Source: a virus (lineage: Duplodnaviria > Caudoviricetes). Taken from it: 50,230 bases of DNA. This document shows positions 1 through 50,230 of the stretch, one piece after another. Position 1 is the stretch's first letter. Each line of letters starts with the position of its first letter. The translations under genes were made by a program, and so were the position numbers. The notes below the pieces were generated by a model. It had not been told where the DNA came from and did no database searches. It saw only the letters and a program-made list of their open reading frames with translations. The stretch spans positions 1 to 50,230 of IMG/VR virus record IMGVR_UViG_3300030012_000996; one strand, given 5' to 3'.

Positions 1-77
1 GATCCAGTGTCGGTATATTCATAGAAACTGCTTTCCTCTGGCAACCAAAAGGTGTAGCCTGAAAACTCGTTCTTATC
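1..77. repeat. 77-bp terminal direct repeat, identical to 50154-50230 (circular assembly overlap)
   Basis: Bases 1-77 match 50154-50230 exactly. 77 is a common assembler k-mer, and an ORF reads through the junction. Confidence 0.95.
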
Positions 78-647
78 TCTGAATGAATAGTAGTAGTCAT
101 TCGGATCGTAATAGAACTCGTCGGTATCGTCAAAGTGAATGAAGATGTTACCTCTATAAATAGCGCTTCCTTCGTCGTCTGTAGTTTCAGTGTCCTCTAT
201 ATAGACGTTGTACGTAGCCTTTTTAGGTTTCTCTAAGTTTTTACCGGACAGAGCTCGCAAGTCCTGATCATCTAATATGTTTTGATCTGGACCCAGTCCG
301 ATGATTTGCTTGAGTTCTTCTTCTGACAACTTGACTTCCGATTCAGTCTGAATGAAAGTTGACTTATACGGCAAGAAGTAATCTAAATCTTCCTGAAGTT
401 TGAGAACTTCTTCTTCCGTAAGATGATTATCCAAATTGGTTTCAAGCGGCATGTAGAACTTCATAGCCTGCTGTATTCTTTTAGTGTGGTAATCAAGAAA
501 GCCTTTGAAAACGTTTGCCCCCACAACGCGCTCCGTTTTATGGTTAGCTATGTGACTTGCATTGACAAAGGTTTTTTCAAACTTCTCTTTATCCTTAATG
601 AATAGAGAGTGTGAGTGCAATAGTTTCTGTAATACTAAATGGTTCAT
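1..647 (-). CDS. 5' part of a ~355-aa hypothetical protein spanning the contig junction (647->1, then 50153->49733)
   Basis: ATG at 647 overlaps the TGA of the 644-865 gene (ATGA). Frame MNHLVLQKLLHSHSLFIKDK... is in register with ORF 49733..50197. I checked both ends of the frame, not every middle codon. Confidence 0.8.
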   Translation of the reverse strand, partial: MNHLVLQKLLHSHSLFIKDKEKFEKTFVNASHIANHKTERVVGANVFKGFLDYHTKRIQQAMKFYMPLETNLDNHLTEEEVLKLQEDLDYFLPYKSTFIQTESEVKLSEEELKQIIGLGPDQNILDDQDLRALSGKNLEKPKKATYNVYIEDTETTDDEGSAIYRGNIFIHFDDTDEFYYDPNDYYYSFRDKNEFSGYTFWLPEESSFYEYTDTG

Positions 648-865
648 GATATTTCACTCAACAATTTATCTTGAACTCTTTCAACCGCCTTGAGATGTTT
701 CCGGGCTGACTTGATTTCAGCTTCGTTTACGGCCCTATTAATAGAGGTGTCATCTTTATACAATTCTCTATTGCCTATGTGCCAACGAAGATTTTCTTCA
801 TAGTCGCAGATCGCGTATTCCAGAGCCATTCTTAAAGACTCCTGTTCTAGTTTAGTAAGTTTCAT
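644..865 (-). CDS. hypothetical protein, 73 aa
   Basis: AGGAG RBS, promoter directly upstream, coupled to the next gene. Confidence 0.8.
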   Translation of the reverse strand: MKLTKLEQESLRMALEYAICDYEENLRWHIGNRELYKDDTSINRAVNEAEIKSARKHLKAVERVQDKLLSEIS

Positions 866-893
866 TTTATCTCCTAAGTTTTATATTTATCCG

Positions 894-937
894 ATTATAT
901 GCCGATTTAGGAAAAATAGTTAACCTTTTTTGGAATA
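894..937 (-). promoter_or_regulatory. leftward sigma70-like promoter with TATTCCAAAAAAGG upstream motif (copy 1)
   Basis: Minus strand: TATTCCAAAAAAGG-TTAACT-18 bp-TATAAT, followed by AGGAG and ATG. Confidence 0.7.
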
Positions 938-1004
938 ATAATTTTTTATAAAAGTTTTGACTATATGTTGTGCTTATGTTTTGCTTTATGTACTATATGT
1001 AGAT

Positions 1005-2057
1005 ATGCCTATTCCGAAACCGACAGCTAACGAAAGTAGGCAACAATTTTTAGATAGATGTATGGGAGATGACACTATGACCAGTGAGTATACCGATTCA
1101 GACCAACGCCTAGCTGTCTGTAGCACAAGTTACGATTCAAGCAAAGAAGATTCCATTGAGAATGACGACAAGGAAGAACTACGCAGAGACGTATTTGATA
1201 ATCCCGGGGAAGCAGCAGCCAGAGCAAAAGAAATTGGCTGCGAGGGAATTCATTCACACGACGAAGACGGAAACAAGGTGTTCATGCCTTGCGCTACGCA
1301 TTCCGAGTACGAGGAATTAACAGGCCAGGAAGTCTCGGGCTACAAACCTAAAAAACCTAAAAAAAGCGACGATCAAGAATTAGACAATGTTGCCGAACTA
1401 AAAGAGTCCATTGAAATAAAATCACGCATCAAGGCATATACTGATGACGAGGAAGATAAAAACTATGGCACGTTTGAGGGATACGGCTCCGTTTTCGGTA
1501 ACAAAGATTTAGGAAATGACGTCATTGAGAAAGGCGCATTCGCTAAATCACTAAAGAAAAGAAAACCAGCAAACGTTAAGCTGCTTTATCAGCACAAATC
1601 TGATATGCCTATCGGAGTCTTTGACGAAATAAAAGAAGACGATCACGGACTGGTTGTTAAAGGTAGGTTGGCTCTAAAGACACAAGCAGGAGCCGAAGCC
1701 TACGAATTATTAAAAATGGGAGCCCTTGACGGCCTATCAATAGGTTTCAGGGTAAACCCTAAAGAAGTTTCATACGATAAGCGCGGTAACAAGCGAATTA
1801 TCAAAGAAGTAGATTTAATGGAAGTAAGCCTAGTAACTTTCCCGATGAACCCACAGGCAACTGTGAGATCGGTAAAAGGTGAACAGTATTCCATAAGAGA
1901 ATGGGAGAATGGACTGCGTGATGCATTCAGCTTATCTCGTTCAGAAGCAAAGGTTGCTGCAAAGGCAGTGACTAAGTGTTTTGATCAACGAGAGGTTGAT
2001 GAAAGTGCAGAACTGGTAGAAGCCATAAAAGAACTAACTTTAACCTTAAAATCTTAA
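1005..2057 (+). CDS. HK97-family prohead protease with N-terminal passenger domains
   Basis: FEGYGSVFGNKD, LLYQH, GLSIGF and EVSLVTFPMNPQA are peptidase S78 motifs. Likely start is MPIPKP at 1005. Confidence 0.93.
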   Translation: MPIPKPTANESRQQFLDRCMGDDTMTSEYTDSDQRLAVCSTSYDSSKEDSIENDDKEELRRDVFDNPGEAAARAKEIGCEGIHSHDEDGNKVFMPCATHSEYEELTGQEVSGYKPKKPKKSDDQELDNVAELKESIEIKSRIKAYTDDEEDKNYGTFEGYGSVFGNKDLGNDVIEKGAFAKSLKKRKPANVKLLYQHKSDMPIGVFDEIKEDDHGLVVKGRLALKTQAGAEAYELLKMGALDGLSIGFRVNPKEVSYDKRGNKRIIKEVDLMEVSLVTFPMNPQATVRSVKGEQYSIREWENGLRDAFSLSRSEAKVAAKAVTKCFDQREVDESAELVEAIKELTLTLKS

Positions 2058-2069
2058 TAGGAGTAAATT

Positions 2070-3284
2070 ATGTCGGAAGATATAAAGAACGCTATTTCAG
2101 ACTTAGGTCAAACCTTTGAAGAATTTAAAAAGGTCAATGACGAAAGACTGGAAAACATTGAGAAAGGCGATAGTTCAGCATATAACGAAGAAAAATTAGC
2201 CAAGTTAGAAGCCAAACTGGATTCTTACGAGGAAATGAACCAGAAGTTAACAACTGCTGAAGCTAACGCTGAACAAATCAAGGAGCAAGTTTCCAAAATT
2301 GAGACTATGGTCACCAGACCAGACTCAGGCTTTGAAAGCAAGCAAGTTGATGAGTATCTCAACGCTTTTGACAAATATTGCAGAAAAGGCATTGACGGCC
2401 TAGACGCAGTAGAGAAGAAAGCGCTAACAGTCAGCAATGACACAACAGGCGGATATTTAGCACCACCTGAGTACGTGAGAGAATTGTTAAAAACAATTAC
2501 TGAAATCTCACCTATCAGAAGTATTGCTAGAGTTCGTTCCACAGGCGCAAGAAGCATCCAAATCCCAAAAAGAGACGGACAGTTTTCAGCACAGTGGGTA
2601 TCAGAAACTGGCACTAGAAGTGAAACAACTGGCTACACAGTCGGCTTAGAAGAACTACCTGCACACGAAATGTATGCATTGGTTGATATTTCCGAGCAAG
2701 ACTTAGAAGACACAGTGTTTGACTTAGAAGCTGAAATGCAATCAGAGTTCGCAGAGCAATTTGCAAAAGCTGAAGGCAACGCATTTGTAGTCGGCGACGC
2801 AATAGGAAAACCTCATGGATTCATGGATCACTCAGGCGTGGGACATGTTAATTCAGGAAGCGCTTCTGCTGTAACTGCTGACGGACTTATTTCATTGGTA
2901 CACAACATTAAGTCTGACTACACAAGAAACGGTACTTTCGTTTTCAATAGAGCTACTTTAGCTTCTATCAGGAAATTAAAAGATACTGCTGGTCAGTACG
3001 TGTTCCAAACTGGAATGATGCTAGGTGGAAACATGGTTAACACCATTCTAGGCCACCCATACGTTGAAGCTACCGATATGCCAAGCGAAGGTTCTAACAC
3101 TTTCCCAGTTGCTTTCGGTGATTTCAGAAGAGCCTATATGATCGTTGATAGAGTAAATCTTGCTGTATTGCGTGATCCATTCACACAAGCTACAACTGGT
3201 AATGTAAGATACATTGCTAGAAAGCGTGTTGGTGGTCAGGTAATCCAGAAGGAAGCTATCAATAAACTTAAATGTTCTACTTAA
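2070..3284 (+). CDS. HK97-fold major capsid protein
   Basis: Coiled-coil delta domain, GGYLAPPE, EGNAFVVGD, ILGHPY, FGDF, LRDPF; follows the protease; AGGAG RBS. Confidence 0.96.
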   Translation: MSEDIKNAISDLGQTFEEFKKVNDERLENIEKGDSSAYNEEKLAKLEAKLDSYEEMNQKLTTAEANAEQIKEQVSKIETMVTRPDSGFESKQVDEYLNAFDKYCRKGIDGLDAVEKKALTVSNDTTGGYLAPPEYVRELLKTITEISPIRSIARVRSTGARSIQIPKRDGQFSAQWVSETGTRSETTGYTVGLEELPAHEMYALVDISEQDLEDTVFDLEAEMQSEFAEQFAKAEGNAFVVGDAIGKPHGFMDHSGVGHVNSGSASAVTADGLISLVHNIKSDYTRNGTFVFNRATLASIRKLKDTAGQYVFQTGMMLGGNMVNTILGHPYVEATDMPSEGSNTFPVAFGDFRRAYMIVDRVNLAVLRDPFTQATTGNVRYIARKRVGGQVIQKEAINKLKCST

Positions 3285-3294
3285 GGGGTAAACT

Positions 3295-3756
3295 ATGCAA
3301 GATTTAACAAATAATATTGTCGTAGAGAACTCAATCATCAACGCTGTCAAAACTGCTGCTGCTAACGGCACAGGAATTGACCTTAAAGGCTTTGAAGAGG
3401 CTACCGCTATAGTAAGCGTGGGTGCAGAGGGCGATACGCTTTCTTCATCAGTTTACTTTGAAATATCACTAGAGCACTCTGATGATGATTCAACTTATAC
3501 CGATTGCGTACAAGCTGATATTATCAACGGAACTATCGCGGCTGGTGGTATCTGGTTGAAACTGGACGGCACCACTGACGGTGATCCAGGAACAGCTGGT
3601 GGTCAATGGCAGCTTGGTTATGTAGGTGGTAAGAGATACGTAAGATTGGTACTTGCTAAGACAGGTACTCATTCTAACGGTACTCCTATCAGCGGACTAA
3701 TTGTCAAGAGCAGACCTCGTGTCGCTCCTAAGACAAACGTCGTACATAACGCTTAA
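3295..3756 (+). CDS. putative capsid decoration/cement protein
   Basis: Beta-rich 153-aa protein directly after the capsid gene, ending KRYVRLV; followed by a terminator. Confidence 0.6.
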   Translation: MQDLTNNIVVENSIINAVKTAAANGTGIDLKGFEEATAIVSVGAEGDTLSSSVYFEISLEHSDDDSTYTDCVQADIINGTIAAGGIWLKLDGTTDGDPGTAGGQWQLGYVGGKRYVRLVLAKTGTHSNGTPISGLIVKSRPRVAPKTNVVHNA

Positions 3757-3767
3757 TTGGGCAAATC

Positions 3768-3796
3768 TCGGGGGGCGTAAAAACCCCCCTCTTTTA
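3768..3796 (+). terminator. intrinsic terminator after the capsid operon
   Basis: GGGGG-cgtaaaaa-CCCCC stem followed by tctttt. Confidence 0.65.
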
Positions 3797-3807
3797 GGGT
3801 ATTAACA

Positions 3808-4176
3808 ATGGCAAGAACATTCAAAATTATAGTTCCTAAGCCTGCTTCGGCTAATAAAAACGGAACAGACGTAAGACTTTACACGGCTGACGAAATCGTC
3901 AAATCTGAGGGCAAGTGGCAAGACGAGGTCATGGAAACCTTCGTAGAAAACGGTTGGGCCCTTGAAGTAAAAGTTGATTCAGCAGAAGAAGCTGTAGAAG
4001 TAGAGGCAGAAGTCAAAGAAGTAAAAAGAGCAAGAAATTCAAAAGGTCAACTTCAAGGCGACGATCCAAGCACTCCTGATGTAAACGAAGCATGGGAAGG
4101 CGGCAAAGCGCCAAAGAAAACTACTGCAAAAAAGAAAACTACTAAAAAGAAAACAACAAAGAAAGCATCAAGTTAA
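3808..4176 (+). CDS. hypothetical head-associated protein with Lys-rich tail
   Basis: KRARNSKGQLQGDDPSTPDVNEAW motif and KKTTAKKKTTKKK C-terminus; lies in the head cluster. Confidence 0.7.
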   Translation: MARTFKIIVPKPASANKNGTDVRLYTADEIVKSEGKWQDEVMETFVENGWALEVKVDSAEEAVEVEAEVKEVKRARNSKGQLQGDDPSTPDVNEAWEGGKAPKKTTAKKKTTKKKTTKKASS

Positions 4177-4246
4177 ATTCTTTGTTATAGTAAAACGAGC
4201 AGATGCTTTGAAATGGTAGATACCATGCAATTTATAGGAAGTTTTA

Positions 4247-4597
4247 ATGAGTGCAGGTTATCATCATTTCATAATAGAGCAGGGGGCTACATTTGGTCAG
4301 ACCCTTACGCTCAAGGATTCGTCAGACGCATTAATTAATCTAACAGGTTTTTCCGGTGCTATGCAGCTTAGGGAAAATCCAGACGCTTCGTCAGCAGTTT
4401 TAGAAATCACAACAGCGAACAGTCGTATGACTATGGGCGGAAACGCAGGAACTATAACGCTTGCTGTAAGCGCAACAGATACGGCAGCATTGACAGCATC
4501 TGACGGAGTTTTTGACCTAGAAATAACAAGTGGAGCCGGAGTTGTTACTAGGCTCATTGAAGGAACTTACAGCATAAGAAGGAATATAACCAGATGA
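4247..4597 (+). CDS. small beta-sandwich fibre adaptor-like structural protein
   Basis: IEQGATF...NLTGF..MQLR...FDLEI...RLIEG pattern; ATGA-coupled to the giant fibre gene. Confidence 0.6.
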   Translation: MSAGYHHFIIEQGATFGQTLTLKDSSDALINLTGFSGAMQLRENPDASSAVLEITTANSRMTMGGNAGTITLAVSATDTAALTASDGVFDLEITSGAGVVTRLIEGTYSIRRNITR

Positions 4598-7500
4598 GTG
4601 CGGTTGATTCCATAACAATTACCAATACCGACCAGACAAATCAGATAGAGATAACATCTACTGACGGGATCACGATAACAACTGTAGGTACTCAAGGTTT
4701 AGCAGGACCGAGCGCAATAATGAGTCGTGGTTTAGACCAGACCACAGCAACATCTACAAACAACGGCGCATTGCTTGTCTACGATCATGGCAACGAGAAA
4801 TGGACTGCATCAAACACAAGCGCAGCACAATCACTTACACAATTAATCTATAACCTTCAAATTGGTGGCGGTGGAACGACTGTAACAACCATACTTGATC
4901 AAGACAACATGTCATCTAATAGTGCTACGGCGCTTGCCACACAACAAAGCATAAAGGCCTATGTTGACAGCCAAGTAACAGCACAAGACTTAGACTTAAC
5001 GGACGGTGACGGAAACAACCTTTCAATTGACCTTGATTCGCAAACATTAGGACTGATAGGTGGCGACGGAATTGATTCAACTATTAGTAGTACAAACTTC
5101 ACATTTAGTCTTGATTCAACAGTAACTAGATTATCAGCGCATCAGACATTAACAAACAAAACGCTTACGAGCCCAGTCTTAAATGGCACTCTTTCAGGAA
5201 CAGCTTTTCTTGACGAGGACAATTTTGCGTCAAACAGCGCAACAGCAGTAGCATCTCAACAATCTATTAAAGCATTTGTTGAGGCAGCTATTACAGCAGA
5301 AGATTTAGACATTACTGACGGTAGCAACAACGGCTCTATTGATTTAGATTCAGAAACACTTGGTATATTAGGCGGTACAGGATTAACTTCTAGTCTTAGC
5401 GGTAATAACATTACCTTAGCAATAGATAGCACCGTAGCAACGCTTACAGGCACGCAGACGCTAACAAATAAGACATTAACTGCACCAGTCATTGCTACAA
5501 TCAGCAATTCTGGAACGGTAACGCTTCCTACAGGAACTGAAACACTTGTAGGTCGTGCAACGACAGATACACTTACGAATAAGACGCTTACTGCGCCAAC
5601 AATTAATTCGCCAAAGTTAAATGATTCAACAACCGTAACTACTACAGGCGCGGAACTAAATATTCTTGACGGCGGAACTTCTGCATCATCTGTGGTGATA
5701 GTAGACGCAGATCAAATCATTGTTAATGATAATGGAACAATGAAACAGATCGCTGTTACTAGGCTAGACACATATGTTTCAGGCACGACAGCAACGCTAA
5801 CCAATAAAACACTAACAAGCCCGGTATTGAACGGAACTCTATCTGGAAACGCATTCCTGGACGAAGACGATATGTCTTCAAACTCGGCTACGAAGGTTGC
5901 ATCGCAGCAAAGTATTAAGGCTTACGTAGACGCACAACTTACTGCGCAGGACTTGGACGTTTCCGACGGCAGCAACGACATATCAATAGACTTAGACAGC
6001 GAGAGTCTTACTTTAGCTGGTGGAACCGGCCTAACATCTACAGCAAATACAAATACAGTTACTTTTGCAATAGACGGAACCGTAGCAACACTTGCAGGAA
6101 GCCAGACATTAACAAATAAGACCATAGACGTTGACAATAACACGCTGTCAAACATAGAGGTAGACAACTTAAAATCCGGTGTCCTAGACACTGATTTAAC
6201 GAGCGTGGCTGCGACAGATACCACTATTGCTTCTGCTAAGGCCATAAAAACCTACGTTGATAGTCAAGTTACTGCGCAAGACTTAGACATTTCGGACGGA
6301 TCAAATAGCATAGCTATTGATCTTGATAGTGAAACTCTATCTTTGCTCGGTGGAACTGGAATTACGTCTACAGCTTCAAACAACGGTGTTACGTTCGCGA
6401 TAGGTCAATCGGTTGGAACCTCTGACAACGTACAGTTTGGAACCGTTACGGCGGCCTTAAGCGGAAATGCAAGTACGGCTACAGCACTAGAGACAGCAAG
6501 AAACATAGGCGGAGTTTCTTTTGACGGAACATCAAGCATTAATCTGCCAGGAGTTAACGCGACTGGTAATCAGGACACTAGCGGTAATGCGGCAACGGCT
6601 ACAGCTTTAGCAACTGGTCGCACAATAGCCCTTAGTGGAGACGTGACTGCCTCTGGCGTTAGTTTTGACGGAACAGGTAACATAAGCCTAACTACAACAA
6701 TTGCTGCAAATAGCGTGGCTCTGGGAACAGACACCACAGGTGATTATGTAGGAACAATCACCGGAGGTACCGGTATTGATTCGTCTGGGGCAACTAGCGG
6801 TGAAGGAATAGCGCACACTCTAAGCCTTGATCTGAATGAACTAGCCACTGAAACAACTATAGCTGATGATGACTTCATAGCTATGGTGGACGCTACCGAT
6901 AGCGCAAGTGGGAAAATTACATTTGAAAACTTAGAAGATGCCATATTTAGCTCTGTTAGCGGTGATATTGCAATAGCGGAAGACGGAACGGCTACTATAC
7001 AGGCAAACAGTGTTGCTCTAAGTACAGATACAACCGGTAATTATGTAGCTGGAATAAGCGGTACCACTAATGAGATAGAGGTATCAGGTTCAGGAAGCGA
7101 GGGCGCATCTGTAACTATAGGCTTGCCAGACAACGTAACAATATCAGGCAATCTAACTGTAAATGGTACGACGACCACTACAGACACTAATGAACTTCAT
7201 GTAAACGACCCATTAATTAAGTTAGCAAAAGATAATACAGCCAATTCAATTGACATAGGCTTTTACGGACAATATAGGGCATCAGGTTCCAACAATCAAT
7301 TTACAGGTTTATTCAGGGACCAAAACGATAGCGGTAAATACAAGCTATTTGAATTGCTAGAAGCAGAGCCCACAACTACAGTCAACACAAGCGGTACTGG
7401 TTACCAAGCTGCAACCTTAGTAGCTAATTTTGAAGGCCCACTAACAGGTAACGCATCAACTGCTACTGCATTAGCAACAGCGAGAGCAATCGCACTTTCA

Positions 7501-10500
7501 GGAGACGTAGTTGGAACAGCGAACTTTGACGGTTCTGCAGGCATATCAATAAGCACGACCATACAAGCAAACTCTGTAGCATTGGGAACCGACACGACTG
7601 GAAACTATGTAGCTACTATCGCAGGCACATCTAACGAAATTGAAGTAAGCGGTAGCGGAAGCGAAACAGCTGCCGTAACCATAGGCTTACCTGCTGCAAC
7701 CGAAGTTACAACTTCTTTAGGCGTAGGTGGAGGCTCAACTAACGGAGTCGTTATAGAACAAGGCGCAATCAAGATCAAGAATGGCGGCACACAGTCAAAC
7801 ATTCTATTCTATTGCGAGTCCAGTAACGCCCACTATGTAAAATTACAAGCCCCAGCGCATAGCGCATTCAGTGGCAATCCGACGTTAACACTACCGGCAA
7901 CTACAGGAACCATAGTCGCTTCAGGCGATAGCGGTACGGTTAGTAATACCATGTTGGCAAATTCAAGCGTCAACTTTGGTGGCGTAAGTCTTGCACTAGG
8001 AGCGAGCGATACAACTCCTGCGTTTAACCTACAAGATGCGACTGGTTATCCAACTTCGTCTTTGACTGGGACGATTACCAATTCGCAACTAGCAGGCAGT
8101 ATAGCTAATAGCAAATTAGCCAACTCCTCAGTCAGCTTTGGCGGTATTTCGCTTGCTCTCGGTGCTTCTGATGCAACACCAGCTTTTGACCTATCAGATG
8201 CTACAAACTACCCGACTAGCAGTCTTTCTGGAACAATTACAAACGCCCAGCTTGCCGGGTCCATTGCTAACTCTAAACTATCAAACAGTGCCATAACTGT
8301 AAGCGACGGCTCTAACACTACCGCCGTTGCACTAGGCAGCACGATAACTTTTGCTGCAGGCGAAGGACTGGACGTAGCTGAAAGCTCTGGAACTGTAACT
8401 TTTTCTGCAGAAGACGCAACGAGTTCTAATAAGGGCGTAGCTTCATTCACAAGCGATTTTTCTGTTAGCAGTGGCGCAGTATCTCTTGGTGCTTCAGGTG
8501 TAACCGCAGCGAGCTATGGAAGCGCTACAGCAGTTCCAGTCGTAACCATTGATGCTAAAGGTAGAGTTACAAGTGCCACAACCGCAGCAATATCAACAAG
8601 TTTTACTTTAACAGACGGATCAAATAACCAGACTATATCAGGTGGTGACACCCTAACAGTTGCGGGAACAAGCAACGAGGTGGACGTAGCGGTAAGCGCT
8701 ACCGACACACTTACTATTGGGTTGCCTAATGACGTTACTATTTCTAATAATTTAACAGTAAGTGGAAACTTATCTGTTACCGGTACTACAACACAGACAG
8801 GTTCAGTTGTAACAGACAATAACTTTACCGGCCTGACAAACGCGAACAGCGCCAACTCTACTGACTTCGGTTTCTATGGTAAGTATGTCGTATCTAGCAC
8901 AACAAAATACGCAGGTATTTACTATGATGCTTCCGATAGCGGAACGTTCAAGATATTTAAAGATACACAGACTGCGCCTAGCACAACGGTAAATGCTAGT
9001 GCAACTGGATATGCGGCAGCCGATCTTGTAATCGCGGGCCTTACAACTAGCGGAATAACGATTGGAAGTACGGCAGTTACATCAACCGCAGCAGAACTTA
9101 ATATCCTGGACGGCGTAACTTCTACTGCAGCAGAGATAAATATATTAGACGGGGTAACAGCTACCACTTCAGAAATAAACATTCTTGACGGCGATACAAG
9201 CGCTTCAAGCACAACGCTCGCTGACGCCGACAGGGTTGTAGTAAACGACAACGGAACCATGAAACAGGTCGCACTTACCGACTTTGAAACATACTTTGAG
9301 TCTGCCTTAGACACTCTAAACAATGTTACAAGCATAGGAACTCTCGGATCGCTAACTGTTAGTGGAGACGTAACAGTTGATACGAACACACTTAAGGTTG
9401 ACAGTTCAAATAACCGTGTAGGTATAGGAAATGCCTCGCCTGATGTTTCTTTGGATATAGGCTCGTTTACTGACGCTATACACGTACCGGTAGGGACCAC
9501 TGCACAAAGGCCCGGTAGTCCCGCAGCAGGTTACTTTAGATACAACAGCACAACAAGCAAGTTTGAGGGTTACACAGATGAATGGGGCGAGATAGCAGGC
9601 GGTGGCGGTGCTTCAGCTATGGAGACCAACAACTTCACTGGCGACGGAAGCACTACAGCTTTCACACTAAGCAGTTCTGTAAGTAGTGAAGATGACTTAA
9701 TAGTATTCATAGAGGGCGTATTCCAGAATAAAGCTGACTATGCGGCAAGCGGAACTACTATCACATTTGATACCGCGCCAGCTAATACAAGAAAGGTAGT
9801 CGTATTCCATATTAGGAGTTCAATATCAGGCTCTAGCGTATTACAGAACGGATTTACCGGAGACGGCTCAACAACGGCTTTTACTCTAAGCGCGGCGCCT
9901 AACAACGAAAACAATACGCAGGTATACCTAAACGGTGTTTACCAAAACAAAAGCACCTATTCTACAAGTGGAACAACACTAACATTTAGCACCGCTCCAG
10001 CTAACGGGGTTGCGATTGAAGTAATAGTTTTATCGCAGACAACAATTAATGTGCCTGCATCAAACGCAGTCACCACAAGTACGATAGCAGACGGAAATGT
10101 AACGACAAATAAAATAAATGATGATGCGGTAACACTTGCGAAAATGGCAGGACTCGCTAGAGGAAAGCTAATCGTAGGAGACGCATCGGGCAACCCAAGC
10201 GCATTAGCTCTGGGCGCTGCAAACTACGTACTTACGTCGGACGGAAACGATGTTACGTGGGCCGCTTCACAAGTAGAAGAATCGCCCTCGTTTACAGGTA
10301 ATGTAGCAGTCGGAGGAACTCTCGGTGTAACAGGAACAGCAACATTCTCCGGATTAGTTGACGCGGCTACAATAGACGGGGAAAATTTTAAAGTAAACGG
10401 AGCCCAAGGATCAGACGGGCAATTATTAACATCTACTGGTTCTGGAGTAGCGTGGGAAGACGCACCGTCCAGTGGAGCATCTAAAGGTTTAGCTCTAGCT

Positions 10501-10518
10501 TTTAGCTTAATCTTTTAA
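4594..10518 (+). CDS. giant 1974-aa fibre-like virion protein with internal repeats
   Basis: Thr/Ser/Gly/Ala-rich; repeated QTLTNKTLTSP, KAYVDSQVTAQDLD, GNASTATALAT, AELNILDG and FTGDGSTTAFTLS modules. Confidence 0.8.
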   Translation: MSAVDSITITNTDQTNQIEITSTDGITITTVGTQGLAGPSAIMSRGLDQTTATSTNNGALLVYDHGNEKWTASNTSAAQSLTQLIYNLQIGGGGTTVTTILDQDNMSSNSATALATQQSIKAYVDSQVTAQDLDLTDGDGNNLSIDLDSQTLGLIGGDGIDSTISSTNFTFSLDSTVTRLSAHQTLTNKTLTSPVLNGTLSGTAFLDEDNFASNSATAVASQQSIKAFVEAAITAEDLDITDGSNNGSIDLDSETLGILGGTGLTSSLSGNNITLAIDSTVATLTGTQTLTNKTLTAPVIATISNSGTVTLPTGTETLVGRATTDTLTNKTLTAPTINSPKLNDSTTVTTTGAELNILDGGTSASSVVIVDADQIIVNDNGTMKQIAVTRLDTYVSGTTATLTNKTLTSPVLNGTLSGNAFLDEDDMSSNSATKVASQQSIKAYVDAQLTAQDLDVSDGSNDISIDLDSESLTLAGGTGLTSTANTNTVTFAIDGTVATLAGSQTLTNKTIDVDNNTLSNIEVDNLKSGVLDTDLTSVAATDTTIASAKAIKTYVDSQVTAQDLDISDGSNSIAIDLDSETLSLLGGTGITSTASNNGVTFAIGQSVGTSDNVQFGTVTAALSGNASTATALETARNIGGVSFDGTSSINLPGVNATGNQDTSGNAATATALATGRTIALSGDVTASGVSFDGTGNISLTTTIAANSVALGTDTTGDYVGTITGGTGIDSSGATSGEGIAHTLSLDLNELATETTIADDDFIAMVDATDSASGKITFENLEDAIFSSVSGDIAIAEDGTATIQANSVALSTDTTGNYVAGISGTTNEIEVSGSGSEGASVTIGLPDNVTISGNLTVNGTTTTTDTNELHVNDPLIKLAKDNTANSIDIGFYGQYRASGSNNQFTGLFRDQNDSGKYKLFELLEAEPTTTVNTSGTGYQAATLVANFEGPLTGNASTATALATARAIALSGDVVGTANFDGSAGISISTTIQANSVALGTDTTGNYVATIAGTSNEIEVSGSGSETAAVTIGLPAATEVTTSLGVGGGSTNGVVIEQGAIKIKNGGTQSNILFYCESSNAHYVKLQAPAHSAFSGNPTLTLPATTGTIVASGDSGTVSNTMLANSSVNFGGVSLALGASDTTPAFNLQDATGYPTSSLTGTITNSQLAGSIANSKLANSSVSFGGISLALGASDATPAFDLSDATNYPTSSLSGTITNAQLAGSIANSKLSNSAITVSDGSNTTAVALGSTITFAAGEGLDVAESSGTVTFSAEDATSSNKGVASFTSDFSVSSGAVSLGASGVTAASYGSATAVPVVTIDAKGRVTSATTAAISTSFTLTDGSNNQTISGGDTLTVAGTSNEVDVAVSATDTLTIGLPNDVTISNNLTVSGNLSVTGTTTQTGSVVTDNNFTGLTNANSANSTDFGFYGKYVVSSTTKYAGIYYDASDSGTFKIFKDTQTAPSTTVNASATGYAAADLVIAGLTTSGITIGSTAVTSTAAELNILDGVTSTAAEINILDGVTATTSEINILDGDTSASSTTLADADRVVVNDNGTMKQVALTDFETYFESALDTLNNVTSIGTLGSLTVSGDVTVDTNTLKVDSSNNRVGIGNASPDVSLDIGSFTDAIHVPVGTTAQRPGSPAAGYFRYNSTTSKFEGYTDEWGEIAGGGGASAMETNNFTGDGSTTAFTLSSSVSSEDDLIVFIEGVFQNKADYAASGTTITFDTAPANTRKVVVFHIRSSISGSSVLQNGFTGDGSTTAFTLSAAPNNENNTQVYLNGVYQNKSTYSTSGTTLTFSTAPANGVAIEVIVLSQTTINVPASNAVTTSTIADGNVTTNKINDDAVTLAKMAGLARGKLIVGDASGNPSALALGAANYVLTSDGNDVTWAASQVEESPSFTGNVAVGGTLGVTGTATFSGLVDAATIDGENFKVNGAQGSDGQLLTSTGSGVAWEDAPSSGASKGLALAFSLIF

Positions 10519-10534
10519 TTAACGAGGAAATAAA

Positions 10535-10891
10535 ATGGCACAAGTAAACATAGCAAACGTAGCCACCATAAAACCTACTCTTGTTACTGCCACAGCAGGC
10601 ACGAGTCTGACCGCTATTATTGATGTAGCTACTGACAGTTGCATGAAAATTGATAGTATATATGTATCAAACATAGACGGGACAAACACCGCAACAGCAA
10701 GCATAGCTGTTAGTGTGGACAATGGTTCAAGCCAACAATATATTATCAAGGCCGTACCAGTACCGCCGGGAGCTTCAATATCGGTCTTAGACACACCATT
10801 ATTCTTAGATGAGACAGACTTGCTATATCACCAGGCATCAGCAGCTAGCGACATAGACGTAGTTGTTTCAGGCGTAGAGATGATTGACTAA
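10535..10891 (+). CDS. small beta-rich structural protein of the fibre block
   Basis: GAGG RBS; 118 aa; coupled to the next gene. Confidence 0.65.
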   Translation: MAQVNIANVATIKPTLVTATAGTSLTAIIDVATDSCMKIDSIYVSNIDGTNTATASIAVSVDNGSSQQYIIKAVPVPPGASISVLDTPLFLDETDLLYHQASAASDIDVVVSGVEMID

Positions 10892-12264
10892 TGATTAATA
10901 CGTTTGATGTGTACGCTTCGGACTTGCAGACAGCAATGAACATGCTTAAATCAGCAGGCTCACATTATTACGACAAGCCAAACGCAGGCCATTACAACAT
11001 TAACGACGTTGAAAAGGGCACTAGATCAAATGAATACAATAGGGCATATGCGCCTACATCTGATTATAGAGAACAATCTGTACAGACAAACGGAAAAAGA
11101 AGTGCAGTAATCTTAACTGGCAGACTATATCTTAATGGCAATTTTGCAGGTATGTATGATTATGCGTACATCAATGGCAATACAACTGTAGACACAGAAG
11201 AATATCCTAAACTAAACCATTGGTTTACAGATAATACCGACACACACTGGGCATTAGTATGCGTAGACGGGACTTTAACAACAGGTCAAAGAAATATAAT
11301 AAAACCACCAGTTAGAAAATTAGGTTTTGTATTACACACTGACGGTGATTTTACACATAACGGACTTGTATCAATGACAGGTAAAGGTGCTAATCATAGT
11401 GGTACTGGAAACTCTCATGGATATACAGCACCAGTCGCTATACCAGTCAAAAGTGGCGTAACCATACCCGCAGCAGGTGGGGCAGGTGGAGCTAGATATT
11501 CTCATTCAGCCAACTCTGCTCAAAAAAATGACGGCGGTACAGCAACTAATGGTACCGGTGGTGGTGGAAGTGGAGCATCTTTTCCAGTAGTTAGCGGTAC
11601 AACTACATCTGGCGCAGGCGCAGCAGGTACTTGTTTTAGTAGTGGGTCAGGTGGTGGTTCTATTATGCAATATCACGCTTCCACAAGTGGCGCAGACCAA
11701 TCAGGCGAAACAATGGATGCGATAGCTAATGGTGGAGCAGGTGGTAATGCCGTTGACCGATCTAGTGTTTATGGACAAATGGGTGGTTCTGGTAATCCTG
11801 CAGGTTGCATAAGAGGTTCAGACTCTATAACAACTTTAAACTTTTGGGGTGGTCAAAGTGGTAATATAAACCCTCAACCATTTCACTATTACGGATATGG
11901 AGAAGATGTAAACATTGAAGATAAAAGAGCTGTACTTGGAAACAGCTACTATCTTTCAAGACCATATTCAGTAGGTATTGGTGGAGGTGACAATGGTTTT
12001 GACGGAACCGCAGGGTGTTTATACATTTTTGTAAACGGAACATGGTCTGGAACTGGCAGAGCCTATTCACAAGGTAGTTCAACTGGTAATGCTCATGACG
12101 GCGTCTCAGGTGCAGGCGGTGGTTGTGTCGGTGGAGGTGTAGTTTGCATACTTTCAGACAGCACATCAGGCGGACCTAGTTCATATGTCACAGGTGGCCC
12201 TGTAGGTAATAACTACGGCGGTGGCGGTGGTGGAAATGGTTCAGCTATTAGAGGTACTTTCTAA
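10891..12264 (+). CDS. glycine-rich virion/fibre-tip protein
   Basis: Many GGGG(S/A) tracts in the C-terminal two-thirds. Confidence 0.65.
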   Translation: MINTFDVYASDLQTAMNMLKSAGSHYYDKPNAGHYNINDVEKGTRSNEYNRAYAPTSDYREQSVQTNGKRSAVILTGRLYLNGNFAGMYDYAYINGNTTVDTEEYPKLNHWFTDNTDTHWALVCVDGTLTTGQRNIIKPPVRKLGFVLHTDGDFTHNGLVSMTGKGANHSGTGNSHGYTAPVAIPVKSGVTIPAAGGAGGARYSHSANSAQKNDGGTATNGTGGGGSGASFPVVSGTTTSGAGAAGTCFSSGSGGGSIMQYHASTSGADQSGETMDAIANGGAGGNAVDRSSVYGQMGGSGNPAGCIRGSDSITTLNFWGGQSGNINPQPFHYYGYGEDVNIEDKRAVLGNSYYLSRPYSVGIGGGDNGFDGTAGCLYIFVNGTWSGTGRAYSQGSSTGNAHDGVSGAGGGCVGGGVVCILSDSTSGGPSSYVTGGPVGNNYGGGGGGNGSAIRGTF

Positions 12265-12653
12265 TGGCAAAGTATTTCATACACAATAACGAACAAGAGC
12301 TAAGCATGGGAAGCCCTTATCATGATTTGCTAGGCAATGTGCCGTCAGGTTGGACGGTAGTTGAATATCAGAACGAGGGAGAGCAAGCAGATGTTTCTGA
12401 TGCAGCATTAGCTATAGAGTCCGAGGCCGGATTGACTATATCTGGCACTCCATGTATCGTAGTTGAATTAAACCTTTATGCAGGATTAAGGGACGCAAAC
12501 GGAGATGAGGTTACAACCAAAGCAAATAAATGGATTTGTATTCTAGTTGATCCGGCGGGTAGTTGGACTGATATAACCAATTCAATGACCGAGTGGGTTG
12601 CTATGGACGATCAAGCCCACGATGACTTAATAGCTATGGGCAAACCTTCGTAG
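12264..12653 (+). CDS. hypothetical protein (possible chaperone of the Gly-rich protein)
   Basis: Acidic 129-aa ORF, TAATG-coupled. Confidence 0.6.
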   Translation: MAKYFIHNNEQELSMGSPYHDLLGNVPSGWTVVEYQNEGEQADVSDAALAIESEAGLTISGTPCIVVELNLYAGLRDANGDEVTTKANKWICILVDPAGSWTDITNSMTEWVAMDDQAHDDLIAMGKPS

Positions 12654-12683
12654 GTGCTAGAATTTTATAAAAAGGAGTAAACT

Positions 12684-13280
12684 ATGGCAAATACTAAAGT
12701 AACACAGGAACTCATAGCAGATGATGCTGTAGGCGCGGCTCAACTTGCATCTAGCGCAGTCGTAACCGCATCTATAGTTGACGACAACGTTACGCAAGCC
12801 AAGATTGCCGATGATGCAGTAGGAGCAGACCAGTTAGCAGCCAGTGCCGTTGTAACAGCTTCAATTGTTGATGACGCAGTCACAGGCGCAAAGATAGAGA
12901 ACGCAGTAACGATTGCAACATCAGCAACTTCTCCTCTAATGGTAGCAACGACAAGTGCCAGAATTACACAAGTAGCTTTAACATCAAGCTCCAACGCGGT
13001 TGCTTGGGACGCTGCAGCTGCCGCAAACGCATATCATTTAACAACTGAAAACACTACGTTTTCGGCTCCTAGTAATGCAGTAGAGGGTGCAATTATCTCT
13101 GTTGAGATAGCCCAAGGTGGTACTGCTCGGACTATTGCATGGAACACGGTGTACGAATTCGCAGCCTCAACGGCCCCTACAATAACCGCCACCGCAAACA
13201 AAACCGACATATTAAGTTTCAGATACAACGGCTCGGTATGGCAGGAAATAGGACGAGTCCAAAACTTAGCGCAGACCTAA
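12684..13280 (+). CDS. short fibre protein with (I/L)ADDAV-type repeats
   Basis: AGGAG RBS; 5/10-residue periodic repeats; C-terminal KTDILSFRYNGSVW domain. Confidence 0.7.
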   Translation: MANTKVTQELIADDAVGAAQLASSAVVTASIVDDNVTQAKIADDAVGADQLAASAVVTASIVDDAVTGAKIENAVTIATSATSPLMVATTSARITQVALTSSSNAVAWDAAAAANAYHLTTENTTFSAPSNAVEGAIISVEIAQGGTARTIAWNTVYEFAASTAPTITATANKTDILSFRYNGSVWQEIGRVQNLAQT

Positions 13281-13281
13281 T

Positions 13282-14727
13282 ATGGAAAGCCTGCAAAGGA
13301 CAGCAAACAGAGGAAGCATATCTACAGGTTTTGATATTTCTAACTCTCTAAAGTTTGAAGCCGACAATACTGAATATCTGCACTTCACTCCTTCAAGCCA
13401 GACTGACTACGAAAGACTAGCATTTAGTGTTTGGGTCAAAAGAACAGAGATAAGCACAACACAAACTATCGCAGAGTTCGGCAATGGTACAGCAGACACT
13501 ACACAGCTAAGAATAGGATTTGATACTAACGACAGGTTATTCTGCTACGGTAATTCTACTATTTGGAGACAAACCAATAGGGTTTTCCGCGATACGAGCG
13601 CCTATTACCACTTATTTTTTCTTTTTGACACGACAACGCCGGGAGGTGTTTCTAATAATAGAATAAGAATTTGGGTGAACGGTTCAATGATTGCTCACAC
13701 CGACTTTGGCGTTATTAACAATCCCGGTTCAGGCTCGTCAATGGGTTTTAATAGAACAACGCAACAATCTATCGGAGCGCAAAGGGAAGACGGACCTAAG
13801 AATTATTTTTGCGGATATATGTCGCAAGTATGGGCCTCTGGTGGAACGCCACCCGTTGTAACTGATTTCGGAGAATACGACGAAGATACTAATATTTGGA
13901 AACCTATAAATATAAGCGGTGTATCAGTTCCAGATGCAAACGGATTCTTCCTTGACTTTAGTTCTTCGTCAGACTTAGGTAACGACTCCAGCAGCAACAA
14001 TAACGATTTTACATTAGTAAACATAGCAGCAATTGATCAGGCTACAGATTCACCAACTAATAATTTTTGTACATTTAATGCTATTCAGAATTACACACCC
14101 TCAACGGTTTTATCAGACGGCGGCACTTTATGGGACAACCCAGCCGGACAAAACTGGCAAACAATTACAGGAACATTTGCAGTAGCAAGTGGTAAATGGT
14201 ACTGGGAAGTCAGAGGAGCGACATATGCTTTTTTAGGCATAGTAGATGTTGCGGACTCAGTAGTTCCGACAAATCCAAATGGATATTACTTAGGTTATGG
14301 TGACAACAATTCTGCTACTACTAAATCTATAGGCATGTATTCAATAAACGGTCAAGTTTATAATGCGCCGAGTGGATCGCCAGACGGAACAAGCTATACA
14401 AGTTCTAGTATGATTGGTTTTGCATTGGATATGGACAATAGGAAGATGTGGATCAGCAAGGACGGAACGTGGATAAGCACTATTGGAGACCCAACAGGAA
14501 CACCCTCTGGTGGTATTGATTTAACTTATTTGGGTGATTATGTTTATCCAGCAGCATCAGTATCTGCATCAAACGGAGTTATTTGTGCCTTTGGCGGCAT
14601 AGTGAGTCCTCATGTATCACATCACAACATGACGAATACAGACGCAAATGGATATGGGGCATTCAAGACAGCGCCACCAGCGAATTACTATTCTTTGTGT
14701 TCAAAAAATTTAGCAGAATACGGATAA
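13282..14727 (+). CDS. concanavalin A/LamG-like plus SPRY-like domain virion protein
   Basis: FSVWVKR and FRDTSAYYH (LamG-like); GKWYWEV and IGFALDMDN (SPRY-like). Confidence 0.75.
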   Translation: MESLQRTANRGSISTGFDISNSLKFEADNTEYLHFTPSSQTDYERLAFSVWVKRTEISTTQTIAEFGNGTADTTQLRIGFDTNDRLFCYGNSTIWRQTNRVFRDTSAYYHLFFLFDTTTPGGVSNNRIRIWVNGSMIAHTDFGVINNPGSGSSMGFNRTTQQSIGAQREDGPKNYFCGYMSQVWASGGTPPVVTDFGEYDEDTNIWKPINISGVSVPDANGFFLDFSSSSDLGNDSSSNNNDFTLVNIAAIDQATDSPTNNFCTFNAIQNYTPSTVLSDGGTLWDNPAGQNWQTITGTFAVASGKWYWEVRGATYAFLGIVDVADSVVPTNPNGYYLGYGDNNSATTKSIGMYSINGQVYNAPSGSPDGTSYTSSSMIGFALDMDNRKMWISKDGTWISTIGDPTGTPSGGIDLTYLGDYVYPAASVSASNGVICAFGGIVSPHVSHHNMTNTDANGYGAFKTAPPANYYSLCSKNLAEYG

Positions 14728-14733
14728 TTAATT

Positions 14734-15813
14734 ATGGCTTATACAACTATAGACACACCCGAAAGCTATTTCAACGTGGTCACTTATACAGGCAATGGCT
14801 CAACCCAGTCTATAACAGGAGTAGGTTTTCAACCTGACATGGTTTGGCTCAAAAGCAGAAACGCATCAGGTGACCATGTTATAACTGACTCTAGCAGAGG
14901 AACGGGTAAGCAAATAATGACAAACGGCTCAAATACTGATAGCTGGGAAGAAACAGAACAATCTGCAACTAACCGTATCACTTCTTTTGATAGTGACGGC
15001 TTTTCATTAGGCGCCAATGCAGAGGGAAATACAAACGGCGACACATATGTCGCCTGGTGTTGGAAACTTAATGGAGGAACTACAGAAACTATAGCGGCTG
15101 GTTCAACAAGTTACGATCCTTCTGAATCAACCGTGCAAAAGAACTTGACAGCAAACATAACAATATCAGAGTATCAAGGTTCTACTAGCTATGGTTCATA
15201 TTCGCATGGTCTGGGTGAGATACCCGCATTTACTTTAATTAAAGCCAAAACTATCGGCTCTAACGCGCCGCTCGTTTATTTGCACAACGCGAGAGGCTAC
15301 GATAACGCAGGGTATCTAACTACGGGCACGGGTGCAGGAAGCGCATTGTTTGATGCAGCGCCGACATCTTCAGTTGTTAACTGTAAAGATGTTAACCCCG
15401 TATTCAGACCGCAAGGCACGAAGTCTTATGTGGCATGGCATTTCGGTAACGAACAAGGTTACCAGAAAGCAGGATTAGCATATGCAAACTCTAGTACCAA
15501 TGGTACGTTTATTTATTTAGGATTCAAGCCGAGGTTTTTTATAATGAAAAGATATGATGCTAGCGGTGGCTGGTTTTGCATTGATAGCCATAGAAAACCA
15601 ACAAATACAGACTCTAACGCATTCATGCGAATGCACAATCGTGGTTCAGAGGGGACTGGAAGTGCCGGTGCTAACGACATATATGTAGATTTCTTAAGTA
15701 ACGGCGTAAAAATGAGATCAACTGACGGCGAGTTAAACGGAAGTTTATTGTATTGGGCAATAGCTGAAAGGCCCTTTGTAAGTTCAACGGGAATACCCAA
15801 CACTGCACAATAG
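14734..15813 (+). CDS. putative fibre/receptor-binding virion protein
   Basis: YTGNG...GVGFQPDMVWLKSR and GFKPRFFIMKR repeated-domain pattern common in aquatic phage structural genes. Confidence 0.65.
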   Translation: MAYTTIDTPESYFNVVTYTGNGSTQSITGVGFQPDMVWLKSRNASGDHVITDSSRGTGKQIMTNGSNTDSWEETEQSATNRITSFDSDGFSLGANAEGNTNGDTYVAWCWKLNGGTTETIAAGSTSYDPSESTVQKNLTANITISEYQGSTSYGSYSHGLGEIPAFTLIKAKTIGSNAPLVYLHNARGYDNAGYLTTGTGAGSALFDAAPTSSVVNCKDVNPVFRPQGTKSYVAWHFGNEQGYQKAGLAYANSSTNGTFIYLGFKPRFFIMKRYDASGGWFCIDSHRKPTNTDSNAFMRMHNRGSEGTGSAGANDIYVDFLSNGVKMRSTDGELNGSLLYWAIAERPFVSSTGIPNTAQ

Positions 15814-15845
15814 GATAAATAAAATTATTGAGGTAAGATAATAAT

Positions 15846-16382
15846 ATGTGGGCATTAGTAGAAAATAGTAAGGTAAGCAAGGTTTTTAACAGACCGACAG
15901 CAATAACGGTAAATGATACGCAGTATCCTGCTAACATCATGGGCAGTTGGACTGCCGCACAACTTAAAACGATAGGTGTATACGAGGTCGTAATCAACGA
16001 CAGTAAGTATAAAAATCCAGAGTATTACATAAATACCAGTCAAGAGTTCAAATTTGCAAGCAATAAAGTTACTGCAAGCTATGGAACAGCGACAGCAAAA
16101 GACTTAGATAACTTAAAAAAAGAACACAAGCAATTAATAACAAATCAAGCCTATAGCTTATTACAGCCTAATGACTGGTTAGTTGTAAGAAAACAGGAAT
16201 CAGGAGCGGACATACCTAGCGACTGGACGTCGTTTAGAACTGGCGTGAGAACTGCTGCAGACAGCATGAAAACAAAGATAGATGCTGTTTCAAATGTTGA
16301 TGCTCTTGCAGCACTCTATGTCTATGACGATGCAGACCCACCAGTCAGACCTTTAGGCGAGTTCCCAACACCGCCTGAATAA
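15846..16382 (+). CDS. tail-fibre assembly chaperone-like protein
   Basis: C-terminal LLQPNDWLV...W..FR..VR...FPTPP resembles fibre assembly chaperones; follows fibre genes. Confidence 0.6.
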   Translation: MWALVENSKVSKVFNRPTAITVNDTQYPANIMGSWTAAQLKTIGVYEVVINDSKYKNPEYYINTSQEFKFASNKVTASYGTATAKDLDNLKKEHKQLITNQAYSLLQPNDWLVVRKQESGADIPSDWTSFRTGVRTAADSMKTKIDAVSNVDALAALYVYDDADPPVRPLGEFPTPPE

Positions 16383-16414
16383 TGCTAAGATATTAATTTT
16401 TACAGGAGTAAGAT

Positions 16415-16795
16415 ATGGCAGAAGCTAAAAACAACACAGCAGAGGAAGTAAAGGTTAGTGAGTCAGAGCAACCACAATACATAACGCTTACTGAAAATGT
16501 TGAGGGTGGAGACAATATAGTCAAACATTATGCGATAGCAGATATGTCTGACGAGGCAAAAATATTGTTTGATAGGCAAGTATTAGAGCAAGACAATAAG
16601 ACTAAACTTATTAACTCTTTTAATCTACAGCTTGACAATCAAAACAGGATATTGAATAGCCTTGTTGACGATTTAAGAAAAGTGCTACCTGCAGAAGTTG
16701 ATTTACCAACCAATGAGAGTAAAGATGCCAACGAAGAAACCAGCACCGAAGAAAAAGCCAATAGCGAAGAAAAGGGCGACAAAAAAGCCAACTAA
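16415..16795 (+). CDS. hypothetical coiled-coil protein
   Basis: AGGAG RBS; upstream TGcTAAGAT promoter element. Confidence 0.7.
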   Translation: MAEAKNNTAEEVKVSESEQPQYITLTENVEGGDNIVKHYAIADMSDEAKILFDRQVLEQDNKTKLINSFNLQLDNQNRILNSLVDDLRKVLPAEVDLPTNESKDANEETSTEEKANSEEKGDKKAN

Positions 16796-16958
16796 TGTAA
16801 GCGCTTTAGAGTTGCATGAACAGATATGCGCGATTCGCTATGAGAACCTAGATAAAAGATTGGAGTCAGGTTCGGCTAGGTTCATTCGCATGGAGGCAAT
16901 GATCTGGGGCCTTTACGCTGTAATCGTTGGTTCTTACTTATTAGAGAGGGTCGTTTAA
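16725..16958 (+). CDS. small protein with C-terminal transmembrane helix
   Basis: HEQICAIRY..LDKRL coiled segment followed by hydrophobic AMIWGLYAVIVGSYLL. Confidence 0.6.
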   Translation: MPTKKPAPKKKPIAKKRATKKPTNVSALELHEQICAIRYENLDKRLESGSARFIRMEAMIWGLYAVIVGSYLLERVV

Positions 16959-17614
16959 TGGCAGGATTAGTAACAACAACGGGACCAACCCAAGAACCAG
17001 TTACACTTCAAGAGGTGAAGGAGTACCTTAGGGTTGACGATGCAACAGACGAAAGGGTAGTAAGGCCCTTCATAGAGACAGCGAGAAGGTTCTGCGAGGA
17101 GCACACCGGACGGGCCTTGATGTCGCAGACGCTTACGCTTTTCCTGGACGCTTTTGAAGACATTGACGATCCGTTGTGGGAAGGCGTTAGAACGGGTCCG
17201 TATCTGAACTACTACAAGAACTACATTGTTTTACCGAGAGCCCCGGTAACATCTGTAACGCATATAAAGACATATGATGATGCTGATACTGCCACAACCT
17301 TTGCTGCATCTAAATACTACCTAGACAGCGCTAGGGAGCCTGCTAGAGTGGTTCTTAGAACAGGAGAGAGCTTTCCTACTGCTCTGCGTGTCGCAAACGC
17401 TATTGAAATAAGATACGTAACTGGCTATACATCACAATACAACATTCCAGAACCCATAAAGCTAGGCATCATGCAGCACATAGCTTACCTTTATGAACAC
17501 AGAGGCGATATGTATGATGCGAAACTTCCCTATCCCCCTATGTTGAGGTCATTGTACGCCCCCTATGTAATTCATAGAGGTTTGGGTTCTTCCTCACTAA
17601 TGGCTCTCGGTTAG
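16958..17614 (+). CDS. head-tail connector (gp6-like adaptor)
   Basis: EPVTLQEVKEYLRVD, ARRFCEEHTGRAL, IAYLYEHRG. Confidence 0.9.
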   Translation: MAGLVTTTGPTQEPVTLQEVKEYLRVDDATDERVVRPFIETARRFCEEHTGRALMSQTLTLFLDAFEDIDDPLWEGVRTGPYLNYYKNYIVLPRAPVTSVTHIKTYDDADTATTFAASKYYLDSAREPARVVLRTGESFPTALRVANAIEIRYVTGYTSQYNIPEPIKLGIMQHIAYLYEHRGDMYDAKLPYPPMLRSLYAPYVIHRGLGSSSLMALG

Positions 17615-17615
17615 T

Positions 17616-17945
17616 ATGTCAAATAGTATCGGCAAGATGCGCTATAGGGTTAAGGTTGAGAGGGCAACCAACACCAGAGATGCAGGCGGGGGCTTATCAC
17701 AGGCATTCAACTCTGTAGCAACCATATACGCAAACATCAAGCCAAAGAGCGCAAATAGCAGATATAGAGAAGGAATGCTTCAAGAAAAGGTCACGCACGA
17801 GATCACCATACGCTACATGAAGAACATTGACACTAACAGCCGGATCACGTACGGGACTAGGTCATTCGCGGTTAATGGGATCATTAACGTTGACGAACGA
17901 GACAGGTTCCTGACTCTGCTATGCGAGGAAGGCGTAGCCATATGA
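17616..17945 (+). CDS. head closure / head-tail joining protein
   Basis: GKMRYRV, DAGGG, THEITIRY, LLCEEG. Confidence 0.9.
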   Translation: MSNSIGKMRYRVKVERATNTRDAGGGLSQAFNSVATIYANIKPKSANSRYREGMLQEKVTHEITIRYMKNIDTNSRITYGTRSFAVNGIINVDERDRFLTLLCEEGVAI

Positions 17946-18373
17946 GCATTGAACTTAAAATATCCAACCTCAAGGCCTTTAACAAAAAGCTAGAGAAGAA
18001 ACTAGCAGACAATAAGGTCAAAGAGTACGTGACTAGAGGTACAACTATGGTGAAAAACACCGCGCAGAAAAGCATACTTTCAGGCGGTACAGGGACAGTG
18101 TACGAAAAGTACGAGCCCAGAAGAACTCATAGAGCCTCTGCACCCAACCAACCACCAGCAAGCGACACCGGTTTTCTAGCTAGCCAAATAACTATGGAGG
18201 TTACAACAAAAAGCAACGGAACTGTTATAGGCCAGATAATATCCTCTGCGCCCTATTCCAAACATCTTGAGTTCGGAACAGTAAACATGACCGAAAGACC
18301 ATTCATGCAACCGGCTTTGATGCAAAACAAAAGAAAAATACAAGCCATGTTCAAAAAAGGTGTTCTTAAATGA
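17942..18373 (+). CDS. HK97 gp10-like tail completion protein
   Basis: SAPNQPPASDTGFL, YSKHLEFGT, RPFMQPA. Confidence 0.88.
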   Translation: MSIELKISNLKAFNKKLEKKLADNKVKEYVTRGTTMVKNTAQKSILSGGTGTVYEKYEPRRTHRASAPNQPPASDTGFLASQITMEVTTKSNGTVIGQIISSAPYSKHLEFGTVNMTERPFMQPALMQNKRKIQAMFKKGVLK

Positions 18374-18771
18374 CAATAGGCCAGTTCCAACTGCAATCAG
18401 CCGTCTATGCAGCACTTAACGTGTCAGCAATCACGTCCACGCTGTCCTGTGGCGTCTATGACGAAGTTATTGAGGGCAACTCCTACCCTTTTATCACATT
18501 AGGCGAAGAAACCGCCATAGACTACAGCACAAACAATCTGGTTGGCGCAGAAACGACCATAAACATACATGTTTGGTCAAGGTACAAAGGATCAAAAGAA
18601 ACTAAAGAAATTCTTGATAAGATTCATGATTTATTGCATGATGTTAACTTAAGTGTTACTGGAGTCAATCTAATTAACCTTAGATTTGAGTACAGCGACA
18701 TTATGAGGGACCCTGACGGGATAACTCGGCACGGTGTCATGAGATTTCGTGCGATTACACTAGGTACTTGA
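18370..18771 (+). CDS. tail terminator (DUF3168-like)
   Basis: LQSAVYAAL, VYD, YPFITLGE, HVWS, HGVMRFR. Confidence 0.88.
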   Translation: MTIGQFQLQSAVYAALNVSAITSTLSCGVYDEVIEGNSYPFITLGEETAIDYSTNNLVGAETTINIHVWSRYKGSKETKEILDKIHDLLHDVNLSVTGVNLINLRFEYSDIMRDPDGITRHGVMRFRAITLGT

Positions 18772-18859
18772 TTAACTACCAAATACCGAAGTAATACGGT
18801 GGCAGATGCCTTTTTTTTAATTAGGGGATTAACTACCCTCTTTATTTAGGAGAAAAAAT

Positions 18860-19273
18860 ATGGCAGCGCAAAAAGGAAGTGCAATGCTAATGAAAGTCGG
18901 TAACGGTGGCTCACCAGAGACTTTCACAACAATAGCAGGGCTTAGATCAACAAGTCTTTCAGTAAACAACGAATCAGTGGACGTAACGAATAAGGATTCT
19001 TCAGGTAAAAGAACTTTATTAGCAGCGGCAGGGGTTCAATCAATAAGCGTTTCAGGTAGCGGCGTATTCACAGACGGTGCATCAGAAACAACTGTCAAAA
19101 CAAATGCTTTAGCGGACACCCAGAACAACTATCAGTTTTTAGTTCCTGACTTTGGTACTTTTACAGGTGCTTTCCAAGTTACCAATTTAGAGTATGCCGG
19201 AGAACATAACGGTGAGGTAACTTACAGTATGTCCTTTGAATCAGCAGGTGCAATCACTTTCGCAACCGTATAA
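18860..19273 (+). CDS. major tail tube protein (TP901-1/GTA-like family)
   Basis: MAAQKG, AGLRSTSLSVN..VDVTNKDS, PDFG, FESAG. Confidence 0.92.
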   Translation: MAAQKGSAMLMKVGNGGSPETFTTIAGLRSTSLSVNNESVDVTNKDSSGKRTLLAAAGVQSISVSGSGVFTDGASETTVKTNALADTQNNYQFLVPDFGTFTGAFQVTNLEYAGEHNGEVTYSMSFESAGAITFATV

Positions 19274-19277
19274 GATT

Positions 19278-19517
19278 ATGGCTTGGGAACAAGTAAAGGT
19301 TAAAGCCGAAAAACATACTGTTATGGGCATGATTAAAGGCGACGAGCTTGAAATGCCAAACGTATTAATCGGTAAAACCCTAAAAATTGACGGTAAAGAT
19401 GTCTCTATCAAATCACATGTATTAGATGAAAGAGACGATGTTTTAAAAATCACACTTGCAATGGCAAGTCCAAAGAAGGAGAAGTCAGATGACAAACCCA
19501 CTAAAGGGTCAGATTGA
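19278..19517 (+). CDS. hypothetical protein between tail tube and chaperone
   Basis: Likely start MAWEQV at 19278, just after the tube gene stop. Confidence 0.6.
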   Translation: MAWEQVKVKAEKHTVMGMIKGDELEMPNVLIGKTLKIDGKDVSIKSHVLDERDDVLKITLAMASPKKEKSDDKPTKGSD

Positions 19518-19833
19518 AGTAACATTAGGTTCAGAAACCTATAAATGCAGACTAACTATAGATCATCTAGTAAAGATAGAGGACGAACTTGACGTAGGAG
19601 TTCTTGAGTTAGCACAACAAATCGCCCAGGCAAAAGTGCGCATCAGAACGCTAATAGTTGTTCTCAAATACGCATTACGAGGCGGCGGAAACGATTATGA
19701 CGATAGAAAAGTAGGGCAAATTATATCCGACGTGGGTATAGTTGTTGCTTCTACAGAGGTAGCCAAACTCTTGGTATCTACCTTAAACGACAATGACTCA
19801 GACGAGGAAGATAAAAAAAAAGCTATAGAGTAG
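19489..19833 (+). CDS. tail assembly chaperone gpG (GTA gp10-like)
   Basis: MTNPLKGQIEVTLG...RLT...IEDEL; position before the tape measure; ends just after an A9 run. Confidence 0.85.
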   Translation: MTNPLKGQIEVTLGSETYKCRLTIDHLVKIEDELDVGVLELAQQIAQAKVRIRTLIVVLKYALRGGGNDYDDRKVGQIISDVGIVVASTEVAKLLVSTLNDNDSDEEDKKKAIE

Positions 19834-20042
19834 ATGAAGACACGCCACCTATCAACTGGGGAGACTATTACATGATATGTGTTGGCATGATGAACATGAG
19901 GCCTATAGACTTCTGGAATATGTCGCCTAGAGAAATGTATTTAGCTATCAAAGGATTCAAGAGGTTCCACGCTGCTGACGAACAAGAAAAGCCTATGGAT
20001 AGACAAGAGCTGGATAAATTAATGGAGTTATACCCAGACTAA
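19821..20042 (+). CDS. gpT segment reached by -1 frameshift (gpGT fusion 19489-20042)
   Basis: -1 frame is open from the A9 run: SYRVDEDTPPINWGDYY...FWNMSPREMY...LMELYPD; its stop overlaps the tape-measure ATG. Confidence 0.8.
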   Translation, partial: SYRVDEDTPPINWGDYYMICVGMMNMRPIDFWNMSPREMYLAIKGFKRFHAADEQEKPMDRQELDKLMELYPD

Positions 20043-21952
20043 TGGCTAAGATTGACGACCTAGTAATCCAGATAAAAGCTGATACAAAGCAGTTACAGGC
20101 ACAGCTCAATCAAATTGAGGGCAAGCTAAAGGTTACTGGCAGGGCTGGAAACATGGCATTCGGCGCAGCAGGCGGTGGAATGGCAGCAGGAATGGCAAAA
20201 GCGAGAGTCGGCGCTCTAGCACTTGTCGGTGGTTTATTAGCAGTTGGAAAATCGGTAAGCTCAATAGCAAAAGTTGGAGCGGGCTTTGAAGACTTAAAAG
20301 ATTCTCTGGATCAGGTGTTCGGTAGCGTACAGGCTGGCGACGCAGCCATGAACCAAGTTTTTCAATTTGCCCAGACAACACCATTCCAAATAGAAACTGC
20401 AACTAAAGCATTCATAGCTCTTAAGTCAGCCGGTATTGAACCTAGCATGGATATGCTACAAACCTTTGCAGACACAGCTTCCGTATCAGTAGATCAATTA
20501 GGAACGTTTGAGGCATTAATCAGAGTCGTTCAACGATCTGCCGGTGGTGGTTTAGGTTTAGAAGAATTGAATATGATTGCCGATAGGGGTATTGACGTAT
20601 TTGGTGGACTAAAAGAGGAGCTTGGAAAAGGTAGAGACGAAATAGCAGAGTTCGGTAAAACAGCAGAAGGGGCAAAAGCAATAACAGACGCTTTAGTAAA
20701 AACTCTGGATAAAAGTTTCGGAGGCGCTATGGCCTCTAAAATGGATAACCTTTCAACAAAAACATCTAACATGGTAATTGCATTTAAACAACTAGCAGAC
20801 GAGGTGTTTAAAAGTGGGTTGGGTGACATTCTTAAAGGTCTGACGGACAGGCTTACAGAATTTGCTACAGCGGCAGGCCGTGCCGTTAGGGTTGCGTCTG
20901 GAAGGGCTACCGAAGAAGACATACTCACAGAGATAGGAATTCTTGAAGGGCAGATTGATAATTCAATAAACGCACAAAACATGCTGGGACTGGAAGCAGA
21001 CCCCGATGATAGAAACTTTCTAACTAAACTGCTTTTTGGCGATAAGTCAGTTGAAGAAATGAGGGCTCAGGTCAAGGCCTTTGAAAACATGCTTGAAAGA
21101 ATTAGGGCAGCTAAAGCCAGAGAGGCTAAAGAGGGCGGAAAAAAGGAAGGCGGAAAAACCGTAGCGTTTGACGCTTCAAGCGTAGAAGGACTGATTGATT
21201 TCCAAGCAGAGTTCAAGAAACTTGTAGAGGACTCTGTACCGGAAACCGTGAAGCTAGGAAACCAGATAGAGTACATACAAAGTCTTATGGCGACAGCGGA
21301 CAAAGCCAAGCTAAAGGGCATAATGGCTTTTCTAGGAGTAGAGAGTGTGGACGAAATGCAGGTTATTGTAGATCACCTGCAAAAACTACAGGACGAGTTA
21401 GATGAAACGGCAACATTCAGTAGTGAAATGCAAACAGCTATTATTAGTGCATCACAGGCATTTACATCTGACTTCGTGCAATCTCTCATGGACGGTGAAA
21501 ACGCGTTAGACAGTTTCAAAAACTTCGCTAAGAATATAGTCAATCAGATTATTACAATTTTCCTACAAATGGCGGTTGTCAATGAAATATTGAATAACGT
21601 CTTTAATCTCACTGGAACCAATAATGCGTTGCCTACATTTAGTAATACAAAAAAAGGCGCAGGCGGTAGTTCAGCGTATCAAGGTCAAGCAATGATTGTA
21701 GGTGAGCGTGGTCCTGAATTATTTGTTCCACACAGTAACGGCAATATACTGAACAACATGAACACTAAAAACGCTATGGGTGGTGCGCCTATCATAGTAA
21801 ACCAGTCAGTCAACTTCGCTACCGGCGTAGTGCCTACAGTAAGAGCAGAGGTTGTGAAAATGATGCCCCAGATAGCGGACGTAACGAAAGGTGCGGTAGC
21901 GGAAGCTGCTATGCGTGGCGGAAACTTTAGAAGAGCGTTGCAAGGTGGCTAA
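20042..21952 (+). CDS. tail tape measure protein
   Basis: FAQTTPF tape-measure domain; C-terminal VGERGPELFVP. Confidence 0.93.
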   Translation: MAKIDDLVIQIKADTKQLQAQLNQIEGKLKVTGRAGNMAFGAAGGGMAAGMAKARVGALALVGGLLAVGKSVSSIAKVGAGFEDLKDSLDQVFGSVQAGDAAMNQVFQFAQTTPFQIETATKAFIALKSAGIEPSMDMLQTFADTASVSVDQLGTFEALIRVVQRSAGGGLGLEELNMIADRGIDVFGGLKEELGKGRDEIAEFGKTAEGAKAITDALVKTLDKSFGGAMASKMDNLSTKTSNMVIAFKQLADEVFKSGLGDILKGLTDRLTEFATAAGRAVRVASGRATEEDILTEIGILEGQIDNSINAQNMLGLEADPDDRNFLTKLLFGDKSVEEMRAQVKAFENMLERIRAAKAREAKEGGKKEGGKTVAFDASSVEGLIDFQAEFKKLVEDSVPETVKLGNQIEYIQSLMATADKAKLKGIMAFLGVESVDEMQVIVDHLQKLQDELDETATFSSEMQTAIISASQAFTSDFVQSLMDGENALDSFKNFAKNIVNQIITIFLQMAVVNEILNNVFNLTGTNNALPTFSNTKKGAGGSSAYQGQAMIVGERGPELFVPHSNGNILNNMNTKNAMGGAPIIVNQSVNFATGVVPTVRAEVVKMMPQIADVTKGAVAEAAMRGGNFRRALQGG

Positions 21953-22814
21953 GTTAATATCAATGCCTACAAGCCCAAACTTCATAAGAAGTGATTGGTC
22001 TCTTGTCAGAACTGTGGGAACAACAGTAAGCCCATTTACCGGGAAGACTAAAACCCAAGAGTTTGACGGAGTTTACTGGACTGCAGACGTTGCTTTACCG
22101 CCGATGAGAAGATCGCAGGCCGTTGAATGGCAGTCATTTCTTTTGGAACTTAACGGAACCGTGAATCATTTTAAGTTTGCAGACCCTGACGCATTAACAA
22201 ACACAGGCACATACAGTACGGGCTTTTTGACATCTGAACTTAGAACAAACGAAAGTTCAGTAACGCTTTCTTTTAGCAATCAAACTATAACTGCAGGTGC
22301 ATCTACATTTAGTGGTGCAAAAGAGGGAGATTTTATAGTTGTTACAGGTGCAACCAATGAAGATAACAACGGTACACATAAAATAACAACAGTTACTAGC
22401 AATACGGTTGTCGTAACATCTAGTACGTTCACTACGGAGTCAAACACCGCTAGTTGCAAGGTAAGAACCAATGTCAAGGGTGCTACTGGATTATCACTCC
22501 TGGCTTCAACAAATGCTGCTACAGGGACAATTAAAAAAGGAGACTATTTAAGCATTCAGTCTGCTGCCAGTTCCACAGGAACGCCTGCGCAGTTAGTTAT
22601 GGTGACGGAAGACGCAACCGCAACCGCTGATAGCGGTAAAGACTTCTACGGTGTAGCTATACAACCAAAATTAAGGTCGGACCTTGCTACAGGACATTAC
22701 GCAGTATTTACAAACCCAAAAGGGACATTTAGGCTCACATCTAATGAGGTTAGTTGGTCAGCAGACCGAATATCAAACTATGGCATTAGCTTTTCTTGTA
22801 TTGAGGTAATCTAA
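21945..22814 (+). CDS. distal tail protein with inserted beta domain
   Basis: SPFTG...W.ADVALPPM N-terminus and FSCIEVI C-terminus; GTG start after the tape measure. Confidence 0.7.
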   Translation: MAKLISMPTSPNFIRSDWSLVRTVGTTVSPFTGKTKTQEFDGVYWTADVALPPMRRSQAVEWQSFLLELNGTVNHFKFADPDALTNTGTYSTGFLTSELRTNESSVTLSFSNQTITAGASTFSGAKEGDFIVVTGATNEDNNGTHKITTVTSNTVVVTSSTFTTESNTASCKVRTNVKGATGLSLLASTNAATGTIKKGDYLSIQSAASSTGTPAQLVMVTEDATATADSGKDFYGVAIQPKLRSDLATGHYAVFTNPKGTFRLTSNEVSWSADRISNYGISFSCIEVI

Positions 22815-23456
22815 GTGGCTACTAGACAAGGACTAGATAGCTCTATAGTAAATCGTCTAGGAGCAGACGAACAAGCTCTATTCTTTGCCGTCAAAGCAGA
22901 ATTTGACACAGATGACATTAGGGTATGGTCAGGCATAGACGATATTACAATCAGTTCAGAAACATACACCGGTGCAGGAACACTTCTAAACGTAAGCAAC
23001 ACAGAGGACAACCTTGAATTAAAGTCTAACGGCGTAGTAGTCGCTTTGTCCGGCATGGACGCTACTGTAGTAAACATGGCTCTTACGGAAAACTATCAAA
23101 ACAGACCTATTACTATATTCATGGGATATGTAATGGGTGGGACAAACGAGGTCGCAGGAACGCTTACTTTGTTCAAGGGTAGAATGACTAGCCTTGTGAT
23201 AAACGACACTCCTGAAGGCTCCACAGTGACCATAGACGCGGAAAATAGACTGGTTGACCTTGATAGGCCTTCTAACCTTAGATACACGAAGGAATCCCAA
23301 AACTTTCTTTTTTCTGGCGATACTGGGTTTAATCGCGTTGCATCGCTGCAAGACAAACAGATTAATTGGGGTAAGACATCTAGTGGACCTGGCGGAGGCG
23401 GTTCTGGCAGCGGTCAACATGAATACCAAGACAGCTACAGAAACATAGGCAAATGA
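22815..23456 (+). CDS. minor tail / baseplate hub protein
   Basis: WSG, YTGAG, FKGRM, RYT.ESQ, GD.GF, INWG. Confidence 0.75.
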   Translation: MATRQGLDSSIVNRLGADEQALFFAVKAEFDTDDIRVWSGIDDITISSETYTGAGTLLNVSNTEDNLELKSNGVVVALSGMDATVVNMALTENYQNRPITIFMGYVMGGTNEVAGTLTLFKGRMTSLVINDTPEGSTVTIDAENRLVDLDRPSNLRYTKESQNFLFSGDTGFNRVASLQDKQINWGKTSSGPGGGGSGSGQHEYQDSYRNIGK

Positions 23457-23866
23457 AAAAACTACCTAATTGGCAAGCTATGTTTGACTCCTTCGTAAAA
23501 CACAATAACTTTCCTTTTGAATGGGGAAGAAACGATTGTTGCAAATTCAGCAACGCAGTCATTAAACAAATAACAGGTCAGGATTTAATACCACAACAAT
23601 TAAAGTGGCATGATGAGGAAAGCGCCTTAAAAGCGATAAAATCTTACGGCGGTAATTTGGAAAATAGTATTGAAAAAGCATGCAACGAAAAAGACGTGGG
23701 CGAAATAAACAAAGCATTTATGACGTGTGGTGATTTAGTTTTATATAGCCAGAACGGATCGGTTTTAGTGGGTATGTGCAACGGCTTCGGAATACTAACA
23801 CCTACAGACGACGGCATAGGCGTAGTTGATTGTGATACTGCTTACAGGGTTTGGAGATTTGATTAA
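23453..23866 (+). CDS. NlpC/P60-like tail-tip protein
   Basis: FEWGRNDCC..F motif and GD motif; position before the tip protein. Confidence 0.75.
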   Translation: MKKLPNWQAMFDSFVKHNNFPFEWGRNDCCKFSNAVIKQITGQDLIPQQLKWHDEESALKAIKSYGGNLENSIEKACNEKDVGEINKAFMTCGDLVLYSQNGSVLVGMCNGFGILTPTDDGIGVVDCDTAYRVWRFD

Positions 23867-26800
23867 TGGCTAAACAGATAAAACAAGCTCTGATTGCTGC
23901 GGTAATTGTTTTCGGCGGAGCACTGTTGGCTGGAGCCAGTGTAGGTGCATTCGGCACCTTTGCTATGGGAACAGCGGCAACAATGGCAACGCTTACCTTT
24001 GCTACTACCTTACTGGGCAGCGTTATAGGCAAAATGACCTCAAAGGGTATTGATGCATCTGGTGGAAACTTTGGAACTAAATTTGCTACTAGAGCGCCCT
24101 TAGCGCCTAGACAGATTGTTTACGGCGAGTGTCGTGTTGGTGGAACGATTGTGCATATGGAAACAGCAGGTACAGACAATCATATGCTGCACATGATAGT
24201 AGCAGTAGCAGGACATGAAATTGAGTCTATAGAAACGGTACGATTGAATGACATAGATTTAACTACAACTACTAGCACAATAAATGGTGAAACTGTACAC
24301 GAAGTAACTAGTCCTGCATTTGTAAATACAGAAAACGGCTTTGCTTTCACTAGCGGTAGGCTTATTAGATTCACCAAACATCTAGGAGCAGATGATCAGG
24401 CGGCAGATAATTTCGCAATACAGTCATTAGCAGGAACGAGCGGCTCAATAACAAGCACTGATAGATTTAGAGGAGTTGCCTATGTTTACATGCAACTTGT
24501 ATTTGACGCTGAAAAGTTTGGTGGTGGTTTGCCTGGAATATCATTCATCGTAAAAGGAAAAAATGTTTATGACCCGAGAACTGGCGCAAATGCAACAACA
24601 GACTTACAAAGGTCTAACCCGGCTCTTATCATAAGAGATTACCTTACCGACACACAGTACGGCCTAAAGGCAACGGCTTCAGAGATAAATGATACTACAA
24701 ATGCAGGTGGCATAGCCTCTGCAGCAAACACATGTGATCAGCAAGTAACCTTATCCGACGGCTCTACGCAGGAGAGAAGATATACAGCTAACGGATTTAC
24801 TAATTTCAGTGCTGACGGAAACGGCGTGCTTGAATCGGTACTTAGCTCTATGGCAGGAAAGATGTCTTATGTTAACGGTCAGTTCACAGTTTTTGCAGGC
24901 GCATCACAAACACCCAGCATAACCATTACTGATGACGATTTATTGCAGCCAATATCGGTTTCAACAAATTCTAGCTCTGGTGATTTATATAATTCAGTAA
25001 AGCCTATGTATGTAGATGCGTCACTTAACTTTACATCAACAGATGCAGAGGTTTATCAGGATTCAACATTCTTGAACGCAGACACTCCGAGCGGAGAGAG
25101 TTCAGCGAATTACGTTAAACAAATGGAAACACAGTTGCCTTTCACTGTTACAGACACTATGGCGCAAAGATTAGGGCGCATAGCTTTGAAAAGTCAGAGA
25201 CAGACAACATCACTAACTGCTTTAGTTAGCTTAAAGTTTATGAGGCTACAGCCTAACGACTGGGTATATTTAACAAACGAAAGATTAAGCTACTCACAAA
25301 AAACCTTTGAAGTTTTATCAACAAACATGGAAGTCATACAAGACGGAGACGTAAATGTATTGGCTGCAAGATTAGAATTAAAAGAGGTAGAAGCTGCAGT
25401 ATTCAATTTCGCAACGAATGACTACACAACAGGTCAGGCCGAGGGTTCGGACGTATCTACAGGAGATTATTCTGTAACAGCGCCTACAAACCTTTCACTA
25501 GCGCAGCAAAACGCCGTTGACGGAACCACGAGCAAGGTTGACATACTTGTTTCCTGGACTAACAACGCAAGTGATAAGGTAACACTAACAGAGATCACTT
25601 ATAAGCTAAGCACCGATAGCAACTACACATCTGACTTCACAGCAGGCAAGGGCGTAACGAAGGCTTCCATACCGAATGTCGTTGTTGGCAAAACCTACAA
25701 CGTCAAGATAAGGCACATAGATGTAAACGGTGTTGCTAGTGATTACACAAGTGCAGTCAATATTACTATAGCTGCAGCTAGTTCTGCGCCTTCAACACCC
25801 TCAAATCTATCGGCATCATCAAGCAAAGGGCAGATATTGGTTTCATGGACTAACCCTAACAACAGCGATTTAAGAGCCGTAAAGGTTTATAGAAAGACAT
25901 CTAACTCTACGCCTACTAACGATGATGACTTAGTAGATACGGTTGCTGGTGAGCCAAATGCCGTTACGACAACAATTTTCGGTGACCAGGACGGGCTTAC
26001 CGCAGGCACTACCTATTATTTTTGGGTAAGGGCAATCAATCATTCAGGACAGCACTCGTCATTTAGCAGTTCAGTAAATGGTAACTTTGCTGCAGCAGGT
26101 GTAGCAGACGGCGCAATAACAACTCTTAAATTAGCAGCAAACGCTGTTACGCAAGCCAAGATTGCAGTTGATGCTATACAAGGATCGGTTATAGCTGCAG
26201 GAGCAATAGTAGAAAGCAAAATAGGAACAGATGCAGTCACCACTGCAAAAATAGCAGACGATGCTGTTACCAATGCACTTATAGCGACTGATGCAGTAAA
26301 TCAAGACTCTATTGCAGCTAATTCAGTGACGGCATCAGAAATAGTTGCTGGAACCATAACCGCAAGTGAGATTGCATCAAACGCTATAACAACGGCAAAA
26401 ATTAATGCAGGCGCAGTGAATACAGACAAGCTCGCAGCAAACGCAGTGACGGCTGCAAAAATTACCGCTAACACTATTACGGCATCACAAATAGCAGCAG
26501 GAACTATTACGGCAACGGAAATAGCATCAAATGCTGTTACTACAGACAAGCTAAACGCAGACGCTGTAACGGCAGCGAAGATAACAGCTGGAACTATTAC
26601 GGCTACAGAGATAGCAAGTAATACGATTACAGCAGATAGAATTAATGTAACTGACTTAGCTCTTAACTTTGAGGCTGCTACAGTATCAGGTGCAACAATA
26701 GGTAGTTGGAACAACAATACAATGCGATTGCTTAAAGTTGCGGATATAGGTACTGCAACAGGAATATATCACATCATGTGTCGTGTTTTCGGTGGTACTG

Positions 26801-27141
26801 GTCAGGTCAAAACGCTTTCAGTTGTTGTAGGTGACGGAACATACGGTAGTGGCGCTAGTTTTGAGCTAAGAAATGATTTTTCCTACAGCAACGCAGCATT
26901 CGCTACTGATTTGATAATACAAGATCAAGGTTACGCACAATTTAACTCCGGGCAATCACAACACTGGTCTGGGGTAGATAGATTTGACTCAACATATAAA
27001 ATGGTACAAAAAGATATAATTGTTAGGAAAGTAAGCGATACAAGCAGAACACTTAAGCTATTTATTCTTGCACAAGGCGACGGCAACAGTAGACAGCTAT
27101 CAAATGTTCAATACGGTTATTACAGATTCACAGAAATATAA
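23866..27141 (+). CDS. tail tip / host-specificity protein J-like, with FN3 domains and repeat stalk
   Basis: IVYGECRVGG, VKGKNVYDPR, SNPALIIRDYL; two FN3-like units; AVTxAKI repeats. Confidence 0.88.
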   Translation: MAKQIKQALIAAVIVFGGALLAGASVGAFGTFAMGTAATMATLTFATTLLGSVIGKMTSKGIDASGGNFGTKFATRAPLAPRQIVYGECRVGGTIVHMETAGTDNHMLHMIVAVAGHEIESIETVRLNDIDLTTTTSTINGETVHEVTSPAFVNTENGFAFTSGRLIRFTKHLGADDQAADNFAIQSLAGTSGSITSTDRFRGVAYVYMQLVFDAEKFGGGLPGISFIVKGKNVYDPRTGANATTDLQRSNPALIIRDYLTDTQYGLKATASEINDTTNAGGIASAANTCDQQVTLSDGSTQERRYTANGFTNFSADGNGVLESVLSSMAGKMSYVNGQFTVFAGASQTPSITITDDDLLQPISVSTNSSSGDLYNSVKPMYVDASLNFTSTDAEVYQDSTFLNADTPSGESSANYVKQMETQLPFTVTDTMAQRLGRIALKSQRQTTSLTALVSLKFMRLQPNDWVYLTNERLSYSQKTFEVLSTNMEVIQDGDVNVLAARLELKEVEAAVFNFATNDYTTGQAEGSDVSTGDYSVTAPTNLSLAQQNAVDGTTSKVDILVSWTNNASDKVTLTEITYKLSTDSNYTSDFTAGKGVTKASIPNVVVGKTYNVKIRHIDVNGVASDYTSAVNITIAAASSAPSTPSNLSASSSKGQILVSWTNPNNSDLRAVKVYRKTSNSTPTNDDDLVDTVAGEPNAVTTTIFGDQDGLTAGTTYYFWVRAINHSGQHSSFSSSVNGNFAAAGVADGAITTLKLAANAVTQAKIAVDAIQGSVIAAGAIVESKIGTDAVTTAKIADDAVTNALIATDAVNQDSIAANSVTASEIVAGTITASEIASNAITTAKINAGAVNTDKLAANAVTAAKITANTITASQIAAGTITATEIASNAVTTDKLNADAVTAAKITAGTITATEIASNTITADRINVTDLALNFEAATVSGATIGSWNNNTMRLLKVADIGTATGIYHIMCRVFGGTGQVKTLSVVVGDGTYGSGASFELRNDFSYSNAAFATDLIIQDQGYAQFNSGQSQHWSGVDRFDSTYKMVQKDIIVRKVSDTSRTLKLFILAQGDGNSRQLSNVQYGYYRFTEI

Positions 27142-27477
27142 ATGGCTACTCATACTTTTAATTACACATACAGTTTTGATAGCATTTCAACAATGCCATT
27201 GAGCATGACAGACGATACGCAGATAGTTAAAAACGTATGCGTAAGCGTTACAGCGGTTGATGCTGCGGATAACACAAAGACACTAACTGAAAAAATGTAC
27301 GCGTCTTTAGACGGGATTTATAGCTATGAAGTTAGCGGTTTGCCAAGTGATTTCATACAAGTTGATGATTTAACTGATGCAAAAGCTATAGAATGGTGGC
27401 AAGCTACAACAACAGTAGATAATCTTAACATTTACTTTACATGGCAAATATATGGAGTTGCCGAAAATGATGAATAG
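27142..27477 (+). CDS. hypothetical tail-associated protein
   Basis: Abuts the J stop codon; 111 aa. Confidence 0.65.
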   Translation: MATHTFNYTYSFDSISTMPLSMTDDTQIVKNVCVSVTAVDAADNTKTLTEKMYASLDGIYSYEVSGLPSDFIQVDDLTDAKAIEWWQATTTVDNLNIYFTWQIYGVAENDE

Positions 27478-27485
27478 GAGAAAAT

Positions 27486-27866
27486 ATGCAAGACGGAAGA
27501 TTTAGCGGAGACATGGATAGAAACGAGGTAGAAATGGACTTGAACAAGTTCATGGCTATGGTTGAGGAGATTGGGGCCCTTAAGGATAAAATCAGGGAAC
27601 TAGAAGATGCTACAAACGTAAACCCGCATCAGAAATGGATTCACTTAGCGCAGGCCGTAGACTCCTGGCGCATATTTCCCAGAGTGTTCCTAAGCGTTTA
27701 CATATTCTTGCTTTACTACTCAACAATGTGGTTTATGGCATTAGAGGAACCAAGCCTAGAGCAAAGTGGTCTCATATCTATCATAGTAGGTGCTGGGGCG
27801 GCATGGTTCGGTTTATACGCAGGCACAAGCGGTGCAAGCAAGAGTTTTAAAGGAGAAGATAAATAA
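27486..27866 (+). CDS. two-TM membrane protein, holin-like
   Basis: WRIFPR followed by two hydrophobic helices; AGGAG RBS. Confidence 0.6.
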   Translation: MQDGRFSGDMDRNEVEMDLNKFMAMVEEIGALKDKIRELEDATNVNPHQKWIHLAQAVDSWRIFPRVFLSVYIFLLYYSTMWFMALEEPSLEQSGLISIIVGAGAAWFGLYAGTSGASKSFKGEDK

Positions 27867-27896
27867 AAAAAAAGAGAGCCGAAGCTCTCTCTTTTT
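27865..27896. terminator. bidirectional intrinsic terminator
   Basis: A-run-GAGAGC-CGAA-GCTCTCT-CTTTTT. The minus strand reads a cUUCGg tetraloop followed by a long U-run. Confidence 0.88.
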
Positions 27897-28213
27897 CGCT
27901 CAATTCACCGATTGACTAACTAGATTCATTGTAAAGCTACTCCTAAGAGTGTATATGCACCTGACTTTGAGACTTGATCCGCCGATCTTATGCTTCCTAG
28001 TTTGCGACTAAGACTTCTCATTACCAGTCAATAACTATGCAATCTTTCTTATATTGCTATGTTAACGCCTTCTGCTATATTCTCACCTAAAAAGTTGATA
28101 AGTCTTTTTATTTTGCACTATCTTTAAAAGATAGGGTGAACTTCTCTTTTTACATCAGAGTGGGTTAATTAATCCCTGTCTATCAATCTGATGCGTCAGC
28201 TCTCCATTAACAT
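27866..28213 (-). ncRNA. candidate ~350-nt structured non-coding RNA
   Basis: Own promoter and terminator; longest ORF I found is 31 codons; multiple nested stems (see findings). Confidence 0.6.
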
Positions 28214-28219
28214 ATGATA

Positions 28220-28261
28220 ATTATGTCTGCATAAAAAATAAAGTAAACCCTTTTTGGAATA
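28220..28261 (-). promoter_or_regulatory. leftward promoter with TATTCC motif (copy 2), driving the ncRNA candidate
   Basis: TATTCCAAAAAGGG-TTTACT-16 bp-CATAAT. Confidence 0.65.
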
Positions 28262-28370
28262 TATTTTAATTTTTTTTTCTTGGGTGTTATGTTCAGCTAT
28301 GATAGGATTTACAAGACTGCCCTAAGACTAGGGATAATTTGGCAAAGCCATAGTCATTTCAGGATTGACT

Positions 28371-29480
28371 ATGAATGATGACGACCAAAGAAAGCACGAT
28401 AACATAATTGTATGGGCTGCGCTGATGTTCTGCATAACTTTAGTTGCCGGTATATCCATAAACGTTAACGCCCAGTCTAGCCAACAATCAGGTACTGCTT
28501 GCGTAAACGGATCACAGTATTGTGAAAACAACAACCTATATACGTCAAACAACACGACTACGAATAATACAAATTCAAATACGAACACAAATACTAATAC
28601 GTCAACTTCAACGGCGACTAATACAAACTCAAACACAAACGTAAATACGACGACATCTACAGCGACGAACACGAATTCAAACACCAACGTTAATACTTCA
28701 AACAACGTCAACGTTAATACTTCTACTGCTACTTCAACTTCAAATAACACTAATACGAATGTAAATACTTCTACCTCTACGGTAAATTCTACTGTTAACC
28801 AGAACGTTAATAATACTAATAATTCAACGTCTAATAACACGAATCAGAATACGAACATAAATCAATCCACCTCTGAATCAAATGTTACGACAAACAATGT
28901 TAATGAAAATAACAATAATACGACCAGTAATAACACGAACCGTAATATAAACGAGTCAAATAGCACCCAGACAATAAACCAAAACATTAAATCGGAAGCG
29001 CCCCCTGCAAGCGCTATAGCTCCAAGTATAATGAGCTATTCGCAAGACCTTTGCACCACAGGAGTTAGTGGGGCATTTCAAGGACAAGTATTCGGTTTGT
29101 CTGGTGGTAAAACCATTGTTGATCAAAACTGCGAAAGGTTGAAACTTTCTAAATATTTGTATGACATGGGTATGAAAGTCGCGTCAGTAGCTCTACTTTG
29201 CCAAGATGAGAGAGTATTTAAGGCTATGGAAATGGCAGGTACGCCTTGCCCTTACAACGGCAAGATCGGTAAAGAAGCATCAGAAGAATGGGCCAAGAAT
29301 CAATCAAAGAGACCTGATGCAGAAGATAAGGAAAAAGAGTTTATCAAACAATGCACTAAAGAGGCTAACCCTAAAAGAGCAGGCATCAATAAAGATGTTG
29401 TTGGTATAGTCAAGAAAACATATACAAGAAAAACTAAAACCGATAAACAATGCCGTCAAGAATTTTATGCTACGCAGTAG
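28371..29480 (+). CDS. exported/membrane-anchored Asn/Thr-rich protein with Cys-rich C-terminal domain
   Basis: N-terminal hydrophobic segment ending VNA-Q; ~150-aa N/T/S tract; DLC...NCERLK...LLCQD...GTPCP. Confidence 0.8.
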   Translation: MNDDDQRKHDNIIVWAALMFCITLVAGISINVNAQSSQQSGTACVNGSQYCENNNLYTSNNTTTNNTNSNTNTNTNTSTSTATNTNSNTNVNTTTSTATNTNSNTNVNTSNNVNVNTSTATSTSNNTNTNVNTSTSTVNSTVNQNVNNTNNSTSNNTNQNTNINQSTSESNVTTNNVNENNNNTTSNNTNRNINESNSTQTINQNIKSEAPPASAIAPSIMSYSQDLCTTGVSGAFQGQVFGLSGGKTIVDQNCERLKLSKYLYDMGMKVASVALLCQDERVFKAMEMAGTPCPYNGKIGKEASEEWAKNQSKRPDAEDKEKEFIKQCTKEANPKRAGINKDVVGIVKKTYTRKTKTDKQCRQEFYATQ

Positions 29481-31684
29481 CTAGTCTGCTATCATTTGGT
29501 GTATATGGTCAATATACATATGAGGCAAACCAACCGTTATACGACCTACACGATAACGCAAACAACTTCAATGGCGAGTTAGCTTACGAGGTAGTTGATG
29601 ACGGTATTTCACCTGCAATTAGCCTTCCTTTTAATTTTACTTTTTATGGGTCTACATTTACAAAAGCGAGAATGGCTACAAATGGTTGTCTTCACTTCGG
29701 CGATACTGGCAGCTATTGCAATGACTATACTCCTGACCCTATTAACGGGCAACACACTTACACCATTTACGGTTTCTGGACTGACCTCATAAGAGATAAC
29801 GGCTCCCGCATGAAATCATACGGGGACTCTGACAAGATGATATTCGGTTGGTACAAGATGAGGGAGTACAACCGTGCATCTGACAATAGCTTTGAGATTA
29901 TATTGTGGAACAACAATTCCTTTGATATACGGTACAGAGAACTAGACATAATCAATCATGATGTGCTTATCGGCGAGGTGGGTGCAAACAAAGATAATTC
30001 GTACACCTATTACTACCATGATGAATGCTCTACTGGCACAACAAACGCTAGTAATTGCGTAAACACCAACTGGAACGCTACAACAATAAATACAACTCTA
30101 GAGAACGGAGGCTCGTTGTATGGCGCAGGAAGTGGCAATGGTATTGACTGCAGTAATCCTCTGAACGATAGCAGTTGTAGTGGATATGCTGACGCCTACC
30201 TAACACAACAATGCAACATAACACAGCTTTACAGCGAATCATGTCCTAATTACTGGGAAGCCTACGACGACCAACAATGCGACGACGACCCACAGTACGC
30301 GCCTTTCTGTCCTGGCTACAGACAGGAACAATCGGTGGCTTTCTTTGATGACACCAGCGTTGATTACGGATTTATAGATGAACAGGAACAGTTTGCTACG
30401 GGCAACTTTGATGACGGATTTCACCAACAAGATTTTCAAGATCAATTTTTCGTAGTTGAAATATTTGAAGAAGAAATGTTTACTCCTTACGAGGAATTTG
30501 AAGATTTCAATGAATACTTTGATGATCCTTTTACAGATGAAGTTATTGTTTTCTTTGATATTGAACCTTTGCCTTTTCAAGATTTTGACAGACCGCACAG
30601 CGACCCGCAGCACAACGATGAAATTTTGTTAGACGAGTTCGTTTTTCAAGAAACATTTTTAGTAGAGGACTACACAGAACCAAACACTTTTATAGAGTTC
30701 AATTCAGTAGAGGAGTTGGAAGAATGGTTTGAAGAAGAAACTAACGAGCATTTTGAGGAAAGGCCCGAGGAAAGACTGGCGGACTTAGACGAGCCAGAAG
30801 AAGAATTCATAGAAGAAATATTTGAGGAAGAAGCAGTTGAGGAAGTCTTTGAAGAAATAGAAGAAATGCAAATAGCTATGGAAGAAGAAAGAATTGCCGA
30901 AATGGATCAAGAAAACAGAGAAGATGCTATTGAAGACGTAGAAGAAGAATTTGTGGCTGTTGAATCAGATACGCCTACTGGAAAAAGTAAATTAATGATA
31001 ACAGCGCTCAATGTCGTTAAAGCAGGCATCAAAACAGCTTCTAACAGCTATTCTCAGGCTTCAGGAGGCTCTCAAACAAATAATTCAGGCAATAACACTT
31101 CTTCATCAAACAATGCAACAGGAAGCTCTACAGCGTCAGCCGGTGGAATTAGCACTTCAAGCAGTCCTAGCATGTCAGACCAGTTCGCAAGCGCAACCCA
31201 GCAAAGCAATCAAGTTCTATCCATGTCCGGGGACAGTGGTGCCGGAGTTTCTATGTCTGTAACGCCACTTCCAACTTTTGATAACTCTGCGTCTATGGCT
31301 ATAGCTGATGTGCAGGTTCAGAACGTACAGGGCGAAATTGATACCGCTATGTCGGGTGCAATGACATCATCAGAGGCAGATCAAATAGCAGATCAGATCA
31401 TTGCAGCTAATATAGAGGCTCAAAAAGAGGAGATTGAACAGGAACAGCAGGAAACCGGAGAATATGCAGATGAGTCAACTTTGATAGCTCTCATAGGCTA
31501 CGTACCAAGTTTTAACAACTACACCCAGATAACTGTTCCAGACGCGCAAGACTGGTACTCTAGTCAAACCATATATGAATCTGCTACACTTGATGATAAC
31601 ACTAATGCCTTTTTTGGGTTAGTTAACGATAATTTAAACGGTCTTAATCAGATGATGAAGGACCAACCTAATATTTGGAGATAA
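29450..31684 (+). CDS. exported 744-aa protein: nidogen-like beta domain, Cys repeats, acidic linker
   Basis: Signal-like N-terminus; LPFNFTFYG..F....MATNG and FWTDL (NIDO-like); CxxxPxxxxxCxGY-type repeats; Glu/Asp/Phe-rich middle. Confidence 0.75.
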   Translation: MPSRILCYAVASLLSFGVYGQYTYEANQPLYDLHDNANNFNGELAYEVVDDGISPAISLPFNFTFYGSTFTKARMATNGCLHFGDTGSYCNDYTPDPINGQHTYTIYGFWTDLIRDNGSRMKSYGDSDKMIFGWYKMREYNRASDNSFEIILWNNNSFDIRYRELDIINHDVLIGEVGANKDNSYTYYYHDECSTGTTNASNCVNTNWNATTINTTLENGGSLYGAGSGNGIDCSNPLNDSSCSGYADAYLTQQCNITQLYSESCPNYWEAYDDQQCDDDPQYAPFCPGYRQEQSVAFFDDTSVDYGFIDEQEQFATGNFDDGFHQQDFQDQFFVVEIFEEEMFTPYEEFEDFNEYFDDPFTDEVIVFFDIEPLPFQDFDRPHSDPQHNDEILLDEFVFQETFLVEDYTEPNTFIEFNSVEELEEWFEEETNEHFEERPEERLADLDEPEEEFIEEIFEEEAVEEVFEEIEEMQIAMEEERIAEMDQENREDAIEDVEEEFVAVESDTPTGKSKLMITALNVVKAGIKTASNSYSQASGGSQTNNSGNNTSSSNNATGSSTASAGGISTSSSPSMSDQFASATQQSNQVLSMSGDSGAGVSMSVTPLPTFDNSASMAIADVQVQNVQGEIDTAMSGAMTSSEADQIADQIIAANIEAQKEEIEQEQQETGEYADESTLIALIGYVPSFNNYTQITVPDAQDWYSSQTIYESATLDDNTNAFFGLVNDNLNGLNQMMKDQPNIWR

Positions 31685-31688
31685 GTTA

Positions 31689-32048
31689 ATGGACTGGTTT
31701 CAAAATAAAACAACACAACTAATTGCCCTAGTGGGCATTGTCGGAACTCTTGCCGGATTTGGTTATAGCGGCGCAACCTATGTTAATCGCCTTGAAAACC
31801 TTGAGGCAAAGATAGGCGGAATAAGCGAAGCGGAAGATAACGTGCAGGCCATAGAAGAAAGGTTCGCATCAATAGAAACTTCTGTACAGTTCTTGGAAAA
31901 AGAATTAGACGGAATTGACATGCCAGACGTTACAGAAATCAAGACTGACATAGCTACGTTGAAAGCTGACTTGCAAAGTTTAGACAATAACCTAGAAAAA
32001 TTAGAGACTAAGCTAGATAAGAAAGACGACAACCCGCTTAACGGATAA
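31689..32048 (+). CDS. N-terminal TM plus coiled-coil protein
   Basis: LIALVGIVGTLAGFGY followed by heptad repeats, ending NPL. Confidence 0.75.
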   Translation: MDWFQNKTTQLIALVGIVGTLAGFGYSGATYVNRLENLEAKIGGISEAEDNVQAIEERFASIETSVQFLEKELDGIDMPDVTEIKTDIATLKADLQSLDNNLEKLETKLDKKDDNPLNG

Positions 32049-32251
32049 TGCGCTTCTTAATTCTATGCGTAGTTCTTACTGCTTGTGCGTCCGCACCAGT
32101 GCAAAAAGAATGGAACGATAAATACGACCCTGCAGCATGGCGCAAGCAATTTGAGGAATGCAGGGATTTGCTGTACACGGCTTTTCCAGAGGAAGTGCAA
32201 AGAGACGAATGGTCAGAGTGTATGAATAGAGACTATGAAAACAATTTATGA
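32048..32251 (+). CDS. small lipoprotein
   Basis: Lipobox LTA-C after a hydrophobic stretch. Confidence 0.7.
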   Translation: MRFLILCVVLTACASAPVQKEWNDKYDPAAWRKQFEECRDLLYTAFPEEVQRDEWSECMNRDYENNL

Positions 32252-32453
32252 CTGGCTAATAAGTCTATTTATACATAGATACCAGATTAGAGTATCTTTC
32301 AATAAAGAGTATGGAGATGCCGACGATAAGGTCTACATAAGTAAAAAAGTCCTGGTTCAAAAAGAAAATCACCTTAAGTTCAGAGATATGAATAACAAAA
32401 TAATAGAGTACAGAAGCGCAGGCGGCCTGAACTACATAATTGAGGATATGTAA
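32235..32453 (+). CDS. hypothetical protein
   Basis: Overlap-coupled on both sides. Confidence 0.65.
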   Translation: MKTIYDWLISLFIHRYQIRVSFNKEYGDADDKVYISKKVLVQKENHLKFRDMNNKIIEYRSAGGLNYIIEDM

Positions 32454-32848
32454 TGCAGCAGATACTTATAGGAATTATTATCGTTTTAGGTTTATCTACC
32501 TACTATCTCTATAGCCAAAACCAGATAATCACAGCTAACAACAAAGCACTAGAAGGGGCGATAGAAACACAAGAAGAAACTATTAAAACTCTGCAGAACG
32601 ACTTTGAGCTTCAGACAGAGCAATTACAAACATTAACAGTCAAAAGTCAGGCAGCGCAAAGAGAGTTAAATAGATATACACAGTTTATACAGAATTATGA
32701 ATTGACAGCTAAGATACTTGCTGATCCTAAAGAAATGCAGAGGAAAATTAACAATGGAACAAAACACATCATGGAGGACATTGAGAAAATCAGCGGTACC
32801 GTTGATAGTCTTGATGACGGCCTGCAGTTGCAGCCTGCTTCCGACTAA
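32453..32848 (+). CDS. i-spanin (Rz-like)
   Basis: N-terminal TM plus long coiled coil; overlaps a lipoprotein gene. Confidence 0.75.
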   Translation: MQQILIGIIIVLGLSTYYLYSQNQIITANNKALEGAIETQEETIKTLQNDFELQTEQLQTLTVKSQAAQRELNRYTQFIQNYELTAKILADPKEMQRKINNGTKHIMEDIEKISGTVDSLDDGLQLQPASD

Positions 32849-33134
32849 GCAAATAGAAATATCGGCAAAGCCTATTGATAGAAAAATAGTGCAGCCTATT
32901 ATGCCGAGAGAGATTGATCTAAAGCAGTTGCAATGGATAGCTGTAACTCCGGATAACTGGGAAGAGCAACTTGCGATAATAGAAAAACAGGAAGGCGAGT
33001 TAGTATTTCTGGCTATGACTATTCCAGATTACGAAGTAATGGCCTACAACATGCAAGAAATCAAGAGATACATCACAGAATTAAAAGACGTGGTCGTATA
33101 TTACAGAACAGTCACGACAGAAAAAAAAGAATAA
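32754..33134 (+). CDS. o-spanin (Rz1-like lipoprotein)
   Basis: LIVLMTACSC lipobox and Pro-rich segment; exact start uncertain. Confidence 0.72.
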   Translation: MEQNTSWRTLRKSAVPLIVLMTACSCSLLPTKQIEISAKPIDRKIVQPIMPREIDLKQLQWIAVTPDNWEEQLAIIEKQEGELVFLAMTIPDYEVMAYNMQEIKRYITELKDVVVYYRTVTTEKKE

Positions 33135-33200
33135 TTATTATGAAAAAACCTTTAAATCTGCTAGGCTTAAATTTTCATATATTTCATTTAGGAGATAAAT

Positions 33201-33362
33201 ATGGGAATAATAGGAGAATGGATAGGGATAATCACAGGCGTCGTATGCATAGCATCAATAGTCTGCGCATTAACACCTACACCTAAAGATGATGCAATGA
33301 TCGGTAAGTTCTATAAATTTTTAGAATTACTGGCCTTAAACATCGGAAAAGCTAAACAGTAA
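33201..33362 (+). CDS. 53-aa membrane protein, holin-like (below the ORF-track cutoff)
   Basis: AGGAG RBS; MGIIGEWIGIITGVVCIASIVCALTPTPKDD...LALNIGKAKQ. Confidence 0.75.
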   Translation: MGIIGEWIGIITGVVCIASIVCALTPTPKDDAMIGKFYKFLELLALNIGKAKQ

Positions 33363-33393
33363 AATTAAAGGTGCAGAGGCACCTACTTAAATT

Positions 33394-33786
33394 ATGGCAA
33401 CAGTTACACCATTTGTTTACAACGCAATACTGGAAAAGGTCGTAGACGGAGACACGATAGATGTTACTCTTGACTTGGGGTTCAGTGTCTTTCTGCATAA
33501 ACAACGCTGCAGGTTGGCAGGCATAGATACTCCCGAGTCAAGAACCCGGAACCTAGAGGAAAAGGCTCTTGGAAAAAAGGCATCTGCTAGACTTTCAGAA
33601 TTGTGCGTCGGTTCATTCAAAATAAAATCACTAGGTAAAGGTAAATATGGGAGAATACTCGCGGTTCCTTACACTGAAGACGGCAAAGACATTTGTAAAA
33701 TGCTTATTGACGAAGGTCACGCGGTTGAATACTGGGGCGGAAAGAAAACAGCAAAAGTCAGAGATGACGGAACATGGGGGCAATAA
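33394..33786 (+). CDS. thermonuclease (SNase) family protein
   Basis: VVDGDT, RLAGIDTPE, GKYGRILA, LIDEGHA. Confidence 0.9.
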   Translation: MATVTPFVYNAILEKVVDGDTIDVTLDLGFSVFLHKQRCRLAGIDTPESRTRNLEEKALGKKASARLSELCVGSFKIKSLGKGKYGRILAVPYTEDGKDICKMLIDEGHAVEYWGGKKTAKVRDDGTWGQ

Positions 33787-33787
33787 A

Positions 33788-34231
33788 ATGCACATTTCAC
33801 AAGAAGGTATAGATTTAGTAAAGAAGTTTGAGGGTTGCAAACTGGAGGCATATCAATGCGCAGCAGGAGTTTGGACTTGCGGTTACGGTTCAACCAGAGG
33901 AGTGCAACAGGGCGACGTCTGGAGCCAAGAGAAAGCAGAGATAATGCTGGTAGACGAACTAGAGGAATACGGCTCATACGTAGAAGAACTGGTAACGATT
34001 CCCCTGAATCAATGCCAGTATGACGCTTTGACTTCCTGGACGTTCAATCTCGGGCCGTCTAACTTGAAAAGCAGCACACTGTTAGCAGTCCTTAATCAAG
34101 GCAAGTACGAGGAAATCCCATACCAAATTAAAAGGTGGAACAAAGTAAGCGGTGTTGTGAATGACGGACTTATTAGAAGACGGGAAGCAGAAGCATTGCT
34201 TTTTGAGGGTAAAAGTTGGGAACACGTCTAA
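33788..34231 (+). CDS. GH24 phage lysozyme (endolysin)
   Basis: FEG....AYQCAAGVWTCGYG, FNLG, GLIRRREAE; probable start MHISQEG. Confidence 0.93.
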   Translation: MHISQEGIDLVKKFEGCKLEAYQCAAGVWTCGYGSTRGVQQGDVWSQEKAEIMLVDELEEYGSYVEELVTIPLNQCQYDALTSWTFNLGPSNLKSSTLLAVLNQGKYEEIPYQIKRWNKVSGVVNDGLIRRREAEALLFEGKSWEHV

Positions 34232-34447
34232 ATGGCTCTAAGCAAGACACAGAACAAAAGACTAGGAGTGATATTATCAGTAATGTTCAACGAGGAGACG
34301 CCGCCGGAAATGCTAAACGAAGTTGTAGAGCTGGGCTTCGTGGAGAAGATTGATAATTCTTTTCAACTCACAGATAAAGGCATTGATGAAAAAAACCGAT
34401 TGTGCACGCTGTCGGGCCTTAATATCAAGTATTCTAGCGAAAAGTGA
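34232..34447 (+). CDS. hypothetical protein (possible winged helix)
   Basis: ELGFVE...FQLTDKG pattern. Confidence 0.55.
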   Translation: MALSKTQNKRLGVILSVMFNEETPPEMLNEVVELGFVEKIDNSFQLTDKGIDEKNRLCTLSGLNIKYSSEK

Positions 34448-34448
34448 A

Positions 34449-35006
34449 TCAGACCCAGTCGTTTCCCTCGTACCAACCAACCAAGCTGAATCTCTCGCCC
34501 TTAGTTACCTTAGTGACCCTATGATAAAGAAAAGAAGGAAAAACTAAGATAGTACCCCTCTCTCGCAGTTTCTTCTGGTCAAGTTTCCCCATATCCTTAC
34601 TAAACTCAAAATCGCCGCCTACGTAATCTATGCTGTCTGATAGCTGAACTGTTATGCTTAGCTTTCGTTGTGACGAATTGTCAAAGATGTTTGAGTCCAT
34701 GTGGTAATCGTAGAAATCACCGGGTCCGTACTTAGCGATCTGGAACTCCTGAAAACCGTTTAGCTGGACGCCGAAACATTCGCGGTTTGCCATGATTATG
34801 TACTGGCGCATAATCCTATCAAGGTAAGCTCCATTCTCTGAATCGTACTCGCAAGGCAGAATGTTAGACGATCTCACGTTCTTGTTGATACTTGAAACGT
34901 TGCCTATCTCGGCTTCCTTAGGCTTGCCCTCAATATATAGGGCCTTGATAGCATCGCAGTGTTCTTCGCTTAACTCCGCTTGCCAAGAATAGCAATAGGA
35001 GTTCAT
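34449..35006 (-). CDS. 2OG-Fe(II) oxygenase
   Basis: HxD (YHMD), RKLSITVQLS, GGDF, FPSFLYHRV, RFSLVGW. Confidence 0.92.
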   Translation of the reverse strand: MNSYCYSWQAELSEEHCDAIKALYIEGKPKEAEIGNVSSINKNVRSSNILPCEYDSENGAYLDRIMRQYIIMANRECFGVQLNGFQEFQIAKYGPGDFYDYHMDSNIFDNSSQRKLSITVQLSDSIDYVGGDFEFSKDMGKLDQKKLRERGTILVFPSFLYHRVTKVTKGERFSLVGWYEGNDWV

Positions 35007-35101
35007 CAGCTTCTATTTCTAAATAAATATATAAGAGCTCTGATTGAGTCCTTAGGTAAGTGTCGTAGGTGTTTAGGTATCTTTACATTCTGCACTATCA
35101 T
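35006..35101 (-). CDS. 31-aa micro-ORF
   Basis: MIVQNVKIPKHLRHLPKDSIRALIYLFRNRS; GGGG RBS; TGATG-coupled to the oxygenase. Confidence 0.55.
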   Translation of the reverse strand: MIVQNVKIPKHLRHLPKDSIRALIYLFRNRS

Positions 35102-35109
35102 GTTTCCCC

Positions 35110-35205
35110 CTATCTAAAAGTAATAAAGTCAGATGCGTCTATATCATCTAATGCAATAAAAACAACGGTTGTTAAGTTTGCAATTATTAACAAATCAATA
35201 ATCAT
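35110..35205 (-). CDS. 31-aa hydrophobic micro-ORF
   Basis: MIIDLLIIANLTTVVFIALDDIDASDFITFR; AAGGA upstream. Confidence 0.45.
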   Translation of the reverse strand: MIIDLLIIANLTTVVFIALDDIDASDFITFR

Positions 35206-35338
35206 TATCCTTGCCCCACTTGCAATTAATGATGTCTTCTAACTCACCCGATGTGTTGTCATTGACTACGAAGTCAACAACTATCCAGAACATTATCCAG
35301 ACTGCAACAGGCATTATTAACCAGAATATATAGTTCAT
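35195..35338 (-). CDS. 47-aa membrane micro-protein
   Basis: MNYIFWLIMPVAVWIMFWIVVDFVV...; GGGG RBS. Confidence 0.6.
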   Translation of the reverse strand: MNYIFWLIMPVAVWIMFWIVVDFVVNDNTSGELEDIINCKWGKDNDY

Positions 35339-35433
35339 AGTTTCCCCTTGATCCATAAAACCATAGCTAAGAATATACCACAAGCGCCGTAAAGTGCTAA
35401 AAATCCTATGACTATATTAATAAATATTTCCAC
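35335..35433 (-). CDS. 32-aa membrane micro-protein
   Basis: GTG start with AGGAG RBS; MEIFINIVIGFLALYGACGIFLAMVLWIKGKL; coupled on both sides. Confidence 0.55.
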   Translation of the reverse strand: MEIFINIVIGFLALYGACGIFLAMVLWIKGKL

Positions 35434-35774
35434 TAGACTTGCACTCCTTTCAAAAATTCTGTGCAAAACATTTCGTCAATATCCTCAAGTTCCATGTTGC
35501 CGAAATCGTTTTCAGAGTACCAGCCAGATTTAACAAGAGCTATATCGTTGTTTTTTCTGCTTATCAGCTTGGCAAATTTATAGGCTTGTTCTTTGCTTTC
35601 GTAATCCTCACTTTCAACAAAAGAATCGGCATAGCCACCGTTTGAGAGGAAATCTTCTCTAGTTAATTTGTAACCGTGTTTTTTCATTTCTTTTTGCTGA
35701 TCCAGTCTGAAAAGCATGTTTTCTTTAACAGGACAAAAGTATTCAACAAAATACATTCTAGTTAGGCTTTTCAT
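35433..35774 (-). CDS. hypothetical protein
   Basis: Coupled member of the leftward operon. Confidence 0.7.
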   Translation of the reverse strand: MKSLTRMYFVEYFCPVKENMLFRLDQQKEMKKHGYKLTREDFLSNGGYADSFVESEDYESKEQAYKFAKLISRKNNDIALVKSGWYSENDFGNMELEDIDEMFCTEFLKGVQV

Positions 35775-35965
35775 CAGTGAAGTACCCTCTCTCTACAGCC
35801 GTTCTTGAGGAACATAGCCAGATCGTAGTTGTCGGCGGCACTCAATATAGACTCAACCTCTTTAAGCGACATGCTCATTAGATCGGCTTGGTACTTTATT
35901 GACAGCTTAGCCATTTTCTTTTCCAGTGCGGACATCTCCCTAAACTCGTCGTTCTTAATTGACAT
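35774..35965 (-). CDS. hypothetical protein
   Basis: Likely start MSIKND with GAGG RBS. Confidence 0.65.
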   Translation of the reverse strand: MSIKNDEFREMSALEKKMAKLSIKYQADLMSMSLKEVESILSAADNYDLAMFLKNGCRERVLH

Positions 35966-36131
35966 TTTCCACCTCTCTAGGTTCGTAGCTTGCTGTGTGG
36001 CCCGTAGCCCATATCTCGTCAACGCGTCTCTTTGCGTCGGCTTCCTTGTTGTAGGTCGCTATCTTCTTGTGCTCACCGTATCTACCTATGTGCGCGAAAT
36101 ACTGGTACACGTCATATACTGTCGTCTTCAT
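35955..36131 (-). CDS. 58-aa hypothetical protein (not in the ORF track)
   Basis: MKTTVYDVYQYFAHIGRYGEHKKIATY...EPREVENVN; ATGA overlap with the upstream gene. Confidence 0.65.
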   Translation of the reverse strand: MKTTVYDVYQYFAHIGRYGEHKKIATYNKEADAKRRVDEIWATGHTASYEPREVENVN

Positions 36132-36508
36132 TTTATTTTTCCGACGTAAGCATCAAGTACGTAAGGCCCGTATTGCTCAATGCTGTCAATGTACTCAATA
36201 GACCAGTTAGTCCTGGTGTAATACTTATCCTTGAATAAACCGTAGTCAAACATCAGTTCGCAGTAGAAATTGAACTTCTTGTACTTACTCCTAAGAGCAG
36301 ACTTTCTTATAAGTTTTTTGTACTGCGTGTTGTAGAGTCTTAAAGCCATTTCGTAATCGCAGGCCGCCTTGACGAACTTCGTTACCAACTTAAGCAGGCT
36401 TTCGTCAAACGGCACTATCGTGTTGTAGTCCCTTGCGCCTCCTATGCAAGAATACTCTCCACCTATCGCAGTTAGATAGAGGGTGCTTAATGAGTTATCA
36501 GATTTCAT
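36128..36508 (-). CDS. hypothetical protein
   Basis: AGGAG RBS; TAATG coupling. Confidence 0.7.
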   Translation of the reverse strand: MKSDNSLSTLYLTAIGGEYSCIGGARDYNTIVPFDESLLKLVTKFVKAACDYEMALRLYNTQYKKLIRKSALRSKYKKFNFYCELMFDYGLFKDKYYTRTNWSIEYIDSIEQYGPYVLDAYVGKIK

Positions 36509-36756
36509 TACTTAACTCCTGCAACAAAAGAGTCATAAGCTAATTTAGCTTTTTCTTTACTAAATTCTTTAAATGGAATATTTTTTTCATATCTGCCTGC
36601 GAAACCTTCTATTAATTTATAATCAGTTTCGCCGTCAACAAAGTTTCTTATAAACAGGCGTTTTTCTTCTTTGTTTTTAGAATAAAAAACTTCTGTTACT
36701 TGACACTTTCTACCTAGATAAGATAGATTTTTTTTAGCTATATTATGAATTTTCAT
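36508..36756 (-). CDS. hypothetical protein, first gene of the leftward early operon
   Basis: AGGAG RBS downstream of promoter copy 3. Confidence 0.75.
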   Translation of the reverse strand: MKIHNIAKKNLSYLGRKCQVTEVFYSKNKEEKRLFIRNFVDGETDYKLIEGFAGRYEKNIPFKEFSKEKAKLAYDSFVAGVK

Positions 36757-36796
36757 TTTATTCTCCTGCTCTATGAGCGTTTCAATTTATATATAA

Positions 36797-36839
36797 ATTC
36801 TAATCTTTTTTTACGTAATAGTAAACCTTTTTTGGAATA
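36797..36839 (-). promoter_or_regulatory. leftward promoter with TATTCC motif (copy 3)
   Basis: TATTCCAAAAAAGG-TTTACT-17 bp-TAGAAT; overlaps the 3' end of vsr. Confidence 0.75.
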
Positions 36840-37230
36840 ATTTATTAATAACTTTTTCTAGCTTTTCTGGCTTGTTTACATGGCATTCCCATACTGTTTC
36901 AACTTCCCAGCCAAGTTTCCTAAGGTCTCTGCGGTTCCTAGCGTCTCGTTTTCTATTGGCTGTAAACTTGTTTAGCCAGAACTCTGTATTAGTCTTAGGA
37001 ACCTTTCTACCTCTCTTGCAGTTATGTTTATGCCAGAAACAACCGTTCACGAATATGCAGGTGTTGTATTTCGGCATAACTATGTCCGGTTTCCCGGGCA
37101 AGTCCTTTCTATGCAGTGAAAATCTGAATCCTAAACCGTGTAGCAGCTTTCGCATGTTCACCTCTGGTTTGGTGTTCTTTGACTTGATGCAGGACATTAT
37201 CTTGCTTCTGACTGGATCGGGCTTATTCAT
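36811..37230 (-). CDS. vsr: very short patch repair endonuclease
   Basis: RS..MS.IKSKNTKPE, LPGKPDIV, FVNGCFWH, FW..K...N..RD, GW....VWEC. Confidence 0.92.
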   Translation of the reverse strand: MNKPDPVRSKIMSCIKSKNTKPEVNMRKLLHGLGFRFSLHRKDLPGKPDIVMPKYNTCIFVNGCFWHKHNCKRGRKVPKTNTEFWLNKFTANRKRDARNRRDLRKLGWEVETVWECHVNKPEKLEKVINKLFQKRFTIT

Positions 37231-37574
37231 TAGAAAGGCAAATCGTTGTCTTCATCTTTAGGCGGCGACCAGGATTTATCTTCCCAAAGTCGCCTAGCCC
37301 ACTCTTGACCGAATGTTGCCGGTAATCCAAAACTGGCGAAGAACTTGTATTCGTCACCAAACTTCGTGTGCAAAAGCGAATGATGCATCATACAAAGAGG
37401 TATCACGTTTCTGTCGTTGCTTTTAAGCGATAGGCCGCGCTTTCCGTCATATGGTTTCATAAGGTGGTGCGCTTGGACCTCGCTTGAATGCGAATAGTAA
37501 CCGGCTTTGCAGATCAGGCACGGAAGCGTTCTTATCCATTCAAGATGCTTTTTGTTCTGAAATCTCTTAGCCAA
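37230..37574 (-). CDS. HNH-like/DUF968-like zinc nuclease
   Basis: HLEWIRTLPCLIC...AHH...IPLCMMHH. Confidence 0.72.
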   Translation of the reverse strand: MAKRFQNKKHLEWIRTLPCLICKAGYYSHSSEVQAHHLMKPYDGKRGLSLKSNDRNVIPLCMMHHSLLHTKFGDEYKFFASFGLPATFGQEWARRLWEDKSWSPPKDEDNDLPF

Positions 37575-37585
37575 GTGTGTTACCT

Positions 37586-37972
37586 TTAGAAGCCTATTTT
37601 ATCAGCTATCTCCTTTTCGCTGTATTCCTTTTCCTCTTGGACTTCCTCAAAGCCCAGACTGGTAAAAGGCACGCCTTCCGAGGTTTCTCTGTTCCAGCAA
37701 CCCAGCTTGTATATCTTTTCCTCGCCGGTGGCTATAGTTACCTTACCGCCCATGTCCGGGGTTCTCTCACTTCTTTTCTCGGTGTTAAGGTGCAACAGAC
37801 CGATTGCCTGGTACATCTCGTACTTAGGCTCGCCCTGCTTGTTGTAGCTTTTTATAATCGCACCGTAGAACTTTTTATCGTTCAGGGTGTAATTACCTTT
37901 CTCTTTTACTTCGGCCTTGACCTCACGCCACATGTAGCCCTTGCCTTCGTCGTCATACTTTTTATCACTCAT
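37586..37972 (-). CDS. putative single-stranded DNA-binding protein
   Basis: PDMGGKV...W.R pattern, acidic tail ending IGF; beside the annealing protein. Confidence 0.55.
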   Translation of the reverse strand: MSDKKYDDEGKGYMWREVKAEVKEKGNYTLNDKKFYGAIIKSYNKQGEPKYEMYQAIGLLHLNTEKRSERTPDMGGKVTIATGEEKIYKLGCWNRETSEGVPFTSLGFEEVQEEKEYSEKEIADKIGF

Positions 37973-38243
37973 TTTCTACTCCTATAAGTTTGTATTCATA
38001 ACCTTTACTATTAAACATTCTTCTTTTCTCTATAACCTCGCCTTCCATAGGCAGATTAAACTTCACTCTCTGCGGAACTTTACGAAAGTCTCTTATGGCT
38101 GCACTGATAGAAGGCTCGCCGTAAGAAACTCCCGTATTGTTGATAATAACCTTTCGCAAGGTCCAGAAGTTCCACCATTTACCGTTACGCATGCATCTAT
38201 AGACACATTCATTCAACGAAATCTTACTTCCCATAGAGGTCAA
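37965..38243 (-). CDS. hypothetical winged-helix-like protein
   Basis: SISAAIRDFRK...IEKRR...YEYKL. Confidence 0.6.
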   Translation of the reverse strand: MTSMGSKISLNECVYRCMRNGKWWNFWTLRKVIINNTGVSYGEPSISAAIRDFRKVPQRVKFNLPMEGEVIEKRRMFNSKGYEYKLIGVENE

Positions 38244-38889
38244 TCATTTTTTCGTAGGCGCTCTTGTTATCGTCGTCTTCCGCTACGTCGTTGTATGCGC
38301 TCTCTATGGCTTTCGTGTTTACGCTGAATAGCTCAACGCGTTCTTCTTCTTCCATGTCAGCCATTGCCTTGCGGATAGCCTCTATGTAATCGGTTGTCGT
38401 GTGGAACGTGTGCGCGGTCTTGCGGTCTATTCCAAGCAGTATGTATGACTTAACGTCAACAGACTTTGTAGGCTTGGCATCTCTATCTACCAAATCTTCG
38501 CCTCTATATATGTGTGCGCCCAGTCCAAACATTGAAATGCACTTAGTTAGGCATCTCATTTTAGTGTTAGCAACATCAACAACGTTCCAGTCTTTTTTAG
38601 CGTTATTGTTGAAATCGGTAACCGCCAGCCACATAGAACGCTTTACCCCTTGTATTGTTACAGTGCAATGCACCGAAGCTGATCCGTCAGGATATACCAT
38701 GCAATCCATTAGGCCGTGTTGAGGGTGCTCAAACTCCTTGAACTCGTAGTCAATTTCAGGAAAATACTTTTGTATCTCTTGCCACATGTCAGTCCAACTT
38801 AGATAATCAAACTTACCCTTCTTATCTTTTATTTTATCCATGCTAACCTTGTTTAAGGTTTCCCAGATAGATTTATACTTATCGCTCAT
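38224..38889 (-). CDS. Sak3/DUF1071-type single-strand annealing protein
   Basis: YLSW..MW and MRCLTKCISMFGLGAHIYRGED. Confidence 0.85.
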   Translation of the reverse strand: MSDKYKSIWETLNKVSMDKIKDKKGKFDYLSWTDMWQEIQKYFPEIDYEFKEFEHPQHGLMDCMVYPDGSASVHCTVTIQGVKRSMWLAVTDFNNNAKKDWNVVDVANTKMRCLTKCISMFGLGAHIYRGEDLVDRDAKPTKSVDVKSYILLGIDRKTAHTFHTTTDYIEAIRKAMADMEEEERVELFSVNTKAIESAYNDVAEDDDNKSAYEKMIDLYGK

Positions 38890-39677
38890 TTTATACTCCA
38901 TAGGTTTTTAGCGGCCTCAATGTCCTCATCTGACCAACGCCAGTCGTCAAAGTCTGGATAAAGCAACGAAGCCACAGTTCTAATATCGTCTGAATATGAA
39001 AGTAGGTTCATCATCGCGAACGCTGCTTTTCTAAGGACAGACACGTTTTCTTCTACGTTCGTAATCTCTCTGGTTACAACGTCTGCCTTCTTGGAAGTGA
39101 CGTGTAGAAAGTCTACGTACGCAGGCTTGTTTTCAGCTAGGCTATAAAGGCTTAGCTGACGACAAATGCTTGAAGGCGTATCAGAGAGCAACCTAGCGGT
39201 TGTCTTTATATCTCTAATGCAGTCTTCGTAAGTTAAATCTATGTAACCAATTACCGGAATAGGAATGTCTTCAAACTCTATCTCTATTTTTCTCTGGCAC
39301 TCAACAGGCTTGGTTTCTAGGTTGTTGTAGAAGCTAACGCCCAGATTAACCCATTCTTCTAGTTTGTCCCTTTCCTTGTTTATGTCTTCTGAACTTACAA
39401 AAATAGTATCGTCTATGTTGTGGTTATAGAGCCTATCAAAATCTTTCTTAGCATTGACTATAGACTTCTGTAATCTACTTTCGCTTTCTGAATCCATATC
39501 AAACGAGTTGCATATAGCGTTATCTATAGCTGTGCCACGCCACATAGCGGGACTGCTGGAAGAACGATAACCGCTAACCTTTAGCAGCCAGTGACACGGA
39601 CTTGATATAAATTGGTTTATGGAACTAGCCGACAGATGAGTAATATCGTGGGCCTCAAACGGATCATTTTTCATCAT
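38886..39677 (-). CDS. PD-(D/E)XK exonuclease
   Basis: HLSASSINQF, GYIDL...DIKT, QLSLY. Confidence 0.85.
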   Translation of the reverse strand: MMKNDPFEAHDITHLSASSINQFISSPCHWLLKVSGYRSSSSPAMWRGTAIDNAICNSFDMDSESESRLQKSIVNAKKDFDRLYNHNIDDTIFVSSEDINKERDKLEEWVNLGVSFYNNLETKPVECQRKIEIEFEDIPIPVIGYIDLTYEDCIRDIKTTARLLSDTPSSICRQLSLYSLAENKPAYVDFLHVTSKKADVVTREITNVEENVSVLRKAAFAMMNLLSYSDDIRTVASLLYPDFDDWRWSDEDIEAAKNLWSIK

Positions 39678-39699
39678 TTCATTACCTCTAATTTATGAC

Positions 39700-39749
39700 T
39701 TGTCATTTAATGTATATGTGATTATAATTCATATTTGGAATAATTGAAA
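39700..39749. promoter_or_regulatory. interlocked opposite-strand promoters sharing one ATTATAAT
   Basis: Plus: TTGTCA-17 bp-TATAAT (39700-39728). Minus: TTTCAA-17 bp-TATAAT (39749-39721). Confidence 0.65.
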
Positions 39750-39756
39750 CAATTTT

Positions 39757-39975
39757 ATGCTCCTAAAGTCATATCTAAAAAAGCACAAACATACGCAGAT
39801 GTCCTTTATAGAACTGATAGATATAGCTACTGGCGTTAAGATTCCGCAGGGAACTTTTGCTAAATGGATCACCGGTTCAAGAATACCCAGAAAGAAAGAA
39901 ATGATGATCTTGTACAACATAACGGAAGGTCATGTTCAACCAAACGATTTTTACTTAGAGGAGATAAAAGATTAG
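39757..39975 (+). CDS. Cro/XRE-like HTH regulator
   Basis: LKSYL...TQ..F...KW..G.RIP...M..LY..T.G.V.PNDFY. Confidence 0.82.
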   Translation: MLLKSYLKKHKHTQMSFIELIDIATGVKIPQGTFAKWITGSRIPRKKEMMILYNITEGHVQPNDFYLEEIKD

Positions 39976-40066
39976 TTAGCGCTCTGGCAAATGTTAATTG
40001 CGGCTTACGTAGCGGCAAGGACAAATCACTTAAAAAACGTCAGGGCGTTGGCTTCTTGAAAAAAAT

Positions 40067-40585
40067 ATGAACAAAGAAATATTAAACGTTGAATTATCTA
40101 AATTAGTTCCATATGAGAAAAACTCACGCACGCACACGCAAGAGCAAATAGAACAGATAGCAAGCTCTATTCAGGAGTTTGGTTTTACTAACCCTGTTCT
40201 TATAGACGAGAACAACTCCGTACTGGCAGGTCACGGTAGAGTCAAGGCGGCTGAACTTTTAGAGCTTAATGATGTGCCTACACTAAAAGTAACTGGATTA
40301 TCTGATAAACAGAAAAGAGCATACGTAATAGCAGACAATAAGTTAGCTCTTAATGCTACTTGGAATGACGACATATTGCAGACCGAGTTGCAGGATTTGT
40401 TCAATTCAGACTTTGACCTAAGCATACTAGGATTAAATGAGAATGAGATAAACAGCTTTCTAGGCGATTCACTTAACGACATATCTGACGAAAAGGATTT
40501 TGTAGGGGCCGAGGAAATCACATTAGACGACATAGATAACTTTGCTCATGAATGTCCGAGATGCGGCTTCAATTTTAATGATTGA
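40067..40585 (+). CDS. ParB/Srx-like domain protein with C-terminal Cys motif
   Basis: NSRTH, SIQEFGFTNPVLID, AGHGR, ADNKL; ends HECPRCGF. Confidence 0.88.
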   Translation: MNKEILNVELSKLVPYEKNSRTHTQEQIEQIASSIQEFGFTNPVLIDENNSVLAGHGRVKAAELLELNDVPTLKVTGLSDKQKRAYVIADNKLALNATWNDDILQTELQDLFNSDFDLSILGLNENEINSFLGDSLNDISDEKDFVGAEEITLDDIDNFAHECPRCGFNFND

Positions 40586-41618
40586 CAAACGTAAGCACGG
40601 TTCCTGGTGGTTTAGGGATTTAGAAGGCATAAGAAAAAACGGATTAAACGTATTCAGTACCTTTAGCTGCGGAGGTGGTTCAACTATGGGCTACAAGTTA
40701 GCCGGTTGCAATGTTCTAGGTTGCGTAGAGATTGACGATAAGTTAATGGAAATGTACAAGGCTAATCACAATCCGAAATATTCATACAAAATGGCTATAC
40801 AGGATTTCAACAAAATACCACTTAATGAAATACCAGAACCCTTAAAAAACTTAGACATATTAGACGGATCGCCGCCGTGTTCTGTTTTCAGCACGGCAGG
40901 AGCAAGAGAAAAAAAATGGGGCAAGGAATATTATTTCAGAGAGGGCCAGGAAGTGCAGAAGCTGGACGATTTATTTTTCCACTTTATAGATACCGCTGAA
41001 AGGCTTAAGCCTAAGATCGTGATAGCAGAAAACGTAAGAGGTCTTATTCTAGGAAATGCTAGAGGTTACGTGAAAGAAATATTTTTAGCATTAGACAAGG
41101 CCGGTTACGACGCGCAACTATATTTACTCAACGCTGCTAAAATGGGTGTTCCGCAGTCTAGGGTTAGAACATTTTTTATAGCAAGAAGAAAAGACCTTAA
41201 ACTACCTAAGGTTAAACTGGAATTCAACGAGCCTAACATTTCTTTTTACGATGCAATGAGGGGCACAAACCAGGAACAGGAGAGAAAAAAGATAAGGCAT
41301 ACGCTTTTAGAAATGTGGAGAGCAACTAAACCGGGTAAAAATCTAGGAACAGCTAACGAGAAAGGACATTTCTTTAGCCTATACAAAGTCAATCCAAAGC
41401 TACCAGTCAACACGATTACCGCTAACGGACCCACGCACATACACTGGGACAAACCCTACTATTTATCAAAACAAGAGCTCATAAGGCTCCAGACATTTCC
41501 AGAGGACTATGATTTCTTGGATCAACAGACGCAATACGTAACTGGAATGTCCGTTCCGCCGTTTATGATTCAAAGGGTCGTGCTTGAGATAGATCGGCAG
41601 CTATCGTTGTCTACTTGA
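40578..41618 (+). CDS. DNA (cytosine-5) methyltransferase
   Basis: FSCGGG (motif I), GSPPC (IV), ENV (VI), QSR.R (VIII), RLQTFP, GMSVPP (X). Confidence 0.93.
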   Translation: MIDKRKHGSWWFRDLEGIRKNGLNVFSTFSCGGGSTMGYKLAGCNVLGCVEIDDKLMEMYKANHNPKYSYKMAIQDFNKIPLNEIPEPLKNLDILDGSPPCSVFSTAGAREKKWGKEYYFREGQEVQKLDDLFFHFIDTAERLKPKIVIAENVRGLILGNARGYVKEIFLALDKAGYDAQLYLLNAAKMGVPQSRVRTFFIARRKDLKLPKVKLEFNEPNISFYDAMRGTNQEQERKKIRHTLLEMWRATKPGKNLGTANEKGHFFSLYKVNPKLPVNTITANGPTHIHWDKPYYLSKQELIRLQTFPEDYDFLDQQTQYVTGMSVPPFMIQRVVLEIDRQLSLST

Positions 41619-43332
41619 TGTTGAAGCTATCAAGATAGTCATTATCCCACTGCATGTCTTCGTTTTCTTGATATTTTTCAAAGCATCTTTTCTCAACGTT
41701 ATACTGGAACTTGCATTCGCCTATCTTTCCGTACAAGTCCTGCTCTCTGATTTTCCTAGTTATAACGTTAGTGGAGTTATCCTCAAAGTCCCTATGAACT
41801 GTTAGAACCGCGTCTGACTGGTTGTGCCAATGACTGGCGCCGCTTATGTCATATGCTGTTGGCGGTAGATAGCTTCCCTCGTTAGTCTTAGGTAACTTAG
41901 TTGGGTGGGCTATAACCCAGCAAACTATCTCATAGAGCCTTGTAAACCTCTTGCATAAAGAAATAAAGTCCCTTATGTGCTCGTCTTCTCTTTGATTGCT
42001 GCTTCTAATAGCAGAAACTTCATTGAACGGATCAATAATTAGGCCGTTTATTCCGTGCTTGTAAACCGCTGATTTAGCTACCGATAGTATTAGGTCTATG
42101 CTAGGAATGGCATCTTTAGTTTCTATGAAGAAAAAATGTTTATTGATGAAGTGCAAGCCCTCGTTCAGTTCGGTTTTAGACATTCGGTTTTTGATATGTT
42201 CGTCAAAAGGTTTTTGAAGATACATTTGAACCAAGCGCCTAATGTGCATTGAGGTAGAATGTTCCGGAGAGAATATAGCAAAGCGCCAACCGTTTATTTT
42301 TGCAAGGTTAATTAGTATCTGATCAAGAAAGACTGATTTACCATGATTCGGAATACCAGTAATAACGTGGAAAGTACCGGTCATGATTTTGTATATTTCA
42401 TCTAGGCCGTGCATACCGATCTCTGTAGGCTTTTCGTAGTCGCCTTCGTATAGATCGTTTACCTGCGAGTAATAGTCAGCAGCCGTGTATAGGCCTTCAA
42501 TAGGATATGGAACTGCTTGTTCAACTATCTCGCGCAACTTCATTGGGCCGTGTTTAATTAGAACTTCGTTAGCATCTTTACAGTTATCTGGAATTTCAAC
42601 ATACCAACAAACATCTTTTCCGAACCTATGAAGCAACTCTTTATGAAGCGCTTTTCCGCTATCGTCATTGTCAGTGAATAGAATAACCTTAGTGGCTGGT
42701 AGATTGCAGTTTTCAAGAGCAGCAAATCTTTTGTCGTTTTCCTCGCCCTTATATTCCTTAGGCGCTCCGTTAGGTAGTGTGGTAGCGTAATCAAAACCAA
42801 CCTCTGCAAGAGCCAGGACGTCAAACTCACCTTCGGTAAATATTATCACCTCACTGGAGCAAATCTTGTCAAAGTTATAGAGAATGGATTTAGCGTTAGC
42901 CGATTGCCTAAATCTTTTGTCTCTTGTTCGGTATTTAATGTTAGTCAATTCGCCGTTCTCGTCAAAATACTGGAAGGCGCACCATTCGTTTTCTTGAACC
43001 ACCTTATATTTTTCACACGTCTCTTTGCTTATTCCCCGCTCTTTCATGTATTCATAAAATGACGCTTGGGGTTTCTTAGGCTCCTCTGGAGGTGTGGGCC
43101 GCACGTAATTAACTTTCTTCTTAGGCTCGTGAATGTAACCGGTGTTCTTTCCGCCAGTCCATTCGCAGTGATGACATTTCCACATAACACTATCGTAAGT
43201 AATGGTCACGGAAAGGGGGTTATCTCTAGGGTTATGGGGTGGCTGACATCTTGGACATTTGACTTTCTGATTACCTTCTTGAAAGTGTTTAACTGAAATT
43301 TGGTTGTCTGCGAGTATATTCTGAATATTCAT
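41611..43332 (-). CDS. T7 gp4/Twinkle-like primase-helicase
   Basis: CPRC...CHHC zinc domain, TOPRIM EGEFD/DND/KDANE, Walker A GIPNHGKS, IIDP, AHP.K. Confidence 0.93.
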   Translation of the reverse strand: MNIQNILADNQISVKHFQEGNQKVKCPRCQPPHNPRDNPLSVTITYDSVMWKCHHCEWTGGKNTGYIHEPKKKVNYVRPTPPEEPKKPQASFYEYMKERGISKETCEKYKVVQENEWCAFQYFDENGELTNIKYRTRDKRFRQSANAKSILYNFDKICSSEVIIFTEGEFDVLALAEVGFDYATTLPNGAPKEYKGEENDKRFAALENCNLPATKVILFTDNDDSGKALHKELLHRFGKDVCWYVEIPDNCKDANEVLIKHGPMKLREIVEQAVPYPIEGLYTAADYYSQVNDLYEGDYEKPTEIGMHGLDEIYKIMTGTFHVITGIPNHGKSVFLDQILINLAKINGWRFAIFSPEHSTSMHIRRLVQMYLQKPFDEHIKNRMSKTELNEGLHFINKHFFFIETKDAIPSIDLILSVAKSAVYKHGINGLIIDPFNEVSAIRSSNQREDEHIRDFISLCKRFTRLYEIVCWVIAHPTKLPKTNEGSYLPPTAYDISGASHWHNQSDAVLTVHRDFEDNSTNVITRKIREQDLYGKIGECKFQYNVEKRCFEKYQENEDMQWDNDYLDSFNIK

Positions 43333-43336
43333 TTTA

Positions 43337-43963
43337 TTATCCTGCTAGGTTGTTAAGGTTTTTATTTTTAATCGGTTTTTCCGCAAAGTCCAAATATCTC
43401 TGCTGATTTAGAAACGTTGCAGCGTGTGGTATGAACTTTTCGTCTGTGGTTAGATTCTCCTGCGCAAACACCTTAGCTGCGTGGATTACCATAGGAAACT
43501 GTTTTGGATCCAACTTACAAAAACTAACACTAGCTTGATACTTACCCACCTTTCTGGGATAGTGTTTCCAGAACACCTCAAACTCCTTAGTATATTCTTT
43601 AGTATTATCTTTAGTATTGTTGGTCCTTGACGACATCTGGGTAGGTGCACTGTCAGTAGTAGGGGTAGTGTTGTCAGCAACTATAGGGTCACTTTTTAAG
43701 GTTAGATGATACCTATTGCTTGTGTAGCCGCCGTTATCCAGTTTCCTACGCTCTATTCTTAGAAGTCCCATTTCCTCAAACTCCTTGATAGCGTTCTGTA
43801 TTGTCCTGGTCGTTTCAAGCCCTATCACCCTAGCTATATGTTTATAGGAAGGGTAACAGGTACCTTTTTCGTCAGCGTAGTTTGCAAGAATTACTAGAAC
43901 CAACTTTTTTGTTGGAGTTAGGCCGTCAATCTTTAGGGCTTTATTTAGGCACTCAATTGACAT
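43337..43963 (-). CDS. HTH replication initiator-like protein
   Basis: KLVL..LANYAD....CYPS HTH; FE.FW..YPRKVGK; PHAATFLNQ.R. Confidence 0.82.
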   Translation of the reverse strand: MSIECLNKALKIDGLTPTKKLVLVILANYADEKGTCYPSYKHIARVIGLETTRTIQNAIKEFEEMGLLRIERRKLDNGGYTSNRYHLTLKSDPIVADNTTPTTDSAPTQMSSRTNNTKDNTKEYTKEFEVFWKHYPRKVGKYQASVSFCKLDPKQFPMVIHAAKVFAQENLTTDEKFIPHAATFLNQQRYLDFAEKPIKNKNLNNLAG

Positions 43964-44195
43964 CTAACTCAACTCCTATCCACTTGGCATTCTTCATACC
44001 GAACAGTCCTTGAGTAAGAAGGTCGTAGTCGTTCTTGTTACCTACGACTATGTCAACAACCTTGTGCTTTATGACAGTCTTGCTTGGATTTAGCTGTGAC
44101 TGGGTTTCTCTGATGAAGTCTCTTGCTTCCTCTACGTCTTTGAAGTTTCTGTTTATAGCCACGTTAGACTCCCAACTTATTCTGTTCGGATTCAC
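43953..44195 (-). CDS. hypothetical protein
   Basis: Overlap-coupled within the replication operon. Confidence 0.55.
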   Translation of the reverse strand: MNPNRISWESNVAINRNFKDVEEARDFIRETQSQLNPSKTVIKHKVVDIVVGNKNDYDLLTQGLFGMKNAKWIGVELDVN

Positions 44196-44382
44196 TTCTC
44201 AATGCGTCCGACTCAAACCGCATGTAATCCGCTAGAACATCGTCTAGGTTATCTGGCGTCGCTATGTTGTTTACCAAGAGAGCTAACTTTAGCTCGGAGG
44301 TAATTCGTAGGTACTCCCATACGAGAGTTTCGTCTAATACGTCTCTGATCTCTTGTATCTGTTCTTTTGTTGCTATTTGCAT
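44164..44382 (-). CDS. hypothetical protein
   Basis: AGGAG RBS. Confidence 0.7.
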   Translation of the reverse strand: MQIATKEQIQEIRDVLDETLVWEYLRITSELKLALLVNNIATPDNLDDVLADYMRFESDALRSESEQNKLGV

Positions 44383-44394
44383 TTTATACTCCTA

Positions 44395-44417
44395 AAAAAA
44401 GGGGGCGCTAACCCCCA
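44395..44417 (-). terminator. intrinsic terminator/attenuator after the first early gene
   Basis: Minus strand GGGGG-TTAGCG-CCCCC-TTTTTT, directly before the next RBS. Confidence 0.75.
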
Positions 44418-44424
44418 GTTGAAA

Positions 44425-44805
44425 TTAATTGATTGAATGAAACTCCATGTAGGGTTCTTCGCTATGGCCCTCTGGCAGCCAAGACAACTTATCGGCAACT
44501 TCGGTCATAAACAAATTCACATCTGTTGTTCCGCCGTCCTCTGTCTCTCTAGCGAGGATTGCCTTACCAGCGTAGTTACCGGAACCCAGTCTGAAATACC
44601 TATTGTTATTCCTCAATAGGCCTTCGTCGTCTACGTACATAATAACACCGCCGCCTAAACGGACAATGTCAAAGCATCTGCAATCCATAACCTTATAGTA
44701 GTCCTGAATGTTTGAATCGGACAATTCCACGTAGGATAGACTCTGATCAAAGGGGTCTATAAGCATTACTTGGATTCGGTTTTCGTTGGGGTTTTCTTCT
44801 TTCAT
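44425..44805 (-). CDS. DUF3846-like hypothetical protein
   Basis: LIDPF...MYVDDEGLL...YAGKAIL. Confidence 0.7.
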   Translation of the reverse strand: MKEENPNENRIQVMLIDPFDQSLSYVELSDSNIQDYYKVMDCRCFDIVRLGGGVIMYVDDEGLLRNNNRYFRLGSGNYAGKAILARETEDGGTTDVNLFMTEVADKLSWLPEGHSEEPYMEFHSIN

Positions 44806-44845
44806 TTTATACCTGCTCTGTGAGCGTTTAATTTATTTAGTACGA

Positions 44846-44888
44846 ATATTAACGCTTGTTACCCCTCAAATAAACCTTTTTTGGAATA
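44846..44888 (-). promoter_or_regulatory. leftward promoter with TATTCC motif (copy 4)
   Basis: TATTCCAAAAAAGG-TTTATT-17 bp-TAATAT. Confidence 0.7.
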
Positions 44889-44964
44889 TTAATATACCGA
44901 TATTGATAAAATGCTTTGTTTATAATCATTTTTGGAATAATATGTTGATAAAATCTTAGAATTT

Positions 44965-45522
44965 ATGAGCAAAAAACAAGCAACCACAAAACTAACTGAT
45001 TCATTGAAATTAAAAATCAGGAACGATTTTGTTCATGGTACAGGTGAGAAAGATAAAAAAAAGTTCCCCACTTTAGACGAACTAATAAAAAAATATAAAG
45101 TTGCACAAAGCACCGTTTACAGGACAGCACAAAAAGAAAACTGGAAAGTACAAAAAGACCAATTCCAACAAGACTACCTACAGAAACTTGACAAGGCACG
45201 CACTAAAGAAATGGCAGACGAGTCAATCAAGTTTGACAACAACTCAATAAATCTAGCTAAGGCCCTCTATCAAACTGTCGGGCAAGTGATTCAGAGAAAC
45301 AACAACGATATTAGAAATGGCAGAAAAGGATTACCGCCAAATCAAATAAATGCCCTAGCTAACGCAGCGGTAGTTGCGCAGCGACTGGCAAAACTTGCTT
45401 TAGGAGAAGCAACACATAACATAGATGCAAAAGTCACAGAAAATGACAGCTTCCGAAGAGCTATGGAATTGCTTGACTCAGTTGAGTCCAGCAGAAGCGA
45501 AAGCGATAGAACTACGCACTGA
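44965..45522 (+). CDS. terS: putative terminase small subunit
   Basis: N-terminal HTH (LDELIKKYKVAQSTVYR...W); directly upstream of and overlapping terL. Confidence 0.65.
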   Translation: MSKKQATTKLTDSLKLKIRNDFVHGTGEKDKKKFPTLDELIKKYKVAQSTVYRTAQKENWKVQKDQFQQDYLQKLDKARTKEMADESIKFDNNSINLAKALYQTVGQVIQRNNNDIRNGRKGLPPNQINALANAAVVAQRLAKLALGEATHNIDAKVTENDSFRRAMELLDSVESSRSESDRTTH

Positions 45523-46729
45523 CTGGCTGGAAACAGCACGTAACAAACAGCTACAACCACAAGTTGAGCATTACATATGGTTGATCTTAGCCGGAAGGGG
45601 TTGGGGTAAAACGCGTACTGGGGCACAAGACATTGCCTTATACGCACTTAGAAACCCAGACGTAACTTGCGCAGTAGTGGCTCCAACAGCAGGAGACCTA
45701 AGAAGGGTTTGTTTTGGCGGCCCGAGTGGTCTAGTTAACATAATGCCTAAAGAGTGCCTATCTACATCTAAAAGCATCAAGGGGTATTCATCAAGCATGT
45801 CGGAATTGAGATTGCACAACGGATCAAAAATAGTTGGTTATGCAGCATCAGAACCAGAGAGACTTAGAGGACCCCAGTTTCATAGAGCATGGTGTGACGA
45901 GATAGCAGCTTGGAGATACCCGGAAGCGTTTGATCAGCTAATGTTCGGATTAAGGCTAGGAGACAATCCACAATGCGTAATAACAACGACACCTAAACCG
46001 GTAAAAATCATTAAGGATTTAATGACCAGGAATGACGTAACAGTTACATCTGGAAGCACGTTTGAGAACGAGGCTAACTTAGCAGATAGCGCACTAGCAA
46101 TGCTAAGAGACAAATACGAGGGAACTACTTTAGGAAGACAGGAGCTATACGCCGAGCTAATAGAAAACATAGACGGCGCATTATGGACTAGCGCCTTAAT
46201 TGACGAGGCTAGATTTTCGGAAGATACAGAAAAAGAACTAAAGCAAATAATAGTCGCTATTGATCCGGCAGTAACCAGCGGAGAGGATTCGGACGAAACT
46301 GGAATAATGGTAGTTGGCAAAGACCATAATAATGAGTATTATGTACTTGAAGATGTTTCTGGTAGATATTCGCCAGATGCATGGGCTAGAAAAGCCATTA
46401 ATTGTTATTACGACTGGGGCGCTGATAGAATAGTCGCAGAGGTTAACAACGGTGGTGACTTGGTGGAAAGACTACTAAGGGGAATGAATGAAAACATACC
46501 CTATAGGTCTGTAAGAGCTACGAGAGGTAAAATGGTAAGAGCCGAACCTATTGCAGCACTTTATGAGCAAAGGCGTGTTCACCATATTGGCTACTTTCCA
46601 GAGCTAGAGTCACAGATGTGCAGTTATACGGGAGAGTTAAAGCCAAGTCCTGATAGATTAGACGCTTTAGTCTGGGGAATAACAGAACTAAGCAAATCAA
46701 AAGGCGAGGTAAATTGGAGAATTAGCTAA
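45425..46729 (+). CDS. terL: terminase large subunit
   Basis: AGRGWGKT, WCDE, ITTTPKP, AIDPA, SPDRLDA; true start uncertain (45443 or later). Confidence 0.96.
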   Translation: MQKSQKMTASEELWNCLTQLSPAEAKAIELRTDWLETARNKQLQPQVEHYIWLILAGRGWGKTRTGAQDIALYALRNPDVTCAVVAPTAGDLRRVCFGGPSGLVNIMPKECLSTSKSIKGYSSSMSELRLHNGSKIVGYAASEPERLRGPQFHRAWCDEIAAWRYPEAFDQLMFGLRLGDNPQCVITTTPKPVKIIKDLMTRNDVTVTSGSTFENEANLADSALAMLRDKYEGTTLGRQELYAELIENIDGALWTSALIDEARFSEDTEKELKQIIVAIDPAVTSGEDSDETGIMVVGKDHNNEYYVLEDVSGRYSPDAWARKAINCYYDWGADRIVAEVNNGGDLVERLLRGMNENIPYRSVRATRGKMVRAEPIAALYEQRRVHHIGYFPELESQMCSYTGELKPSPDRLDALVWGITELSKSKGEVNWRIS

Positions 46730-48747
46730 TGGCAGAACAAAACTTTTTTCAAAGACTGTTCAACAGACAACCAGTTGAACAAAAAAATTCAAACATGATG
46801 GGATATTTTGGTGTTGGCACAGATGAAGCCAAGACATATAAATATGCGGACTTGGCAAAGGAAGGCTACCTTAAGAACGCAATCGTCTACCGATGCGTTA
46901 ACGAGATTTCCAAAGGAGCAAGCGCTGTACCCTTCATAATCAAAGCCGGTGATCAGATATTAGAGGAACACCCACTGATAAGCCTACTTAACAGACCTAA
47001 CCCCCTTCAATCATATAGTGAATTCTTTAACAGTCTATTCGGATATGTATTACTAAGCGGTAACGCCTACATTCTAAAAACAGGTAGCGATATGGGAGCG
47101 CCTAAGGAATTGCACCAGCTAAGGCCCGATCGCATAAACATCAAAGGCAGTGGCAAACCGATTCCTGATAAGTACGAATACATGGTCAACGGTAGGGTCG
47201 CAGCAACGTACCTAGTTGACCAGGAGAATGGATTCAGCGAACTCAAACACGTCAAACTCTGGAACCCACTTGACGATTACTACGGACTAAGTCCAATGAG
47301 TGCCGCAGCAGTAGAGGTTGACCAGTTCAACATGTCAAGCAAGCATAACGTTAATCTTCTGCAGAATGGAGCAAGACCGAGCGGTGCTGTTGTATTCAAG
47401 CCCCAAGATGATCAAGGTTTCGCCGTAAATCTTACAGAGTCACAAAGACAGCAGCTATTGACAGACATGAACAATAGATTCTCGGGGGCGAACAACGCAG
47501 GACGGCCCATGCTACTGGAGGGAGACTTTGACTGGAAGGAAATGGGCATGAGCCCTAAGGACATGGACTTCCTAAATCTTAAGCACATGAGTGCGACGGA
47601 TATAGCGCTGTGTTTCGGAGTGCCGAGCCAACTCGTAGGCGTTCCAGACAGCCAGACCTATTCTAACGTAGCAGAAGCAAGACTGGCTCTGTATGAGGAA
47701 ACAATCATTCCACATTTGAGAAAACTTTCGTCAGACCTTAACGAGTGGTTGGTGCCATTGTTTGACGATCGTTTAACATTAGAGTTTGATATTGACTCTA
47801 TTCCTGCATTATCAGAAAGAGTTAAAAGAACATATGAGAATGTGACTTCTGCAGTAAGAGAAGGAATAATGACCAGGAATGAAGCGAGAGAACAGTTAGG
47901 GCTAGAGCCTAAAGACGGTGCAGACGACCTATACATATCAGCTACTTTGTTTCCGCTTGGAGACGGTGACGTAGAGAGACCGGAGAACCCAGTCAATGAC
48001 GAGGACATGGAAGACTACGAAGACGAGGAGATTGATAAGGAGATAGCATTACTTCTAGCAGAAGAAAAGGCGTTATCAGACATAAACACAGTACCGACAA
48101 ACTCTATGGCAGAGGAAGCTGCTAGAGGCCTTGAATGGAGAAGAAAGTACAAGCGTGGCGGAACTGCTGTAGGCGTTGCACGTGCTAACCAGCTTATGAA
48201 CAAGGAAAGGTTGTCAATTTCCACTGTCAAGAGAATGCATAGCTACTTTAGCAGGCACGAGGTTGACAAAAGAGCGGAAGGTTTCAGACAGGGCGAAAAG
48301 GGTTATCCTAGCGCAGGTAGAATCGCTTGGGCTCTCTGGGGCGGAGACGCAGGTCAATCCTGGGCGAAAAAGGTAAGGGACCAGATAGAGCGCGAAGAAA
48401 ACAAGAGCGACGAAGACGAACACATACACACCGTAGAGGACACGAAAGAACTTACCGGCAAAGTTAAAAAGGCTCTGCAGAAAAAGGTTGACGACCATAA
48501 TGAGAAGTACGGAGATAATCCAGCCAAGAGAGCTACTCTTAGAATGTTAGAAGCTGTATTCCGTAGGGGAGTGGGAGCCTATAGAACGAACCCCCAAAGC
48601 GTAAGACCGAACGTTACCGGTCCTGATCAATGGGCATATGCTCGCGTGAACGCATTTATGGTTGCCCTAAGGACTGGAAGATTTAGGAATAAGCCTTTTG
48701 ACACAGACCTATTGCCGAAGGAACACCCACTGTCAAGTAAGACCTGA
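46729..48747 (+). CDS. HK97-family portal protein with two C-terminal passenger domains
   Basis: YGLSP, NGARPSG, CFGVP, MTRNEAR within the first ~420 aa, then ~240 extra residues. Confidence 0.93.
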   Translation: MAEQNFFQRLFNRQPVEQKNSNMMGYFGVGTDEAKTYKYADLAKEGYLKNAIVYRCVNEISKGASAVPFIIKAGDQILEEHPLISLLNRPNPLQSYSEFFNSLFGYVLLSGNAYILKTGSDMGAPKELHQLRPDRINIKGSGKPIPDKYEYMVNGRVAATYLVDQENGFSELKHVKLWNPLDDYYGLSPMSAAAVEVDQFNMSSKHNVNLLQNGARPSGAVVFKPQDDQGFAVNLTESQRQQLLTDMNNRFSGANNAGRPMLLEGDFDWKEMGMSPKDMDFLNLKHMSATDIALCFGVPSQLVGVPDSQTYSNVAEARLALYEETIIPHLRKLSSDLNEWLVPLFDDRLTLEFDIDSIPALSERVKRTYENVTSAVREGIMTRNEAREQLGLEPKDGADDLYISATLFPLGDGDVERPENPVNDEDMEDYEDEEIDKEIALLLAEEKALSDINTVPTNSMAEEAARGLEWRRKYKRGGTAVGVARANQLMNKERLSISTVKRMHSYFSRHEVDKRAEGFRQGEKGYPSAGRIAWALWGGDAGQSWAKKVRDQIEREENKSDEDEHIHTVEDTKELTGKVKKALQKKVDDHNEKYGDNPAKRATLRMLEAVFRRGVGAYRTNPQSVRPNVTGPDQWAYARVNAFMVALRTGRFRNKPFDTDLLPKEHPLSSKT

Positions 48748-48766
48748 TTCAGACGTTGATTGGAGT

Positions 48767-49591
48767 ATGCGTTTGAATCGGGCACATAATCAAAAAAAAA
48801 TAAACAACTTCAGACAGGGCCGTATAAACTCTAGGCTTGAAGTTAGACGACAGCTTGTCCTAAGAAACAACCTAGAAAAAAGATTTTTTAGAAAGCTAAA
48901 CACGCTATTTAGAAAGTTCATCAATGTTCATATGCATCTATATAAACAATATGGGATATACGAGCAGGGCGTAGCAGCCGAAAGTCTTAACGAAGACCTT
49001 TTCCCTTTGATGCTTTCGCATTACCGCAGAACATTCCAAGCAATGTATAAGTTCAACGAAGATAAATACGAGAGAATGAGAAAGGCGGAAGAAGCCTTCG
49101 TTTTCGGTAGAAGCACCGACTTTGAAGCCGTAGTTAACGAATACTTCAATAGCAGACAGTTAATACTGTCTGGAATATCAGCAAGACTAGCGAGTAGAAT
49201 TTCAAGAACCATTGAAATAGCCAGAGCTGAAAACCTCACGTTGCCACAGATAGCAAAACTCGTTTCGGATAAGTTTTTACCTATAGGAAGAAGTCGGGCC
49301 GCTTTGATAGCCAGGACTGAAACCCATAATGCCGCTTCATTTGCTAACCACTCATACCACCTAAGCGTAGAGAGAGACTTAGGCGTAAAAATGCAAAAGC
49401 AATGGGTAGCGACCAACGACGCCAGAACCAGACAGACTCACGCTGCGGCAAGTGGACAGACCGTAGACATGTCGGAAGATTTCATTGTAGGCGGTGTGCC
49501 TATGAGTTTTGCAGGAGACTCAAGGGGTGGTGCAGCTAACGTTATTAACTGCAGGTGTGTAATAGTCTACGCGGACGAGAGGGATATGTAG
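48767..49591 (+). CDS. minor head protein (SPP1 gp7 / Mu gpF family)
   Basis: RAALIARTET, KQW....D.RTR.TH, INCRC; GGAG RBS. Confidence 0.9.
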   Translation: MRLNRAHNQKKINNFRQGRINSRLEVRRQLVLRNNLEKRFFRKLNTLFRKFINVHMHLYKQYGIYEQGVAAESLNEDLFPLMLSHYRRTFQAMYKFNEDKYERMRKAEEAFVFGRSTDFEAVVNEYFNSRQLILSGISARLASRISRTIEIARAENLTLPQIAKLVSDKFLPIGRSRAALIARTETHNAASFANHSYHLSVERDLGVKMQKQWVATNDARTRQTHAAASGQTVDMSEDFIVGGVPMSFAGDSRGGAANVINCRCVIVYADERDM

Positions 49592-49686
49592 CTAGTGTGA
49601 TAGGGAACAAACAGGAGACGCACTTGGAATTCCCTACCTCGCAGCTTCACTAGCAAAACTGTTAACGTACCAAGTGGTTTTCATGC
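49591..49686 (-). ncRNA. candidate small kissing-loop/pseudoknot RNA
   Basis: Three 7-bp and one 5-bp perfect complementary pairs within ~90 nt; TATAAT on the minus strand at 49698-49693. Strand is inferred. Confidence 0.45.
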
Positions 49687-49715
49687 ATATTTATTATACA
49701 CCATGAATTTAGGCT

Positions 49716-49748
49716 AAAAGACGGCCCACAGATCAGTGGGCTTTATTT
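49716..49748. terminator. hairpin, probably a bidirectional terminator
   Basis: GGCCCAC-AGATCA-GTGGGCT with T-rich flanks on both strands; contains the stop of the leftward gene. Confidence 0.55.
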
Positions 49749-50230
49749 ACTATCTCGTAATCCTTAGTAACTATGCCAATATCCTTGTTACCTCTGAAGT
49801 GAGCTTTGACAAAGCTGATTTTTCCGTCTCTATATCTTCTGATGTGCTTCCTGACAGCGTGGAATGCTCTACCTTCGCTGTTCCCAGTGCTTTTACAATC
49901 ACCCTCTGTCGTTCCAAACAAATCAAGTTTCAAAACCTTGTGCTCATACTTAGGCTTTGCGCGTAACTCCGAAACGGAAAACTTTTTGCTCAAAGGCACT
50001 AACTTAGCGTTTTCCTTAGTGATTCCTTTCACACTAGATGTGTTAGTTATCTGTGGATAGGTAAGCATAAGACATAACCTACAATGAACGTTGAGTATCA
50101 TACCAACGAAATTGTTTAGGCTTGCGTTGTTGTACATACCGCCGTGTGTGTCCGATCCAGTGTCGGTATATTCATAGAAACTGCTTTCCTCTGGCAACCA
50201 AAAGGTGTAGCCTGAAAACTCGTTCTTATC
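49733..50230 (-). CDS. 3' part of the junction-spanning ~355-aa protein
   Basis: C-terminal HAVRKHIRRY..G....VKAHFRG....G...KDY basic motif. Confidence 0.8.
   Translation of the reverse strand, partial: DKNEFSGYTFWLPEESSFYEYTDTGSDTHGGMYNNASLNNFVGMILNVHCRLCLMLTYPQITNTSSVKGITKENAKLVPLSKKFSVSELRAKPKYEHKVLKLDLFGTTEGDCKSTGNSEGRAFHAVRKHIRRYRDGKISFVKAHFRGNKDIGIVTKDYEIVNKAH
50154..50230. repeat. copy of bases 1-77
   Basis: Exact match. Confidence 0.95.

Follow-up and report, generated by a model that had tools for sequence, protein, structure and literature searches.

In the window (the whole stretch of viral DNA that was analysed, 50,230 bp), two late genes, p126 and p369, are separated by an insertion of 504 nt (window 27867-28370) that carries a leftward unit with its own promoter and terminator (Table 1). 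The limits of the insertion were set by comparing the junction with that of relatives, many of which have p126 and p369 abutting or overlapping; their junction reads GATAAATGA.. in the alignment, where the stop of p126 and the start of p369 overlap. Another gene directly follows p126 in 75 of the 78 loci found with p126, and the gap before p369 is at most 15 nt in 19 of the 43 loci found with p369. Relatives carry at least five distinct kinds of content at this junction, and the spacer upstream of p369 is common to phages with different cargo or none at the junction. Phages of this group are common: the gene next to the unit is encoded on about 590 IMG/VR stretches.

Table 1 Coordinates of the insertion, its features and the flanking genes.
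Feature	Position in window	Strand	Remarks
p126, flanking late gene	27486-27866	+	PHROG 10198, a family without assigned function
Whole insertion	27867-28370	.	From alignment with phages whose p126 stop overlaps the p369 start, and from junction censuses
Bidirectional intrinsic terminator	27866-27897	.	A-run, GAGAGAGC, UUCG loop, GCUCUCU, U-run
RNA gene	27866-28213	-	348 nt, from A 28213 to the terminator U-run; library contigs cover 317-321 nt
Invariant block 2	27919-27968	-	RNA 246-295, 50 nt; holds the ACUC/GAGU hairpin; no difference between variants
31-codon ORF	27926-28021	-	ATG frame within domain 2; longest ORF in the unit; no Shine-Dalgarno sequence
Domain 2 core	27968-28020	-	RNA 194-246; UGAGA/UCUCA around hairpins 201-219 and 227-238
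Hairpin GCAAU/AUUGC	28039-28057	-	RNA 157-175; U161-A171 to C-G, compensatory
Invariant block 1	28054-28124	-	RNA 90-160, 71 nt; no difference between variants; partly single-stranded in the model
Domain 1	28059-28213	-	RNA 1-155, closed by nt 1-9 with 147-155; closing stem recovered by RNAalifold
Y-shaped element	28083-28139	-	RNA 75-131; UCACC/GGUGA around two hairpins; in MFE and centroid structures
Helix CAUCAGA/UCUGAUG in domain 1	28193-28187 with 28159-28153	-	
-10 hexamer CATAAT	28220-28225	-	CATACT in the variant; start A 28213 lies 7 nt downstream
TATTCC motif and -35 GTTTAC (28248-28243)	28243-28261	-	Leftward promoter class, sigma-70-like
Spacer upstream of p369	28300-28354	+	Outside the RNA module; 84% identity to L190, L192, and L194, 77% to L182
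p369, flanking late gene	28371-29480	+	PHROG 20531; N-terminal hydrophobic segment, Thr/Asn-rich repeats

The earlier note, made from the sequence alone, had singled out this region as the one large gap in a packed genome, and its coordinates and all the strings it named are indeed present: the largest ORF-free stretch of the record (ORFs of at least 45 aa, either strand) lies at 27867-28327 (461 nt). A gap at 1-422 is an artefact of an open-ended ORF. The insert is AT-rich (36.5% GC against 42.0% for the genome), and the AT skew flips within it.

Since Pfam scans of 30 window proteins identified no integrase, the phage looks lytic. The nearest isolates share just 38-51% amino-acid identity in capsid-region proteins, and the MAG bins with p126 relatives carry conflicting labels (Pelagibacter, Flavobacteriaceae, and Maricaulis).

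Promoter, terminator, and transcript contigs

The TATTCC motif had been proposed as the promoter of a leftward class that also drives protein operons, and this reading held. The sequence TATTCCAAAAA[A/G]GGTT[T/A]A[C/T] occurs four times in the window, against 0.01 expected from shuffles, always on the minus strand (919-937, 28243-28261, 36821-36839, and 44870-44888). Downstream of the other three copies lie a Shine-Dalgarno sequence and then ATGAAA, and the copy at 44870-44888 stands at the head of a leftward replication operon for DUF3846, HTH, and primase-helicase proteins. A 21-mer of this promoter class was found at 23 further IMG/VR loci. In the promoter of the RNA gene, the -35 and -10 elements are separated by 17 nt. 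From the promoter class alone, expression of the unit would be early.

At the other end, the minus-strand terminator reported earlier (27897-27866) consists of a 14-bp stem, a UUCG loop, and a U-run; none of 200 shuffles was equally stable (z -3.2). It scored on both strands.

Contigs assembled from ocean RNA libraries matched the unit at 100% identity and with no other letters in two cases: one from X6 (321 nt, 27893-28213) and one from X7 (319 nt, 27897-28213). Both stop at 28213, the A 7 nt past the -10 hexamer, a position without a listed loose end. A DNA contig from X7's sample continues over 27615-28300. The stretch matched by the RNA-library contigs thus reaches from the predicted start to the terminator's foot, in keeping with the discrete transcript suggested earlier; being assembled, the contigs give no strand. 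These contigs come from two samples of one study and convey no expression level, and RNA libraries can hold DNA. In the RNA runs, p126 and most of p369 had no contig, and the contig depths were 67 and 12; neither observation was weighed as evidence. Among the other runs, X8 and X9 had a word share of 0.58, and X17-X20, from two additional studies, one of 0.07, which carried no weight.

No family in Rfam 15, ribozymes and riboswitches included, matched any part of the window at its gathering score. With E values up to 10, the best E was 0.13 and the best sub-threshold family was JA01 (24.5 bits, where its gathering score is 111), and ARAGORN predicted no tRNA or tmRNA. These results agree with the view that the RNA is of an unfamiliar class, distinct from tRNA, tmRNA, RNase P, and 6S. 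The loci with two other ORF-less units (L086 and L101) gave no Rfam match either, and the three kinds of ORF-less unit are unlike one another (global alignment z -0.9 to +1.2). An RNA anti-CRISPR or solitary CRISPR repeat was considered and rejected, as the 19-mer of the GUUCAC-type hairpin (one probe) had 17 single matches in unrelated genomes and no array. A search for target complementarity within the phage gave nothing above chance.

A second variant and the structure of the RNA

A second variant of the unit was found in a related phage, on three IMG/VR contigs (L224-L226), which are 89.4% identical to the window over 423 nt (window 27859-28277) and 92% identical over the RNA gene. Homology spans the promoter, RNA, and terminator only, and the flanks are unrelated: the variant has a primase-helicase gene on one side and, on the other, an 80-aa ORF, after which comes a PD-(D/E)XK nuclease gene. 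Its setting is co-directional and early-region, while the window copy sits in the late region. The unit therefore moved as a single block with its own promoter and terminator, as expected of the stand-alone gene suggested earlier. The two variants differ by 28 substitutions and 3 indels. In the same two phages, DNA identity is 73% for terminase, 76% for portal, and 68% for primase-helicase, so that the RNA module is better conserved than the terminase and portal genes. The promoter is intact in either variant, with TATTAC...TTGACA in the second variant at the position of the TATTCC and -35 elements, and the terminator is unchanged. Two long blocks within the RNA are invariant (Table 1).

Other searches returned no homologue. 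None was found by blastn and nhmmer in 80 loci found with p126, and BLAST on 150 related records detected the 3 known carriers and none among the other 147. Probes for RNA 38-61, 78-96, and 292-310 found no homologue in IMG/VR, nor did exact probes in cellular genomes or blastn in the phage isolate collection; in metagenomes, a 19-mer matched one identical TARA contig, along with 9 chance matches. A covariance model, R1, scored 344-348 bits on both variants; run over some 1.17 Mb of loci, among them six near-complete relatives and the remaining ORF-less units, it detected no homologue. For loci L144-L223, the negative result comes from blastn and nhmmer.

The changes between the variants were then set against a set of helices consisting of those of the earlier note, a GGG/CCC helix, hairpin 201-219, and the terminator. 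Nine pairs of this set are changed: three by compensatory double changes, three on one side in a compatible way, and three disruptively. The compensatory changes fall in GCAAU/AUUGC, UGAGA/UCUCA, and GAUC/GAUC, helices that had been named before any homologue was seen; in the domain 2 core they convert A198-U242 and A228-U237 to G-C. Single changes in this core turn G195-C245 into G-U and U203-G217 into C-G. Domain 1 has no compensatory changes, and in its closing stem A6-U150 becomes G-U. In the Y-shaped element, the sole change is one base missing from a hairpin loop. The disrupted pairs are G40-C50 and two in the closing stem of domain 2.

With the 28 substitutions placed at random, the probability of at least three compensatory pairs was 0.00035-0.00055 and that of at most three disrupted pairs was 0.0004-0.0007, and controls with slid helices gave 0 compensatory pairs. 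A shuffle control gave 57 of 500, where with two rows this value cannot fall under 1 in 8. RNAalifold predicted 91 pairs, none of them broken, and recovered the closing stem of domain 1 unaided. G-U pairs occur in nine predicted pair columns, where the other strand would give A-C, in line with the earlier observation that the G-U pairs work on the minus strand only. No variants inside the RNA were found in the DNA sequencing runs, which consequently provide no covariation data. As there are just two distinct sequences, the covariation comes down to three double changes.

The two-domain fold proposed earlier is thus supported for most of its helices, including the closing stem of domain 1 with its one wobble-compatible change, and is not for the closing stem of domain 2 with its two disruptive ones. 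As a global fold it lies 7.1 kcal/mol above the MFE, and the pair probability of its closing stems is ≤0.004. The comparison of folding energy with dinucleotide shuffles, which had been suggested as a check, showed nothing exceptional, as the 316-nt core (z -0.12), domain 1 (z -0.07), and domain 2 (z -0.14) are no more stable than shuffles. Stability beyond shuffles is limited to the Y-shaped element (z -2.5, with 3 of 200 shuffles equally stable) and the terminator. A folding-energy z near zero did not exclude selected structure here: the compensatory changes between the two variants support a structured RNA that appears to be under selection.

Coding, cis-acting, and other readings

Coding capacity was the first alternative. 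As stated earlier, the longest ORF has 31 codons and no clear ribosome-binding site. It would be unlikely, in our view, that the unit serves as the mRNA, or as a dual-function RNA, of a peptide of 31 residues, MRSLSRKLGSIRSADQVSKSGAYTLLGVALQ (28021-27926), and that its conservation reflects this peptide. Both variants keep the frame open; it has four synonymous and three non-synonymous changes (L4P, V17A, and S18L), and its last 13 codons are identical. Conservation of this ORF with a synonymous pattern had been named as evidence against an RNA gene, and because of these numbers that objection is not fully removed. Nevertheless, all seven changes fit RNA helices, and four of them make two compensatory pairs that a peptide does not explain; the share of third-position changes (4 of 7) has a binomial P of about 0.17, and the 50 invariant bases are without synonymous change either. 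Moreover, sequence far outside the frame is conserved as well, such as the 71 nt of invariant block 1. The AUG and helix UGAGA/UCUCA overlap, and the ORF lacks a Shine-Dalgarno sequence, while the phage's genes have AGGAG or AAGGA 5-8 nt before the ATG. The exact 31-residue sequence is absent among about 15 billion proteins and has no match in Pfam or PHROGs, and exact look-up of three small ORFs in the protein collection found none of them. Translations of the unit in three frames, with X at stops, gave no protein signal against Pfam and PHROGs. A decayed protein gene was also rejected: tblastx of the insert against related loci (786 kb and, in a second round, 392 kb) matched nothing but the promoter and the spacer that precedes p369.

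Another reading is a role in cis, in which the bidirectional terminator and the convergent promoter would shield the late operon from p126 to p369 or set its timing, or the RNA would be antisense to read-through transcripts. The terminator scores on the plus strand directly past p126, the two genes are coupled in relatives, and RNA 296-304 is complementary over 9 nt to the translation start region of p369. This complementarity is within chance (P = 0.042 for p369; matches of at least 9 nt in 3 of 53 genes against about 2.2 expected), and the stretch is altered in the variant. An insulator, furthermore, does not need selection on internal helices, and the module retains 89% identity among other neighbours, in an early-region setting that is co-directional. 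We therefore regard a cis-acting function as improbable.

We see little chance that the unit is a functionless relic, that is, a promoter-leader-terminator cassette whose coding cargo was lost as cassettes turned over at a recombination hot spot and which is still transcribed. The changes between the variants preserve structure, and a relic would hardly be conserved above the terminase and portal genes, with two long invariant blocks, an intact promoter and terminator in both variants, and no protein remnant. What fits such a relic is the variable content of the junction in relatives, the resemblance of RNA +24 to +52 to the box-plus-hairpin leader of protein-coding cassettes, the deviant GC content, and the core folding energy. 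An origin-associated primer transcript is very improbable: T7 or T4 origins and ColE1 RNA II have a promoter beside an AT-rich region, and the unit is AT-rich and in its variant form lies directly behind a primase-helicase gene, but it is missing from 147 of 150 related records, two of the six near-complete relatives (G030 and G036) are without any ORF-free stretch of at least 200 nt, and the window copy sits in the late region.

Interpretation and comparison with known systems

Taken together, the insertion, the promoter and terminator, the lack of any ORF longer than 31 codons, the RNA contigs, and the relocated variant with its compensatory changes point to a mobile gene whose product is a structured non-coding RNA and which represents a new family. 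That this is a real structured non-coding RNA gene is, in our judgement, very likely; we hold with moderate confidence the full reading, in which window 27866-28261 is an autonomous gene that moves horizontally and encodes a structured non-coding RNA (about 320-350 nt) from an undescribed family. Since the sequence of the module is kept in two unrelated neighbourhoods, an accessory RNA acting in trans appears most likely, and, given a real structured RNA gene, we consider such action quite probable. A protein-binding decoy or scaffold seems somewhat more likely than a base-pairing regulator; the roles named earlier (protein sponge, anti-defence decoy, or scaffold) would be candidates.

In the mechanism that we propose, host RNA polymerase would transcribe the unit leftward, probably early in infection. 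The RNA would then fold so that its 5′ end closes a first domain, which is followed by a central hairpin, another domain, and a hairpin at the 3′ end. The expected partner of the two invariant, largely unpaired blocks would be a protein or another RNA, of host or phage origin.

Phage accessory cassettes are nearly always taken as protein genes, and the cargo here would be a multi-domain RNA, which makes the unit a candidate means by which uncultured marine phages might take over the host, or counter its defences, with an RNA. It is conceivable, though rather doubtful, that it is the founding member of "RNA morons", self-contained structured RNA genes that marine phages swap like protein cassettes and whose early-promoter transcripts would disarm the host or reprogram it, with the L063/L055-type and L086-type ORF-less units at this hot spot as further, unrelated members. 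If so, an example of their role could be that of a decoy for a defence protein or an RNA-binding protein. Model R1 can be used to gather further members of the family.

The IMES RNAs, large structured RNAs without assigned function, are abundant in marine metatranscriptomes. The phage RNA phi29 pRNA and 6S RNA, which acts on RNA polymerase, are abundant structured RNAs that work through protein binding. pRNA is an essential part of the motor with a fixed position in phi29-like podoviruses, and 6S forms a rod some 180 nt long; the RNA described here would be accessory and has no Rfam match to any family, hence none to pRNA or 6S.

In the portion of Weinberg et al. (2017, PMC5737381) that we draw on, GOLLD and ROOL are described as large multi-junction RNAs without assigned function, GOLLD occurring often in prophages. 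Compared with these, our RNA is shorter (about 350 nt versus at least 581 nt), has no Rfam match, and is represented by two variants so far. The non-coding RNA candidates of virulent Pseudomonas phages identified by ONT-cappable-seq are, in the sections of Putzeys et al. (2024, PMC10914365) concerned with them, mostly species of about 90-210 nt that derive from 5′UTRs or 3′UTRs and are tied to a gene. Like our RNA, they have a defined start and a terminator, correspond to no annotated feature, have no assigned function, and are conserved among close relatives; unlike most of them, it is stand-alone, and it has changed position.

AsxR and AgvB, as presented in the relevant part of Tree et al. 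(2014, PMC4104026), are prophage anti-sRNAs of 51-60 nt that lie at the lambdoid moron site, bind Hfq, and sponge host sRNAs. They share with our unit that they are RNA genes at an insertion-tolerant site, convergent with the late operon, and that they form related, non-identical groups across phages; however, our RNA has six times their length and several domains, and its sequence is not related to theirs.

Finally, morons, going by the account given in part of Cumby et al. (2012, PMC3594210), which cites Juhala et al. (2000), are additional DNA inserted between genes that neighbour each other in related phages, with their own promoter and terminator and a deviant base composition. Measured against that account, the unit differs in that its cargo would be RNA and not protein, in that the phage looks lytic, with no integrase among the 30 proteins scanned, and in that the promoter is of the phage's own early-type class and does not imply expression from a repressed prophage. 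The likeness lies in the inserted DNA, the promoter and terminator of its own, and the deviant base composition, all of which the unit has in common with morons as described there.

An autonomous promoter-RNA-terminator unit

The window (50,230 bp, direct terminal repeats at the record ends) encodes terminase, portal, protease, HK97-type capsid, tape measure, a 1091-aa tail fibre and lysozyme on the + strand, and the replication and recombination genes (primase-helicase, Sak, PD-(D/E)XK nuclease, Vsr and an HTH protein) on the minus strand. A Pfam scan of 30 window proteins found no integrase, and the phage looks lytic. Relatives of p126, the late gene to the left of the RNA unit, are encoded by 590 IMG/VR stretches, so the phage group is common; its closest isolates are distant. 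The late gene to the right, p369, has an N-terminal hydrophobic segment, a conserved C-terminal domain (PHROG 20531) and Thr/Asn-rich, low-complexity repeats of ~150 residues whose length differs among relatives.

All the sequence strings quoted in the earlier note were found in the window, and the large gap it described is the longest window stretch lacking an ORF of at least 45 aa. The leftward promoter with a TATTCC motif was also confirmed, as TATTCCAAAAA[A/G]GGTT.. occurs four times in the window, always on the minus strand, versus 0.01 expected. The other three copies are followed by a Shine-Dalgarno sequence and ATGAAA. The terminator proposed for the unit is an intrinsic one.

A word index placed parts of the stretch in 20 runs from 10 studies; among them, four metatranscriptome runs, all from a single study, each had a word share of 0.58-0.60, about the expectation, by our arithmetic, if 320 nt of the 505-nt query were present. 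Contigs from two RNA runs, of two samples, were mapped to 27200-28900 together with those of two DNA runs. Each RNA library yielded a single contig, one of 321 nt (27893-28213) and one of 319 nt (27897-28213), neither with a differing letter. Both end at 28213, an A seven bases past the -10 hexamer, and their opposite ends lie just short of the terminator stem. Among the matches listed, no loose end was found at 28213, and the DNA contig from the sample shared with one RNA run extends past both ends (27615-28300). These RNA contigs, from one study and carrying neither strand nor level, are a weak hint of a transcript, given weight, by inference, by the exact coincidence of their end with the predicted start; of the discrete minus-strand transcript proposed earlier, they match the start and leave strand and level aside. 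The unit is an autonomous promoter-RNA-terminator present in RNA libraries, and its promoter class suggests that the host polymerase would transcribe it early.

Most protein-coding cassettes behind the promoter 21-mer (loci L083-L105 of relatives and two in the window) share a leader in which the box AAATTGATAAA near the start site precedes a small hairpin, AGGA and ATG; the stem letters vary by locus with pairing kept (GCC..GGC, CCC..GGG, GCCU..AGGC), and the leader looks like a conserved regulatory element. The inverse of the promoter motif, TTTGGAATAAT, lies immediately 3' of TATAAT-like hexamers ahead of two + strand genes (40067, 44965), a position from which TTGGAATA may be the site of a regulator acting on both promoter types.

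A mobile module and an insertion hot spot

The p126 stop and p369 start overlap in relatives (GATAAATGA..), and the window carries 504 additional bases at exactly that point. Among the 78 p126-found loci with sufficient downstream sequence, 75 run directly into p369 or a gene pair (97 aa and about 85 aa); the exceptions are L022, where the same promoter drives small proteins leftward, and L063 and L055, which carry an ORF-less unit of another kind. The 43 p369-found loci with both gene ends placeable had a gap of at most 15 nt (19), a + strand gene of ~138 aa with a thermonuclease-like motif (17, 8 of them checked), a spacer of ~90 nt alone (3), a leftward cassette that encodes two small proteins and has a terminator of its own (3) or a leftward cassette for 127-aa and 255-aa proteins (1). 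This junction (window 27866/28371; L022, L144-L221, L177, L182, L190-L194, L218) is an insertion hot spot. Depending on the relative, it is empty or holds the spacer, the thermonuclease-like + strand gene, the RNA module or one of three distinct leftward protein cassettes. As the rightmost 55-70 nt of the window insertion are a spacer common to several p369-found loci, the RNA module proper spans ~27859-28285.

The ORF-less unit of L063 and L055 (~85% identity between the two contigs, by eye) has a promoter of TATTCC type in L063 and TTGCAT-17-TATAAT in L055, a folding z of -2.1 (3 of 100 shuffles equally stable) and no likeness to the window RNA; the L063 contig (searched as L101) had no Rfam match, and a 24-mer probe of IMG/VR found no copies beyond these two. 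The single ORF-free stretch of a complete 54-kb relative (L086) carries the window's promoter and a similar leader (UUGAUAGA, then an AGGGAUU..CCC hairpin), followed by ~290 nt of GC-richer RNA with a terminator at its end, ahead of the next gene. With a folding z of -1.66 and no Rfam match, it could be a leader, an attenuator or another RNA gene. Near-complete relatives G005 and G010 have ORF-free stretches of 441-695 nt.

A 19-mer taken from RNA 129-147 (nt 1 being the A at 28213, counted leftward) and scanned against IMG/VR identified a second variant on three contigs (L224-L226), which do not differ from one another across the unit and share 89.4% identity with the window along 423 nt (27859-28277). 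The homology comprises promoter, RNA and terminator with unrelated flanks, which agrees with the stand-alone unit first proposed. The variant's phage is related to the window phage (terminase 81%, portal 86%, primase-helicase 65% amino-acid identity), and its unit, on the strand of the early genes, has the primase-helicase gene on one side and an 80-aa ORF, then the nuclease gene, on the other. At the DNA level these core genes share 73%, 76% and 68% identity, respectively, and the module is therefore far better conserved. Its promoter retains the geometry with changed letters (-35 TTTACT to TTGACA, -10 CATAAT to CATACT) and the same start A.

The module is thus mobile, standing at different genome positions in the two phages: convergent with late genes in the window, co-directional with early genes in its relative. 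Since its sequence is kept in two unrelated neighbourhoods, functions that depend on the adjacent genes (insulator, antisense to p369, origin) are unlikely and action in trans is preferred; the best fit to the sequences would be a trans-acting accessory RNA.

Covariation and RNA structure

The two RNAs differ by 28 substitutions and 3 indels. We tested the helices of the earlier note, named before any homologue was known, and three added ones (GGG/CCC, hairpin 201-219, terminator). Nine pairs were changed: three compensatory, three one-sided but still paired and three broken. Sliding the partners by 1-3 columns gave no double changes, with 37-48% of cells paired. The tool's shuffle control gave 57/500; because it cannot drop below 1 in 8 with two rows, we placed the 28 substitutions at random onto same-kind bases (20,000 trials). 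At least three compensatory pairs were obtained in 0.035-0.055% of trials, at most three broken pairs in 0.04-0.07%, and both jointly in none. The helices of the RNA are under selection.

RNAalifold, run without the earlier model, recovered the domain 1 closing stem, the CAUCAGA helix, the Y-shaped element (RNA 75-131), the central hairpin, the domain 2 helices and the ACUC/GAGU hairpin, closing domain 2 by UUGACU/AGUCAG in place of the stem first proposed; its 91 pairs all remain intact, this structure, fitted to both sequences, being a description and not a test. Several predicted helices, including the domain 1 closing stem, held across the two sequences, whereas the domain 2 closing stem and G40-C50 did not. 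Folding energy versus shuffles gave no support (316-nt core, z = -0.12; whole unit, z = -1.9, attributable to the terminator), and the global fold first drawn lies 7.1 kcal/mol above the MFE. Ahead of the comparison with the second variant, the unit had looked more like a relic cassette. As claimed, G-U pairs favour the minus strand: they occur in nine pair columns, would be A-C on the opposite strand, and in the model point to minus as the functional strand. The differences are clustered, leaving blocks of 71 and 50 nt without any change (probability under even spread well below 0.05, by a rough estimate).

The longest ORF, of 31 codons, lacks a Shine-Dalgarno sequence, as first noted. That it is coding, possibly as a second function, seems improbable: the frame is open in both variants and its seven changes are four synonymous and three non-synonymous, but all seven also fit the RNA model, four of them as two compensatory pairs, its AUG lies inside a helix, and conservation reaches far past it. 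The promoter-RNA-terminator unit, the covariation and the variant support a stand-alone structured non-coding RNA gene.

Features in the window, its RNA and relatives
Feature	Position	Strand	Detail
Longest ORF-free stretch	27867-28327		
p369	28371-29480	+	
Promoter of unit (-10)	28225-28220	minus	motif, -35 GTTTAC, 17-nt spacer, -10 CATAAT
Terminator hairpin	27897-27866	both	
Motif copy	44870-44888	minus	head of primase-helicase operon
Cassettes behind promoter 21-mer	36745-36840, 44790-44890		
TTTGGAATAAT	39715-39745, 44915-44950	+	
GATTGACTA(A)TG	10882-10893, 28363-28373	+	start region of two late genes
Other ORF-less unit	L063:4379-4712, L055:2375-2700	minus	~330 nt, leftward, at p126 boundary
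ORF-free stretch	L086:975-1268 = G042:3915-4304	minus	
ORF-free stretches	G005: 40323-40763, 47304-47866, 48119-48724; G010: 35447-36141		
Compensatory	U161-A171		C-G; GCAAU/AUUGC
Compensatory	A198-U242		G-C; UGAGA/UCUCA
Compensatory	A228-U237		G-C; GAUC/GAUC
One-sided, paired	A6-U150		G-U; domain 1 closing stem
One-sided, paired	U203-G217		C-G
One-sided, paired	G195-C245		G-U
Broken	G40-C50		
Broken (two pairs)			domain 2 closing stem

Possible action and known systems

An Rfam scan gave no family match, in line with the unfamiliar class suspected earlier, and a negative tRNA/tmRNA scan ruled out those identities. The RNA, filed as a new family, is named in no Rfam family nor in the literature of our non-exhaustive search. 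No protein remnant was found in the unit, no CRISPR array with its GUUCAC-type hairpin, and no targets above chance inside the phage genome. RNA 295-304 complements the start region GATTGACTA(A)TG shared by two late genes; as a target this region was rejected, the match being within chance and that stretch changed in the second variant. For a trans-acting RNA, the invariant blocks, mostly unpaired in the model, would be natural candidates for a surface binding a partner.

Other phage RNAs are described in the sources consulted: ORF-less transcription units are common in virulent Pseudomonas phages (PMC10914365), prophages can carry large orphan RNAs such as GOLLD (PMC5737381), and moron sites of lambdoid prophages host RNA genes, namely anti-sRNAs of 51-60 nt (PMC4104026). 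The window RNA has no sequence or model relationship to these or to moron cargo. Morons are described as extra DNA with their own promoter and terminator and deviant composition (PMC3594210); the window unit has the same anatomy and differs by its RNA cargo and its lytic-looking phage.

Follow-up and report, generated by a model that had tools for sequence, protein, structure and literature searches.

Introduction

Some small phage lipoproteins, such as Llp of T5 and Cor of T1 and phi80, act in exclusion and are encoded next to tail genes, while the spanin genes of T7 (18.5 and 18.7) sit just before the large terminase gene. Among multigene systems directed to the envelope, the curli module (T8SS) of phages has been described as transferable, with a share of 7.8% of the genome, and aggregation, superinfection defence or import have been proposed as its role (Wittmers et al. 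2022, PMC9599517). Here we describe a locus in a complete virus record with terminal repeats, whose whole stretch of 50230 bases was analyzed and is referred to below as the window. It belongs to an exported cassette of three genes that is very common in aquatic phages but uncharacterised, and that is joined here by a local fourth gene; no published description of this cassette was found in the literature searched. What is new here is the either/or exchange of the cassette with the curli module at one slot.

The locus and its gene string

The four genes g1 to g4 take up 7.9% of the window, in agreement with the share of about 8% given in the earlier note, and lie on the same strand, with overlaps of 31 nt between g1 and g2 and of 1 nt between g3 and g4, and a gap of 4 nt between g2 and g3. 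Their export features were predicted by in-house hydropathy and lipobox rules, and the description of four tightly coupled genes with export signals was confirmed by the ORFs and their overlaps, together with N-terminal features that fit export. The features of the locus and of its surroundings are:

27486-27866, + strand: x2, 126 aa, with two C-terminal membrane helices (67-83, 94-112), holin-like by shape only
27866-27897, both strands: bidirectional terminator-like hairpin, flanked on either side by T/A runs (- strand, 14-pair stem then T8; + strand, 7-pair stem)
27893-28213, - strand (inferred): abundant small RNA in the spacer, from metatranscriptome contigs
28300-28308, + strand: TGATAGGAT, candidate extended -10 element
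28365 (TTG; alternative ATG 28371)-29480, + strand: g1 (ORF list)
29450-31684, + strand: g2 (ORF list)
31689-32048, + strand: g3 (ORF list)
32048-32251, + strand: g4 (ORF list)
32235-32453, + strand: g5, 72 aa, lacking an export signal, kept downstream whether the slot holds the cassette or the T8SS
32453-32848, + strand: i-spanin (phrog_739, 9.9e-11)
32781 (lipobox start)-33134, + strand: o-spanin, overlapping the i-spanin (phrog_812, 3.4e-11; lipobox scan)
33201-33362, + strand: small membrane protein (phrog_9685)
33394-33786, + strand: SNase-like nuclease (PF00565, 1e-12)
33647-34231 (ORF; real start probably later), + strand: phage lysozyme (PF00959, 7.3e-43)

The cassette opens a single gene string that runs from g1-g4 through g5, the spanins, the small membrane protein and the nuclease to the lysozyme, and no terminator-like site was found on the + strand between 28300 and 34400. 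The lysis functions, previously taken to be encoded separately, are in fact directly downstream of g4. With both canonical spanins and a lysozyme encoded in the window, none of the lysis steps is obviously missing.

On the upstream side, x2 matches phrog_10198 (2.7e-20), a family that carries no functional annotation, and it immediately precedes g1 in 73 loci, with a gap of at most 8 bases in 48 of them. The spacer RNA is real and abundant: four marine metatranscriptome runs (one study, at most two samples) yielded contigs of it that are 312-321 nt long and show 0 differences, at depths of 67, 12, 76 and 58 versus 0-4 for the neighbouring genes, and its end at 28213 falls 7 nt below the promoter-like site found on the - strand at 28247-28220. 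No Rfam family matched it. The proposal that RNA and cassette form one unit is nevertheless not supported, because the spacer is not conserved: by blastn, the 498 bases gave no match in 304 cassette loci and just two (43-51 bases, both outside the RNA) in 389 loci, and x2 often abuts g1, as described above. The TGATAGGAT element is present as reported, but is not enriched in the genome (11 matches with at most one mismatch versus 10.0 expected). The leader (28309-28375), described as rich in hairpins, does fold better than shuffled sequences, but modestly so (z -2.79; 3/200 shuffles folded equally well).

A conserved three-gene cassette

The protein g1 consists of a signal, an Asn/Thr-rich stalk of about 170 aa, a head stabilised by cysteines, which spans residues ~224-335, and a basic tail. 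By the hydropathy rules, its N-terminus has hydrophobic residues 11-36 followed by VNA|Q, and its composition (18.9% Asn, 15.4% Thr, 9 Cys) bears out the earlier description of a signal/TM, N/T-rich and Cys-rich protein. The PHROGs profile search matched residues 110-308 to phrog_20531 (E 1.1e-12), a family without functional annotation; the head family comprises 6893 clusters at the 90% identity level, or 1258 at the 50% level, with an invariant pair of cysteines (C26 and C52 of the head). The predicted structure of g1 has a pLDDT of 83, and structure searches matched no solved fold to the head model. Among cultured phages of very different hosts, the head retains 35-60% identity (tblastn).

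In g3, one membrane helix near the N-terminus (residues 8-27, hydropathy rules) is followed by a coiled coil (coiled-coil profile matches), as had been claimed, and its only invariant columns in 38 diverse sequences are N115, P116 and L117, near the C-terminus. Gene g1 and g3 always occur together. A gene matching the g3 profile was present on the same strand, within 6 kb after g1, in all 178 loci that have at least 3.5 kb downstream of g1, and the g3-type protein carried NP[LIMVF] within its last 12 residues in 177/178. The largest ORF between the two had a signal-like N-terminus in 219/229 loci. The conserved unit is therefore g1, an exported middle gene and g3, and the window genes, which served as the seed, show this same series of a g1 head gene, an exported middle gene and an anchored coiled-coil gene ending in Asn-Pro-Leu. 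These features recur in hundreds of loci, far beyond chance. Cultured phages with the cassette include podo-, sipho- and myophages that infect Pelagibacter, Roseobacter and Ralstonia. The cultured SAR11 phage HTVC023P is also among the carriers of the g1 head family, and its type is the most abundant pelagiphage group according to PMC12753301. The earlier idea of a four-gene operon thus holds for the coupling of all four genes, whereas the gene neighbourhoods, in which the order g1, middle gene, g3 is widely kept, show that g4 is confined to a sub-lineage and that the ncRNA is not conserved with the cassette.

It is very improbable that these are ordinary virion or assembly proteins that merely resemble exported ones. 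Structural genes do adjoin the cassette in several phages; however, the signal-like N-termini of the middle genes and the invariant Cys pair are conserved, a membrane anchor is present, and some sister phages lack the cassette genes altogether. No virion family was named for g1-g4 by Pfam, PHROGs, NCBIfam or PADLOC.

The middle gene and the local lipoprotein

In the window, the middle protein g2 shows a signal (a short hydrophobic run up to VYG|Q, hydropathy rules), a beta-sandwich head (~50-190), Cys repeats (~234-287), a polyacidic disordered linker, a Ser/Asn-rich stretch and a conserved C-terminal tail. The signal, the Cys repeats (11 Cys) and the acidic character (net charge -117) noticed earlier stood, but the nidogen-like assignment found no Pfam support: the NIDO profile gave no match to g2 at E<=0.1, and none of 40 g2 relatives matched any Pfam family at E<=0.001. 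The head, modelled only within the full-length chain, gave at most weak beta-sandwich structure matches (Z up to 5.0); it bears a weak likeness to the beta-sandwich domains found at the N-terminus of glycan-active enzymes, with 116-137 residues aligned at an rmsd of about 4 A (Z 4.2-5.0). Of 8000 candidates scored, 2211 were g2 relatives at E<=0.001. The protein is modular, its last ~225 aa being conserved while heads swap; the tail profile matched 106/106, 31/31, 12/19, 1/3 and 0/70 loci in five locus groups and extends to other phage groups, while g2 compared with HTVC202P gp25 and HTVC023P gp46 gave BLASTP E values of 0.16 and 0.33.

As for g4, a protein of 67 aa, its assignment as a lipoprotein agrees with the lipobox LTAC with Cys13 (lipobox scan, a prediction). 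Its profile had only 29 matches, compared with 106 loci of the window's lineage with complete g1-g3, and it matched no family in Pfam, PHROGs, NCBIfam or PADLOC. It is a sub-lineage-specific addition to the cassette.

Another conceivable role is superinfection exclusion or receptor masking, in which the periplasmic or membrane proteins would block DNA entry by later phages or, set free at lysis, would cover receptors on debris, sparing the progeny, with g4 acting like Llp and Cor. A variable g2 head on an otherwise conserved protein is what would be expected of a part tracking host surface sugars, as is compatible with the weak likeness to glycan-active enzymes; the cassette is also often right behind tail-fibre genes, and g4 is a small Cys-containing lipoprotein. 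Nevertheless, we consider this role unlikely, given that the genes lie in a late/lysis string and not among early genes, that the g1 head is unusually conserved across hosts for a typical exclusion gene, and that no exclusion family was matched in PADLOC or Pfam.

Exchange with the curli module

Relatives of the window's phage were also selected by x2, keeping those with at least 2.5 kb downstream. Among these 61, 19 carried the cassette (g1) and 42 carried CsgF/CsgG, with 0 carrying both and 0 neither. The alternative is a CsgF/CsgG/FecR/cyclase module (curli, T8SS), for which Pfam gave CsgF 2.7e-19, CsgG 1.9e-47, FecR 2.1e-9 and CHASE2 6.7e-24 with cyclase 1.4e-19; the window genes had no Pfam match to curli/T8SS families. 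In four locus maps, g5, the i-spanin and the lysozyme follow in both variants, and in the x2 tree (78 rows) the cassette and T8SS labels need at least four changes. The two modules are mutually exclusive occupants of one slot within this phage lineage. This pattern comes from a single lineage, and with a protein as short as x2 (126 aa) the tree may be blurred by recombination; the genes next to the module are not the same in HTVC008M (T8SS) and Mosig (cassette), both myophages, so that the slot sharing described here is that of the x2 lineage.

The earlier envelope-directed reading is supported by the conserved set of predicted exported and membrane proteins and by the curli envelope module held by sister phages in the same slot. 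We favour, at a level just short of probable, a putative role of the cassette as an accessory module of the envelope that can be exchanged and is not core lysis machinery, for which the conserved exported set and the either/or swap both argue. Against it, the role of T8SS in phages is itself only proposed, the swap pattern comes from one lineage, the interaction of g1, g2 and g3 is a proposal, and no outer-membrane passage component is encoded, so that g1 and g2 may stay below the surface until lysis.

The lysis setting

The surroundings suit a lysis role equally well. Where 4 kb of sequence was available on either side (72 loci), 53 had a lysozyme, a spanin or a GTA-type holin within 4 kb. 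One freshwater podophage group has tail fibres, g1, the middle gene and g3 in that order, followed by a membrane protein of 161 aa and then a GH24 lysozyme, and in another locus group a GTA-type holin (PF11351, 8.4e-19) lies behind the cassette. It is possible, though rather doubtful, that the cassette is a helper of lysis or egress: a lipoprotein-independent, spanin-like or envelope-loosening complex acting during or after endolysin action, with g3 as the i-spanin and g1/g2 engaging the wall or outer membrane, which would be essential where Rz/Rz1-type spanins are absent and auxiliary here. The topology of g3 (N-terminal inner-membrane anchor and coiled coil, predicted periplasmic) is that of an i-spanin, and in the window translational coupling makes the cassette part of one string with the spanins, nuclease and lysozyme. 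In the complete pelagiphage genomes HTVC202P and Baldr, the lipobox scan found no plausible lipobox ORF, so that these phages may lack ordinary spanins, a point that also weighs against a purely accessory role; there the cassette immediately precedes the large terminase gene, as 18.5/18.7 do in T7. A search of 15 loci for lipobox ORFs within the cassette turned up nothing except for the signal peptide of one middle gene.

On the other hand, a canonical i-/o-spanin pair is already present in the window and many relatives, and the endolysin is 10-20 kb from the cassette in HTVC202P and Baldr. The match of g3 to spanin families (phrog_739, E 0.0025) is one of 24 to weak coiled-coil families, that is, coiled-coil noise. 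Moreover, sister phages with T8SS keep their spanins and lysozyme without the cassette, which is therefore dispensable for lysis in this lineage.

Proposed mechanism and significance

For the accessory envelope module, we envisage that, after Sec export, g3 would be retained in the inner membrane with its coiled coil of ~90 residues projecting into the periplasm, where its invariant Asn-Pro-Leu tip may dock the disulfide-stabilised g1 head and/or the conserved g2 tail. The outcome would be an anchored brush that combines a hydrophilic Asn/Thr stalk with a polyacidic spring, the latter bearing a head that is lineage-specific and probably binds sugars. As with the curli module that it replaces, the cassette would alter how the surface or envelope behaves in the infected cell and in lysis debris (sticking, aggregation, masking), and would perform no essential lysis step; g4 would be a separate add-on. 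More speculatively, the two modules could be interchangeable solutions to one late-infection task, the re-dressing of the dying cell's envelope, the cassette being a new Sec-only, inner-membrane-anchored assembly that joins a new g1-head fold to an Asn-Pro-Leu docking tip common to all carriers. Several of the phage groups most abundant in the ocean would have it, and in spanin-less carriers such as pelagiphages it might take over outer-membrane disruption too.

The cassette occupies a substantial part of the genome, yet its proteins match no characterised relative or fold, and the selective task served by the viral T8SS is probably served by it too. Near-identical phages that differ only in slot content are natural pairs for comparison. 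Should the lysis role be true, the cassette would represent a new way for phages without ordinary spanins to open the outer membrane.

Comparison with known systems

The nearest copies are "hypothetical proteins" of cultured phages: HTVC023P gp45-48, HTVC202P gp24-26, Baldr genes 001-004, HTVC115P gp54-52, Mosig 00202-00200, CRP-810 gp53-51 and RSP15 ORF122. They share with the window the g1 head (phrog_20531) and the order g1, exported middle gene, g3 with its Asn-Pro-Leu tip, but the heads of their middle proteins differ and a lipoprotein is absent from the copies in pelagiphages. For CRP-810, the annotations "OmpA family protein" and "lysozyme" were not borne out on checking.

With T5 Llp and T1/phi80 Cor, g4 has in common that it is a small Cys-containing lipoprotein encoded a few kb past a tail-fibre gene, but it differs from them in having no sequence match in the four databases searched. 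The cassette resembles the lambda Rz/Rz1-type spanins in the topology of g3, in its lysis-gene surroundings and, in the window, in the small lipoprotein that follows g3. Unlike them, it has a g3 whose homology is no better than noise and conserved partners that are two soluble exported proteins and no lipoprotein, and a genuine spanin pair is additionally present in the window.

The phage T8SS described in pelagiphages (CsgF, CsgG, CsgA/B, FecR and adenylate cyclase; PMC9599517) differs from the cassette in sequence and family, with CsgF or CsgG in 0/304 g1-selected loci, and the cassette has no outer-membrane channel, regulator or cyclase. In sister phages, however, the T8SS sits between x2 and g5/spanins/lysozyme, and both are multigene exported envelope sets, mobile between phage families, that take up about 8% of the genome.

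A conserved three-gene unit

On the evidence of its sequence relatives, the conserved unit in this part of the window is three genes, g1-g3, which we call the cassette, and g4 is a local addition, whose profile found only 29 matches. The features concerned are as follows.

27486-27866, plus strand: x2, a 126-aa protein gene just upstream of g1
27893-28213, probably minus strand (the contigs are strandless): a small, abundant RNA (about 320 nt), from metatranscriptome contigs and a promoter-like site
28365-32251, plus strand: g1-g4, four coupled genes, the last for a lipoprotein

The four-gene operon described in an earlier note does comprise four ORFs in tight coupling, and the export signals attributed to them are borne out as predictions by our own hydropathy and lipobox rules, with signal-like starts on g1 and g2, one putative membrane helix followed by a coiled coil in g3, and a lipobox in g4. 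The richness of g1 in Asn and Thr (18.9% and 15.4%) and the acidity of g2 (net charge -117) were likewise confirmed, and the nidogen-like assignment of g2 found no Pfam support. Upstream, the proposed element TGATAGGAT is present at 28300-28308, but its frequency in the genome is that of chance (11 vs 10.0 expected), and the 67-nt leader, which had been called hairpin-rich, has a fold modestly better than that of shuffled sequences (z -2.79).

Relatives were collected with five different g1 queries against viral contigs and one against genome contigs. Among loci with at least 3.5 kb of sequence downstream of g1, iterated profiles found a same-strand gene of g3 type no more than 6 kb from g1 in all 178 (98/98, 17/17, 35/35, 26/26 and 2/2 by locus group), and 177 of these 178 proteins carry NP[LIMVF] within their last 12 residues; when 38 diverse g3 proteins are aligned, Asn115, Pro116 and Leu117 are the sole invariant columns. 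In 219/229 loci the largest ORF lying between g1 and g3 begins with a signal-like segment, and in one freshwater group this middle gene overlaps both its g1-type and g3-type neighbours. In pairwise BLASTP comparisons, neither g2 nor g3 matched its pelagiphage counterparts significantly; relatedness emerged with iterated profiles. Against PADLOC and NCBIfam, g3 gave coiled-coil noise only. The genome-contig search, made with a 9-row alignment, returned 35 MAG contigs, in which the neighbouring genes are phage-like and whose taxon labels are so mixed that no host can be named. Our searches of the literature on HTVC023P/HTVC202P, pelagiphages, spanins/disruptins, nidogen and lysis cassettes turned up no description of the cassette.

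The window itself, a virus record that is complete at 50230 bases and carries terminal repeats, encodes a head protease, major head protein, tape measure, primase/helicase, large terminase, portal and a 1091-aa tail-tip protein, and has no DNA-level resemblance to any cultured phage. Its canonical spanin pair points to a Gram-negative host. Just 3' of the tail-tip gene lies a small acidic protein (27142-27477) with a match to DUF7936 below the Pfam cut-off (23.5 vs 27 bits).

The small RNA upstream of the cassette

Contigs of 312-321 nt identical to 27893/27902-28213 were found in four marine metatranscriptome runs, which belong to one study and at most two samples. Because these contigs reach depths of 12-76, against 0-4 over the neighbouring 16 kb (20000-36000 is almost uncovered apart from them), the spacer between x2 and g1 does give rise to an abundant RNA. 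One of its ends fits a promoter-like site on the minus strand, and a hairpin at 27866-27897 adjoins the other. It has no Rfam family match and no convincing ORF, and its predicted fold does not surpass that of shuffled sequences over 27898-28290 (z -0.15) and is weakly better over 27862-28213 (z -1.70). That this RNA and the operon may form one unit had been proposed earlier; since no relative of the RNA turned up in 389 related loci, and x2 abuts g1 in 48/73 relatives, it is not part of the conserved cassette.

Protein families and predicted folds

The head of g1 (residues ~224-335) matches PHROG 20531 and 12 phage records, namely six Pelagibacter phages, Roseobacter phage CRP-207, Ralstonia phage RSP15 (in two filings) and three uncultured phages, to which a second g1 query added Roseobacter phage CRP-810. 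The family is large, with 6893 of 6947 candidates scoring as relatives at E≤0.001, and with 1258 clusters at 50% identity. A model built from 50 sequences (pLDDT 83) predicts a beta hairpin followed by helices, and the Cys residues C26 and C52 are invariant. Foldseek against the PDB returned nothing at E≤0.001, the best score in a wide VIA structure search was Z 3.0, the BFVD matches were all uncharacterised viral proteins, and the ESM Atlas gave viral hypothetical clusters only. PDB sequence searches with the g1 and g2 profiles yielded 0 matches and 2 noise matches, respectively, and PADLOC and NCBIfam gave a single low-complexity match to g1, far below threshold.

Two existing labels in CRP-810 appear mistaken: the 'OmpA family protein' gp53 (locus L308, 4318-5073) is of g1 type and matches nothing in Pfam, and the 'lysozyme' at 5704-6126 of the same locus has the anchor, coiled coil and Asn-Pro-Leu tip of a g3-type protein. 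Some g1 relatives (P0264, P0265, P0276, P0374, P0384, P0385 and others) end in a hydrophobic, Leu/Phe-rich tail with no charged residue after it, which points to another means of tethering the head to a membrane. A further protein, about 60 aa long, starts with an 'HE(K/R)EC..RY' helix and ends in a membrane helix. It lies near the cassette in 36 loci, and in some phages it is joined to the N-terminal side of the g1 protein, replacing the signal peptide; it has no Pfam or PHROG family match.

L045 2008-2190 and L334 12644-12823; proteins P0377 and P0381: 'HE(K/R)EC..RY' protein

The g2 protein is modular: some relatives have just its head in common with it, others just its last ~225 residues; a profile of this tail matched 150/229 middle proteins, and 0/70 in the freshwater group. 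Its full-length model is mostly of low confidence (pLDDT 55.9), the parts modelled with confidence being a head of beta-sandwich form (~50-190) and a helical region with Cys repeats (~240-290), and single long helices dominated the matches in full-length fold searches. Between the modelled head and the N-terminal beta-sandwich domains of some glycan-active enzymes there is a weak likeness (Z 4.2-5.0), which we take only as a hint.

Lysis-gene setting and possible function

The lysis genes had been described as encoded separately, which is wrong, as they lie directly 3' of g4, in the order g5 (the next gene), an overlapping i-/o-spanin pair, a small membrane protein, an SNase-like nuclease and a phage lysozyme, and no terminator-like site was found on the plus strand between the cassette and these genes. 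As listed, the lysozyme ORF (33647-34231) overlaps the nuclease gene (33394-33786) by 140 bases; the lysozyme domain begins at residue 59, which makes an internal ATG the probable true start. Across the window's lineage, x2, nuclease, small membrane protein, spanins and lysozyme are found around the cassette in shuffled orders. A lysozyme cluster lies within 4 kb of the cassette in 172/302 loci. Of the 72 loci in which the cassette is complete and flanked by 4 kb on either side, at least 53 have a spanin, a lysozyme or a holin of GTA type no more than 4 kb away, a minimum because lysozymes were the only endolysins scored. Exceptions include the complete genomes of HTVC202P and Baldr, in which the cassette directly precedes the large terminase gene, the endolysin is 10-20 kb away, and our own lipobox scan found no plausible lipoprotein ORF.

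This setting, together with the topology of g3 and the existence of pelagiphage carriers that apparently lack spanins, gives real weight to the main alternative, that the cassette forms a spanin-like or lysis-assisting complex, which we nevertheless consider rather unlikely. The window's lineage has a complete holin-like/endolysin/spanin set with either of the two modules that occupy the slot between x2 and g5, spanins and lysozyme, and we read the cassette as an exchangeable accessory envelope module and not as a required lysis gene. As such a module, it would have the Asn-Pro-Leu tip of g3 dock onto the g1 head or the g2 tail, the g2 head might bind sugar, and the whole might alter the surfaces of cells or debris. 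Exclusion or receptor masking, a narrower form of this envelope reading, seems improbable. A complex prediction for the g1 head, the g2 tail and the periplasmic part of g3 scored 0.00 and gave no verdict, being uninformative either way.

A slot shared with the curli module

The new result here is that the cassette shares its slot with a curli module. Relatives were also fetched through x2 (80 sequences, 83-95% identical), and 61 of them extend 2.5 kb or more downstream. The g1 cassette is present in 19 of these 61 and absent from the other 42; in the same slot of those 42, gene maps and Pfam place CsgF, CsgG, FecR and a CHASE2-cyclase.

L334 7381-12647; also L347, L360 and L327: CsgF, CsgG, FecR and CHASE2-adenylate cyclase in sister phages

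Both modules together, and neither, occurred in 0/61 each, and CsgF or CsgG was found in 0/304 g1-selected loci. On an x2 tree of 78 rows (25 cassette, 53 curli), the labels require at least four changes (bootstrap range 4-5), a rough count because x2 is short. In the phage database, 7 CsgG records and 13 g1 records show no overlap. Between the myophages HTVC008M and Mosig a shared slot was not evident, because their neighbouring genes differ. In the sister phages, two small membrane proteins (98 and 85 aa) precede the curli genes, and the CsgG-FecR interval of about 570 bases, with no plus-strand ORF called, may hold the gene for a curli subunit. The CsgF/CsgG/FecR/CHASE2-cyclase set that shares the slot is the phage curli (T8SS) module described for pelagiphages by Wittmers et al. 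(PMC9599517).

What the first reader, a model, noticed from the sequence alone, without database searches (positions are those of the whole stretch)
49591..49700. Compact kissing-loop RNA candidate inside the head gene cluster
Seen: GCTAGTG (49591-97)/CACTAGC (49648-54) and TAGGGAA (49601-07)/TTCCCTA (49630-36) form one long hairpin. AAAAC (49655-59)/GTTTT (49677-81) forms a second. Their loops hold perfectly complementary 7-mers, CACTTGG (49621-27) and CCAAGTG (49670-76). A minus-strand TATAAT lies just upstream, after the terminator of the leftward gene. The large loop on the minus strand also exposes UCUCCU, complementary to this phage's AGGAGA RBS. Inference: a small RNA that could act as an anti-SD regulator, a pseudoknotted antitoxin-like decoy, a partner of the neighbouring His/Arg-motif protein, or (speculatively) a hand-in-hand oligomer like phi29 pRNA given its place beside portal and terminase genes.
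Basis: partly seen in the sequence, partly recalled or inferred. Interest (0 to 1): 0.7.

Follow-up and report, generated by a model that had tools for sequence, protein, structure and literature searches.

The report
Conserved pseudoknotted small RNA in marine phages
Next to a head-assembly gene of an uncultured marine phage lies a roughly 100-base RNA element whose long hairpin and loop-to-leader pairing are preserved by matching mutations in related phages, so it is very probably a real folded RNA, of a kind not yet catalogued and of unknown function.

Summary
In the window alone the signal is only borderline. The fold z-scores are -1.8 and -2.0, and a perfect 7-mer complement arises in 1.6% of shuffles.

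Relatives settle the question. Homologues occur in about 13 viral or metagenomic contigs, giving 8 distinct sequences of 4 types. They share:
- a 7-bp outer stem (P1);
- an 11-position inner stem (P2);
- a 7-bp helix (PK) between the 5' leader and the first bases of the P2 loop.

All three helices are kept by compensatory changes. P1+P2 pair in 118 of 118 cells and PK in 45 of 45; no shuffle out of 500 reached these values. With the window included, PK pairs in 49 of 49 cells.

G·U pairs occur only in the minus sense (12 G·U, 0 A·C), so the RNA is leftward.

The element is a discrete module of about 110 nt, running from a -10-like box to P1. It sits flush against the Mu F-like gene's stop codon and has been exchanged between phages independently of its neighbours. 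It matches no Rfam family. Function is inferred: most likely a compact stable small RNA gene. The 16-codon ORF is not the conserved feature. The protein-partner and pRNA-like readings are not supported, and the anti-SD reading was not borne out.

The parts
49693..49698 (-). -10-like hexamer TATAAT. It marks the 5' edge of the conserved module and is the putative promoter element of the RNA.
   Evidence: Sequence. A TAWAAT hexamer lies 12-16 nt upstream of the PK 5' strand in all 7 segmented sequences. Similarity between L003 and the L070 type begins here, while the 150 nt further upstream are about 51% identical. The scan tool found no full sigma-70 promoter with a -35, so promoter function is inferred.
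49677..49692 (-). 5' leader between the -10-like box and the pseudoknot strand.
   Evidence: Substitutions at 49685 and 49686 in DNA contigs of two other runs fall here, in unpaired sequence.
49670..49676 (-). PK 5' strand (minus-sense CACUUGG).
   Evidence: It ends 15 nt before P1 in all 7 sequences. It pairs with 49621-49627. Six of the 7 pairs covary, and 49 of 49 cells pair against 7-32 of 49 when the partner is slid. On the 7 non-window sequences the tool count is 45 of 45.
49655..49669 (-). 15-nt linker (minus-sense UACGUUAACAGUUUU), containing the conserved ACAGU.
   Evidence: Its length is invariant at 15 nt in all 7 sequences. One natural substitution, at 49663, is tolerated.
49648..49654 (-). 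P1 5' arm (minus-sense GCUAGUG).
   Evidence: Pairs 1 and 2 covary (G-C/U-A and C-G/U-A).
49639..49647 (-). Asymmetric internal loop, 5' side (minus-sense AAGCUGCGA), with the conserved A-N-GCUG.
   Evidence: The loop is 9-14 nt in the relatives and lies opposite a single A.
49628..49638 (-). P2 5' arm (minus-sense GGUAGGGAAU plus one unpaired U).
   Evidence: The helix has 11 positions; 7 pairs changed on both sides and 100% of cells pair.
49621..49627 (-). PK 3' strand (minus-sense CCAAGUG), the first bases of the P2 apical loop.
49610..49620 (-). Rest of the P2 loop (minus-sense CGUCUCCUGUU), with the conserved GUCUCY..GUU.
   Evidence: The substitution at 49610 in other runs falls here.
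49599..49609 (-). P2 3' arm (minus-sense UGUUCCCUAUC).
49598..49598 (-). Single bulged A between P2 and P1.
   Evidence: Invariant in all 7 sequences.
49591..49597 (-). P1 3' arm (minus-sense CACUAGC) and the 3' edge of the conserved module. It overlaps the last base of the Mu F-like gene's stop codon (TAG, 49589-49591).
   Evidence: In L003, L046, L070, L086 and L087 the TAG stop of the Mu F-like gene lies inside this arm.
48698..49591 (+). Mu F-like minor head protein gene. It converges on the RNA module.
   Evidence: Pfam Phage_Mu_F, E 4.3e-14.
49723..49742 (.). Bidirectional terminator-like hairpin between the leftward cargo gene and the RNA module.
   Evidence: It is not conserved in the L070 type, where the upstream ORF's stop codon directly precedes the -10-like box.
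49733..50230 (-). 3' part of leftward cargo gene 'protein X'. It continues over the circular junction to window 78-647. It is context, not part of the RNA.
   Evidence: No Pfam or PHROG family was found.

Best explanation
Window 49591-49698 holds a self-contained module of about 110 nt that encodes a compact leftward (minus-strand) RNA of roughly 95-100 nt.

Shown by covariation:
- The RNA forms a long bipartite hairpin: a 7-bp P1, then an asymmetric internal loop (9-14 nt opposite one A), then an 11-position P2.
- Its 5' leader pairs over 7 bp with the first bases of the P2 apical loop. This gives an H-type pseudoknot in which the PK helix can stack on P2.
- The linker is a fixed 15 nt.

Shown by comparison:
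- The module begins at a -10-like TAWAAT box and ends exactly at the 3' arm of P1. That arm abuts or contains the stop codon of the convergent Mu F-like head gene.
- It lies at the edge of a hypervariable slot for leftward accessory genes, between the Mu F-like gene and the protease/capsid genes.
- It has moved between phages independently of both neighbours.

Inferred:
- It is a small RNA gene of the 'moron' type. It is transcribed from its own -10-type promoter. Where no terminator precedes it, it is also transcribed as the 3' end of the accessory operon.
- The fold buries both ends: the 5' end in the pseudoknot and the 3' end in P1. This makes a nuclease-resistant RNA that displays conserved single-stranded motifs (ACAGU in the linker, GCUG in the internal loop, GUCUCY in the loop) to a partner.
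- The partner could be an RNA, including the fully complementary 3' end of the late terminase-portal-Mu F transcript, or a protein. It is not known which.
For: Homologues. There are 8 distinct sequences of 4 types. They were found by pattern and protein-anchored scans (67/68) and confirmed with a covariance model. That model gave 10 matches at E <= 2e-13 over 41 sources and 267,379 bases, with no second copy in the window.

P1 and P2.
- 118 of 118 cells pair, a value reached by 0 of 500 shuffles.
- 8 pairs changed on both sides (9 of 500 shuffles).
- The covariation score is 0.527 against a shuffled mean of 0.213.
- Slid controls pair in 25-48% of cells.

PK.
- On 7 non-window sequences, 45 of 45 cells pair (0 of 500 shuffles); slid controls give 28-67%.
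- On a structure-anchored alignment that includes the window, 49 of 49 cells pair against 7-32 of 49 when slid, and 6 of 7 pairs covary. One pair shows a stepwise G-C / G·U / A-U series across L003, L086 and L070.
- The PK 5' strand ends 15 nt before P1, and the PK 3' strand starts at loop offset 0-1, in every sequence.

Strand. Over 175 cells there are 161 Watson-Crick, 12 G·U, 0 A·C and 2 other. A plus-sense RNA would carry those 12 as mismatches.

Module and mobility.
- L003 versus L086/L070: the element is 89% identical, but the adjoining 300 nt of the Mu F-like gene are 68-70% identical and the upstream 150 nt about 51%.
- Window versus L003 shows the reverse: 63% for the element against 78% for the gene.
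- On the Mu F tree the element needs 4 gains or losses over 36 rows.
- The neighbour on the cargo side differs between lineages: protein X, or an Arc-like gene plus a Pyr_excise gene.

Natural variation. All 4 substitutions inside the element seen in contigs of two other runs fall at unpaired positions.

Promoter context. The phage's leftward operon has a TTAACT-18-TATAAT promoter-like site, so TATAAT-type -10 boxes are plausible in this host.
Against: - There is no expression evidence. No RNA run holds the stretch, so strand and ends are inferred only.
- No -35 element was found, and the promoter scan found no full sigma-70 site here.
- No U-tract follows P1, so it is unclear how a 3' end would form.
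- Diversity is narrow (4 types; the L003, L086 and L070 types are close), so many 'conserved' unpaired bases may only reflect limited divergence.
- The two CM alignments used for the tool counts were fitted to the structures tested. My PK alignment that includes the window is anchored on P1 and P2 rather than made blind. The PK-only model aligned the window only at E 0.13 and in another register.
- In the window alone the fold is not significantly more stable than shuffles.
- No target or partner was identified.
Confidence: 0.55

Rival explanations
1. It is not a separate gene but the 3'-terminal element of the leftward accessory operon. A very stable pseudoknotted structure would stop 3'-to-5' exonucleases, or RNA polymerase, at the border with the convergent Mu F-like gene. 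This would stabilise the accessory mRNAs and shield the late gene from antisense read-through.
For: It is always the last feature of the leftward cargo block and lies flush with the Mu F stop codon. In the L070, L086 and L087 types no terminator separates the last ORF's stop codon from the element. The conserved module ends exactly at the base of P1.
Against: In the window a terminator-like hairpin with a T-run lies upstream of the element, and L046 keeps a GTGGGCCGT-plus-T-run remnant of it. Leftward mRNAs should therefore largely end before reaching the element. A plain stabiliser hairpin would not need a covarying pseudoknot, a fixed 15-nt linker or conserved loop motifs. Most relatives with leftward cargo lack it: 39 of 41 Mu F loci.
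Confidence: 0.2
2. The folded RNA is a new functional class acting through its tertiary structure. It could be a self-cleaving ribozyme that defines transcript ends, or a protein-binding decoy that serves counter-defence in an accessory-gene island.
For: The helix and linker lengths are fixed, a single A is bulged, and the junction and loops carry conserved unpaired motifs. The module is mobile. The neighbours are accessory genes. They include a protein whose nearest ESM-Atlas clusters partly carry the AcrVA2-like family (15-46% of members, score 0.97), and small Arc-like or HTH regulators.
Against: There is no match to any ribozyme or other family in Rfam, even at E <= 10. The order of helix strands (PK, P1, P2, PK', P2', P1') is not, from my recollection of HDV-like, pistol, twister or hammerhead folds, that of any of them. 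The anti-defence reading of the neighbours is only a lead: no Pfam, PHROG or PDB sequence match was found. Nothing here tests cleavage or binding.
Confidence: 0.12
3. The functional strand is the plus strand. The hairpin would be a 3'-UTR element of the terminase-portal-Mu F late transcript, for example a stabiliser or an antitermination signal ahead of the terminator at 49723-49742.
For: P1 and P2 are inverted repeats, so they can also form in the plus sense. The Mu F stop codon lies in or at P1, and a plus-strand terminator-like site follows in the window.
Against: All 12 G·U cells would become A·C mismatches in the plus sense, while no cell is A·C in the minus sense (G·U counts also). In the plus sense the PK of L003 would lose 2 of 7 pairs and that of L086 would lose 1. 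The downstream terminator is not conserved in the L070 type.
Confidence: 0.05
4. It is a DNA-level feature, either a recombination or insertion site of the cargo slot (attC-like folded single strand) or paired protein-binding half-sites, and not an RNA.
For: It sits at the border of a hypervariable cassette slot and is exchanged between phages. Structure is conserved more than sequence.
Against: A third helix that crosses the hairpin (a pseudoknot) with covariation is not expected for attC-like sites or operators. There is one copy per locus, not one per cassette. Inverted half-sites of a DNA-binding protein would stay identical, whereas here the departures are all of the G·U type in one sense. 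I did not search these loci for an integron-type integrase.
Confidence: 0.04
6. The conserved feature is the 16-codon minus-strand ORF (a small peptide).
For: An ATG-initiated 16-codon ORF exists in the window.
Against: It is not conserved. In L003 the only ATG gives 6 codons in another register. The L070, L086 and L087 types have no ATG in the leader. The L046 ORF differs in frame and sequence.
Confidence: 0.01

Closest known systems
Candidate structured RNAs of phages predicted from IMG/VR intergenic regions (csRNAs 'DNAVirus_X', PMC10690425; passages read, supplements closed)
   Same: Both are short (29-151 nt) covariation-supported RNA motifs in uncultured phage contigs of IMG/VR, mostly of unknown function. 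The present element is found in the same collection.
   Different: I could not see the motif lists, which are in the supplements, so I cannot say whether this motif is among the 8495. The text passages I searched do not mention portal or head genes (0 occurrences each). The pseudoknot described here would in any case not be captured by nested-structure models.
Cis-antisense small RNAs of temperate phages at convergent gene ends (lambda OOP, P22 sar; recalled from general knowledge, not from a call)
   Same: A short leftward RNA with its own promoter, lying against or overlapping the 3' end of a rightward phage gene, inside or next to a regulatory or accessory cassette (in P22 with Arc-type repressors).
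   Different: Those RNAs end in an intrinsic terminator and act through extended antisense overlap. Here the conserved module overlaps the Mu F-like gene by only 1-6 nt, has no U-tract, and its hallmark is a conserved pseudoknot.
H-type RNA pseudoknots (structural class)
   Same: A hairpin loop pairs with sequence outside the hairpin. The pseudoknot strand directly continues the stem (0-1 nt), which allows coaxial stacking. The remaining loop (11-17 nt) is long enough to cross a 7-bp helix.
   Different: The outside strand lies 5' of an additional closing helix (P1), so the 15-nt linker has to run back along P2 and P1. No known family in Rfam has this sequence and structure.
phi29 pRNA (Rfam family; features recalled)
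   Same: A small phage RNA of about 100-120 nt with two mutually complementary loop segments, encoded in a tailed phage.
   Different: There is no model match. The packaging machinery differs. The element is dispensable among close relatives. The pairing is 7 bp rather than 4, and the geometry fits an intramolecular fold.
Exoribonuclease-resistant viral RNAs (xrRNA; PMC11929477 seen in a search listing only)
   Same: A compact knot-like fold in which a pseudoknot involves the 5' region. The likely consequence is nuclease resistance.
   Different: This is an analogy only. The host domain, the enzymes, and the sequence and topology all differ, and nothing was tested.

Membership tests
Any Rfam 15 family (including pRNA, ribozymes, phage and marine-metagenome motifs) | Covariance-model score at or above the family's gathering threshold | tested here: not met
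   The whole window gave 0 matches. At E <= 10 on 49540-49760 there were only three sub-threshold hits on the plus strand: OmrA-B 17.3 bits against 40, sn3060, and isrD.
H-type pseudoknot (structural class) | Hairpin-loop bases pair with a strand outside the hairpin, supported by covariation | tested here: met
   A 7-bp helix pairs in 49 of 49 cells including the window and in 45 of 45 by tool count without it, with 0 of 500 shuffles as high.
Kissing-loop complex of two hairpins | Both complementary segments lie in the apical loops of stable, conserved hairpins | tested here: not met
   The stem around the 5' segment is absent from the MFE fold in the window. It is 4 bp in the L003 type and about 3 A-U pairs in L046. 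The leader alone folds at only -1.9 to -4.6 kcal/mol.
phi29-type pRNA | Belongs to a phage with a phi29-type packaging motor and is needed by it, so it is present in all close relatives | tested here: not met
   The large terminase has Terminase_6N and 6C domains and the portal is Phage_portal. The element is present in 2 of 41 related Mu F loci, which are 1 distinct sequence.
phi29-type pRNA | Intermolecular loop-loop pairing giving oligomeric rings | not testable with these tools
   Complementarity exists, but sequence cannot tell intra- from intermolecular pairing.
Cis-antisense sRNA of the OOP type | Own promoter | tested here: inconclusive
   A -10-like TAWAAT is conserved in all sequences, but no -35 was found and the promoter scan gave no hit.
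Cis-antisense sRNA of the OOP type | Intrinsic terminator and substantial antisense overlap with the target gene | tested here: not met
   No T-run follows P1, and no terminator-like site was reported there. Conservation ends at P1, 1-6 nt into the gene end.
Type III toxin-antitoxin antitoxin RNA (ToxI-like) | Tandem repeats of a short pseudoknotted unit upstream of the toxin gene | tested here: not met
   There is a single copy in the window and in each locus. It lies downstream of the neighbouring gene, not upstream, and the neighbour varies.
Integron attC-like folded recombination site | One site per cassette and a linked integron integrase | tested here: inconclusive
   There is one copy per locus even where 4 small cassette-like ORFs are present. 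The pseudoknot is not an attC feature. An integrase was not searched for.

The most novel reading that the evidence does not exclude
The element is a new class of mobile, self-contained phage RNA 'moron' that acts through its tertiary fold. It could be an RNA decoy or inhibitor serving counter-defence in an accessory-gene island lodged inside the head-gene cluster, or a new small self-cleaving ribozyme that sets transcript ends at a convergent gene border.
Probability: 0.12. Interest if true: 0.8.

Novelty: new member of a known kind. Interest (0 to 1): 0.55.

Why it matters
Few phage-encoded small RNAs have a structure supported by covariation, and hardly any come from uncultured marine phages. 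Here a tertiary contact (the pseudoknot), the strand and the module borders can all be read from natural variation alone. That gives a well-defined construct of about 100 nt for probing, cleavage and binding assays.

Its behaviour as a discrete unit that hops between phages, independently of both flanking genes, suggests that RNA genes take part in the same accessory-gene traffic as protein 'morons'.

If it proves to be a decoy or a ribozyme, it would add a new RNA class. If it is an ordinary antisense or stability element, it is still a clean example of one inside a structural-gene cluster.

Tried and rejected
- Expression: no RNA holder was listed for window 49300-50000. The four runs laid were DNA contigs only.
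- Earlier notes of this scan: nothing by place or by sequence.
- Phage GenBank collection: blastn with window 48700-50230 found no match. tblastn with the portal found no close cultured relative (best 42% over 56% of the query), so the host stays unknown.
- Bacterial and archaeal genomes: a 22-base pattern scan found 0 hits, so no prophage copy or host clue. The second scan that was allowed was not used.
- Pattern scans give many chance hits. Of the 28 stretches, I judged 4 homologous by eye. Of the 13 new loci, 1 was homologous (L096).
- Tool alignments for the pseudoknot:
  - MAFFT and the P1/P2 models put gaps inside the PK strands of the window and L046.
  - A PK-only model aligned L046 in a 5-bp register. 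It caught the window only at E 0.13, misaligned, together with one junk row.
  - I therefore used a P1/P2-anchored alignment in a script for the window.
- Trans-target search: complements of the loop and linker motifs in the window gave only matches resembling generic ribosome-binding sites (21 against 11.5 expected; 9 against 5.4).
- tRNA/tmRNA: none in the window.
- Protein X:
  - No Pfam, PHROG or PDB sequence match was found.
  - 31 homologues had no name or domain.
  - The AlphaFold model was too poor (mean pLDDT 44.2), so I ran no fold search.
  - Only the ESM-Atlas lead to AcrVA2-like clusters remains.
- Literature: two full-text searches found no description of this motif. The supplements of PMC10690425, which list 8495 IMG/VR motifs, could not be opened, so prior listing there cannot be excluded.
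Full report
WHAT THE WINDOW IS

The window is a complete 50,230-base virus record with a 77-base terminal repeat, so it can be read as a circle. Around the finding the genes run as follows:
- large terminase, 45425-46729 (Terminase_6N/6C);
- portal, 46729-48747;
- a Mu F-like minor head protein, 48698-49591, all three on the plus strand;
- the element;
- a bidirectional terminator-like hairpin, 49723-49742;
- two leftward genes: 'protein X', which crosses the junction to window 647, and a 73-codon ORF at 644-865;
- on the plus strand again, a protease/scaffold-like gene (957-2057) and the major capsid-like gene (2070-3284). I named these last two by position and by homology with the relatives, not by a family search.

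The leftward pair has a promoter-like site, TTAACT-18-TATAAT, at 923->894. No close cultured relative exists in the phage collection. The DNA recurs in marine metagenome runs of several studies.

CHECK OF THE OBSERVATION

The window alone is not compelling:
- The 166-nt folds have z-scores of -1.98 and -1.76.
- A perfect 7-bp match between leader and loop arises in 1.64% of shuffles, or 22% if G·U is allowed.
- The scan found no full sigma-70 promoter.
- No Rfam family matches.

HOMOLOGUES

- A protein-anchored scan found 41 viral loci with a Mu F-like relative (68-82% identity, one at 48%).
- The DNA after the stop codon is hypervariable. It holds different leftward ORFs, or runs directly into the protease gene.
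- Only L003 and L004, which are identical, carry the element there.
- Of 11 loci with a protein X relative, one (L046) has the element.
- Pattern scans added L070, L086, L087 (identical to L088 and L089 over the stretch shown) and L096 from viral contigs. They added L082 and L084 from metagenomes, plus re-finds. Bacterial and archaeal genomes gave none.
- A covariance model found all of these at E <= 2e-13 and nothing else in 41 sources, including the whole window.
- That leaves 8 distinct sequences of four types: the window; L046/L082; L003; and L086/L096/L070/L087.

STRUCTURE

Segmentation in the minus sense gives the same architecture in every sequence:
- the -10-like TAWAAT box;
- a 12-16-nt leader;
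- the 7-nt PK strand;
- a 15-nt linker of invariant length;
- the P1 5' arm (7 nt);
- an internal loop of 9-14 nt with A-N-GCUG;
- the P2 5' arm (11 positions);
- the PK partner at loop offset 0-1;
- 11-17 more loop bases with GUCUCY..GUU;
- the P2 3' arm;
- one A;
- the P1 3' arm.

Tool counts on a model-made alignment for P1 and P2:
- 118 of 118 cells pair, a value reached by 0 of 500 shuffles.
- 8 pairs changed on both sides.
- The covariation score is 0.527 against 0.213.
- Slid controls pair in 25-48% of cells.

For the pseudoknot on the seven non-window sequences, 45 of 45 cells pair, 0 of 500 shuffles reach this, and slid controls give 28-67%. These alignments were fitted to the tested structures, which favours them.

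With the window included, on an alignment anchored only on P1 and P2, the pseudoknot pairs in 49 of 49 cells against 7-32 of 49 when slid. Six of seven pairs covary. Examples of the two 7-mers are CACUUGG/CCAAGUG in the window, CUGAGAG/CUCUUGG in L003 and CUAAAAG/CUUUUAG in L070. One pair runs G-C, G·U, A-U through L003, L086 and L070.

In the L003 type the leader-loop pairing can extend to 16 bp with a 2-nt bulge, and in L046 to 8+4 bp. In the window it cannot. The 7 bp are therefore the conserved core.

It is absent from the window's MFE fold, is 4 bp in the L003 type and has no real stem in L046. The fold is a leader-to-loop H-type pseudoknot, not a pair of kissing hairpins.

STRAND

Over P1, P2 and PK in seven sequences there are 161 Watson-Crick cells, 12 G·U, no A·C and 2 other. 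A plus-sense RNA would carry the 12 as mismatches. The functional strand is therefore the minus strand.

NATURAL VARIATION

Natural variants of the window type, seen in contigs of two other runs, change four bases inside the element (49610, 49663, 49685, 49686). All four are unpaired positions. This is weak support only.

A DISCRETE, MOBILE MODULE

- The element's neighbour on the cargo side differs between lineages. It is protein X in the window, L003 and L046. In L070, L084, L086 and L087 it is an Arc-like 58-63-residue ORF (phrog_582, E 5e-4), followed in L084 by a pyrimidine-dimer glycosylase-like gene.
- The L087 contig carries protein X elsewhere, followed by an HTH gene.
- On the Mu F tree the element needs four gains or losses over 36 rows.
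- L003 shares 89% identity with L086/L070 across the element, but only 68-70% in the adjoining 300 nt of the Mu F-like gene and about 51% upstream. The window and L003 show the reverse, 63% against 78%.
- Similarity begins at the -10-like box and ends at P1. P1 overlaps the gene's stop codon by one base in the window and contains it in the other types.

So the unit that is conserved and exchanged is exactly 'box plus RNA'.

HOW IT MOST LIKELY WORKS

Shown: a folded leftward RNA module with a pseudoknot, and its strand, borders and mobility.

Inferred:
- It is a small RNA gene with its own -10-type promoter. In the window a terminator-like hairpin, and in L046 a remnant of it, precedes the element. 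This favours separate transcription.
- In the L070 type it would also be the tail of the accessory operon.
- The fold hides both ends, which should make the RNA long-lived. It leaves conserved single-stranded motifs exposed for a partner.
- I cannot say what the partner is. The late transcript's complementary 3' end is the obvious cis target. A trans target search gave nothing specific.

Rivals:
- A 3'-end stability or insulator element (0.2).
- A fold-based function such as a decoy or a ribozyme (0.12).
- A plus-strand element (0.05).
- A DNA site (0.04).
- A pRNA-like oligomer (0.02).
- A small peptide (0.01).

COMPARISON AND NOVELTY

- No Rfam family matches.
- The closest published set is the 8495 IMG/VR candidate RNAs of PMC10690425. 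I could not open its lists, so prior listing cannot be excluded.
- In function it resembles convergent antisense sRNAs of temperate phages, but it lacks their terminator and their overlap.
- In structure it is an H-type pseudoknot with an extra closing helix.

I rate it a new member of a known kind (a phage structured small RNA), real but narrowly distributed and of unknown function.

Noticed in passing
window 49733-50230 and 78-647 (-); L003 4058-5230 (-); L044 1880-2983 (+): 'Protein X' (330-390 aa) has an invariant C-terminal AFH-x-VRKH...AHFRG motif. Its nearest ESM-Atlas clusters partly carry the AcrVA2-like family (15-46% of members, score 0.97). The AcrVA2 preprint reports functionally essential C-terminal H286/R288/H291 (passages read). 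In L044, L045, L047, L048, L050 and L053 the gene is followed directly by a 66-residue HTH gene, as in acr-aca pairs. No Pfam, PHROG or PDB sequence match was found, and the AlphaFold model was poor. This is a lead only.
   Followed up: partly
between the Mu F-like gene and the protease/scaffold gene: window 49592-50230 plus 1-956; L003-L043: This slot is a hot spot for leftward accessory genes. Its content differs from lineage to lineage: protein X, an Arc-like gene, a Pyr_excise glycosylase-like gene, and several small ORFs of no family. It is empty in L032 and L035-L041, where the protease gene follows directly.
   Followed up: partly
window about 955-1005; the same position in L032, L035-L038: A similar AT-rich motif (TTGTGC, about 17 nt, then TACTAT) precedes the protease/scaffold gene both in phages with cargo and in phages without it. 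This suggests that the capsid genes have their own promoter and that the slot lies between two transcription units. Seen by eye, and not tested.
   Followed up: no
window 46729-48747 (portal ORF, residues 456-671): The portal ORF has a C-terminal extension of about 215 residues. It is 58-60% identical to a region annotated 'major capsid protein' in Roseobacter phages CRP-701, CRP-821, CRP-822 and CRP-831, and it has a weak DUF5824 match.
   Followed up: no
L003 3888-3997 (-), L070, L086, L087: In this type the leader-loop complementarity extends to 16 bp with a 2-nt bulge (duplex -17 kcal/mol, shuffle p 0.003-0.007). That is probably too long to coexist with P2 given the 6 remaining loop bases. 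In addition, the leader's CACUGG can pair with the P1 5' arm. Alternative conformers are therefore possible.
   Followed up: partly
window 1-77 = 50154-50230: There is a 77-base direct terminal repeat, so genes run across the window's ends.
   Followed up: yes
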